Below are positions 1-41,843 of a DNA stretch of 41,843 nt, piece after piece. Every line of letters starts with the position of its first letter. Position 1 is the first letter of the stretch. This DNA comes from an uncultured Methanosarcinales archaeon (GTDB lineage: Archaea; Nanobdellota; Nanobdellia; Woesearchaeales; UBA12501), in NCBI GenBank assembly GCA_964397315.1, contig CAYNHV010000009.1:1-41843 (forward strand), given 5' to 3'. The translations under genes and the position numbers were made by a program. Under the pieces are notes generated by a model that saw only the letters and a list, made by a program, of their open reading frames with translations, did no database searches and was not told where the DNA came from.

Positions 1-89
1 ATGGTCAAATTTTTAGTCTTGAAAATGGCGCATTCGCACTAAAGTGCGAGGTATTAAACCCACTGGAAAATGGCTTTGCGCCATTTTCA
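1..89. repeat. Palindromic REP/MITE-like element, family P (probably cut by the window edge)
   Basis: IR TGAAAATGGCGC...GCGCCATTTTCA with inner hairpin TCGCACT-AA-AGTGCGA; its reverse complement recurs at 32276-32426. Confidence 0.85.
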
Positions 90-632
90 TTAAGAATATT
101 CCAGATAGAGTGCCTCAAAAATCTTAAGATTATTCTCTGCATCTTGTTTATTTGGAAACCCATTATTTCTTAATATATGATTAAACCGTTCTACTATCTC
201 TTTTGGAGATACTCCATGAGAGATAATGATCTCAATATCTTCTTTATCAGGTTCATTTAATCTTGATAGTTTTGTGACTGCATTATCTAACAGGTTTATG
301 ATTTCAACATCAAAATTCTTATATTTCTCTTTATAGATGTCAGAGTCAGTATCAGACGGTAAAGTTGTGCTAAATACATATGGAAAAGGCCACACATCAA
401 CTTTTAGTCTTTCTGGAAGTCTATTGAGATACGCTTTGAGTTTTTTTATATCAATATCTTTCACCATGAAATCAAAATCTTTTGTTGAAATCTTTAAGTT
501 TCTTAAGACAAGAGAAGTTCCTCCAACTGCAATTAATGTAAACTTGATTGAAGGAGCTTCTAAATCATTCTTAATCTCTTTGTCAAGTAATTCAAAGAAT
601 TCATCAATCCTTCCCTTATCAAGTCTTTGCAT
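90..632 (-). CDS. Nucleotidyltransferase, DUF6036/AbiEii-like (type IV TA toxin-like)
   Basis: VGGTSL...STKDFDF motif and C-terminal KLSR..DKEDI; GGTGA RBS before ATG 632; overlaps upstream partner; AT-rich. Confidence 0.7.
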   Translation of the reverse strand: MQRLDKGRIDEFFELLDKEIKNDLEAPSIKFTLIAVGGTSLVLRNLKISTKDFDFMVKDIDIKKLKAYLNRLPERLKVDVWPFPYVFSTTLPSDTDSDIYKEKYKNFDVEIINLLDNAVTKLSRLNEPDKEDIEIIISHGVSPKEIVERFNHILRNNGFPNKQDAENNLKIFEALYLEYS

Positions 633-1332
633 GCTTCTCACCATATAATTCAAAATAATTCCTGTAATCATCCAGCTTATTTAAGGTATAGATATTCCAT
701 TTTCTGCTTATATCGTCCTGCTCTATTAGATTAAATATTTTTTTATACCTTTTATCTCTTAATATTCTGATATTATCCTTATTTTTTTCTAAAGATTTGA
801 TAAACTCCTTAAATTCTCTTGAAGGAGAATAATTCTGGACAATATCAAAGATATAGCCCACAAAGTTTATTATTCCATTATCAATTGCAAATTGATGAAT
901 CTCAAATAAATCTATCTTATCCCTATTATTTAAGATATATACCGGAAGCAAATCAGCAATTCTTGTATCAATCTCCTGGTAATTCTCAAATATTTTCTTT
1001 ATAATCTCTGTTGGCGGTATAACCTTCTCTTTAGAAAGCTTATAACCAATCAGCTCCATATCTGACTTTTTGTAACAGGATATGATTAAATCTAATAATT
1101 CTTTTTTTGTTTCTTTATGCTCATAAAGGTTTTTAAGATTTATGTGGCTTAGAAGAACTACAGCTTTGATTTTATCTTTTATTGCATTAGAAAGATAATT
1201 CTTTTCAGTCTGGCTTAATTTCTTGTTTTCAAGCCTTTTTATCAATACTCCAAACTGCCGGTCAGTAAATAGGGAGGGAACTATTAATGACTTGATTCTC
1301 TTTAACTTGGTTTCATATAGACTTTTGTTCAT
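619..1332 (-). CDS. Putative antitoxin/regulator partner of the nucleotidyltransferase (AbiEi-like)
   Basis: 237-aa ORF coupled to the NTase; C-terminal half resembles 1484-2152 (IDLFEI..A....IN..G / RKWN.....DD.R). Confidence 0.55.
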   Translation of the reverse strand: MNKSLYETKLKRIKSLIVPSLFTDRQFGVLIKRLENKKLSQTEKNYLSNAIKDKIKAVVLLSHINLKNLYEHKETKKELLDLIISCYKKSDMELIGYKLSKEKVIPPTEIIKKIFENYQEIDTRIADLLPVYILNNRDKIDLFEIHQFAIDNGIINFVGYIFDIVQNYSPSREFKEFIKSLEKNKDNIRILRDKRYKKIFNLIEQDDISRKWNIYTLNKLDDYRNYFELYGEKHAKT

Positions 1333-1446
1333 CTAAATCACCCATGCATGTACCTTTTATTACTATAACTATTGTAATAGTTACTAATATATAAATATTT
1401 CGTTCTTTATTATCATAGCCCTTTAAAAATCAGTAAATAAAACAAA

Positions 1447-1483
1447 ACATTTATATACTTCTTATTATATCAATTGATATAAT
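1447..1483 (+). promoter_or_regulatory. TATA box plus perfect 20-bp palindromic operator
   Basis: ACATTTATATA, then ATTATATCAATTGATATAAT (1464-1483) abutting ATG 1484. Confidence 0.65.
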
Positions 1484-2152
1484 ATGACAAGAACACCTAA
1501 CCTGGCCACAATAAGCATGATAAGGGACACTATAAGGGCCCAAAATAGAGAATTCTCTGTCTACCAGCTCTGGAAGGCCCTGCCCAGGAAGATGATGTAC
1601 CAGACCTACAAAAAGGCAATATCCTACCTTACAGAAAGGGGCGAGATAATCACAGACAGCAATGGAAAGATAGCATATATGAAGATAAAAACAAAACACA
1701 AGCAAATAATGAGGAATGACATACTCAGAAGCCTCTCACATTACGGCTATGACCTCATAACCAAAGAAAAAGTCAGGGCCAGTATAATCCCCCTCCCAGA
1801 CCTTATCATAGAGATACTGCTGAGGTTCCCTGAAGCAAGGCTCATAGAGGCAATACCCTTAATTCTAACAAAAAACAGCATTGACAAGTTTGAGCTGTAC
1901 AGAAAAGCATACAAGAATAACCTGATCAATGAGATTGGATTCCTGCTTGATATTGCAATGAAGCTGTCAAAGAAGCTGGATCTTAAAGAACTGCTGGAAG
2001 AGCTTAAGAAGCAGAAGCAGAAAAACATCAGATACCTCACATCAATAAAGGACAGGGAATTCCTTGAGAAGAGGACTCCTGCAATAATGAGAAAATGGAA
2101 TCTCAGAGGACTGTTCTCAATAGATGACTTCAGGAAAGAGGCTTACATATGA
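1484..2152 (+). CDS. wHTH-containing antitoxin-like protein
   Basis: N-terminus (TPNLATI...QLWKALPRKMMYQT) resembles 12346-12618; C-terminus resembles 619-1332. Confidence 0.6.
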   Translation: MTRTPNLATISMIRDTIRAQNREFSVYQLWKALPRKMMYQTYKKAISYLTERGEIITDSNGKIAYMKIKTKHKQIMRNDILRSLSHYGYDLITKEKVRASIIPLPDLIIEILLRFPEARLIEAIPLILTKNSIDKFELYRKAYKNNLINEIGFLLDIAMKLSKKLDLKELLEELKKQKQKNIRYLTSIKDREFLEKRTPAIMRKWNLRGLFSIDDFRKEAYI

Positions 2153-2234
2153 TAACAAGAAGTCATGGCCTGGCTCTGATGAGCAGCTTGAAAGCAATTT
2201 CAGGCTCATCCTGAAAGAATTCTTTAAAGGATGA
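2149..2234 (+). pseudogene. Internally deleted partner (toxin NTase-like) remnant
   Basis: ATGA-coupled start MITR joined out of frame to a C-terminal piece SWPGSDEQLESNFRLILKEFFKG*. Confidence 0.55.
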
Positions 2235-2399
2235 TATAACCTGATCATTCTTGTCCATCACCGCCATCTCTCCCTGTGCCGCGCCTGGCCCCTTCTTAAA
2301 ACTAATAATAACTGATGCCGCTGCCTCAGAAGGCTGGAAAGATTCTGTGGGTTTCAGGGATATAAAAGACCGGCTTACATCTGCTGTCAGACATTTTAA

Positions 2400-2624
2400 T
2401 CAGCCATGAAGATATTTCTCATCAATTCCTGCTATCTCCTTGTAATGATAGTATATGACAAAAAGCACAGAGGATATGACACCAATCACCAAACCATAAA
2501 GTATCTTCATTATTGAATCATTCCAGATGCCAATGATAAGGTAAATCATTGATGCTGCATAAACTATAATGGTGAATAATCTAAGATAAGGGAGAACAGT
2601 CCTGGCATCCTTTATCTTTCCCAT
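2400..2624 (-). CDS. Small two-TM membrane protein
   Basis: Two hydrophobic segments; 74 aa from MGKIK. Confidence 0.6.
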   Translation of the reverse strand: MGKIKDARTVLPYLRLFTIIVYAASMIYLIIGIWNDSIMKILYGLVIGVISSVLFVIYYHYKEIAGIDEKYLHG

Positions 2625-2655
2625 GAACCTGCCTACTGTTACATCATTTATAAAA

Positions 2656-2958
2656 TTATTGCGGGATCTCAACAACAATATGCTTTCCCTTCACTTTCAG
2701 ATTTACTTCCTTTCCTTTCTTCAAACCCAGAGCTTCTTCAACACTCTTAGGCACTCTAAGAATCAGGTTGCTTCTTACCCTGCCCAGCTTAACCTTGATT
2801 GACTCTTTCTTAAGCTTGTTAAGGAGAAGTATCCTCTGGGCCTGTTTTGGATCAAAGTAGACCTCTCCGCAGGAGCACTTCCAGCCGTCAATCTTATAAT
2901 TATTGAAATCAATTCCCTTAACAAATTTCATCTTCCCTGAGCATTTATGGCATTTCAT
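2656..2958 (-). CDS. Zn-ribbon (YgiT/MqsA-type) plus AbrB/MazE antitoxin-like protein
   Basis: CxxC...CxC motif, then SNLILRVPKSV..ALGLKKG AbrB motif; ATGA overlap with upstream gene. Confidence 0.75.
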   Translation of the reverse strand: MKCHKCSGKMKFVKGIDFNNYKIDGWKCSCGEVYFDPKQAQRILLLNKLKKESIKVKLGRVRSNLILRVPKSVEEALGLKKGKEVNLKVKGKHIVVEIPQ

Positions 2959-3209
2959 TTTCGGGTGAACCTTCCGAAGTGTATGAGTATCCACACATCT
3001 TCCCTGTCATGATGGCTCTTTGCAATGACTGCATTGTATGTTTTCCTTCCCTTATCAAGCCATTTCTCGCTCTTTCCCCTGCCTCTTTTTCTTGGAGCAC
3101 CATAGCCCCTCTCAAGCACCTCTGCAGCATGAGCAAGTGTCCTGCCCTGCTTCATGAGATCCCTCATTGCAGAGGCTGAAGGGACTATCCTGAGGCCCTT
3201 GTACCTCAC
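2955..3209 (-). CDS. Small basic toxin-like protein (DUF4258/RelE-fold-like); start uncertain
   Basis: Basic ~85-aa ORF ending WILIHFGRF, coupled to the antitoxin-like gene. Confidence 0.55.
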   Translation of the reverse strand: MRYKGLRIVPSASAMRDLMKQGRTLAHAAEVLERGYGAPRKRGRGKSEKWLDKGRKTYNAVIAKSHHDREDVWILIHFGRFTRK

Positions 3210-3512
3210 ATCCAGCGTATTTAGGTGGAGTATGTTAATAACAAATGTATATAAATCTTTCGCTTTCATGCAGAATAACAGCAAGGAAATCTTTATATGC
3301 CTTTGTAAGAAGAAACCGGAGAATCTTCAGCCAGCAAAGGAATAACTCCGGAAAGAAAACAATCATACCGGAAATCCTGCCAAAAGACTTAAAAACAAAG
3401 CATTATTTCTGTAATGCATGGGAAACCACTCCAAAAGGATACCATAGGAACATCAGTGCTGCTCAGGTGCCTGGCAAGTGCCTTCAGCAGGGGATGTCCG
3501 GAGGTATCCAGA

Positions 3513-3803
3513 ATGGTGTCAAAGAAAGACAGAAGAAGGAGTGGCTATATTACACCAAGAGCAACTGTTTCTAAGAAAGAGTTGATAAGATATAATCTGT
3601 TTATAACCCCTTTCTATGATGACTGGGAGGATTACAGGGACAGTCTCAGGGACTGGTACAGTGATTTCAAGACAATAAAAAATCCTGATCCATGTGCTCT
3701 TCCAAAAAACATGTACTGGAAAAGAATAAGGATGAATAAGAAGCAGAAAAAGCTTCTGAAAAGAAGGCAGGCAAAGAGATGCAAAAGAAAACTCAGAATG
3801 TGA
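3513..3803 (+). CDS. Basic hypothetical protein
   Basis: GGAGGT RBS before ATG 3513; FYDDWEDYRD motif. Confidence 0.65.
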   Translation: MVSKKDRRRSGYITPRATVSKKELIRYNLFITPFYDDWEDYRDSLRDWYSDFKTIKNPDPCALPKNMYWKRIRMNKKQKKLLKRRQAKRCKRKLRM

Positions 3804-3911
3804 TGGTCTTGTTGTTCTTCCGCTTTATCCGGAGCTTGTCACTGGTCACTGAACATGTGTGGCCAATATGTTTATATAGCTAAACCTCTGGATTCTGAAG
3901 GTTCCGGAAAA

Positions 3912-4139
3912 ATGACAATAAAACATAGAACATGCTCTATAAGAATATCATTCCTGAACATTGGCTGGGAAAGCAGAATCTCCCGGAAAAGATCCACATT
4001 GAGCATCTCCATCAACAAGCTTGTTGCAATAGGGTCCTGCCTGAAGAAAGGCCAGACAATATACTGCTATCTTGCTGAGGATATGCAGAAAAGGCCTGTA
4101 ATGATAGCATACCTTGATGGAAAAGAGAGGGATCCATGA
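3912..4139 (+). CDS. Hypothetical protein, possible AbrB-like fold
   Basis: TLSISINKLVA..LKKGQ.IY pattern; TATA-like TTTATATA upstream. Confidence 0.5.
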   Translation: MTIKHRTCSIRISFLNIGWESRISRKRSTLSISINKLVAIGSCLKKGQTIYCYLAEDMQKRPVMIAYLDGKERDP

Positions 4140-4144
4140 CCACA

Positions 4145-4185
4145 ACATTTATATATAACCTACCAATAGTATCAATTGATACTAT
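4145..4185 (+). promoter_or_regulatory. TATA box plus perfect 20-bp palindromic operator
   Basis: ACATTTATATA, then ATAGTATCAATTGATACTAT (4166-4185); same TATCAATTGATA core as 1464-1483. Confidence 0.65.
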
Positions 4186-4201
4186 CAATAGTATAATTAA
4201 A

Positions 4202-4801
4202 ATGCTTACAAGAACACAAGAGCAGATACTGGCATTTTTGCTGGCCAATCCTGAGCAGAAGCCAACTATCAGGGGAATCTCCAAAAGACTGGGAAAGTCA
4301 TACACTCTTATCTACAACAATATCTCTGATCTGGAAGAAAAGGATATCATCAGGAAGCAGGATGTGCCTCCTGCCCAGATAATCTCTCTGAACAGATTTG
4401 CTCCAAGAGATATCCTTATTGATATTGAATTGAAGATAAGAAGGCAGTTCCTTAAAGAGAACTCCTGGGCAAAAGTCATGCTCAAGGATATCCTGTCAGC
4501 AGTTAAGAGTCATTTTTTCATACTGGTTATATTTGGATCATATGCAAAAGGCACTCAGTCAAAGGGATCAGACATTGATATTCTGGCTATTGTCCAGGAT
4601 AAGAGGGATGCAAAAGAGATAGAGCATGCAGTGAAGAAAGCATACACTAAAGCAAGAAAAAGCCTTAATATTGTTGACATAAATGATCTTAGAGAGATGA
4701 TGAGGGATACAGATGAGCTTAACATCAGCAATGAGGCAAAGAAACACCATATAATTCTGCATGGTATTGAATCATATTATCAGATAGTCAGAAGAGAATG
4801 A
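4202..4801 (+). CDS. wHTH plus minimal nucleotidyltransferase (MNT) antitoxin
   Basis: FGSYAKG...SDIDIL motif; N-terminal HTH; likely start MLTRTQ. Confidence 0.85.
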   Translation: MLTRTQEQILAFLLANPEQKPTIRGISKRLGKSYTLIYNNISDLEEKDIIRKQDVPPAQIISLNRFAPRDILIDIELKIRRQFLKENSWAKVMLKDILSAVKSHFFILVIFGSYAKGTQSKGSDIDILAIVQDKRDAKEIEHAVKKAYTKARKSLNIVDINDLREMMRDTDELNISNEAKKHHIILHGIESYYQIVRRE

Positions 4802-4919
4802 AGATAGAAGAGCTTATAAGGTAACTCCAGATGTAGAGGAATATAATGCAAGAAAGGCAATAGACACTTCAGAGGAGTTTATCAGCACAATAAGGCAGTT
4901 GATGGCCAATAAATACTGA
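4798..4919 (+). pseudogene. HEPN toxin remnant (internal deletion)
   Basis: ATGA-coupled MKIEELIR*; other frame gives a HEPN-like last helix VTPDVEEYNARKAIDTSEEFISTIRQL; no Rx4H segment left. Confidence 0.6.
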
Positions 4920-5009
4920 TTCTGCACCCGCAAAAACATACGTCATAGTTATATAAACAAGCAGTTTTCATAATAAGATCTGAGAAAAAACAAATGAGAT
5001 GGTGATAGC

Positions 5010-5465
5010 ATGAAGCTCGGAGAAGCATTAAGCAGACTAAAGAAAGACAAGAGCAAACTGGCAAGACTGATCTCTCTGAGAAAAGAGAATGCATACATAG
5101 AAGAAGGAAAAAAGACAAGATTTGATCCAAAAAAAATGTCAGAAGAGATAGACAGGAAGATTGAAGATATAAGAAAACAGAAGATCCTGATACAGAAGAC
5201 CAACCTAAACAACATGGTTTCCGGAGAAAAGATAAGCCTTGCTGAAGCTATAATCAAGGTCAATGACTTAAGAAGCAGGATAGCTCACTTAAGCGGGTTA
5301 TCCGAGAAGAAAGAGATATACACATCACGGGACAATGACAGGAATATGGTGGCCCAGTTGGACGAACTTGAAGTAGAGGATGAGATAGAGAAACTGGAGA
5401 TTGAGAAAGTTCAGCTTGACAATAAGATCCAGATAACCAACTGGACAACAAGACTGAGTGATTAA
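5010..5465 (+). CDS. DIP1984-like coiled-coil protein
   Basis: MKLGEAL start, IQKTN, SLAEAI and LDNKIQ..NWTT.L motifs; GGTGAT RBS. Confidence 0.75.
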   Translation: MKLGEALSRLKKDKSKLARLISLRKENAYIEEGKKTRFDPKKMSEEIDRKIEDIRKQKILIQKTNLNNMVSGEKISLAEAIIKVNDLRSRIAHLSGLSEKKEIYTSRDNDRNMVAQLDELEVEDEIEKLEIEKVQLDNKIQITNWTTRLSD

Positions 5466-5466
5466 G

Positions 5467-5695
5467 CTTATCTGTCCAACAGATAAGAGGCTGGTAGGTC
5501 TGGAGGTAAGCATGGGAAGCAGGTTTGTCCAGCCTCAAATCAAATGATTTGTTATTGGATAATGCCTGCGCGATGCCAAGATCGAACTGATGAGATGTGA
5601 TGCCTTACAGATAAATGATTAAAGATTACTGTTTAAGGATCACAGCTCAAGGATCATATACCTGTGCTTTTCCTCCAGCTATCAGCATTTTTTAT
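5467..5695 (+). ncRNA. Candidate structured RNA downstream of the DIP1984-like gene
   Basis: 5490-5516 pairs with 5661-5686 (~24 bp including G-U); 9-bp hairpin 5467-5487; T-tract follows. Confidence 0.5.
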
Positions 5696-5858
5696 TCAGC
5701 ATATTCCATAAAATAACATGGTTAATTCTCAAAACCCCAATTCCTCTTCAAAGAAACACCAAACCACAACCTGGCCTCAGAAAGGTCCAGGCCATTATGG
5801 AGGTTTCGCCTGCTTTCTGGGAACAGTGACATATTTCATAAAAGAATGAGCTGCCTCA

Positions 5859-6182
5859 TCACCTTATCTTCAATGCCTTCATGATCTTGTCAAGCTTCAT
5901 GTTTATCATTGCTATGTCTTCCTGTGTCACGCCCTGCTTCTGGCCTCCAGAGCCTTCTTTTTTCCTGTAACAGTCACTGCAGTACACCGGCTTGCTGCTT
6001 GTGGGCCTGAACGGAACCTCGCATTGCTCTCCGCAGCTGTCGCAGACCACCCTGTGCATCTCCAGCCTGCCTGAGTCCTTTCTGTCGGGCCTTGAGTTCC
6101 TGCCAGCCTTTCCTGAGGCTTTCCTGCCTGGTTTTGAATCCCTGCTGAATGATTTCCTGTTTTTTCCTTTGCGTTCTCCCAT
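5859..6182 (-). CDS. CxxC-x17-CxxC domain protein
   Basis: CDSC...VPFRP...PVYCSDC. Confidence 0.9.
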   Translation of the reverse strand: MGERKGKNRKSFSRDSKPGRKASGKAGRNSRPDRKDSGRLEMHRVVCDSCGEQCEVPFRPTSSKPVYCSDCYRKKEGSGGQKQGVTQEDIAMINMKLDKIMKALKIR

Positions 6183-6686
6183 CTGGCACAGGAAATTGAA
6201 CCCCTTTATAAACTTATGGTAAAAGCTGCTTCTTTCAGGAGATAGAACTATTCCGGAGATTCCCTGAGAGATGAGTGTATTCAGGAGCAGGTATTTTTCT
6301 CACAAAATCCTATACTGGTTCAGTGCTGTCGGAATCTTCTCCTACAAGGCCATCAAAACCCCCTTTTCCTGCATCCTTTGCAGGATCTTGACATGGAACC
6401 GGGGTTCTTCATGAAAAACCCCTCAAACTTGTTTTGAGAAATCTGTCGGAATAATGCCAGACATTGTCAGTCTTTTCCACACCAATAAAATCATTTATGC
6501 CATTATCCCAGAATACGCCCTTTTTTCAGAAAAGCAAGATTCGGGATTATGCCGAATAAAAAACAAACTAAAAATTTTAGGCAAAAAAAGGCGTTTTCAG
6601 AGGATACAAACCCCTTCTGAGAGTGAAAATGGCCTTATTTGGCCTGCATCTAATTCTGCTATAAACCTTTAATCAAAAACAGAAGT

Positions 6687-7016
6687 TTATGCTGACTTTT
6701 TGGTGTCTTCAAGCTCTCTCTCACATCCAGGAGTGTAGAGTATCCCTACCATCTCATGATTCCTTATCCTGTACTCAAGCCTGCCCACATTGGCTCAGTT
6801 CTCATCAACAACAAAGAAGGGCTCGCAGCAGATATCCAGCATCCTGTTCACATGCTCTCTTGTCAGGTTATCTCTGGAGCTGCAGAGAGACACCACATGA
6901 TAGTTTTTTCCGGCAAGCTGGCTGAGATCAAGCTCCTCCTGGGTCAGGTAATCTATGAAAGATGGCTTGTACCTCTCCTCCACAACCCCCAGGAAGTCCC
7001 CAAATCTGAGCATCAT
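6687..7016 (-). pseudogene. Hypothetical gene interrupted by one in-frame TGA
   Basis: Frame continues past the TGA at 6795-6797 for 35 codons with typical codon usage (ANVGRLEYRIRNHEMVG...KKSA*). Confidence 0.5.
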
Positions 7017-7183
7017 CCAATATACGCATTCCTGTTATATAAATTTTCTCCCACACCCTCGCTAAAACTTTTAATCAACACTAAAAGATTTATGTCCTCA
7101 TTAAAGCAATTGTCGGCAAAATCCCAAAGACTTAAAAAGGATAATGCAGGAATAAGGCACACAAGGAAATACCAGAACAGGAG

Positions 7184-7735
7184 GTGATCAGGTTCAAACA
7201 CAGCAAAATAGTCCTTACACATGCAGAGCCTGGAATGAATCCAGGAGCAGACGAGCTGGCCAGCGTGATAATGGCAAGGATAGGCCTGCTTCCAAGAAAG
7301 AAGGGCTCCACAACAAGGATGCACAACATACTCCTGGAGCTTTACGAGAGGGCAAAACAAGCCTACAGGAAGAAAAGGCCTGAGATGGCTGTCATGACAG
7401 TTGAGGACATGGGTGATTTTGCCGGAATAAGCAGGCAGACAATGTATGATTACCTCAGCAGGTGGACAGAGCTCGGGCTTATAGTGAAGACGAGCTTCAT
7501 AAGCGAGGGAAAGGTTGTCATAGGCTACAAGCTCAATGGAAACACGCTGGAGCAGGCCTTCCAGAAGTCAGTCTCGCAAATCCAGGAAAACCTTAACACA
7601 ACACAAGGCCTCATAAGAGAGCTGCAGAGAAGTGTTAAGAATGAGAAGATCAGGGAAAAGCAGGGCATGAACCAGGCTGACAAGCGGGACTCTGGAGTAT
7701 CAGAATCTAACCAGGAACATTCAATAGAAGCTTAA
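7184..7735 (+). CDS. Winged helix-turn-helix protein with C-terminal coiled coil
   Basis: MTVEDMGDFAGISRQTMYDYLSRWTELGLI HTH followed by a beta wing (VVIGYKL); GTG start given by ORF track. Confidence 0.8.
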   Translation: MIRFKHSKIVLTHAEPGMNPGADELASVIMARIGLLPRKKGSTTRMHNILLELYERAKQAYRKKRPEMAVMTVEDMGDFAGISRQTMYDYLSRWTELGLIVKTSFISEGKVVIGYKLNGNTLEQAFQKSVSQIQENLNTTQGLIRELQRSVKNEKIREKQGMNQADKRDSGVSESNQEHSIEA

Positions 7736-8005
7736 AATTTTTTGTCATTATTTCTTTGTTCTGTTATTTTAACATATTATTGTATGGAAAAGTATCATTC
7801 TGAAGGTATTAAAAATTCCGAATGTTGTCGTAGTTTAACAAGAACCAGACAATACAAAATACCCTATCGCTGTCGGAATAATACAGACCTACAAAATCCA
7901 GACAGTTGTCGGTAAAAAACCAGAATCAAAAGGATTTCCAGGACAAAATGAGTGGGTGTCGGGAAGATACCGAATGGATACATCCTAGCTGCTGCATCCT
8001 TCAAA

Positions 8006-8460
8006 ATGCTTATAGCACCAACCCACAGAGCACTTTAAGCATATGATTGGGAGGGCTTATCTGAAGCAGGAGCTGGGAGTTGAGCTGTTTTGGAATGTGT
8101 GAACCTGCTGGGTGGTTGTGCAGAAAGGGAGGGAAGTACTATGATTAAAAGCCCCTCTAAGTGTTTTGATTAATCCAGACTTAACCACCGCCCTTATCAC
8201 AGTTACAGATGGACAAAGCCCTCCCGCCTCCCCCTCACATATGCTTAGCGCACCAACTCCACAGAGCACTTTAAGCATATGATTGGGAGGGCTTATCTGA
8301 AGCAGGAGCTGGGAGTTGAGCTGTTTTGGAATGTGTGAACCTGCTGGGTGGTTGTGCAGAAAGGGAGGGAATTACCAGGATTTATTATCACAAACAAACC
8401 ACCCTAAGGAGGGAATTACCTGGAATCACAATCATAAACCTGTTATCATAAGAAGCACCA
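8006..8460 (+). repeat. Repeat family R, locus 1 (two tandem cores plus ~45-bp tail units)
   Basis: 8023-8135 identical to 8259-8371 (period 236); homologous to loci at 15.4, 25.0, 32.1 and 41.8 kb. Confidence 0.9.
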
Positions 8461-8562
8461 GCAATACCCTAAACAAGCCAAAATGAGTGGTTGTCGGAAT
8501 AATCCCCTAAACCAGTTCAGACAGAAAAACTTTATATAATCAGCACCAAATGAGAGCCTCCC

Positions 8563-9546
8563 ATGGACCCTTTATTCGCCCTGCTGGTGTTCATAGCAGG
8601 AATAATACTCCTCGTCAAGGGAGGTGACTGGCTCATAACCAGCGCCTCAGTAATAGCGAGAAAGTTAAGGGTCTCGCCCCTCATAATAGGCCTGACAGTT
8701 GTGTCAATAGGCACATCCCTCCCAGAGCTTTTTGTGGCAATATTCGCAATCCTTGGCAACACTCCTGACATCTCAGTGGGCAACATAGTGGGCAGCAACA
8801 TAGCCAACATAGCCCTTGTAATAGGCGTTGCAGCTCTCATACAGCCGCTGGTGATAAGGGAGAAGACGCTCCTGTACGAGTTCCCTTTCCTGCTTGTGTC
8901 AAGCTTCCTCCTGCTTGTTCTCTCAAATGACAACAACATATTTCAGGTCAGCACATTCACCATAGGAAGGTTTGACGGGCTCATTTTCCTGCTCACCCTC
9001 ATATTCTTCACAGGCTATGTTTACAAGAGCATGAAGACGCAGAGGGAGAAGAAGGTTGAGAAGGAATTCAAGGAGGAGTTCGGCAGGGGAGAGAGGAGGA
9101 TACACAAGAGAGTCATATTCCTCTTTGTGGGCATAGCCTCACTTGTAATAGGTGGAAAGCTTCTTGTGGCATCAGCAGAGGATCTTGCCCTTACCCTCGG
9201 CCTGTCAGAGAAATTCGTGGGCCTGACAATGGTTGCCCTGGGAACATCGCTTCCAGAGCTTTTTGCCACTGGAGTGGCGGCATTCAAGAACCAGCCTGAC
9301 ATTGCAGTGGGGAATGTGGTTGGCAGCAGCATACTCAACATACTCTTTGTCCTGGGAATAAGCGGGCTCGCAATCCCTTTCAGCATGTCAGCCTCTCTTG
9401 TCCATGTTGACATGGTCATAATGACAGCAGTAACATTCATGTTCCTCGTCTTTGCGATAACAGGAAGAAAACTTGAGAGGCATGAGGGAGGAATACTCCT
9501 GGCAGGCTACATCGCATACATAGCATATCTTGTCATGGCCTTATGA
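8563..9546 (+). CDS. Ca2+/Na+ antiporter (YrbG/NCKX family)
   Basis: Two alpha-repeats GTSLPEL...GN.VGS; about 10 TM segments. Confidence 0.95.
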   Translation: MDPLFALLVFIAGIILLVKGGDWLITSASVIARKLRVSPLIIGLTVVSIGTSLPELFVAIFAILGNTPDISVGNIVGSNIANIALVIGVAALIQPLVIREKTLLYEFPFLLVSSFLLLVLSNDNNIFQVSTFTIGRFDGLIFLLTLIFFTGYVYKSMKTQREKKVEKEFKEEFGRGERRIHKRVIFLFVGIASLVIGGKLLVASAEDLALTLGLSEKFVGLTMVALGTSLPELFATGVAAFKNQPDIAVGNVVGSSILNILFVLGISGLAIPFSMSASLVHVDMVIMTAVTFMFLVFAITGRKLERHEGGILLAGYIAYIAYLVMAL

Positions 9547-9951
9547 CAAGCTGCTGACAATGCTCTCTCTCACCTTCTCTACCTCACCCTCATCATACTT
9601 TCCGCCCGGCCAGAGCTTCAGCCCGTCATCCCTGAACCTGGGGACAATGTGAAGGTGGGCGTGGAACACAACCTGTCCTGCAGCAGCCTTGTTGTTCATG
9701 CCAAGGTTAAATCCGTCAGCATTAACCCCTTTCATCACAGCAGGAGCCACCTTCTTCACAGCCCTGAACATGGCATCAACTGTCTCGTCAGGAGTCTCAA
9801 GAAGGTCATTGTAGTGCTCCTTCGGGATTATTAAGGTGTGGCCCTTGTTAACCGGCTGTATGTCAAGAAAGGCATACACCTTGTCATCCTCATAGAGCTT
9901 GCTGGATGGAATCTCTCCCTTTATTATCTTGCAGAATATGCAGTCATGCAT
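9541..9951 (-). CDS. hit: HIT family hydrolase
   Basis: CIFCKI and GQVVFHAHLHIVPR histidine triad. Confidence 0.95.
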   Translation of the reverse strand: MHDCIFCKIIKGEIPSSKLYEDDKVYAFLDIQPVNKGHTLIIPKEHYNDLLETPDETVDAMFRAVKKVAPAVMKGVNADGFNLGMNNKAAAGQVVFHAHLHIVPRFRDDGLKLWPGGKYDEGEVEKVRESIVSSLS

Positions 9952-10293
9952 TGTGTATCACCCTGCCTCAAAGGGAATGAATGATTATATAAAATTATTG
10001 TTTCTCCATGACCGCGGCATAATCTGGTATCTCTCCTGCGTGCCTCATTGCCTTTGATTCCAGTATGCTGCATCCTGCCACACCTGCGTCTCTTTTTACT
10101 CTTCAATCACAATCTATCTCAGGGAAACTGCAGGCTCTCTTCCAATATTTCTCATGCTTATCTTTCAGTCTCTTGTCTTTTCAGGACCCAATCCTTTTTT
10201 GAAAAGGCTCTCCTGCAGCGGCTTAAGAGTAAGTCATCTTCAGAACGCTCTATGGTATCTTCCTGTAAGCCCATCAAACAACCAACTGCCCCC

Positions 10294-10632
10294 TCAACAC
10301 ACAGCAGCCTGGAGAGGAACAGCTATTTTCGCAGGCATTTCATCAGAATCCCTCGCCTTTATGACAATGCTGACAATTATGCTGTCCGGCCTGACAACTG
10401 CATTGAAGCCGGCTTGTTCAATACTCTCAAGAGCATCCCTTCCAATGCCGAACTCCCTGAAAAACCTTGAAGCATTCATCACTTCAATCCCTCTCACTCT
10501 GCCTTTTGTGGACACGTCAAGCACAAGATCGCCTGCATCTATGTTGCTCTTGAATCTTTCATCTGATGAAAAACCCTTGTGCACTGCAAGAATGTCATTC
10601 TCCTTGTCATAGGATATGCGCTTTGCCATCAT
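10294..10632 (-). CDS. DUF2283-like antitoxin
   Basis: YDKENDIL...GDLVLD...VRGIEVMNAS; ATGA overlap. Confidence 0.8.
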   Translation of the reverse strand: MMAKRISYDKENDILAVHKGFSSDERFKSNIDAGDLVLDVSTKGRVRGIEVMNASRFFREFGIGRDALESIEQAGFNAVVRPDSIIVSIVIKARDSDEMPAKIAVPLQAAVC

Positions 10633-10964
10633 TTCCTCCTTGCCATGTTCTGCCATGACCTGTGCCTCACAATGTAGGTGATTATATATAAATTTTTCCT
10701 GCCCTCTTTATCAAATATTACAGGCAGTCTCATTGTCCTTGTGTTGCTCATCTTAAAGTGCAGGCAGTGTATTGTGCTCCCCCCTGACTTCTCCTGATAG
10801 GAATACACAAGATTCTCCGGATTCAGGAGATGCCTTGCAATCTCTTCGTGGCTGCCCTCTCTTACCGCAGTCTGGTTCCTTGCATGATTGCTGAAAGATA
10901 TGTCCTGCTTGTTGTATCTTCTTAATTTCTTTTTAAGGAGTTCAATATCATCATCCTTCATCAA
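10629..10964 (-). CDS. DUF4258-like toxin candidate
   Basis: FSNHA motif, C-terminal IITY; coupled to DUF2283-like gene. Confidence 0.6.
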   Translation of the reverse strand: MMKDDDIELLKKKLRRYNKQDISFSNHARNQTAVREGSHEEIARHLLNPENLVYSYQEKSGGSTIHCLHFKMSNTRTMRLPVIFDKEGRKNLYIITYIVRHRSWQNMARRK

Positions 10965-11021
10965 TGTATAGCCTGAAGAATTTTTTATATGTCTTTCTGA
11001 GAAAAAACCGGAAGGTTTCCG

Positions 11022-12233
11022 CTACTCAACATCCCCCTTAACAGCCTCACCAGGCATTGTTGCCTTTCCAGGCCATACCTTCCTTCCTGGGTAGATGATT
11101 GTCCTCACTCCCAGCTTTGCATTATCGCCTATTATTGTGCCGAACTTCGCAAGCCCTGTGTCAACAAGCTCCTCTTTCATGACACCCTCAATCTCCTTCT
11201 TCACAGAGCTTCTTATTATGCCCTTGTCATGCCTGAGATTTGCTGTCACTGTTCCCGCGCCCAGGTTAACATTCTCTCCTATGACTGAATCCCCGATGTA
11301 GGAGAGGTGCGGCACTGCAGAGTTGTCCATTATTATGCAGTTCTTTATCTCAACCTCATGACCTATCTTCACGTTATTGCCTATGGATGTTGAGGGCCTT
11401 ATGTAAGCGTTAGGGCCTATGGTGCAGTTCTCCCCTATGACCGCAGGCCCCTCAATGTATGAGTTGGACTTTACAACAGCGCCCTTCCCTATGACAACCT
11501 CGCCTTTTATTGTGACATTCTGCTCAATCTCTGCCTGAACATCCCTGCTGATCCTAGACAGCAGGAACTCGTTTGCTGCAAGAAGATCCCATGGATATGC
11601 TACCGGAAACCACTGCTTTGCCTCAATACATCTTACTTTCTCTGTCTTCATCAGCTCTGAAACAAAATCAGTTATCTCTATCTCCCCTCTTTCTGATCTC
11701 TCAGCCTTTAAATCAAAAACTTTTTTGTTTAACTTGTAACAGCCTATGTTTGCGGTGTCTGAAATATATTCTTTTGGTTTCTCAACAAGCTTTTCTGCAA
11801 AGCCTGACTTAACAACATAAACCCCGTAGTTTTCCGGCTCTTTCACTTTTTTTACCAGAACAGCATACTTCTCAGAAGCGGCCTTCCTTATGTCCTCAGA
11901 AAAGAAAAGGTCGTCTCCGTTCATGGCAACAAAATCAGAATCACCAACTGATTCTTTTGCAGAAAGAAGCGCGTGGCCTGTCCCTAGCTGCTCCTTCTGC
12001 TCTGCATAGCTCAGCTTCAGTCCGCCGAAAGAATTCCCGAACTCCTTTTTTATCATGTCAGCCTTGTATCCCACTATGATTATCACTTCATCAAACAGGC
12101 CTGTCTCCTTCAGCTGCTCAAGGTTGTGCTGAAGTATTGTCTTGTTTGCCGCTTTAAGCAGTGGCTTGGGCCTTGTGAGAGTAAGAGGATATGCCCTTGT
12201 GGACTTCCCTGCTGCAAGGATTACTGCTTTCAT
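11022..12233 (-). CDS. glmU: Bifunctional sugar-1-phosphate nucleotidylyltransferase/acetyltransferase (GlmU-like)
   Basis: ILAAGKSTR..PLT..RPKPLL, EQLGTGHA, hexapeptide repeats, HLSYIGDS. Confidence 0.9.
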   Translation of the reverse strand: MKAVILAAGKSTRAYPLTLTRPKPLLKAANKTILQHNLEQLKETGLFDEVIIIVGYKADMIKKEFGNSFGGLKLSYAEQKEQLGTGHALLSAKESVGDSDFVAMNGDDLFFSEDIRKAASEKYAVLVKKVKEPENYGVYVVKSGFAEKLVEKPKEYISDTANIGCYKLNKKVFDLKAERSERGEIEITDFVSELMKTEKVRCIEAKQWFPVAYPWDLLAANEFLLSRISRDVQAEIEQNVTIKGEVVIGKGAVVKSNSYIEGPAVIGENCTIGPNAYIRPSTSIGNNVKIGHEVEIKNCIIMDNSAVPHLSYIGDSVIGENVNLGAGTVTANLRHDKGIIRSSVKKEIEGVMKEELVDTGLAKFGTIIGDNAKLGVRTIIYPGRKVWPGKATMPGEAVKGDVE

Positions 12234-12345
12234 ACAGCATGAGTTATACCGAGCATATTTAAATGTTGTCAATGCCTGAGAAGAGAAAACTTTATATACA
12301 AGTTAATAACTATTAGTTATTAGTTGATAAACATAGGGTATTAAA

Positions 12346-12618
12346 ATGTCACAGACAGCACAAGCGATGAAGCACGCGCCGACCCTCAAAACCATCCTGA
12401 TGGTGGAAGAAACTCTGAAGAGCATGGAAGGCAGTGTCATGACAATAGCTGAGCTAAAGAGAAAGCTGCCAAGGCAGGTGAACCACAACACGCTAAAGGC
12501 AGTGCTTGAGTATCTGGAGAACAGCAACAAGATTTACATGAGCATAAAAGGCATTACATGGCTTGAAAATCCAGGCCCGAAGATGAAGAGGCTTATCTCA
12601 GAAGCAACAAGAATCTGA
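12346..12618 (+). CDS. Small wHTH antitoxin-like protein
   Basis: PTLKTILMVE...ELKRKLPRQV.H.TL..VLEYLE; palindrome TAATAACT-ATT-AGTTATTA upstream. Confidence 0.7.
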   Translation: MSQTAQAMKHAPTLKTILMVEETLKSMEGSVMTIAELKRKLPRQVNHNTLKAVLEYLENSNKIYMSIKGITWLENPGPKMKRLISEATRI

Positions 12619-12678
12619 CGGAAATCATCCGGAATTTCTGCCGCAAGGCTTATAAAAAACAATCAGTGAAAAATCCTG

Positions 12679-13032
12679 ATGAAAAACAGGATTGAAGTGA
12701 GCCTGTCTCCTGAAGCAAAGCAAACATGCAATTTTCTTAATGAGAAAGCAAGGACATCAAAAAGCAGCAGAATGATCCTGGATGCAATAAATAATAAGCT
12801 TGAACTGATAAAGGCTGATTCTCATTATGGAAATCCTGTTGCAAAGAAGCTTATTCCAAGAGAATATATCATGAAACACGGCATCTCAAACTTATTCAGG
12901 GTTGAGCTTCCCCTGTTCTGGAGGATGCTCTACACATTGACTAAAGAAGATGACATACAGGTGATTGCCATTGTCATGGACATATGCTGCCATCAGGACT
13001 ACAACAGGAAGTTCGGCTACAGGAACAGGTGA
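12679..13032 (+). CDS. RelE/ParE-fold toxin-like protein
   Basis: NLFRVELP..WRMLYTL...H.DY...FGY. Confidence 0.7.
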   Translation: MKNRIEVSLSPEAKQTCNFLNEKARTSKSSRMILDAINNKLELIKADSHYGNPVAKKLIPREYIMKHGISNLFRVELPLFWRMLYTLTKEDDIQVIAIVMDICCHQDYNRKFGYRNR

Positions 13033-13722
13033 TCAGGCTCTTATACCGCATACATCTGAGAGAACACAACCACTACATTCAGGCCTGCTCCTGCAGTGCC
13101 TCTTGGCGTGCTCAACAATAAGCGCATGGTACTCCCTGAAGATTTCAACTCTCTTCTTTTCCTTGATACGGCCAAGCTCTTTCATGAAGAGCTCCTGTAT
13201 CCCGTCGTATGATGAATTCTTGCCAAGCAGGCCGAGCCTTGAGAAGATCCTCCTTGTGTATGCGTCAACAACAAAATAAGGCCTGCCAAAGGCATACAGC
13301 AGTATGGAGTCTGCTGTCTCAGGGCCTATCCCTTTCACAGAAAGAAGCTCCTCTCGGGAAGGGATTGTTTTATCATCAAAATGCCTGGAAAAATATCCTG
13401 CAAGCAGCTTCAGCCGCTCTGCCTTCTGGTTGAAGTAGCCCGCGGGCCTGACAAGCTCTGCAATTTTGGAGACAGGCGCCTTTCTAATCCTCTCAATCCT
13501 TATCAGCTTCTGCCTGTTAAGGTTCTCAATGACCCTCTCAACATTCTGCCATGAAGTGTTCTGGGTCAGAACTGCTCCAACTATTATCTCCCATCTGTCA
13601 TGGTCTGTCTGGGGCTGGCCATTGTGATGCCTTGTCTTCAGCCTTCCTTTTGATAATGGCCACCAGCCCTGCGGGCCGTAGGATTTGTGCAGTAGCTTAT
13701 AGACTTGATTAACCATGCTCAT
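13033..13722 (-). CDS. HhH-GPD endonuclease III-related DNA glycosylase
   Basis: GPQGWWP, AVLTQNTSW, GIGPETADSILLY, VVDAYT, C-terminal Cys cluster. Confidence 0.93.
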   Translation of the reverse strand: MSMVNQVYKLLHKSYGPQGWWPLSKGRLKTRHHNGQPQTDHDRWEIIVGAVLTQNTSWQNVERVIENLNRQKLIRIERIRKAPVSKIAELVRPAGYFNQKAERLKLLAGYFSRHFDDKTIPSREELLSVKGIGPETADSILLYAFGRPYFVVDAYTRRIFSRLGLLGKNSSYDGIQELFMKELGRIKEKKRVEIFREYHALIVEHAKRHCRSRPECSGCVLSDVCGIRA

Positions 13723-13787
13723 CTTCCGGCTCTTATCAGTTTTTTCATTATTGCTTCGCTTTCTTTCTTTTGTTTTTCATCCAACAT
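13719..13787 (-). pseudogene. Truncated partner (HEPN-like N-terminus) of MNT
   Basis: MLDEKQKKESEAIMKKLIRAGR* overlapping the MNT stop. Confidence 0.5.
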
Positions 13788-14394
13788 AGTATCGTCTCCT
13801 CAGGCGCAGGAATGATTCCGCGCCCCTCAGGATTATGTGTTTTTTCAATAATTCATTCCCTATATTGAATTTTAATGGTGTGCTCCACATCTCTAAAAGC
13901 CCTTCCTCTGTTGTTATGTGTATGTCCGCCTTTGGGATGTTAATCGCGCTCTTAACACTCTTTTCAAACTTTCCATAATCATAATCTCCAGGTATGACAA
14001 ACAACAGGTCAATGTCCGAATCTTTCTTTGCAGTTTCTCCTGCGTAAGAGCCGAATAGAACACAGATGAACTGGTTATAGCCTGCCCTGTCCAGCTCATC
14101 GTCCAGCACTCCGATTACTTCATGCCTGTCAATCTTGTCTCTCCTGCGCTCTAATTCAGTTATTAAGTATTCTTCTTTGAACGACTCAAAATCAAGAGTG
14201 ATGAATGAACTCCTGCCTTTTTTTGTTTTCTTGACAAGGCCTCTCCCTGACAGAGATTGTACTGACCTGTGCACCTGGGGGTACGGCAGTTCCAGAGCTT
14301 TGGACAGACCTCTGATGGTGTACTCTTTAGTTAAATCCCCAAAAAGCGTCTTCAATATCCCCAACTCTGTCCCAGGAATCATATATAACACCAA
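13777..14394 (-). CDS. wHTH plus MNT antitoxin
   Basis: LFGSYA...SDIDLL; paralog of 4202-4801. Confidence 0.85.
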   Translation of the reverse strand: MVLYMIPGTELGILKTLFGDLTKEYTIRGLSKALELPYPQVHRSVQSLSGRGLVKKTKKGRSSFITLDFESFKEEYLITELERRRDKIDRHEVIGVLDDELDRAGYNQFICVLFGSYAGETAKKDSDIDLLFVIPGDYDYGKFEKSVKSAINIPKADIHITTEEGLLEMWSTPLKFNIGNELLKKHIILRGAESFLRLRRRYYVG

Positions 14395-14424
14395 AGATAT
14401 AATATTATATGTCTTAAGTTATAT

Positions 14425-14508
14425 TTAAATTTTTGGTTTTGCTGGCCACCAGCCCTGCGGGCCGTAGGATTTGTGCAGAGCCCCATAGACCTTAACTGCC
14501 TTGTTCAT
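14425..14508 (-). pseudogene. Duplicated 5' fragment of the endonuclease III-like gene
   Basis: MNKAVKVYGALHKSYGPQGWWPAKPKI* versus MSMVNQVYKLLHKSYGPQGWWP. Confidence 0.8.
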
Positions 14509-14540
14509 GATATATGTAAGAAACAGATTGAATATAAATA

Positions 14541-14921
14541 TTACTGCACCAGAACAGCATTAACACTTCCTTCCTGGCCGGGCCTTGAGGTTATCCTTGC
14601 CCTGCCCTTCTCAGTCTCTATGATGGTGCCCTTGGTGAGTATGTTCCTCCTCACGTAATGCCTGTTGGCCGGGTTCTCCACAATGTTCTTTATCCTGGCC
14701 TTTATGAGCTTGCCTGTCTTCTTGTCAAGGACATTGGCTGTCTCCTCATTCAGGAGCCTGGACTTTATCCTGCCGCCCCTCGCCCTTGTGTAATGGACCT
14801 TTCTCTTTCCAAGGGAGGAGAGAGTGGGCAGGCTGCCTTTCTCATGCAGCCTCTTGCTCCTGTAAGCGTGCTTTTTCTTGCCTGTGGCCTTTCTCCTTGA
14901 TCTTCCCTGTGTGATTGGCAT
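14541..14921 (-). CDS. rps8e: 30S ribosomal protein S8e
   Basis: SRRKATG, RARGG, NPANRHYVRRNILTKG, TSRPGQEG. Confidence 0.97.
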   Translation of the reverse strand: MPITQGRSRRKATGKKKHAYRSKRLHEKGSLPTLSSLGKRKVHYTRARGGRIKSRLLNEETANVLDKKTGKLIKARIKNIVENPANRHYVRRNILTKGTIIETEKGRARITSRPGQEGSVNAVLVQ

Positions 14922-15049
14922 GAGAGAGCGGGAGAAGGAGCCTCTTTAAAAGGTTTGCGGTAGGAGGAGAGGGGTGTTTTCTGCAGCATCCGTTCCTCCA
15001 GAGTTTGCTTATAGTATTAGCATCCTGTAAAGATCATAAACCCTCAGGT

Positions 15050-15800
15050 GTTTCACTTCTCCCTGTTCAGAGTTATGTTCAGGCCGGCCAGGGAGGTAAT
15101 GTAAAACTGATAATTTTTCCAGAGTTTACCGCCGCCCTCTTTAGAGTTACAACCGCTTTGTCCCGCCTAAAAATAATCCCGACTCGCAAGCTTAAATATA
15201 ATTCCGACTGAAGTCGAAATTATAAGACTTGCCTAAGCTTCGCTTAGTCAAGCGTCTGGGATTACTGAAAATACAAAGTATTTTCAGGCCTGCAAAACTT
15301 TGTTTTGCAGTATTAGAATTGCCAAACTTTGTTTGGCAATCTCCTCCCCCACACACAACCTGAGAGCACCAACTCCATAAGCCCCAAGCGCACCCAAGCA
15401 AATTTATGGGCAGGGCTTATTAGAGGCAGGAGCTGGGAGTTGTGCTTTTCCAGAAGGTGCGAGCTTGTGAGGTGGTTCTGCAGTAAGGGTGGGAAGTACT
15501 ATGATTAAAAGCCTCCCCTAAATATTTTGGTTAATCCAGACTTAACCACCGCCCCAGCCGCAGTTACATATGGATAAAGCCCTCCCGCCACCCCCCCACA
15601 TATGCTAATTGCACAAACACCAACCAGAGCGCACCTGAGCAAATTACTGGGCAGGGCTTATTAGAGGCAGGAGCTGGGAGCTGTGCAGACTTAGAAGAAA
15701 GTAACCTGCTGTTTGGTTGTGGAAAGGGGGAGGGAAGTACCTGGAGCTATCAGCATTAACCCAAAATCACAGGGAAGAATCCTGAGCTGCCAATACCAGG
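15050..15800 (+). repeat. Repeat family R, locus 2 (two cores, first interrupted by a hairpin block)
   Basis: GGGCTTATTAGAGGCAGGAGCTGGGAG at 15413 and 15654; linker TAATCCAGACTTAACCACCGCCC as at locus 1. Confidence 0.85.
15170..15340. repeat. Array of short perfect hairpins
   Basis: CTGAAAATAC-aaa-GTATTTTCAG, CTGCAAAAC-ttt-GTTTTGCAG, ATTGCCAAAC-ttt-GTTTGGCAAT, CTAAGC-ttc-GCTTAG. Confidence 0.85.
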
Positions 15801-15891
15801 AACACGTCCTCATAAGGCTTCCAAATACAAAAATTTATAAATGGCCTGGTTTTCCAAAGCTGTATATTTGTTTTTTGAGGGGTGTTAGAAA

Positions 15892-16122
15892 ATGACTGAA
15901 GCATCAAGACCATTGGACGCGTTGAATGAAGCAAGGAACAAGAGAGTTATAGTTGACCTTAAGAACGGCAAGCAGTATGTCGGAAAGCTGAGGGCTTTTG
16001 ACATTCACATCAACATAGTTCTTGAGGATGCAGAGGAGAGGGTTGACGGAGAAGTAAAGAAAAAGATGGGGTCCCTGTTCCTTAGAGGCGACGCAATAAC
16101 AATCATATCTCCTGAAGCCTGA
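15892..16122 (+). CDS. Sm-like archaeal protein (Lsm/SmAP1)
   Basis: RPLDAL, GKLRAFDIHINIVL, LRGD; adjacent to rpl37e. Confidence 0.95.
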   Translation: MTEASRPLDALNEARNKRVIVDLKNGKQYVGKLRAFDIHINIVLEDAEERVDGEVKKKMGSLFLRGDAITIISPEA

Positions 16123-16150
16123 GCAGGCTGTGGGCAGGAAGGTGTATTGA

Positions 16151-16315
16151 ATGACAAAAGGAACTCCATCAATGGGAAGGAAGTCCGGCAAGAAGACCCA
16201 CATCTACTGCAGGAGATGCGGGAAGCACACCTACCACAAGACAAAGAAGGAGTGCAGCTCCTGCGGCTACGGAAAGTCCGCCAAAAAGAGAGCCTTTTCC
16301 TGGCAGAAGAAGTGA
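16151..16315 (+). CDS. rpl37e: 50S ribosomal protein L37e (missing from the ORF track)
   Basis: Translated by hand: [54 protein letters not shown]. Confidence 0.97.
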
Positions 16316-16441
16316 GATGTGCAGGAAGTTATTATCTACTTGAAAATCCAGAGTAGAAATATTTTGTTCTTACGAAGGTTCCGGAAGCATTGCGAAAATA
16401 AAAAGAAAAATTTATAAACGAGAATCCATCCTCTCATAAGG

Positions 16442-16705
16442 ATGGAAACCAGCGATAAGATAAGAGTTGTTTTTTCCAGAGAGAATGTGGCAGACATGCT
16501 GAGCTTCTTTGACAAAGCTATTGACAAGAAAGGATACATAGTATACAAGAAAACCGGGGAGGCAGTCTTGTCAAATGAGCTTGAACCCATTAAAGCTGAA
16601 GAGTTAGGCTGCATACTGCCCGGCTCTGAGGTTTTCATAAAAGCCGAGTCTGCCGGCCTTGCAAAATATTTTGAAGAGACCCTGATTGAGCAAGATGGAC
16701 ATTAA
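16442..16705 (+). CDS. Hypothetical protein
   Basis: 87-aa ORF with upstream TTTATAAA; followed by degraded coding-like sequence to ~16955. Confidence 0.6.
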   Translation: METSDKIRVVFSRENVADMLSFFDKAIDKKGYIVYKKTGEAVLSNELEPIKAEELGCILPGSEVFIKAESAGLAKYFEETLIEQDGH

Positions 16706-17001
16706 GAGATTCTTATGAGCTTATTATCATTGTAAGCCGCTCAAAAACAGAGCAGAACATCCTTTATGAGATAAACACAAAGCTGGTTAAATATAACGCC
16801 CCATTTGTGGAGATTCACAGTCTGGGGGGGAGAACATAATCAAAAGCGACAATGCAGTCAGTAAGTTAGGTAAAGAGTTTATCATAGACAAGAGAGAAAG
16901 CAGGATAGGGGAGCTTATATGGAAGACATATACTCCAAGGCTAAAAAAGACTAAAAAGCAAAAATCTTTATAAACCAGGGCTTTTTCTTTAATCTTCAGA
17001 T

Positions 17002-17166
17002 GCGGAGGTGCCGGAGCGGTCAAACGGGACAGATGGCCTGACCAGGATCAAGGCGAGTCCAAGCTTAGGTTGACCATAGGCGGAAGGGTGTGATGAGCCT
17101 TTTGGCTGTGATTTTAAGACACCTGTTGGCTTAGTGCCTTCTGGGGTTCAAATCCCTGCCTCCGCA
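17002..17166 (+). tRNA. tRNA-Leu(TAG) with introns 17033-17062 (30/31) and 17070-17120 (37/38)
   Basis: Acceptor GCGGAGG/CCTCCGC-A, D stem CCG/CGG, spliced anticodon stem ACAGG/CCTGT with loop CT-TAG-GA, long variable arm, TTCAAAT loop; both introns have BHB-type 4-bp helices. Confidence 0.9.
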
Positions 17167-17498
17167 TTAATTCTTCCATTTCAGAGACAGTGTTTGGNNN
17201 NNNNNNNNNNNNNNNNNNNNNNNNNNNNNNNNNNNNNNNNNNNNNNNNNNNNNNNNNNNNNNNNNNNNNNNNNNNNNNNNNNNNNNNNNNNNNNNNNTTG
17301 CGCAGCAAACGTCCCACTTAGCGTTGCGTGTCAACTGAGCGTAACCAGTTGCGGGGGTTCAAATCCCTGCCTCCGCATTAATTCTTCCATTTCAGAGACA
17401 GTGTTTGGTCGTGGGACTTTGCGCAGCAAACGTCCCACTTAGCGTTGCGTGTCAACTGAGCGTAACCAGTTGCAGGGGTTCAAATCCCTGCCTCCGCA
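17143..17498 (+). repeat. 121-bp tandem repeat carrying the tRNA 3' end (spans an assembly gap)
   Basis: GGGGTTCAAATCCCTGCCTCCGCA three times; period 121 between last two copies; N gap 17198-17297. Confidence 0.85.
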
Positions 17499-17669
17499 TT
17501 TAATTTCTTTTTTAGCGTCTCTAAGTATAATAAGAGGTTATAAAAGCTTTATAAGCTTATAGGACATCTAAAAAACCTTAATGCGCTTTTTGGACTATTA
17601 TAATTGGATTCCTGCTCTTTAAGGCCTCCAAAAGTATTTATATAGTCCCTCATATGATAGTACCTTGAT

Positions 17670-17797
17670 GGCTAAGAGAGATAATAATATCATGGGCGAT
17701 GAGTGGGAAACGCGGGTAAAGCATAACATGAGGACAGAGTATTTCCCATTAGAGAGTGATGAAGTCGCAGAAAGCCAGAAATTGTCTCTCTCAAGCC
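17670..17797 (+). ncRNA. Candidate small structured RNA upstream of the S-layer gene
   Basis: AGAGAGATAAT/ATTGTCTCTCT terminal stem, inner TGGGAAA/TTTCCCA, TATA-like TATTTATATA about 25 nt upstream. Confidence 0.35.
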
Positions 17798-17961
17798 TAG
17801 AGAGCCTCTCAGGGCTATTGAGAGGCGCTTCAGAAGGCAAAAAATTTATAAATAGGCGGTTTTTTCATACCCTTGCCTATATTCTTAGGCAAGATAACCT
17901 ATTGCCGAAAGAAGTAACCTATTGCGAAGTAGCCAACCTAAAACATGGAGGTGTGTAGGCT

Positions 17962-20400
17962 ATGAAAGTAAAGAAAGCAATTAAAGCGATTGCAGCTTTA
18001 GGCGCAGGAATTTCTATGGTCGGAGCCACTCTTATGGGTGCGATGGCAGCAGATCTGTCAAACTACCCGTCTCCGTTCGTGAAGAACGGAACATTTGATG
18101 GCCTGATTGTAGTTGGAGATGACGCAGCTGCACAAGACGTAGTGGGAGCGATTGACGTTGGAGCAAGCCTTCAGTACGCAATGAGGCAGGAAGCCCAGAT
18201 GGGCACAGGACTGCCTGCAGTGACAATAAGTGAAGGAAAGAAGATAGAGAAGACAGGAAACAACCTGAACTATGGTGACTCGTTCTATGACATCATAGAA
18301 GTGCTGGATGACGAGGATCTTCCTGTTATCCTGGCAGACGAGCAATACCAGGACTCAGAAGGAGAGACAACCAACAAGGAGGATTACAAACAGACCCTGA
18401 GATTCTACGACAACACAGGAACCCTAGTGTTTGAGGCTGACGATGATGGTGATGAAGTGGCTGACAACTATCTGTTCTTTGACGACGGAGTGGATGCATA
18501 CAACTACAGCCTTGAGTTTGACAGCTCAGTGGAGTACACCACCACTTCCTCTGACACACCAGCAGAGGATCTTGAGGACACTGTGCTGACAATACAGGGC
18601 AATGAGTACACCATAACAGACATCAAGTATGACACCACCACCTATGCCATAGAGAAGATAACCCTGCTTGCTGGCGAGACAATCATCTGGCTCCAGCAGG
18701 GAAAGACACTGACAAGAAGCATAGGAGGAGCTGAGCACGAGGTTGAAGTCACAGACGTGAACGACAATGAGAACATGTGCGGAGTGTCTGTTGACGGAGA
18801 TGTTGTGTGGATTGATGTAGGACAGACACAGACCATCAACGGAGTCACAATAGGAGTGACAGACGCTGTTGCAGTGCACGCGCAGCTTCAGGACGTTGAC
18901 ATCTGTAAGATCAATGTCGGAGCAACAGAGCTTGTGCTTGAGGATGGCAAGGATGTTGAGATGAATGGTGACGACATTGAGGACAGCAATGTTGAGTTCT
19001 TCGGAAATCTTACAGGAGGAGAGCTTGACGGAATCAGCATCCAGTGGCAGCCAGAGGATGACGAGTACATTGCAGATGGCTCAAGCCTTCAGGATCCTGT
19101 GTTCGGAAACTTTGAGTTCAAGTTTGCAGGGGTGTCCAAGAACACAGAGGAGATGTCTCTGACAACATCAAGCGACGATGCAGAGTTCAAGTTTGTCAAC
19201 AATGACGGAAAAGAAGTGGAGATCCCTTACTTCTACTATGAAGATGATGATCAGATCCACCTTGGAACAGATGACATAGAAGACGGAACCTGTGAGGGAA
19301 TGCTTCTGCTTGAAGGAGAGAACTGCGATCTTGGAGCCGGTTATGACCAGGATGACATTGAGGGAGTGATGTTCCTCCTCATAACATCAGGAGAAGAGGC
19401 TCATGTCATGGAAGTGTCAAAGATTGACGAGGGTGACAGTGAGGTAGACCTTAAGGATCTAACCTACAGCAAGACCTATGACGGCAATGACTACACCAAC
19501 GGTTCGGCGAGCGACATCTCACTGGGCTCACTTGGCACAATACAGCTCACCATTGACACAACAGATGGTCAGTTTACTGCCAATGATGTGGACCTTGGAG
19601 TCGGGCATGCAGAGACAAAGTACGGAGCAAAGCTCTACTTCAACTCTACAGGAGGTAACTCCACAATTGGAACAAATTCAAGCAACACCCAGATAGTGAC
19701 AATTGAAGAGGAAGGAGATGACGACAATGAGATGAACTGGTCACTTACCCTGCGTTATGACAGTGGTACAGATGACCAGCTGGAGATAAAAGCTCCAGTA
19801 ATAACCGACGTGAACGCCGCAGGAAACCACTACACCAATGAGGGAGTGTCTGCAAGTGACTCAGACGATGACAACAAGTACTATGTCACTGAATGGGGTA
19901 CACTGGCGCTGTACGACTCTGACAACGACGATGACCTCACCATCTGGTATCCGGATGAGCAGGCATACGGCAACGCATTCGTTGCTCCAGTCGGAGCTCA
20001 GATCAGCGGAAGCAGCGGTGAAGTGTCAACAGTGACTCTGAACCCAATCAATGTGGGTGCTGCAAAACTGGCCAGCGAGGTTTCAGGCCAGGAGACATCG
20101 CAGAACCTCATTGCAGTGGGCGGACCTTGCATCAACGAGGCTGCAGCAGTCGTAATGGGACTTGAATACCCAGCATGCGGCGCTGACTCCACAATACCAG
20201 AGAACAAGGCTATCGTTAAGCTCTATGAGAACGATGGCAATGTTGCAATGGTAATTGCTGGATGGGAAGCCCAGGATACAAGGCTTGCAACAACTGTTGT
20301 CGCTGACTACACTGAGTATGCAGACAAGCTTACCGGAAGCGAGGTTGTCGTGGAAGGAACAAGCGTGTCTGACATAACAGTTAGCGCACCAAGCGAGTAG
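17962..20400 (+). CDS. S-layer protein
   Basis: Signal peptide, ADLSNYPSPF, VVGDDAAAQDVVGAID, C-terminal NLIAVGGPCIN...IAGWEAQDT; very acidic; N-x-S/T sequons; GGAGGTG RBS. Confidence 0.92.
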   Translation: MKVKKAIKAIAALGAGISMVGATLMGAMAADLSNYPSPFVKNGTFDGLIVVGDDAAAQDVVGAIDVGASLQYAMRQEAQMGTGLPAVTISEGKKIEKTGNNLNYGDSFYDIIEVLDDEDLPVILADEQYQDSEGETTNKEDYKQTLRFYDNTGTLVFEADDDGDEVADNYLFFDDGVDAYNYSLEFDSSVEYTTTSSDTPAEDLEDTVLTIQGNEYTITDIKYDTTTYAIEKITLLAGETIIWLQQGKTLTRSIGGAEHEVEVTDVNDNENMCGVSVDGDVVWIDVGQTQTINGVTIGVTDAVAVHAQLQDVDICKINVGATELVLEDGKDVEMNGDDIEDSNVEFFGNLTGGELDGISIQWQPEDDEYIADGSSLQDPVFGNFEFKFAGVSKNTEEMSLTTSSDDAEFKFVNNDGKEVEIPYFYYEDDDQIHLGTDDIEDGTCEGMLLLEGENCDLGAGYDQDDIEGVMFLLITSGEEAHVMEVSKIDEGDSEVDLKDLTYSKTYDGNDYTNGSASDISLGSLGTIQLTIDTTDGQFTANDVDLGVGHAETKYGAKLYFNSTGGNSTIGTNSSNTQIVTIEEEGDDDNEMNWSLTLRYDSGTDDQLEIKAPVITDVNAAGNHYTNEGVSASDSDDDNKYYVTEWGTLALYDSDNDDDLTIWYPDEQAYGNAFVAPVGAQISGSSGEVSTVTLNPINVGAAKLASEVSGQETSQNLIAVGGPCINEAAAVVMGLEYPACGADSTIPENKAIVKLYENDGNVAMVIAGWEAQDTRLATTVVADYTEYADKLTGSEVVVEGTSVSDITVSAPSE

Positions 20401-20409
20401 ACAGCCTAA

Positions 20410-20438
20410 ATTTTTCTTTTTCTTTTTTTCTTTTTCTT
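20410..20438 (+). terminator. Oligo-T archaeal terminator
   Basis: Runs of TTTTTC directly after the S-layer stop. Confidence 0.7.
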
Positions 20439-20569
20439 CCATAATTGGGTTATAGAGATATGAAATATCCCCCCTGCTTTGCGCTATCACATGATACAGC
20501 CTTCAAGGGGAAACATTTAAATAGAAGTTCATATACCTATATAATTGTATATGATTATGAGGATTCATA

Positions 20570-20770
20570 ATGATTATAAAAGTCACAATTCACGCCAAAG
20601 AAAGAATGGCAAAGAATGCCATAACAAAAGACATGATAAAAAGAGCAATCAAGGAAGGCGCCAGGCAAAGACAGACAGACGGCTTTTTGGCATCATATTC
20701 CTATTTTAAGGTTGCTTACAAGAAAATAGGGGAAGACGCATACAAAATAAAGACTGTTTTCATAAAATAA
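20570..20770 (+). CDS. DUF4258-like toxin candidate
   Basis: TIHAKERM...IKTVF. Confidence 0.75.
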   Translation: MIIKVTIHAKERMAKNAITKDMIKRAIKEGARQRQTDGFLASYSYFKVAYKKIGEDAYKIKTVFIK

Positions 20771-20779
20771 GGTGGTAAA

Positions 20780-21112
20780 ATGAAGCAAACAAAATGCGAG
20801 GAATGCGGAGGAAAAATAACAAACAAGAAAGTGGACTTCAGCCTCTACGGCCAGAGCCTTGGGAAGTTTCCTGCTGAGGTGTGCTCTAAATGCGGAGAAA
20901 CGTGCTTTTCAGAGGAGGTCAGCGACCAGATAGACAGGATTGCAAAGGAAAAAGGATTATGGGGCCTGGACTTGAGGACAAAGGTCTCAAAAGCAGGAGA
21001 CAGCCTGATGATAAGGATAAACAAGAAGATAGCTGATTTCATGGACCTGCACAAGGGAGAGGAAGTGCGCCTGCATCCAAAAAACAAGAGAAAGCTGATC
21101 ATAGAAATCTGA
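20780..21112 (+). CDS. YgiT-type Zn-ribbon plus AbrB antitoxin-like protein
   Basis: CEECGG...AEVCSKCGE, then GDSLMIRINKKIA. Confidence 0.8.
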   Translation: MKQTKCEECGGKITNKKVDFSLYGQSLGKFPAEVCSKCGETCFSEEVSDQIDRIAKEKGLWGLDLRTKVSKAGDSLMIRINKKIADFMDLHKGEEVRLHPKNKRKLIIEI

Positions 21113-21213
21113 CATGACAGTTAGCGCACCAAGCGAGTAGACAGCCTAAATTTTTCTTTTTCTTCCCCAATCCCAGGATAATATTTATAAATAAGGGCAA
21201 CTCTGTTCCGGAA

Positions 21214-21813
21214 ATGACAGCAGGATATGAAATAAAGGGTGGCTTGATAATAATCAAGAGGGAGCTTACAGAGCTGGACCTGTTTCTCAGGGACTTCATT
21301 AATGTCCTGAAAAAGCACTGTGATTACCTTGTAGTAAGCGGGTTTGTCAGCATATCAACAGGAAGGGCAAGAGGAACAGAGGATATTGATGTACTGGCTC
21401 AAAAGCCCAAGAAAGAGAAATTCGCCGGACTGTTCAGGGACCTGACAGAGAACAGCTTCTGGTGCTATCAGGGAGATTCTGCTGAGAATGTTTTTGCCTA
21501 TATTGACAGGATGATTCCTGTAAGATTCGCAAGAAAGGGCGAAATGTTCCCAAATGCCGAGCTGATCCCAATAGATGAGAGCAAGAAAGCGCAGTTTTTT
21601 GAGTTCAGCCATCCGCAGAGGATAAGAATCATGGATTTTGAGTTCAAGATACCGCCTCTTGAATTTGAGATACTGTACAAGGAGATGGCACTGGGAGGAA
21701 AAAAGGATATTGAGGATGCATGGCACCTGAGAACATTCTTTTATGACATCCTGAAAGAGGATAGATTCAGGGAATACAAGGCCATAATAGGAGGGAGCTA
21801 TGACAAAACCTGA
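21214..21813 (+). CDS. Nucleotidyltransferase-fold protein (type IV TA-like)
   Basis: VSGFVSI.TGRARGTEDID and YK..LG.KKDIEDA. Confidence 0.7.
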   Translation: MTAGYEIKGGLIIIKRELTELDLFLRDFINVLKKHCDYLVVSGFVSISTGRARGTEDIDVLAQKPKKEKFAGLFRDLTENSFWCYQGDSAENVFAYIDRMIPVRFARKGEMFPNAELIPIDESKKAQFFEFSHPQRIRIMDFEFKIPPLEFEILYKEMALGGKKDIEDAWHLRTFFYDILKEDRFREYKAIIGGSYDKT

Positions 21814-22012
21814 AACAGACCTGGATTATGTGGAGCTGTACGCGAAAATGCTGAGAGAGGACAACAGCCTGTTCAAACAGCAGAAAAAGCTTATAGAGTC
21901 ACAGCTCAAGAGCAGCTCCTCCCTTTTCAGGAAGATGTTCGGAAAAAAGGATTTCAAGAGAAATGCCAGGGAATACCTGAAGAAAAGCAGAAACATGCCT
22001 GTTCTTCAATAA
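21800..22012 (+). CDS. Small partner protein
   Basis: Overlaps the NTase stop; GGAGG RBS. Confidence 0.6.
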   Translation: MTKPETDLDYVELYAKMLREDNSLFKQQKKLIESQLKSSSSLFRKMFGKKDFKRNAREYLKKSRNMPVLQ

Positions 22013-22079
22013 TGAACATCAGAGATTAAATATTAGCTCATTTAGTGAACTGTTCATGATAAGCAACAGAAATATCCCC

Positions 22080-23279
22080 TCACGCCATCTCTCCTGTGAA
22101 CAGGTTATGCTTTGCAGTGAGTATCCTCGCCTTAATCCTCCTGCCAGGCCTTTCTGCGCAGTTGAACACAACAATACTCCTCTGCCCTGCAGCAGCAATC
22201 ATCTCCTTTCCCTTTCTTCCCCTGCACATGACCTCTGCTGTCACAGTATCACCTTTCCTGAAGGGCATCGGCAGCTCTCTTGTCCTTGCAGGCTCTTTCA
22301 TGACTTCGTGCCCCAGCTTAATGCCGTGCTTCTCCCCCCACTCCCTGAGCTTCTCATAGAACTCATCCCATGAGGCCTCCTTTGCTGGCTTCCTGCCCCT
22401 CTTGTGGGAGGTGAACTTCTGGATTCCAATGCCGCAGCCGAGCTTCCTGGCAAGCATTATCAGCTCCTCAACATCATTATCATTAACACCCCTGAGCCAC
22501 ACAGGGGCTATGACAACATCCATCTTCTTTGAGGCATGCTCTGCCATTCTCTTAACATGCCCTGAATCATATGCATTGCCTGACAGCTCCCTCCCCCTCT
22601 CCCTGTCCAGGGTGTTGATGGAGATGTTTATCTGGGAAATGCCCGCCTGTGCAAGCCTGTCAATCAGCTTCTCTGAAAGCATCATGCCGTTTGTCATCAT
22701 TGACACAAGACCAACCCACTTGATTCCAGCTATCCTCCTGACCAGGGAGACAATGCCAGAGTACAGAAGCGGCTCTCCATGAGGGTTTATGAAAACCTTC
22801 ATGCCCCTGCAGGCCTTGAACTCAAGCAGCTTTTCCAGCTCCTCAACAAGATAGTCCTCCTCAACAACATAATCTGTCATTCCAGGGTATAAGCCCTCCC
22901 CCACAGAGCAGAATACGCAGCTGATATTGCAGCCTGTTACTGGCTTGACCTCAATCATGTCAGAGCCCTTGTCAACTATGCCAAAGTAAAGCGCGCCAAT
23001 GAGAGGTATTCCCGAGTTCCTGTGGATGTAGACAGCTTTCCTTCCATTGAGCCTGTTCTTCAGCCTGTGAAGGCGGCCTGCCAGGAGCCTGTTGAACTTC
23101 CTCTCAAGCTCATCCTCTCCAGCCCCATCCACCTCAATGTAGCTTCTCCCCACAGTGAAGCCCTGCTCCCAGGGCAGCTCATCAAGAGGCATGTCAAGCT
23201 CAAAAAGCCCCATGAGCCTTATTTTAAGGATGTCTCCTGCCTTTTCCAGCTCCAGATTCTCAAACTCCAGCCTTGCCAT
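22080..23279 (-). CDS. Radical SAM protein with C-terminal TRAM domain
   Basis: GCNISCVFC (CxxxCxxC), GEPLLY, TNG; start MARLEF. Confidence 0.9.
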   Translation of the reverse strand: MARLEFENLELEKAGDILKIRLMGLFELDMPLDELPWEQGFTVGRSYIEVDGAGEDELERKFNRLLAGRLHRLKNRLNGRKAVYIHRNSGIPLIGALYFGIVDKGSDMIEVKPVTGCNISCVFCSVGEGLYPGMTDYVVEEDYLVEELEKLLEFKACRGMKVFINPHGEPLLYSGIVSLVRRIAGIKWVGLVSMMTNGMMLSEKLIDRLAQAGISQINISINTLDRERGRELSGNAYDSGHVKRMAEHASKKMDVVIAPVWLRGVNDNDVEELIMLARKLGCGIGIQKFTSHKRGRKPAKEASWDEFYEKLREWGEKHGIKLGHEVMKEPARTRELPMPFRKGDTVTAEVMCRGRKGKEMIAAAGQRSIVVFNCAERPGRRIKARILTAKHNLFTGEMA

Positions 23280-23361
23280 GGCCCGGGAATTGGCAGGCTC
23301 ATTTAAAACGTTTTCCTGCCCCTGCAATAAATTTAAATATAAGATAACCAATCTTGAGCAT

Positions 23362-24180
23362 ATGGGGGATGACCAGTTAAGCCAGGAGGAAGAGGACTCA
23401 AAAGAGGTGGCTATCACGTATGACACCCTGTTTGAGCTTCTCAGAAGAGAGAAGAGCAGGGACGAGCTGCAGGAGCTCCAGCCCACCTTCTTCAGGGATG
23501 TCATAAAATACCTTGAGAGCAAGAATAACATACTCTCAAGCCAGAAGAGCGAGCTCTTTGCCACAGACGAGAAAGAGAAGACCCTTATAGAGCTTCAGAA
23601 CATAAAGAAGATACTCAGGGAGCTCTATGACAGAAGGGAGAAGAAGATAATAACCCTTGCAATAAACAAGGCAAGGACAAGCAGCAGCCTTATAGACACC
23701 TCAGCCCTTCTTAAGGAGGAGAAAGGCATTTTTGAGTCATTATGCAGGATTCTGGAGTCATACAGGAATAGCGTGCTTGAGAACGTGATTGAGGCAAGGC
23801 CCCCAGAGGCAGCTCAGGAGGAATCCAAGGGGGACTCTCCTGCAGCAAAAGGGGGCAGCGCAGATGCAGAGACTCAGGAGACACAACCTCACGCCTCACA
23901 AGCAGAGGATGATGAGCAAGCCAGGGAGGAGACAGGCCAGCAAGGGCAAGCTTTAAATACTAGTTCTGAAGAGCAAAAAAAAGGGGCAGAGAAGCCTGAC
24001 AAGGTCAAGGTGAGGTTTTTAAGCCCTGTTCCCCAGTTTGTCGGGCCTGAGCTTGAGGTTTACGGCCCTTTTGAAGAGGAGGAGACTGCAGAACTGCCGA
24101 GGGAGATTGTCAATGTGCTCCTTGAGAAAGGCAGGGCAGTCACTTGCGACAGTGACGACACAAACGAAAGCGGGGAGTGA
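23362..24180 (+). CDS. GINS subunit (Gins51/15-type) with long acidic linker
   Basis: TYDTL...EKS..ELQEL..., RREKKII..A; C-terminal VGPELEVYGPF B-domain; upstream of rpl44e-rps27e as in the conserved archaeal cluster. Confidence 0.85.
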   Translation: MGDDQLSQEEEDSKEVAITYDTLFELLRREKSRDELQELQPTFFRDVIKYLESKNNILSSQKSELFATDEKEKTLIELQNIKKILRELYDRREKKIITLAINKARTSSSLIDTSALLKEEKGIFESLCRILESYRNSVLENVIEARPPEAAQEESKGDSPAAKGGSADAETQETQPHASQAEDDEQAREETGQQGQALNTSSEEQKKGAEKPDKVKVRFLSPVPQFVGPELEVYGPFEEEETAELPREIVNVLLEKGRAVTCDSDDTNESGE

Positions 24181-24210
24181 GAAGCTGATAATAATACAGA
24201 GTGATTTGAG

Positions 24211-24519
24211 ATGAAACTTCCAAAGGCAACAAAAAGGTACTGCCCCTACTGCAGGAAACACACCCAGCACAGCATAAAGCAGTCAAAGAAGAAGGGCAGG
24301 AGCGCGCTTACATACGGCGCAAAGCAGAGGGCTAAGAAGAGAGGAGCTGCAAGAGGGTTCGGCAGCCTGGGAAGGTACTCAAAGCCGGCAATCTCAGGCT
24401 GGAAGATGACAGGCAAGAAGTCAACTAAAAAGACAGATCTAAGGTATGCCTGCAATGAGTGCAAGAAGATGCACGTGCAGAAGCAGGGAGTAAGGGCGAA
24501 AAAGGTGGAGTTCGCATGA
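24211..24519 (+). CDS. rpl44e: 50S ribosomal protein L44e
   Basis: RYCPYCRKHT, K.TKK.DLRY.C.EC. Confidence 0.97.
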   Translation: MKLPKATKRYCPYCRKHTQHSIKQSKKKGRSALTYGAKQRAKKRGAARGFGSLGRYSKPAISGWKMTGKKSTKKTDLRYACNECKKMHVQKQGVRAKKVEFA

Positions 24520-24529
24520 TGGTGAGATA

Positions 24530-24712
24530 ATGACAGCAAAAGAGCCGACCTCAAAATTCATCAAGGTAAGATGCCCGAAATGCAAGAATGAGCAGATAAT
24601 CTTCGGCAAGGCCTCAAACACAGTCAGCTGCCTGGTCTGCAGCAAGCCGATAGCAGAGCCAACAGGCGGCAAGGCAAGAGTCAGGGCAAGGATTCTTGAA
24701 GTTCTTGAGTGA
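24530..24712 (+). CDS. rps27e: 30S ribosomal protein S27e
   Basis: SKFIKVRCPKCKNEQ...CLVC...PTGGKA. Confidence 0.97.
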   Translation: MTAKEPTSKFIKVRCPKCKNEQIIFGKASNTVSCLVCSKPIAEPTGGKARVRARILEVLE

Positions 24713-24769
24713 CGAGATATACAGGCGGGGAATCCTCCGGATTTCTGATATTATATTGGCCCTCCATAT

Positions 24770-25300
24770 ATTGCAACTGCCCTGTTTGTGAGTTCTAAGA
24801 ATGATTTCATTGTAAAAATGGAAATTCATCCAGACTTAACCACCAGAAGCATTACTCAGTTCACGCGCAGGCGGGATTAAGCGCAGCGAAATTCTACAAA
24901 AAGCGCGCTTTAAGCGTTCAAGCACCATGATTAAGGATCTCCTATGCATATCTTGGTTAATCCAGAGTTCTCCACCGCCCCGGTCGCACTTACATCTGGA
25001 TAAGACCCGCCCCCCGTCCCCCTCACACATGCTTAGCGCACCAACTCCACAGAGCGCTTTAAGCATATTACTGGGCGGGCTTATTGGTGGAAGAATGAGT
25101 AAGTTGTGCAGACTTAGAAGGTGTAAACCCACCTTCTGGTTCTGGAGTAAGGGAGGGAAGTACCATGAAAGACCACAAAAAACATAGCTTCCAAAAGGGA
25201 AGCACCAGGCATAACAATCATAAACTCAATATTCCCAAGGAAACACCAGAAATTATTAAGGTAATAAACTTAAGAAAACAAGCACCAGAACTACAAAACC
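24770..25300 (+). repeat. Repeat family R, locus 3
   Basis: ATGCTTAGCGCACCAACTCCACAGAGCGCTTTAAGCATAT core at ~25029; left arm shared with locus 4. Confidence 0.85.
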
Positions 25301-26125
25301 CTACTTGCCCTGCTTCACCCTCTCCTCAACTATCCTCTTCATCTCCTTGACAAAGTCCTCTGCGTCAGCAAGGTGCCTGCTGTACTGCTCTCCTGTTATC
25401 TCCTTTATCTCCCTGTGGGTTATCTTTCTTGAGAGGTCGTAGAAGTTCCTCATTATCTGGACGTACTTGGGGGATGTTTTCCCCTGCGGAACGAGCTTGT
25501 CCTGCATAAGGTCAGCAACGTGCTCAGGCGTGGGAGGCACCTCTCCTGACTTCATGAGTGCTGCATGGGCGGAATCTATCACAGCCCAGTAAAGGTCAAG
25601 GGATGCCTGAAGAACGTGCCACTTGGAGTTTGTTATTGTTGCAGGGGCCCTGGTGAAGTAGTTCCACACTGCTTCTGCAGTGGGCCTTATCCTGCCCTGC
25701 TTCAGCAGTGTCTGCATGGGGTCAAAGAAGCCGGTGTCAAGCAGGCTTGTTCCATCCCGCAGTATGTTTATTGCAACAGGATCCCCCATCCTTATGTACT
25801 CCCAGAAGGAGGTGAGCTTCAGTGTTGTGACGTGAAGCCTCAGTGACACATCCCTTATTATCTTCTGCTGTATTATCCTGTAGGTCTCTGCTACCTCCGG
25901 AGTTACTGATATTGAGAGGTCGTCAACGAGAATGAGTATGTCTATGTCCCCTCCTGATGATTTCTTTCTGGTTATTGAGCCGAACATGGCTATTGTCTTG
26001 ACAAAAGAGCCGAATTCCTTGTAAGCGCGCTTGGCGAACTTGTAGGCAATGTCAACCTCCTCCCTGCCGTACTTCTCTATGTTCTCCTTCGGCTTTTTCT
26101 TGACTTCAAAATCCAATATTAACAC
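25301..26125 (-). CDS. MNT-HEPN-like fusion protein
   Basis: MFGS...GDIDILILVDD; helical C-terminal domain with RKITH and DAEDFV. Confidence 0.75.
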   Translation of the reverse strand: MLILDFEVKKKPKENIEKYGREEVDIAYKFAKRAYKEFGSFVKTIAMFGSITRKKSSGGDIDILILVDDLSISVTPEVAETYRIIQQKIIRDVSLRLHVTTLKLTSFWEYIRMGDPVAINILRDGTSLLDTGFFDPMQTLLKQGRIRPTAEAVWNYFTRAPATITNSKWHVLQASLDLYWAVIDSAHAALMKSGEVPPTPEHVADLMQDKLVPQGKTSPKYVQIMRNFYDLSRKITHREIKEITGEQYSRHLADAEDFVKEMKRIVEERVKQGK

Positions 26126-26212
26126 CCCTTTTTAAAGAAGCCTTATTGAATTACATTTATTAAGTTTTGTGACCATTGGAGAATAGGTAATCAGATTTGG
26201 GAAAATTTATTA

Positions 26213-26899
26213 ATGCATGAACCATCTCCAGATGCCATGGCAAAACAGCATGAGAAGCCTGATGACAGCAGGAAAAGAAAGCTTGAGGACAAGGTGAGGC
26301 CTGTTGTTGACGAGGCCCTGCACAAGGTCATGGGCATAACAATTGACGAGATGAGCAGGGACATAACAGAGAAGCTTAACAGGTCGCCTCTTCTTGACTT
26401 TGAGATTGACACAAGCCAGGGGTTCAGGAAAGCGAAAAAGAAATTCGTTAAAAGCTACCTCCAGAAGCTGCTTAAGATAAACTACGGCAACATATCAGAG
26501 GTCGCGAGAATAGCTGACATTGACAGGCGGTCAGTCCACAGGATGATAAGGGAGAGCAGCATTGATGTTGAGAGGATAAGAAAGGAGATGGCCAGGGCAT
26601 ACGAGATAAGGCAGTCTGCGGTAAACGCAATAATAGAGGATGTCATTGACAATTACAAGACATTCATACACCCCGGAAAGCTGGATGAGGTTTACAGGAA
26701 TGTCTCTGAGTTCTCAAAAGACATACTTGACGTGCTGCCTGAAAAACCGCCCTCTCTCAGGGAAGCAGAGGAGAGATTTGAGAGGGAACTCATAAGAAAG
26801 GCTCTTGCTGAGAACAACGGCAATGTCTCAAGGACAGCCAGGAAGCTGGGCATGAGGTATGAGACCTTGCATAGGAAGATGAAAAGGCTTGGGTTGTGA
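26213..26899 (+). CDS. Protein with two Fis-type HTH domains
   Basis: NYGNISEVARIADIDRRSVHR and NNGNVSRTARKLGMRYETLHRKMK. Confidence 0.8.
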   Translation: MHEPSPDAMAKQHEKPDDSRKRKLEDKVRPVVDEALHKVMGITIDEMSRDITEKLNRSPLLDFEIDTSQGFRKAKKKFVKSYLQKLLKINYGNISEVARIADIDRRSVHRMIRESSIDVERIRKEMARAYEIRQSAVNAIIEDVIDNYKTFIHPGKLDEVYRNVSEFSKDILDVLPEKPPSLREAEERFERELIRKALAENNGNVSRTARKLGMRYETLHRKMKRLGL

Positions 26900-27060
26900 G
26901 ATTTACAGATTCAGCATAATATTCTCTAACCCCTGTTTTTATCCAAAAACAACTGTTATTTAAATATGTCAGTCAATCCATATTATGACTTTTTTGTCAC
27001 ACTATCCTATACTGGCCTTCAGATGTCTTTATAAAGCCTCTCTGCTTGTATAACCACTGT

Positions 27061-27936
27061 ATGACTTATTCACCCCAATTCCCGGGCTATAATTGCTCAG
27101 GATGCAATACAGGGTACATAACAGAGCAGGGTAACCCCGGCTACTCCTCAATAGACTCAGTAATATCCTCTTACACAGGCCCTCCTGCAAGCTGCATGGA
27201 GGCTGCTGTGCAGCAGTATGAGCCTGTCCTGCAATTTAAAGAGAATAGCGGCAACAGTTACGGCATTTCCGAAAGCATCAGCTCAGCAGCGTATACAGGC
27301 CAGGCACAAGGCTATTCAAGCAGACATGAGTTAAGAAACTCAATTGCTGACACATTCACCCCCAATCTCTTCCTCAACAGGGACAGGCCTGCATCTCCTT
27401 TCATAGGCTCGTCAGAGGAAGTGAAGCATTACATAAAAGACGCGTTTGAGAAGACAACAGGAAAAGCATTCCCTGATAATATCCTGATACGGGTTGTTGA
27501 CACTCACGAGCTCAGGCAGCTGCATGAGGAGTTCGGCGGGCAGTGGAATCCCGGAATTCAGGGATTCTCAATAAACAAGAAAGGGTTTGGCCAGAGCATT
27601 ATAGTCTGCAGGGAGAATGATCTTGACAGGCTGCTTGTCACAATAGGCCATGAGATAGGCCACGTAATAGAGTTTCCCCTCTCAGGAAAGCTTGATGAGG
27701 AGGCAAAGGCATTTGCATTTGAGATGGCATGGCTCAAGGCCCTGCACGAGCACAACATAGGGGGTCTGAAGAGGTCAATAAATCCTGATCCAGAGCCTGC
27801 AAGGAACGGCCTGCATGACGTGGCATTCAGGTTTGTCAAGAAGCAGCTCCTTCTTGGAAGGGACTGCTTTGAGCTGATAAAGGATCTCATGTCAAACATC
27901 ATCAGGGTTGAGGGTGAGAATGATGTACTGCAGTAG
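27061..27936 (+). CDS. HExxH zincin-like metallopeptidase with S/Y-rich N-terminal tail
   Basis: TIGHEIGHV...EEAKAFAF (ImmA/IrrE-like spacing). Confidence 0.75.
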   Translation: MTYSPQFPGYNCSGCNTGYITEQGNPGYSSIDSVISSYTGPPASCMEAAVQQYEPVLQFKENSGNSYGISESISSAAYTGQAQGYSSRHELRNSIADTFTPNLFLNRDRPASPFIGSSEEVKHYIKDAFEKTTGKAFPDNILIRVVDTHELRQLHEEFGGQWNPGIQGFSINKKGFGQSIIVCRENDLDRLLVTIGHEIGHVIEFPLSGKLDEEAKAFAFEMAWLKALHEHNIGGLKRSINPDPEPARNGLHDVAFRFVKKQLLLGRDCFELIKDLMSNIIRVEGENDVLQ

Positions 27937-28252
27937 CTCCTGCAGGAACCCATTGTCAAAGCCCGCATACTCTGCTGAATTTGAACCCGGAAGAAGCCAT
28001 TCAGGAACTCCAAAGCTGGACATGAGCATGCCCTACCTGAAGCTTGACGACATGAGGATGTACTCAAAAGGGCCAGGAGTGAAAGACAATGAGAGTTCAG
28101 GGGGGATTTACAAAGGCGTGAGAGACCCTCTTGAGCTGGGCTATTCACCAGGCACCTCATCCAGCGGAACACCAAGCCTTTCAGATGATTACATCAGCCA
28201 GATAGCGCAGTCAAGAATAACCAACGGCTGGAAAGAGCCATGCCCTCATTGA
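27920..28252 (+). CDS. Low-complexity hypothetical protein
   Basis: GGGTGA RBS; overlaps the peptidase stop; S/G/P/Y-rich. Confidence 0.55.
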   Translation: MMYCSSSCRNPLSKPAYSAEFEPGRSHSGTPKLDMSMPYLKLDDMRMYSKGPGVKDNESSGGIYKGVRDPLELGYSPGTSSSGTPSLSDDYISQIAQSRITNGWKEPCPH

Positions 28253-28301
28253 TCCTTATGCAATACCCTGATGAGGATTACGCAAGACAACAGCACGAAT
28301 T

Positions 28302-28538
28302 TTATGTCAAGCAGAACGTATTAGATGAAAAGCCGTCTTTTGTCCTGAGTATTCCTGTGTCGTCCTCAGTCAGGTTCTGCCTGAGCTCTTTGTTCCATTC
28401 CGGATGCGTGAAGTCCCCCGTGCCCAGCAGATCTACCCCCTTCATCAGGGCGTACTTCTGCAGATTGCTGATGTTCAGGGTCTTGCTCGTGCCCCTGCTG
28501 AACCTGCTGTGTATGTGCAGGTCTGCTATTATTGCCAT
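28302..28538 (-). pseudogene. Truncated endonuclease Q / PHP-family nuclease (N-terminus only)
   Basis: ADLHIHSRFSRGTS...KGVDLLGTGDFTHPEW; ends after ~70 aa although family members are several hundred aa. Confidence 0.8.
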
Positions 28539-28588
28539 TATCCCCCCTCAAGCGGCCATAGCCTTAAATTCTGTAAAATCTTGAATCC

Positions 28589-28751
28589 TGTCAAAAACCA
28601 CCGGTCAGAGACCGGTGGCATGAAGCGAAAGCTTCATTCTCATTCTTTATTGACCTGTGGTTTTTGAGCATGCTCAGAAATATACCCTCTGCGGATATGC
28701 CTTTGTGGACTTTGTCCACTGGTTAAATAAACCAGTGGTATATTTCTGACA
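28589..28751. repeat. 163-bp bipartite palindromic MITE-like element, copy 1
   Basis: TGTCA...TGACA ends; identical to 33296-33458. Confidence 0.9.
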
Positions 28752-28836
28752 TATAAAAATATTGCGCCCGCTTACTGCGCGCCGCAAAACAACACACCCC
28801 CAAACATTTAAATACCTGAAAAACCATATATTATGT

Positions 28837-29664
28837 ATGGAAGGGCTGGCGAGGTTAGAAGAAGGTGTACAGTGCGGCGTTCATTACAATAATGCCTGCA
28901 TTCCGGCCCTTGAGGAGGACATTTCGAATATCTGCGCTTCTGATGAAAGGATCCGTAATATAATAAAAGACGGCCTCACCCATATCCATGATATAATGAG
29001 AGAGGGAAGGATAAAAGGGGATGGCCATATAAGGCTGCTCTTCTGCAGAGACATTGACGAGCTTATTGACACCCCATTGTACGGCCTGAAAGACATGATA
29101 GAGATGCTTGCGCATACCAGATTCAGGGATGAGAATAAATCAAAGAACTTTTTCAGGCTTCTGAAAGCGATGCATGAGCTTGAGACGGACTTCAGCATAT
29201 TCACTAAGTTTGATGAAGCTTTAGAGGCGACAAGGATAAAAGATGAAGTTTATGGGAATGCGGATGGTTTCTACGATGACAAGCTGGAAAGGGAGAGGTA
29301 TGGCGCCCTGACTTTTGTAGTGTTCAAGCTTTTCCAGTTCAGTGACTGGTTTGAAGAGAAACCCCTCAATGAAAGGGTGAGCCTTATACTGAAAAAAGAT
29401 GCAATAGAGAAGACAGCTCTTGAGATTCTTGCGCCCTTGAGAGATGAGGTAAGCAAGTACGCTGAAGGATCCAAGATAGTGGTGTTCGGGCCGGCAGATC
29501 TCAGAAATTACAAAAGGTATGATTTCCACAGGGCAAGGCTTGAGAAAGTGGTGTTTGATGAAGCGGCAAGGAGTTACAGTGATGATCCATTGTTTGATTT
29601 CTTGGATAACAAAAGCCTTGTACACATGATGAGGTACCTCAGGGCGGGATATGACATAGAGTGA
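28837..29664 (+). CDS. Hypothetical protein
   Basis: Long ORF after a TTTAAATA box; no motif recognised. Confidence 0.7.
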   Translation: MEGLARLEEGVQCGVHYNNACIPALEEDISNICASDERIRNIIKDGLTHIHDIMREGRIKGDGHIRLLFCRDIDELIDTPLYGLKDMIEMLAHTRFRDENKSKNFFRLLKAMHELETDFSIFTKFDEALEATRIKDEVYGNADGFYDDKLERERYGALTFVVFKLFQFSDWFEEKPLNERVSLILKKDAIEKTALEILAPLRDEVSKYAEGSKIVVFGPADLRNYKRYDFHRARLEKVVFDEAARSYSDDPLFDFLDNKSLVHMMRYLRAGYDIE

Positions 29665-29716
29665 TGAGATACATACAATACTGAGATGCAAGAATGAGGA
29701 AAGGCCATGAGGAGCA

Positions 29717-30322
29717 CTATTGACCAGCCAGGTGTCTTGTGCAGTCATGGACGCGAATCCTGTGGCTCATATCCTCATCCACATCAAGCACTGTTATGCT
29801 TGTGTTGCCGAAGTTTTCTAATTCAAGGATGTCCTCTGAGGGTCTTCCCTGTATTGCGCACATTATCGCCTTGTTTATTCCGTTATGGCCCACAAGAAGA
29901 ATTATCTCTTTGTCATGTTTTTTCAATAGCTCATGTATGAACTTGTCAGCTCTCTGAAGCATCTGATTTAATGTCTCCCCGTTCTTAGGCTGAAGATATA
30001 CCAAACTCTTTTCCTTGCCCCACCCAAAATCTTTTTTTGCCTTTCCCTGAAACTCGCCAATATCCCTTTCCCTCAGCTCAGCAACAAACTTCAGCCGCGC
30101 ATCAGGATGGAATTTCGCTATCTCTCTTGCAGTATCAGCGCTCCTTGCAAGGTCGCTTGAGTAGATGAAGTCTATCCTCTCGCTCTTGAGCCTTTCAGCC
30201 ACCATCATCGCCTGCTTCCTGCCCTTTTCAGACAGGCGTCCGTGAAGATGGCCCTGTATGATGCCTTTTGTGTTCTCAACAGTCTCTCCATGGCGGGTAA
30301 GCATGAGTCTCAGCATAATCAT
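29717..30322 (-). CDS. Histidine phosphatase (phosphoglycerate mutase family)
   Basis: RHGET, SSDLARS, LRE, VGHNG. Confidence 0.93.
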   Translation of the reverse strand: MIMLRLMLTRHGETVENTKGIIQGHLHGRLSEKGRKQAMMVAERLKSERIDFIYSSDLARSADTAREIAKFHPDARLKFVAELRERDIGEFQGKAKKDFGWGKEKSLVYLQPKNGETLNQMLQRADKFIHELLKKHDKEIILLVGHNGINKAIMCAIQGRPSEDILELENFGNTSITVLDVDEDMSHRIRVHDCTRHLAGQ

Positions 30323-30645
30323 CCGACCTTTATCTCTATGGTTTTTTCGCCGGGCTTTGGTTTTATGCTCAGCTCAGTCTTCCTGCTGTCAAGCCCGAAA
30401 ACCCTGACGATGTCCTTGGGGAATGTGAGGCCCCAGCTGTGGCCTATCTGGATTGGATGCTTCTTGTACTGTTCTTTAACCCTTCTCTCCTCTAACCGTG
30501 CTGCAGCTCTTTCTGCCAGCTCCTCGGTGTAGAAGACCTCCTTGCATTTAGGGCACTTGAGCGCCTTCACATAAACGCCCATTATCTGCTTCCTGACAGG
30601 TTTTACGGATGAGCCGCATTTATAGCATTTTATCTTCTTCCCCAT
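30319..30645 (-). CDS. Zn-ribbon plus AbrB antitoxin-like protein
   Basis: CYKC...CPKC, then IGHSWGLTFPKDI. Confidence 0.75.
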   Translation of the reverse strand: MGKKIKCYKCGSSVKPVRKQIMGVYVKALKCPKCKEVFYTEELAERAAARLEERRVKEQYKKHPIQIGHSWGLTFPKDIVRVFGLDSRKTELSIKPKPGEKTIEIKVG

Positions 30646-30911
30646 TTTATCACCACTGTCTTTATGATTATTAACCTTCTGCCCTTCCTGATGCAAACAG
30701 CAAAAAAGGAGTATCCTCCATTGAAGTAATGATAGTATACAACCTTGTTCCGCACACTGCTAATGCGCTTTCCCTGCCTTACTGTGTTTATTGTCCTGCT
30801 GACAGCGTCCTCAATGTTAAACCCGAATCTAAAGCAACGCTCAGATAATCTCTTAAACGCGTGGTCTGTAAAGACAATCCCTTGCCGCACTGATACCACC
30901 ATGTCAAGCAT
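30630..30911 (-). CDS. DUF4258-like toxin candidate
   Basis: FTDHAFKRL.ER...IIKTV. Confidence 0.7.
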   Translation of the reverse strand: MLDMVVSVRQGIVFTDHAFKRLSERCFRFGFNIEDAVSRTINTVRQGKRISSVRNKVVYYHYFNGGYSFFAVCIRKGRRLIIIKTVVIKWGRR

Positions 30912-31113
30912 AACTTATATTTAAAACTTATGGTTAAACTTATTGTTTTACACAAAAATTATGTGAAGAATAGGGTGTCTGTCCTCTTTTTTACATATTT
31001 CCGGCTGCTTCGCATAATAGCTCCGGATGAGATGAAGATGTTCCGCCAGGCTATGGAAGACTGCCGGAACGGATTACAAGGAAGCAATAGGTTTTTCAAC
31101 AAAAACAGAGGAT

Positions 31114-31650
31114 TTACGGCGAATACACGCCAAACCAAACGCCGTCAGCATTGTATTCCTTCTCAAGCCTCATGTTTAATGGCTTGTACAGGCCTCCGAA
31201 CACAACAAGCCTCTGGCCTGCTGACATCTCTGCCCTGAGTTTCTTCTCAATCTCATGCAACGGCTGGTCAGGGTTTATGAAGAGCACCTCATAGCCTGAG
31301 ATGTCAGTGTCAAGAAAATCGCCCTCCATGAAAGACGCGCTGCTTATTCCCAGCCTCTTCCTGATATTCTCTGCCGAACTCACAAGCTGCCTGTCAATCT
31401 CAACACCATGCGCGTTTGTGAAGAGAGAGGCAACAAGAACAACCTTGCCATCCCCTGAGCCCAGGTCAAGAAAGCCACTGTGGTTCTCAAGCCCGAAGCT
31501 CCTGAAGAAACTGTACATGGTCTCAGCAGAAGCAGAGCCTGAATAGCCCTTCTCTGTGGGCTTCATAAGCTGCTGTTCTTTAATCATCTCTCCGTGTAGC
31601 TTCAGGTATTCCTGCTTTATTGTTTCAATACCTCTCATTTGCTGCCTCAT
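31114..31650 (-). CDS. Class I SAM-dependent methyltransferase
   Basis: FLDLGSGDG, GVEID, GDFL. Confidence 0.9.
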   Translation of the reverse strand: MRQQMRGIETIKQEYLKLHGEMIKEQQLMKPTEKGYSGSASAETMYSFFRSFGLENHSGFLDLGSGDGKVVLVASLFTNAHGVEIDRQLVSSAENIRKRLGISSASFMEGDFLDTDISGYEVLFINPDQPLHEIEKKLRAEMSAGQRLVVFGGLYKPLNMRLEKEYNADGVWFGVYSP

Positions 31651-31835
31651 TCTCTCTCATATTCCAGCCAAGGCCTGTCAATAAAATCCAGGCCTGTCTT
31701 TAGTGAAGGAAAAGCGTCTCCTCCTGCATATGAGCGCTCAACATCATTCCATCTGACCTCATGCCCTGCACAGCTGTCCACGGATTTACAGCAAGCCCTC
31801 ATATGGTAATCTTTTTTCATTGTGACAACAGGCAT
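31647..31835 (-). CDS. Small hypothetical protein
   Basis: ATGA-coupled to the methyltransferase. Confidence 0.4.
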   Translation of the reverse strand: MPVVTMKKDYHMRACCKSVDSCAGHEVRWNDVERSYAGGDAFPSLKTGLDFIDRPWLEYERE

Positions 31836-31974
31836 AGCGCCTGCTTAATTTAAAGTTTTTGATGATCAGAAGCATTAAGAGGGACTCATTAATCCGACGT
31901 GTCATTCCTCACCCCTGACAGACAGAGCTTTGCTGATAAAATGTGGTAATCACTGCCCTTTGGAATGTATGTTT

Positions 31975-32255
31975 ATACTGATAGCTCATGGTACCTCCCA
32001 CCCTTTCTGCACAACTATTTAGCAGGCTTACACCTTCTGGAAAAGCACAACTCTCTGCTTCTGCCTCCAATAAGCCCACCCCTTAATTTGCTTAAAGCGC
32101 TCTGTGGAGTTGGTGCGATTAGCATATGCGAGGGGGACGGGGGGAGGGAAAAATCAGGGTGTAAAGCAAACAGGGCGGAGGAGAACTCTGGAGGAATTCC
32201 CCTCTTTACAATGAAATCATTCTTAGAACTCACAAACAGGGCAGAGGCAACACCA
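31975..32255 (-). repeat. Repeat family R, locus 4 (reverse orientation)
   Basis: GCTTAAAGCGCTCTGTGGAGTTGGTGCG is the reverse complement of the core; 32205-32245 matches 24775-24815. Confidence 0.85.
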
Positions 32256-32275
32256 GGAAGATCCATTATCTTTAT

Positions 32276-32505
32276 TGAAAATGGCGCAAAGCCATTTTCC
32301 AGTGGGTTTAAAGAAAATCCCGACTCTCAGGCTCGTCTGGGATTTTCAGACTTGCAAACAGGTTTGCAAGCAATACCTCGCACTTTAGTGCGAATGCGCC
32401 ATTTTCAAGACTAAAAATTTGACCATCTAAAATGCAAATCCGTTAATACCACACCCTTGAGGGTGTGGTTAGGATTTGCTTTATAAGATAATGGTCAAAT
32501 TTTTA
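32276..32505. repeat. Palindromic family P copy with internal insertion plus adjoining nested stem
   Basis: Reverse complement of 1-89 with a 62-nt insert at ~32312-32373; TAAAAATTTGACCAT...ATGGTCAAATTTTTA IR encloses ACCACACCCT-tg-AGGGTGTGGT. Confidence 0.85.
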
Positions 32506-32704
32506 TTATACAACCATCAGGAGAAGTTAATAATATTAGATCAGAATGCTCTGGAGATTGGAGAGATTATGAGATTGGTTCCTGCTGATTTGAGAAGGAG
32601 CAACAGAATCAAGTTTTATAACTTAAAGTGTGTTTTGGTTATTCTGGAGGGGTATATGAAAATAATAAGATTTAAATAAAGGTTTATATATTATACATAA
32701 TGGG

Positions 32705-33280
32705 ATGGAGCATAACATAATATTGATAGGACCAAGATGTGTCGGTAAGACTAACACAGGGATTTCCTTAGCAGAAAATTTAGATGCAGAGTTTATTGAT
32801 TCTGATCCTGTTATAGAGAGGGCAACAGGCAAATCTATCAATGAAATAGTCAGAGATAATGGTTGGCACTACTTCCGCAGGCTTGAAACAAATTTAATAA
32901 AAAAAGTTACCTCAAACAGTCTTAACAAAAAGGTTGTATTTGCACCTGGAGGGGGGGCGGTTTCCCATGAATATGCTGACCTGAGAGAACAAAATATAAA
33001 CTATTTAAAGTCGTTTGGTAAGGTAGTCTTATTAATGCCTTCTGAAAGTTTAGAAGAGAGCGCCAGGATAATCTGTGAAAGAATGTTAAGAGATAGCAGA
33101 TCCGTTATACAAAGGCCAAGTCTTACTGGTTCAGCCCCCCAGGAAGAGGTATTGGAAGTTTTGACTAAAAGAGCTCCTTTTTATAAGAAAGTTCAAGACT
33201 ATGTTATCTACACTGAGGGACTTAATGAAAAAGAAGTAGCTAGAAAAATTGTTTATACATTAGAAGGGGATTATTATTAA
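32705..33280 (+). CDS. aroK: Shikimate kinase, bacterial AroK/AroL type
   Basis: GPRCVGKT P-loop, FIDSD, GW..FR..E, GGGAV, RPSLT, R.PFY. Confidence 0.85.
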   Translation: MEHNIILIGPRCVGKTNTGISLAENLDAEFIDSDPVIERATGKSINEIVRDNGWHYFRRLETNLIKKVTSNSLNKKVVFAPGGGAVSHEYADLREQNINYLKSFGKVVLLMPSESLEESARIICERMLRDSRSVIQRPSLTGSAPQEEVLEVLTKRAPFYKKVQDYVIYTEGLNEKEVARKIVYTLEGDYY

Positions 33281-33295
33281 TTTCTCTTGTAACTT

Positions 33296-33458
33296 TGTCA
33301 AAAACCACCGGTCAGAGACCGGTGGCATGAAGCGAAAGCTTCATTCTCATTCTTTATTGACCTGTGGTTTTTGAGCATGCTCAGAAATATACCCTCTGCG
33401 GATATGCCTTTGTGGACTTTGTCCACTGGTTAAATAAACCAGTGGTATATTTCTGACA
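33296..33458. repeat. 163-bp bipartite palindromic MITE-like element, copy 2
   Basis: Identical to 28589-28751, same orientation. Confidence 0.9.
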
Positions 33459-33540
33459 TATTAAAGAAGAGTTTATCATTTATATCTAAAATTTTATTTT
33501 TGTCATCCTTTGGCATGTATCCTGCCCCCCTTAGCAGTAT

Positions 33541-35625
33541 TCACTCCAGCGGCACCTGGGTCCAGAGCTGCCAGTCATTGGATGGCGAGTATGTTCCGAA
33601 CACATAATAAGGCGGCTGGTTCCTTCCAAAGTATGAATGCTGGACATCAGACCACCTATCCGGAGCTCCGGGCCTTACAGGCCCCTGCGCGCCGTAGATG
33701 GGGCTTCCGAAAGACTTCCATGCCTCCCTCAGCATCCTGGTGGCATCGCCATAACCCTCAGAGAGGTATGCTCCTGTATAGCCCCTCTTCTTCAGATAGG
33801 CTACAGCATCTGTTATCGGCATGTCACCATGCCCCACAGGCAGGTTGGCGTGGCCGTAGCCAAAGCCGTCAGCAAGATGTATATGGCCTATTATCCCTGC
33901 CTGCTCCATCTTCTTTACCTGCTCCATGTACCAGCTGTTGAATCTCTTGTTGAACTGCTCCTCATTCTCTCCCGGCTTTTTCTGGAAGTACCTCTTCCAC
34001 AGGCCAACGTGCTCTGTGTCAAGAGTCATCTTCAGGTGGTCTGCTGCCTTCTTCCTTGCCTCCTCTTTTGATAATCCCCTTTCCTTAATAAGCCTGTCAG
34101 CCATCTTGTCCCTTGACTTCTGTATGAGCTCTATTATCTCCTCAGGGTGCGAGCCATAGCCCATCTCAGGGAACACCTGCTCTGCTGCTATGAACACCGG
34201 CTTCTCAAGCTTCCTTGCCTGGGTCTGCTCCATGGCATAGATGCCCGCCTCTGCGTAGGAGTCTGTTGACTTCTCAATAGCATACCTCTCCACAGGCCTT
34301 GCATGCTCCAGCATGTTCATCTGCTCCTCTGCCTGCTGCTCATAAGTTGCAGAGCCCTGGTATGTATGCTCAAGATCATGCCTCGTCTCTCTTATCTCTT
34401 CCTCAAGGATTTGTGAAGGAAGCTTGTCCTGCCGGGGAGCAAGACCCAGCTGGGATATTGCATAAGATATTGAGGAGCCGGGTTTCATGAGCTTCCATCT
34501 CTCTTCTTCAGGGGTTGCTTCTTCAAGCTTCTTGTAGTGCTTGTAGGCCTCTTTCAGCTTGTTGAGGGTCTTTACTCTCTCGTCAAACATCCTCATGTGA
34601 TACAGGGCCCAGCCTCTTGCCTGGGCTGCCTGGTTCTCTATTGTCGCCCTCAGGAACGCCTCTTCAGGCTTGACAATCTCGTCAGGACCCAATGGCCTGC
34701 CCAGGTCCTGCGCCTTTTTCTCGTTCCTCTCTTTTGCCTCCTCAACAAAGTCATCCCATGTCATCTTCCTTGCCTTGAACTTTCCCTCCTCATAATCATA
34801 ATTAGGCACCCTCTTCTCAATGTCCAGTTTCCTGTTCTCGTAATCAATATAATCCCCTTTCCTAACATATACATTCTGGCCTGTCTTCTCGTCAGTATAG
34901 GAATAATCATGGTCTGCAGTGTGCCATACAGGCCTGAATACATCCTGATTCTTCCTTACCTCTGTGATTACCTTGCCTGTCCTGTCATCAACCAGCCTCA
35001 TGACAGCCCTCTCAGGCTCTTCATGGTAATGCTTGAACATCAGCCTGCCGTAATCATCATAAGCCCAGGTCTGCTCTGACATGGGCCTCTGGAACTCTCC
35101 TGTGTGCACAACAACTGCCCCTCCTCCTGTCACGTCAGCTGCAAAGTTAACCGCCTGCTTTACCTCATTGACAAAAGCCTCTCTCTGCTCGTCAACAAAC
35201 CCCTTCTCAGGGCCTGCAAACCCTGAGAGGTTGCCGACCTGCGTGGGAGTGTGCACCGATGCTATGTTGACCTCATTGGCCCTGGCTATCTCTCTAAGCT
35301 CCTGCCTCTTGTCAACACCGTATGACGCAACCCCCACTGAAGGCTCTGATCCCACAGCGCTTGCAGAAAGCTCCAGAGAGCCGGCGCCCTTTCTTATTGC
35401 TGCCTGCGCGCTCTCTATGAAAGTGCCTCCTCCTGCCCTTCCCTCTGCAACTGTCTGGCCTATCTGGTCTGTGTCAAGAAGGGGCTCCTGCCTTGCATAG
35501 CCCACAGGCTTCTCAAGATTGGCTGCCCCTGTGTAGCCTGAGTTGAAGTCAGGGGATGCATTAGCAACATATTCCCTGTCCATTGAATTGGATATTGAGT
35601 ACGCGTCCCTTTCATTAAACATCAT
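33541..35625 (-). CDS. Xylose isomerase-like/AP endonuclease 2 TIM-barrel protein with large insertion
   Basis: SVHTP, VVVHTGEF, DTEH, HIHLADG..HANLPVGHG, SEG metal-ligand motifs. Confidence 0.75.
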   Translation of the reverse strand: MMFNERDAYSISNSMDREYVANASPDFNSGYTGAANLEKPVGYARQEPLLDTDQIGQTVAEGRAGGGTFIESAQAAIRKGAGSLELSASAVGSEPSVGVASYGVDKRQELREIARANEVNIASVHTPTQVGNLSGFAGPEKGFVDEQREAFVNEVKQAVNFAADVTGGGAVVVHTGEFQRPMSEQTWAYDDYGRLMFKHYHEEPERAVMRLVDDRTGKVITEVRKNQDVFRPVWHTADHDYSYTDEKTGQNVYVRKGDYIDYENRKLDIEKRVPNYDYEEGKFKARKMTWDDFVEEAKERNEKKAQDLGRPLGPDEIVKPEEAFLRATIENQAAQARGWALYHMRMFDERVKTLNKLKEAYKHYKKLEEATPEEERWKLMKPGSSISYAISQLGLAPRQDKLPSQILEEEIRETRHDLEHTYQGSATYEQQAEEQMNMLEHARPVERYAIEKSTDSYAEAGIYAMEQTQARKLEKPVFIAAEQVFPEMGYGSHPEEIIELIQKSRDKMADRLIKERGLSKEEARKKAADHLKMTLDTEHVGLWKRYFQKKPGENEEQFNKRFNSWYMEQVKKMEQAGIIGHIHLADGFGYGHANLPVGHGDMPITDAVAYLKKRGYTGAYLSEGYGDATRMLREAWKSFGSPIYGAQGPVRPGAPDRWSDVQHSYFGRNQPPYYVFGTYSPSNDWQLWTQVPLE

Positions 35626-35627
35626 TT

Positions 35628-36206
35628 TCAGACACCTTTGTATCCTGTTATGCCCTTTATCCTCTCTGAAAGGTGCATTTCCTTTATCTGCTCATTGAGG
35701 GATTCATACTGCTGCATTCTCCCCACGCTCTCGTACATCTGGCTGAGCTCTTCCTCATACTGGTTCTTGTACTTCTGGAAGCGCTCCTCGTCCATGCCGC
35801 TGAGCTCTTCAAGCCTTTCATTCATCTGATTCAGCTGGTCAGTGTACTGCTTCACCACGTCAGGAGGCATCTCATCCGGCTTTTCCTTCCTAACGTTTTC
35901 CTCCAGGCTCTTCTCCTGTTCCTCTGCCTCAGGCTGTTTTTCTTCTGCTTTTCCTCCTCTGACAAACCTTTTGGTTTTAAACATCTCCTTCTCTTCCTGA
36001 GTGAAAAGATTTGTTATGTCAATGGATGTCAGCTGGGGTATGGGTACGTCCCTCTTCCTCTCATCCTGATCCTCCAGCTCCCTCATTGACTCTGTCATGA
36101 GTTTCTGGGCTTCCTCAATCTCTTTCCTGCTCTTCTCCTCTATTTCCCTGAGCTTTTTCACCCTTTCCTCAGGGCTAAGCTTCTTCAGCTCTTCAAGTTC
36201 TCCCAT
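35628..36206 (-). CDS. Acidic coiled-coil hypothetical protein
   Basis: E/K-rich; 2-nt gap to the next gene. Confidence 0.75.
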   Translation of the reverse strand: MGELEELKKLSPEERVKKLREIEEKSRKEIEEAQKLMTESMRELEDQDERKRDVPIPQLTSIDITNLFTQEEKEMFKTKRFVRGGKAEEKQPEAEEQEKSLEENVRKEKPDEMPPDVVKQYTDQLNQMNERLEELSGMDEERFQKYKNQYEEELSQMYESVGRMQQYESLNEQIKEMHLSERIKGITGYKGV

Positions 36207-36275
36207 TGTGCATTAAACTCCATCCAATTGATGCTTTCCGCGGCACTTCGGTTGACGCTGCCAGTATAAACATCT

Positions 36276-37661
36276 TCAGTAGACAAATCCGTGAGCAGCC
36301 TTTATCCTTTTCATGAAATGATAAAGCTTTGTTGTTGCAAATTCAGCTGCATCCTTTTTTGCATCCTGCGCCTCAAGCATCTCCTTCTTGGAGGGCTTTT
36401 TTGGCTTGCTGCCCCCTCCGGTGAATGCTGTTCCAAGCTCTCCAAGTCCCTTGAAAACAGATGCGAAAGGGTCAAGCATTGAGGGTGTCCTGGGCTTTGC
36501 CGGCGCGCTTTCAGCCTCAAAACTCTCTCCTGCCTCTGAGAGGTACTGCTCAAGCTCATCTCCAAGGGCAGTGTAAGCTGCCTGAACTGAGCTGTCAATC
36601 GTCCCGAGGAGCTCAAAGTCCTCTCTTGCCCTGAACTTCTTGTACTTCTCAAGCTGCTCTTTTGTCCATACATACGTCCTGAAGGTCATTACGGTCCTTC
36701 CGACATGAATGGGGCCTCTCTGGTAGCCCTCCTGTATGTATTTCATCTCAGGCCTTGACCTGTAATCAAAATGGCAGTTGAGTATCGCATACACCTTTCC
36801 GCCTGCAAACGGCTTCATGGCAAGCGTCTCTATCTCCACAAGGGATCCCTCAAACGCGGATATCAGCTTTGCAGAGTCTGTCTTTTCCTGGTCCATCTTG
36901 ATCCTTCTTATGGTCTTCAGGTAGGGCTTGACCCATGTCATGTACATCTTTATTATCTCATAATGCTGCCTGAGGTATTTTATGGTGAAAGTCCTTCTTG
37001 TGTGGTGCTCCTTGTATGTCTTCTCCCTCCATATGAGGAAGGTCTTCAGCTTTCTTGACAGCACCTCCTTGACCTTCCTGTTGAACTTGAGCGAGGCCAC
37101 GTAATCGTCCACCTTGCTTGACTCCATGGACGGCGCTGCGAAGAAAAGGTCAGGCAGTGTCACAAACCCGAGCTCTCTTGACATTCCATAGACCGAGGCA
37201 GGGTTCTTTGCGCCGCCCTCAACAAGGTCTATCCAATACCCCTTGAGGCTTATCTCTGCAGCCTCGTCTCCCTTGTTGCTCTTCTCATACAGCTCAAGCC
37301 TCTCGTCAATTATCCTTACCTCCCTGACAAGCTGGAAAAGCTCCTTTACCATCTTCCCTATTGTGGCCAGAAACTGGCTTACCTTGTCCTGATAGAGGCC
37401 CAGCCTCTGCATGGCAACGCCTGAGAATGCCGAGTGCTCAGAGGCGGCGAACACGTCCTGAATCTTCAGGAATTCGGTGAAGCCCTCCTCCTCGTGCAGG
37501 TTGTCAACAGCCCAGAAGTAAAGCTCCTCTATGGACTGGTTGTAAATCTCATAGGCCAGCCTCACCCTGTTTCCCGGCTTGGGCCAGCCAGTATGCATAT
37601 TGTGCTCCAGCACCTCTTCAGCATACTCCTCCTCAAAGTCAAAGTCCTTTATGCTCACCAT
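36276..37661 (-). CDS. Hypothetical protein (461 aa)
   Basis: Long ORF with typical codon usage; WIDLVEGG, GFVTLPDLFF and WVKPYL look like conserved blocks. Confidence 0.8.
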   Translation of the reverse strand: MVSIKDFDFEEEYAEEVLEHNMHTGWPKPGNRVRLAYEIYNQSIEELYFWAVDNLHEEEGFTEFLKIQDVFAASEHSAFSGVAMQRLGLYQDKVSQFLATIGKMVKELFQLVREVRIIDERLELYEKSNKGDEAAEISLKGYWIDLVEGGAKNPASVYGMSRELGFVTLPDLFFAAPSMESSKVDDYVASLKFNRKVKEVLSRKLKTFLIWREKTYKEHHTRRTFTIKYLRQHYEIIKMYMTWVKPYLKTIRRIKMDQEKTDSAKLISAFEGSLVEIETLAMKPFAGGKVYAILNCHFDYRSRPEMKYIQEGYQRGPIHVGRTVMTFRTYVWTKEQLEKYKKFRAREDFELLGTIDSSVQAAYTALGDELEQYLSEAGESFEAESAPAKPRTPSMLDPFASVFKGLGELGTAFTGGGSKPKKPSKKEMLEAQDAKKDAAEFATTKLYHFMKRIKAAHGFVY

Positions 37662-37765
37662 TTTTTTCTTTTTTTCTGCTTATTTTATTTCCTGCTCTCA
37701 GGCTTCCTGAGCCGTGCTTGACGCTTGGCTTGCCGCTTGTTATGCATTAATTAGGCCTTGTTTAT

Positions 37766-38110
37766 TTAAATAATTTTTTGTTCTTCTGCAGCTTGTCGCA
37801 CCCTTCTTGTTCTTCTTTCCAGCTCCTTAAAGTAGACTGCAGTGAATCCTGCTGTGCTGATAAGCAGGGAGTTTGTGCTTCTGGCTATCCTTTCCGCAGT
37901 CTCTCTCTTGTCATTAAAGCTGAGGAATGACTTAAGGAATTTGACCTTCACAAGCCCTTTCCTCTTCAGCTGCTTCTTAACCTCATTTATTGACTCTGCA
38001 GACAGGCCGTTCTTCCCTACCTGCACAGACGGCTTCATAAGTCTTGCCTTTGACCTCAGAGTTTGCGTATCTGCATTGACTGCCATCAGATCACCCTCTT
38101 GGATGCTCAT
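37766..38110 (-). CDS. yhbY: YhbY/CRM-domain RNA-binding protein
   Basis: LRSKA..MKPSVQVGKNGL...LVKVKFL. Confidence 0.85.
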   Translation of the reverse strand: MSIQEGDLMAVNADTQTLRSKARLMKPSVQVGKNGLSAESINEVKKQLKRKGLVKVKFLKSFLSFNDKRETAERIARSTNSLLISTAGFTAVYFKELERRTRRVRQAAEEQKII

Positions 38111-38247
38111 GCCCCAGATCCCTCCTGCTGTCCACCTCTTTTCTGGAGCTTTTCTTTCTCAATGAGTTTTCAGGGTTGTTTAATAATGTTTTCACTTTCA
38201 CCTGTAACAAAAATCCGCAGCTCGCTTTTGACAAGCTGATTTTTGGA

Positions 38248-38304
38248 ACTTTTAAAAGCCTTCATCTCCGCACTAAAGTGCGGAGCCTCCGGCTTATTAA
38301 AAGT
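38248..38304. repeat. Nested hairpin sharing the family P module
   Basis: ACTTTTAA-AAGCC..CTCCGCACT-AA-AGTGCGGAG..GGCTT-A-TTAAAAGT; overlaps the nnrD stop. Confidence 0.7.
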
Positions 38305-39106
38305 AAAATCTGTGCAGGTTCTTTGTTATGTCTGATGCTATGAAAGTCCTTCCGAACCTTCTTTTAAGATAATCTCCTGTCTTTCCGTTGAGGTATGCTG
38401 CCATGCACGCTGACCTGAAGAGGTCTCTGGTCTGGGCTATGAAGCCCGCGCACAGGCCTGCAAGCACGTCTCCTGTGCCTGCTTTTGCCATCACACTATT
38501 GCCTGTCCTGTTCAATGCCACACTGTCTTTTGAGATTATCCTGTCAATATGGCCTTTCTGAATTATCACATTAGTGCTGAGGCTTTCCCTGAGATGCCTG
38601 TCTGATATCCTGCTGTTCCTCAGCAGTATCTCAAGCTCTTTCATGTGCGGCGTGAGTACTGCATTTTTCAGCTCTTTGATTCTTACTGCCTTGAGCGCGT
38701 CAGCGTCAATCACCTTTGGCCCGGTGATTTTTTTTGATGCCTGCCTCGCGAATGACAATGAGCCTTTGCTCCTTCCCATGCCAGGCCCTATGAGGGTGAC
38801 GTCATGCTCTCTTGAGAGCTTTACTGCTGCGCTGACATTGGCCTGCGACAAGTTCCTGCACCTGAGCTTCTTTGTTATTATGTCAGGAAGCAGCGAGTTT
38901 ATGGCCCATGCTGTTTTCTCAGGCGCAGCTACTGTCACAAGGTCTGCTCCTGACCTGAGCACAGCCTCTGCAGCCATCGCAGCCATTGCAGGTGCGCCTG
39001 CATAATCCTCGCTTCCGCCCACTATAAGGGCCCTGCCGTAATCTCCCTTGCGGGCTGTTTTCTTCCTCTCCCTGAGATTCAGTATTGAGCTGGTGAGGTA
39101 TTTCAT
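38297..39106 (-). CDS. nnrD: ADP-dependent NAD(P)HX dehydratase
   Basis: KGDYGRALIVGGS.DYAGAP, IGPGMG, IDADAL, LTPH..E, AGTGDVLAG. Confidence 0.93.
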   Translation of the reverse strand: MKYLTSSILNLRERKKTARKGDYGRALIVGGSEDYAGAPAMAAMAAEAVLRSGADLVTVAAPEKTAWAINSLLPDIITKKLRCRNLSQANVSAAVKLSREHDVTLIGPGMGRSKGSLSFARQASKKITGPKVIDADALKAVRIKELKNAVLTPHMKELEILLRNSRISDRHLRESLSTNVIIQKGHIDRIISKDSVALNRTGNSVMAKAGTGDVLAGLCAGFIAQTRDLFRSACMAAYLNGKTGDYLKRRFGRTFIASDITKNLHRFYF

Positions 39107-39576
39107 TGCAGCATCCTCTCCATGAGCATCAGCTTGTCAGCAAACCTCTTGCCCATGTATAGTTTTCTTGCCTCATTATTGCAGGAATGCACCATAAGGT
39201 ATGTCTGCTTGAGGTTTCTTTTGCTTGCCCACTCTACTGCCCGGTCAAGCAGCATGGAGCCTATTCCTGACCTTCTGAAGCCTTTTCTTGTGTAAAGGTT
39301 GAACACATGGGCCTTCTTCCTGTGCTTCATTGACGCTGGATTCTTTTCTTTCTTGACTCCGCAATAACCAGCAGGGCTGTTGTCATGGTAGGCTATGAAA
39401 AAGGCGCAGTCTTTTTTTCTCAGGGATATTCCAAGCTGGGAAGGCAGGCCTCTTCTGAACCATCCCTTGTTTATGTTGCTGTCTATCCGCGCCATCTGCT
39501 GGAAGAACTCCTGCTTCATCTGCTTCAGGCTCTCAAAATCCCTTGTTCCTGCTTTCTTTATCTTCACTCCTTTCAT
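39103..39576 (-). CDS. GNAT family N-acetyltransferase
   Basis: FRRSGIGS.LL, N.EAR.LY. Confidence 0.9.
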   Translation of the reverse strand: MKGVKIKKAGTRDFESLKQMKQEFFQQMARIDSNINKGWFRRGLPSQLGISLRKKDCAFFIAYHDNSPAGYCGVKKEKNPASMKHRKKAHVFNLYTRKGFRRSGIGSMLLDRAVEWASKRNLKQTYLMVHSCNNEARKLYMGKRFADKLMLMERMLQ

Positions 39577-39710
39577 TTTTCCATGAACATGTCCAGCATT
39601 GAGTCCTGGCAGGCATCCACCTCAAACCGCGACGGCTTCCTGTGCATGGCCCTGTGGTGCTCCACAACCATCTCTTTTGTATCCTTAAAGTCTGTCAGTC
39701 TTTTGTTCAT
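39573..39710 (-). CDS. 45-aa hypothetical protein (missing from the ORF track)
   Basis: MNKRLTDFKD...QDSMLDMFMEK; GAGGTGAT RBS; ATGA overlap with GNAT. Confidence 0.6.
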   Translation of the reverse strand: MNKRLTDFKDTKEMVVEHHRAMHRKPSRFEVDACQDSMLDMFMEK

Positions 39711-39797
39711 CCGCAGATCACCTCTTCATTTTTTGTTACTCTTTTTTGTTTGCTCCTGTTTTGCTCTTCCTTGCTCCTGTCTCCAGCCTGCCTCTGT

Positions 39798-39941
39798 CTA
39801 TTTCGGGCTGAGGATGATATTGCCCGTGTCATCAAGGGATACCCTTATGAGGTCTCCTTTTTTCCACCCCTTGGCCTCTATAATGGCTTTTGGGAGCGTC
39901 AGCTTGTACTGCTTGTTCTGGTCATACTGCAGCTTTACCAT
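39798..39941 (-). CDS. 47-aa AbrB/MazE-family protein (missing from the ORF track)
   Basis: MVKLQYDQNKQYKLTLPKAIIEAKGWKKGDLIRVSLDDTGNIILSPK. Confidence 0.8.
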   Translation of the reverse strand: MVKLQYDQNKQYKLTLPKAIIEAKGWKKGDLIRVSLDDTGNIILSPK

Positions 39942-40174
39942 GATTGCCTGCCTTCACGCATATATATTATACATATTTTTATGCCTTACTTAATACAACT
40001 TTATATATCTTTTTTAAGGTATTTTTTTATGCATATTTAAATGTTGCGGTTCTTTAAAGCCAATAAAGGGCGCATATACTGGCCTGAGAGGGTTGAAGCA
40101 GTTACTCAAATAGAGTGGCCAGAGAGGGGTCAGGGATAGGATTTATATAGTTGAACTGCAATGATACTGGCACA

Positions 40175-40702
40175 ATGATAGATGATGGCCTGCAGGAGGA
40201 CTTTGACGGAAAGTACGGCTTTGTGGTGTATAATCTGCTTCCCGGCCTGTTCATAGGCATTGATGACAATTATTTTGAGGTTAAAGAGGGATGCAACATA
40301 AGGCTTCACTCAGAGTCAGAATTCTCCCACAATATGATAATAAGAGGAAAACGCACCAGGGCGGCCATAAACATATACAGCATGATGGGTGTTGACAGGG
40401 AAATCCATCCCAATAATGCTGTTGCAAGCCTCATAAAGCCTGAGGAGGTGGGGGGCCTTGATGTAGCGCTGCTGTATGACCATATTCCTGAGTTTGTGAG
40501 GTTTGGAAAGGAACAGATAGGAGATGATATTGATTTAAGACAGCTTAGGGGCATTGACGCAGGCGCGGTTATGTCAATGAAGAGAATTGCTGTTTACATG
40601 CAGGAGGGAAAAGAAAGGTTCATGTTTGTTCTGGACCTAAAAGACAGACTTGAAAAATACATTCCAGGACACCTTGAATGTGAGAAACCCATCTACAGAT
40701 GA
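40175..40702 (+). CDS. Hypothetical protein
   Basis: ORF after a TTTATATA box; no motif recognised. Confidence 0.65.
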   Translation: MIDDGLQEDFDGKYGFVVYNLLPGLFIGIDDNYFEVKEGCNIRLHSESEFSHNMIIRGKRTRAAINIYSMMGVDREIHPNNAVASLIKPEEVGGLDVALLYDHIPEFVRFGKEQIGDDIDLRQLRGIDAGAVMSMKRIAVYMQEGKERFMFVLDLKDRLEKYIPGHLECEKPIYR

Positions 40703-40750
40703 TTTATAGAATACATGTGCGGACTAAGGCAGTCTACCACTGTCCACGTC

Positions 40751-41344
40751 TCACTTCTTCTTGTGATGAGTCCACCCATAGAGGGTGTCATATATTACAT
40801 TTGCTCCCTGCATGGCCGAGTTCAGGCTTTTCTTTGCAAGCGCGTTTGCCTGTTTCAGCCTTGTGTTAACGCTGTCCTTCACATAACTTAAGAAAAAGTT
40901 TCCCCATGGCTTGTCATAATCCCCTCCATGAAGCCTCTGCTGGGGGTCTGTTGTCTTCCTGAACTTGTAGAGCGTGAAGTCATCTGCAGCAGCAGCCTCT
41001 TCAGGATCAATGGAAGGCTGAACATAAGGTCCTTCAACCTCAACCTCTGAGCTGTACTCCTTAAGATCCTTGCCAGCAGAATAATCAGCTGATGATGCGC
41101 CATTCTCTGCATTTTTCTCCTCTATCTCCTCATGGACCTTATCAACAACCTCGCTCACTTCCTGCTGCGCGCTGGAGCTTGACTGCTCTGTCTCAGCTGA
41201 TTTTAACACTTCTGAGAGATCCTCAGGCTTGACAGGCTTCTTCCTTTTTTTGGCCTTCTTTTTCCCTCCATTCCTGCCTGAAGCCGGTCTCCTGCCTTCT
41301 GCTGATTTCCTGTTTGGCTTGCGCTTATCCGGAGGTTCTGTCAT
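40751..41344 (-). CDS. Hypothetical protein, basic N-terminus and acidic middle
   Basis: 197-aa ORF with typical codon usage. Confidence 0.65.
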   Translation of the reverse strand: MTEPPDKRKPNRKSAEGRRPASGRNGGKKKAKKRKKPVKPEDLSEVLKSAETEQSSSSAQQEVSEVVDKVHEEIEEKNAENGASSADYSAGKDLKEYSSEVEVEGPYVQPSIDPEEAAAADDFTLYKFRKTTDPQQRLHGGDYDKPWGNFFLSYVKDSVNTRLKQANALAKKSLNSAMQGANVIYDTLYGWTHHKKK

Positions 41345-41584
41345 GCTTCATGCCCTTTAACAGCAGGCAACACAGGGCTCTGCATTACCTTATCAATATC
41401 CCACTGGGGTATAAAAGGAAAAATCGCCTTAAACAGCGCCTGTGAACGCGCCCAACACACCCCTTTTGGCGTAATAACAAGTGTTTAAAGTTATGATATT
41501 TAAATATTTTGAAGTTAAACTGCAGCCGGCCTGATGATTTCAGGCATTTCCCACCCCATCAGTAAGGATATCTTCTTATTTCAG

Positions 41585-41843
41585 ATTCCAGGTGCTTCCT
41601 AGGGGATTTATGAGCTTATGATTCCTGCTAATTCCCTCCCTTGCGAAGCTGGGTTAATGCTGATAAATCCAGATTCTTCCCACCCTTGCGAAGCTGGGTT
41701 AATGCTGATAGCTCCTGGTAATTCCCACCCTTACTGCACAACCGCCCCACAGGTTTTTTCCTTCCAAAACCGCACAACTCCCCCGCTCCTGCCTCCAATA
41801 AGCCCACCCAATCATATGCTTAAAGCGCTCTGTGGAGTTGGTG
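41585..41843 (-). repeat. Repeat family R, locus 5 (reverse, cut by window end) with 45-bp tandem tail
   Basis: Core reverse complement at 41790-41843; CCCTTGCGAAGCTGGGTTAATGCTGATA at 41638 and 41683. Confidence 0.85.

Follow-up and report, generated by a model that had tools for sequence, protein, structure and literature searches.

Several described systems combine a DNA-binding protein with clustered sites at its own gene. Ss-LrpB of Saccharolobus solfataricus is a dimeric archaeal regulator that acts cooperatively on regularly spaced palindromic boxes at its own gene and has neighbouring genes as further targets. Phr, the heat-shock regulator of Pyrococcus, features a winged helix and a long coiled-coil dimerisation helix and represses its own promoter via a palindrome near the TATA box or start site. 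The gene of lambda CI lies between the OR and OL operator clusters: the proximal operator serves autoregulation, and the distant operators loop via bound dimers. Clustered specific sites beside the binder's own gene are also known for SegB, AspA, ParB/parS, WhiP/oriC3, and Orc1/ORB—AspA and WhiP being single-gene winged-helix binders without AAA+ domains.

Most DPANN archaea have never been cultured, and, to our knowledge, their gene regulation and chromosome organisation are almost unstudied. The locus described here lies in a window of 41.8 kb, the whole stretch of DNA analysed, and resembles a self-regulating gene switch specific to its lineage more than it does a replication origin. The 183-aa protein encoded there is probably, though by no means certainly, a sequence-specific, homodimeric winged-helix autoregulator restricted to Woesearchaeota-type DPANN archaea, with TGTCGG boxes as its operators.

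The locus resembles that of Ss-LrpB by having multiple palindromic boxes in the control region of the regulator. However, Ss-LrpB belongs to the Lrp/AsnC family and carries a ligand-binding RAM domain, whereas the regulator here consists of a winged helix and a long helix and has no Lrp match; moreover, the boxes here are more numerous, occur on both sides of the gene, and are accompanied by a far longer conserved non-coding module. The archaeal winged helix, the long helix, and the own-promoter palindrome are shared with Phr, but Phr is absent among the Foldseek matches listed (39, ranks 1–46), and its gene carries no multi-box array. Lambda CI features a similar regulator-between-operators layout but belongs to a bacterial phage and has an unrelated fold; the looping proposed here is putative. 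Regulators of the ArsR, MarR, and Lrs14 types (AbfR2, 6cmv; the archaeal 1sfx and 2d1h) share the winged-helix fold at Foldseek E values of 4e-3 to 5e-3 and a probability of ~1.0, and in addition a predicted homodimer, a palindrome at the own promoter, and ArsR-like language-model neighbours. However, the regulator stays below the cut-off of every Pfam family of these types, the TM-scores are low (0.25–0.38 on the query), and these proteins have no counterpart of its conserved N-terminal segment or of its C-terminal helix of 50 residues.

Structure and family of the regulator protein

The regulator gene (7184–7735, + strand) has a GTG start and encodes 183 aa: an N-terminal strand and helix, a winged helix-turn-helix, and a long C-terminal helix. 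The AlphaFold2 model (pLDDT 77) features the winged helix, formed by H73–80, H84–97, and the hairpin E100–107/E110–117 at a pLDDT of 85–93, and the long C-terminal helix at residues 122–170, in agreement with the first-pass annotation, which had read the gene as a winged helix-turn-helix with a coiled coil. An AAA+ domain is absent as judged by Pfam and by the model. The best Foldseek matches among those listed are all winged helix-turn-helix regulators (probability ~1.0, E 4e-3 to 2e-2), with archaeal and bacterial TFE-alpha, AbfR2, MarR, and ArsR types as the closest solved folds among them. By sequence, the best match to solved structures has an E value of 0.15, and the proteins matched are unrelated. 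HTH_Crp_2 (PF13545) is the sole Pfam family above its cut-off (27.2 bits against 27), and the NCBIfam models give no match to the protein. Remote homologs yield HTH_5, HTH_20, and TrmB matches, all sub-threshold, and the language-model neighbours fall into ArsR-like clusters.

The regulator is predicted to be a symmetric homodimer. The homodimer model reaches a score of 0.82 compared with 0.14 for the best control. Among solved structures, this mark is attained by 20 of 30 same-chain pairs and by 1 of 23 single chains, a calibration that applies roughly because the model was built on a custom alignment. Contacts agree between runs to at least 98%, and the partner chain has a pLDDT of 80 or more.

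The family is compact, unnamed, and isolated in profile searches, with 55–81% identity across Woesearchaeota/Nanoarchaeota records; complete genomes carrying the gene are CP010425.1, OY970338.1, and OZ246410.1. Fused or longer forms do not occur among 57 profile matches, the longest of which has 286 aa. The other 183-aa ORF of the window (40151–40702), considered as a second copy of the regulator, is unrelated (E 0.099). All 30 aligned homologs share the recognition helix GI[ST]RQTMYDYL and the wing residues without change, which matches the invariance of the box. A full-text literature search returned no description of the protein, the box motif, or the locus. The phylum-specific markers named in a preprint on Nanobdellota genomes (10.64898/2026.05.13.725050) include a winged-HTH regulator, which may correspond to this family.

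Boxes, promoter, and non-coding module of the locus

The near-palindrome TGTCGGnATnATnCC(G)A(C)A has the hexamer TGTCGG as its strong half. The box comprises 17–19 bp: its left half is strong, its right half is weaker, and the core between them is ATnAT. The A-rich spacer and inverse half noticed in the first-pass annotation are real and form part of this near-palindrome with its self-complementary core GGnATnATnCC. The window contains 13 copies of TGTCGG (12 on the + strand and 1 on the − strand) compared with 6.3 ± 2.6 in dinucleotide shuffles, and 8 of the 13 lie on the + strand inside 6083–8497. Seven of these had been picked out by eye (6327, 6444, 7111, 7871, 7907, 7957, and 8492), and all were found at these positions on the + strand; the eighth, at 6083, falls within a zinc-ribbon ORF (5859–6182, − strand). 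The clustering seen at first reading withstands simulation: first-order Markov models, in 500 runs, never place 8 copies in 2415 bp, and their maxima average 2.0 and do not exceed 7. The extended pattern TGTCGGNATNATNCC has five matches in the window at up to one mismatch, every one within 6444–8506, and 47 at up to three mismatches, compared with 25.5 ± 5.1 expected and with 0 of 100 shuffles reaching 47. The boxes follow each other at irregular spacings of 117, ~50, ~45, and then 555 nt, and their orientation is biased ~2:1 toward the direction of the regulator gene—a bias that a symmetric dimer does not require and that speaks against the autoregulator reading.

The promoter-proximal box TGTCGGCAAAATCCCAAAG (7111–7129, + strand; PWM 18.9) is the presumed operator of the regulator gene and is conserved in sequence and position in the listed loci. 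A TATA-like element, CTTAAAAAG (7131–7139, + strand), assigned by eye, starts 20 nt past TGTCGG. Across loci, a TATA-like heptamer follows 16–24 nt past TGTCGG at 26 of 32 proximal boxes and at 29 of 362 other boxes. The box is not itself the TATA box or BRE, as a separate canonical TATA box lies ~20 nt further on. A matrix match of at least 14 at −150 to −15 of the longest ORF start occurs in only 44 of 78 loci, a low count that is partly due to overcalled ORF starts. Read from the sequence, a proximal box abutting the gene's own TATA box is the classic layout of an autoregulated transcription factor.

That the regulator binds the boxes is suggested by their co-location. One operator would end at the start of the BRE/TATA of the regulator's own promoter, and therefore its occupancy should control the recruitment of TFB and TBP to the regulator gene. 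We infer the sign of this control, as well as looping between dimers: the likeliest mode is repression by occlusion, with activation as another possibility. The conserved module of four to five boxes upstream and the one to four boxes just past the stop codon would serve as auxiliary operators that raise local occupancy and allow bridging by bound dimers, so that the gene would lie within a cooperative nucleoprotein complex. Any gene located between boxes or next to them would share this control, in the window the small ORF at 6795–7016 and perhaps the gene of a Na+/Ca2+ exchanger.

The upstream multi-box module (6282–6636, + strand) is non-coding and conserved, as judged by alignment A2 of 22 sequences—the window module and 21 from other loci—with a mean column identity of 54% and 33 invariant columns. 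It contains CCTATACTGGT (6309–6319) and box A, TGTCGGAATCTTCTCCTAC (6327–6345, + strand; PWM 13.9), and continues with a conserved 98-nt spacer that is not AT-rich and closes with ACCCCTCAAACT (6418–6429). Box B, TGTCGGAATAATGCCAGAC (6444–6462, + strand), has 0 mismatches and a PWM score of 21.0; the weaker box C/D, GCCATTATCCCAGAATA in + strand letters (6494–6515, − strand; PWM 10.9), lies in a column block conserved in A2. Box E, with the core TTCGGGATTATGCCGAA (6540–6556; PWM 21.3 on the + strand and 21.9 on the − strand), is the most strongly conserved block of A2, and the variant noticed at 6539 is confirmed as the most symmetric box of the window. It is succeeded by AATAAAAAACAAACTAAAAATTTTAGGCA, and in most modules an A-rich, TATA-like tract, AATAAAAAATAAAC, is found after box E. 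Across loci, the module has a length of roughly 350–450 nt, and the A-to-B spacing is 107–117 nt in 19 of 20 collected box pairs, the exception being 123 nt in L016. The module shifts relative to the gene among loci and may be inverted or downstream, and one MAG contains three gene-plus-module copies (L001, L002, and L004). A module of this length shared by many species, with conserved words outside the boxes, exceeds the needs of a simple operator region, which weighs against the autoregulator reading.

A structured RNA is ruled out for the module by an RNAalifold consensus of −0.88 kcal/mol with 8 pairs, 1 of them compensatory. The whole window is without an Rfam match at gathering scores, matches at E up to 10 over 5800–8700 are at chance level and lie in dispersed repeat or coding DNA, and ARAGORN finds no tRNA. 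A small conserved ORF is not discernible by eye in the A-to-B spacer of A2, and the indels there do not come in threes.

Between the module and the regulator gene lies a lineage-specific ORF of 73 aa (6795–7016, − strand) with no Pfam or NCBIfam family and no relatives among the ORFs of 80 related loci. It is continued by 35 further open codons after an in-frame TGA, and a TATA-like sequence, TTATATAA, is located upstream of it at 7035–7050. In many loci, variable ORFs occupy this position, 17 of 21 without a Pfam family.

A second palindrome, box 2, has the consensus GCTTAAAAnTTTTAAGC. The copy GCTAAAACTTTTAATC (7061–7076), ~50 nt upstream of the promoter-proximal box, is the sole match of the window to TTAAAANTTTTAA at up to one mismatch and recurs at the equivalent relative position in other loci. 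A degenerate copy (6658–6674, repeat family D2) closes the module, as box 2 does in other loci too, and another, GCTTAAAATTTTTTGTC (7730–7746), overlaps the stop codon TAA (7733–7735) and reads GAAGCTTAAAAGTTTTTAGC in L001, L003, and L005. The density of box 2 is 3.9 per kb in the first 100 nt past the stop codon and 0.04 per kb far away. The AT-rich stretch at 7735–7800 described in the first-pass annotation begins with a conserved box 2 over the stop codon; a conserved unwinding element there would be putative. Box 2 was also considered as the ends of a mobile cassette and rejected: it flanks the small ORF here (6658–6674 and 7061–7076) and does not do so consistently elsewhere.

The array downstream of the gene (7826–7975, + strand) consists of four boxes, at 7826, 7871, 7907, and 7957, and is conserved box for box in L001, L003, L004, and L005. 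The first, a TGTCGT variant already recognised as such, has TGTCGG at the equivalent place in these four of five aligned related loci. A further box, TGTCGGAATAATCCCCTAA (8492–8510, + strand; 0 mismatches, PWM 21.2, repeat family D4), begins 39 nt ahead of TTTATATAA (8531–8539) of the Na+/Ca2+ exchanger gene (8563–9546; PF01699, 8.5e-64), and its left flank (8474–8506) is a 79% copy of the flank of the 7957 box.

A dispersed non-coding repeat with two units of ~236 nt (7987–8450, + strand) is separate from the box system and makes up much of the 827-nt downstream spacer; further copies lie at 15340–15770, 24920–25225, 31967–32148 (− strand), and 41650–41843 (− strand). Box-like inverted half-sites adjoin copies of this repeat at 15165–15230 and 32306–32345. 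The copy at 24920 has none beside it, and the idea that the boxes are parts of the repeat is not upheld. The intergenic regions are indeed unusually long, as had been remarked, and their length has three causes: the module (6282–6636), the small ORF (6795–7016, − strand), and the repeat units (~7987–8450).

Box clusters at 80 related loci

TGTCGG occurs near 80 orthologs of the regulator gene at 1.44 per kb within ±1 kb and at 0.30 per kb further out—the independent measure of enrichment, since the weight matrix was trained on the same flanks. The matrix itself gives 397 matches in the 80 loci compared with 7 in shuffled loci. In the three bins of 250 nt adjoining the gene they number 4.7, 2.95, and 3.7 per kb; beyond +750 there are approximately 0, upstream of −2250 they are sparse, and within the gene there are 0. 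At least one box is present in 77 of the 80 loci and at least three in 64, with a median of 5. In the three seemingly empty loci the hexamer is replaced by the variants TGTCGA or TGTCGT, in one case as part of a promoter composite followed by TTTAAAAAG. Two checks named in the first-pass annotation are answered by these counts: similar box clusters do accompany the orthologs (77 of 80 loci of other species), and the motif is not equally frequent further out at these loci, the boxes being almost absent a few kb from the orthologs.

Among neighbouring ORF families, PAC2, an HTH protein, a methyltransferase, and RpoL recur. Besides the regulator, a conserved HTH protein, HTH2, is encoded convergently downstream in 40 of the 80 loci, and tblastn finds none in the 41.8-kb window. 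Three observations at these loci count against the autoregulator reading. HTH2 could bind some of the boxes, though it is missing from the window; in 24 loci the 3′ flank of the gene is bounded by the convergent HTH gene, and 18 of these flanks contain matrix boxes, away from any promoter; and few other targets of the regulator are seen.

Alternative roles of the box array

The gene and its ~350–450-nt module might, with a low but appreciable probability, constitute a lineage-specific cis-acting chromosomal element of the Woesearchaeales—an origin or a segregation or organising centre—that is run by a single non-AAA+ winged-helix protein among the most conserved of these reduced genomes, with the promoter box coupling the protein level to the occupancy of the element. 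The promoter box does not separate the readings, as initiators and centromere binders also autoregulate. An array that truly is an origin or a centromere would be of a new type for archaea.

As for segregation specifically, it appears unlikely that the boxes serve as a centromere-like or loading site that the protein coats or bridges as an adaptor, in the manner of ParB/parS, SegB, or AspA, with autoregulation as a by-product. Sites cluster around the gene in 77 of 80 loci, as they do in the ParABS, SegAB, and AspA partition systems: many sites lie on both sides of the binder's own gene, some between convergent genes and off promoters, spacings of ~100–117 nt recur, protein and sites are very strongly conserved, and few sites occur elsewhere in the 655 kb examined. 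However, these systems feature an adjacent partition ATPase, and here a ParA-like ORF with a deviant Walker A motif is found within ±5 kb in just 1 of 80 loci, at a distance of ~4 kb, with no conserved partner ATPase nearby and none among the recurrent neighbours; the centromere/binder pair suggested in the first-pass annotation finds no support in this neighbourhood. The position of the proximal box against the TATA box as an operator, the mobility of the module relative to the gene (including inversion and downstream placement), and the three gene-plus-module copies in one MAG likewise argue against it.

It is very unlikely that the boxes mainly control unannotated small transcripts of the module and the 3′ flank, such as small RNAs or leaders for variable downstream genes. 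The A-rich, TATA-like tract past box E in most modules and the variable ORFs without annotated function between module and gene are consistent with such a role, but the module has no conserved secondary structure, no Rfam match, and, by eye, no conserved small ORF in its spacer, and the non-proximal boxes are rarely followed by TATA-like heptamers.

A lineage-specific origin, in which the boxes would be recognition elements, the winged-helix protein a non-AAA+ initiator or co-factor, and the proximal box a means of initiator autoregulation, is modelled on WhiP at oriC3 of Sulfolobus and is likewise very unlikely. Several features would suit it: a long conserved non-coding module without an RNA fold, with repeated boxes adjoining the binder gene; A-rich tracts past box E and past the stop codon; the joint duplication of gene and module; and weak echoes of the DnaD N-terminal winged helix, both by Foldseek (rank 36, E 0.019) and by Pfam, as a PF21984 match of one remote homolog at E 6e-4, below the cut-off of that family. 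Against it, subtracting the GC skew on the left from that on the right gives a positive value in 16 of 38 loci (mean −0.02, p 0.23), in genomes that may lack skew altogether, and neither GC nor AT skew switches consistently across these loci over 4–5 kb per side. In the window, the cumulative skew tracks gene orientation without an extreme at 6–8.5 kb. The + strand carries 64% of the coding DNA to the left of the locus and 44% to its right (n = 31, p 0.017, for loci that share synteny and are not independent), so that genes converge on the locus, opposite to an origin. In contrast to Orc1/ORB origins, 0 of 80 loci encode an Orc1/Cdc6-like P-loop protein of 280 aa or more within ±5 kb, and the window ORFs scanned include none; three candidates near loci are actually SRP54, MoxR, and a rhodanese-AAA_22 protein. 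Furthermore, the conserved A-to-B spacer is not AT-rich, and the boxes appear unlike the canonical ORB consensus. The regulator has one winged helix, not the tandem pair of WhiP as a WhiP/Cdt1-like initiator, and its near-palindromes at irregular spacings differ from the fixed-period direct repeats of iteron-type Rep proteins with two winged helices. The origin/initiator pair of the first-pass annotation finds no support in skew, gene orientation, or neighbours.

What stands of that annotation is the association of a binder gene with its own clustered sites, in 77 of 80 loci; a function as an origin or centromere-like site lacks support from skew, gene orientation, and neighbours. The locus provides a protein–DNA pair that is readable straight from the sequence: a compact, unnamed, and very conserved regulator together with a precise near-palindromic site. 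A non-coding module conserved in many species is rare for archaeal intergenic DNA. As an autoregulatory switch, the locus would be unusually elaborate, and the variable genes that it encloses may then be its biologically interesting cargo.

The proposed regulator protein

The regulator gene, which begins with GTG and spans 7184–7735 (+), encodes a winged-helix protein of 183 aa. Homologs with E ≤ 1e-3 number 440 among 482 candidates; the 120 matches listed, the window's own entry aside, show 56–81% identity, and the closest relatives are labelled Woesearchaeota, Nanoarchaeota, or Nanobdellota. The family is compact and isolated, because a profile built from 30 members and searched against 1.84 billion proteins (50% clustering) found only 57 representatives—44 with E ≤ 1e-10, the longest of 286 aa, and none of them a fused form. 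The sole Pfam match of the protein is HTH_Crp_2, at 27.2 bits versus a cut-off of 27; NCBIfam and a sequence search of solved structures gave no match. The AlphaFold2 model (pLDDT 77) features a winged helix-turn-helix and a single long helix (122–170), with an ill-defined N-terminus. Its Foldseek neighbours are generic winged-helix regulators of the TFE-alpha, AbfR2, ST1889, MarR, and ArsR types (E 4e-3 to 2e-2), and by language-model features the protein lies nearest, its own cluster aside, to archaeal clusters of ArsR-like type. Across the aligned members, the putative recognition helix and wing do not vary at R84, Q85, T86, M87, Y88, Y90, L91, R93, W94, K102, S104, G114, and Y115.

Modelling of two copies supports a homodimer with a symmetric interface via residues 5–33 and 121–154. 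The model scores 0.82 versus 0.14 for the best control, a mark reached by 20 of 30 proteins solved as one-chain pairs and by one of 23 solved as single chains—a calibration that holds only roughly, our own alignment having been used as input. At least 98% of contacts are shared between runs, and the partner pLDDT is at least 80.

The boxes and their arrangement around the gene

The hexamer TGTCGG occurs 13 times in the window, counting both strands, versus 6.3 ± 2.6 expected. The seven positions listed by the first-pass annotation (6327, 6444, 7111, 7871, 7907, 7957, and 8492) are all correct, and an eighth lies at 6083 within a zinc-ribbon ORF. These eight, all on the + strand, fall inside 2415 bp, a clustering reached in none of 500 first-order Markov simulations (largest 7, mean 2.0). 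As judged by an alignment of 215 TGTCGG sites from ortholog flanks and the weight matrix refined from it, the hexamer is the strong left half of a near-palindrome, tkTCGGnATwATnCCraaa, with the idealised forms TGTCGGnATnATnCCGACA and TTCGGnATnATnCCGAA and a self-complementary core, GGnATnATnCC. Matrix scores of at least 13.8 are found at 6325, 6442, 6537, 7109, 7869, 7905, 7955, and 8490, and elsewhere in the window only at 32306 and 38526; when up to one mismatch is allowed, TGTCGGNATNATNCC is matched at five places, all between 6444 and 8506.

The boxes accompany the gene in other genomes. A scan of species-representative genomes gave 113 confirmed relatives, the best 80 of which were kept as loci. 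In these, the density of TGTCGG is 1.44 per kb in the 1 kb on either side of the gene (216 in 150 kb) versus 0.30 per kb farther out (142 in 466 kb); this hexamer count is the independent measure, since the matrix was trained on the same ortholog flanks that it scored. Matrix hits of at least 14 number 397 in the loci versus seven in shuffled loci, and only four of the 397 are perfect two-sided palindromes. Their density per kb is 4.7 at −500 to −250, 2.95 at −250 to 0, and 3.7 in the first 250 nt past the gene, with a tail to about −2000, essentially none past +750, and none inside the regulator gene in any of the 80 loci. The boxes point in the direction of the gene at roughly 2:1, both upstream (177:87) and downstream (63:37). 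At least one box is present in 77 of the 80 loci and three or more in 64, with a median of five; the three loci lacking a matrix hit carry TGTCGA or TGTCGT variants instead, one of them as a promoter composite followed by TTTAAAAAG.

Three components recur: a promoter-proximal box, a multi-box module, and 3′ boxes. A TATA-like heptamer begins 16–24 nt past TGTCGG—mostly 19 or 21—in 26 of 32 proximal boxes versus 29 of 362 others. In the window, the proximal TGTCGG is at 7111 and the TATA-like CTTAAAAAG, 45–53 nt before the GTG, is at 7131; the composite site in many loci reads ATnATnCCGACA-nn-TGTCGGnATnAT. Past the stop codon, one to four boxes lie within the first 100–250 nt in 50 of 76 loci; those of the window at 7826, 7871, 7907, and 7957 are kept one for one in its closest relatives. 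Where a convergent gene bounds the 3′ flank, boxes occur there in 18 of 24 loci, away from any promoter. The left flank of box 8492 is a 79% copy of that at box 7957, and the box starts 39 nt ahead of the TATA box of a Na+/Ca2+ exchanger gene.

The non-coding module, at 6282–6636 in the window, consists of four to five boxes: boxes A and B are spaced by 107–117 nt, and boxes C, D, and E have successive spacings of about 30, 19, and 45 nt. Three conserved non-box words are part of it as well: CCTATACTGGT, ACCCCTCAAACT, and TAAACTAAAAnTTTTAGGCA. An alignment of 22 modules has a mean column identity of 54% and 33 invariant columns; no structure emerges from RNAalifold (−0.88 kcal/mol), and the module has no match in Rfam. 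In other loci it lies directly upstream of the gene or farther off, beyond variable ORFs without known function, and occasionally it is inverted or downstream. One MAG holds three regulator gene copies (L001 and L002 on contig JAWOBY010000046.1, L004 on JAWOBY010000044.1), each with its own module; duplication therefore involves gene and module together.

A second palindrome and the genomic surroundings

A second palindrome, box 2 (GCTTAAAAnTTTTAAGC), brackets the regulator gene at 7061–7076, about 50 nt upstream of the proximal box, and at 7730–7746, overlapping the stop codon; a further copy lies at 6658–6674. Its density in the loci is 3.9 per kb just past the stop, 1.9 at −200 to −100, and 0.04 far off. 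The stop-overlapping copy may explain the ...EA* ending of the hypervariable C-terminal tail in many homologs. A candidate binder of box 2 is a neighbouring HTH protein, HTH2 (about 177 aa; N-terminal coiled coil and C-terminal winged helix), whose gene lies convergent on the opposite strand about 200–650 nt downstream of the regulator gene in 40 of the 80 loci and is absent from the window. On its own strand, the HTH2 stop codon is followed by a recurrent CTCTCACTTTT word, in some cases as multiple copies.

The window itself is archaeal, with ribosomal proteins S8e and L44e, an LSm protein, GINS, and an S-layer protein. The spacers around the regulator gene are long here because of a lineage-specific ORF upstream and two repeat units downstream. 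The ORF, at 6795–7016 (−) between module and gene, encodes a 73-aa product that matches no family and has no relative among the 80 loci. An in-frame TGA is followed by 35 further open codons in the same frame (6689–7016 (−)), which may reflect a pseudogene, a sequencing error, or read-through. The two units in the 827-nt downstream spacer belong to a dispersed non-coding repeat found at 7987–8450 and at four other sites: 15340–15770, 24920–25225, 31967–32148 (−), and 41650–41843 (−). Each site holds one or two units of about 236 nt, 61–94% identical, with stops in all frames. Four copies fold consistently into a long hairpin with a CCC.CCC/GGG.GGG closing stem (−25 kcal/mol), with only two compensatory pairs; the nearest related locus, L001, gives only a weak match. 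Candidate identities for the repeat are a MITE-like element and a new family of small RNAs.

Beside two of its copies, at 15165–15335 and 32267–32426, lies a block of inverted box-like half-sites (ATCCCGAC ... GTCTGGGAT) with short CAAAC-n-GTTTG hairpins; window positions 1–98 are an inverted copy of 32267–32426 (55 nt at 100%, 45 nt at 93%). A 170-nt direct repeat (99% identity) occupies two intergenic regions 4.7 kb apart, 28589–28758 and 33296–33465, and includes a box-like TGTCAGAAATATACC. Shorter repeats link 20368–20424, the 3′ end of the S-layer gene, with 21108–21164, 740 nt later (57 nt, 98%), and the 5′ ends of two minus-strand genes at 13657–13722 and 14443–14508 (66 nt, 80%). Around a scaffold gap (100 N at 17198–17297), the region 17143–17529 carries three tRNA-like 3′ ends (GGGGTTCAAATCCCTGCCTCCGCA) and two 82-nt repeats of 99% identity. 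ARAGORN and Rfam call no tRNA in this region, which may hold tRNA genes with introns or other unusual features, or may be misassembled. The regulator locus lies at the edge of a variable, low-GC (0.28–0.42) region, 1–5500, with defence or toxin-antitoxin-like genes: a DUF6036 nucleotidyltransferase, a MazE-like protein, a winged-helix-nucleotidyltransferase fusion, and DUF6847. Many other genomes have a PAC2/RpoL neighbourhood instead.

Origin, centromere, or autoregulator

The first-pass annotation proposed an origin/initiator or a centromere/binder pair, which finds no support in the 4–5 kb on each side of the loci. Right-minus-left GC skew, informative only if these genomes show skew, is positive in 16 of 38 loci (mean −0.02, p 0.23), and AT skew does not switch at the locus. 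Coding on the + strand amounts to 64% left and 44% right of the locus (n = 31 loci that share synteny and are not independent); this convergence is the opposite of an origin with co-oriented genes. An Orc1/Cdc6-like ORF is found in none of the 80 loci within 5 kb on either side, nor among the window ORFs scanned, and a ParA-like ORF in one of the 80. The recurrent neighbour families are HTH2, PAC2 (22 loci), a methyltransferase (21), and RpoL (18).

Initiators and centromere binders autoregulate too. A role of gene and module together as an origin or a segregation or organising centre is unlikely; it stays alive because a simple operator model does not account for so long and conserved a non-coding module or for boxes between convergent genes.

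The best-supported reading is a putative lineage-specific, dimeric winged-helix autoregulator. The promoter-proximal operator would adjoin the BRE/TATA of the regulator's own gene, and auxiliary operators would lie on both sides of it. Co-location, symmetry, and position are the grounds for inferring that the 183-aa protein binds the boxes, which sign its regulation takes, and whether looping occurs.
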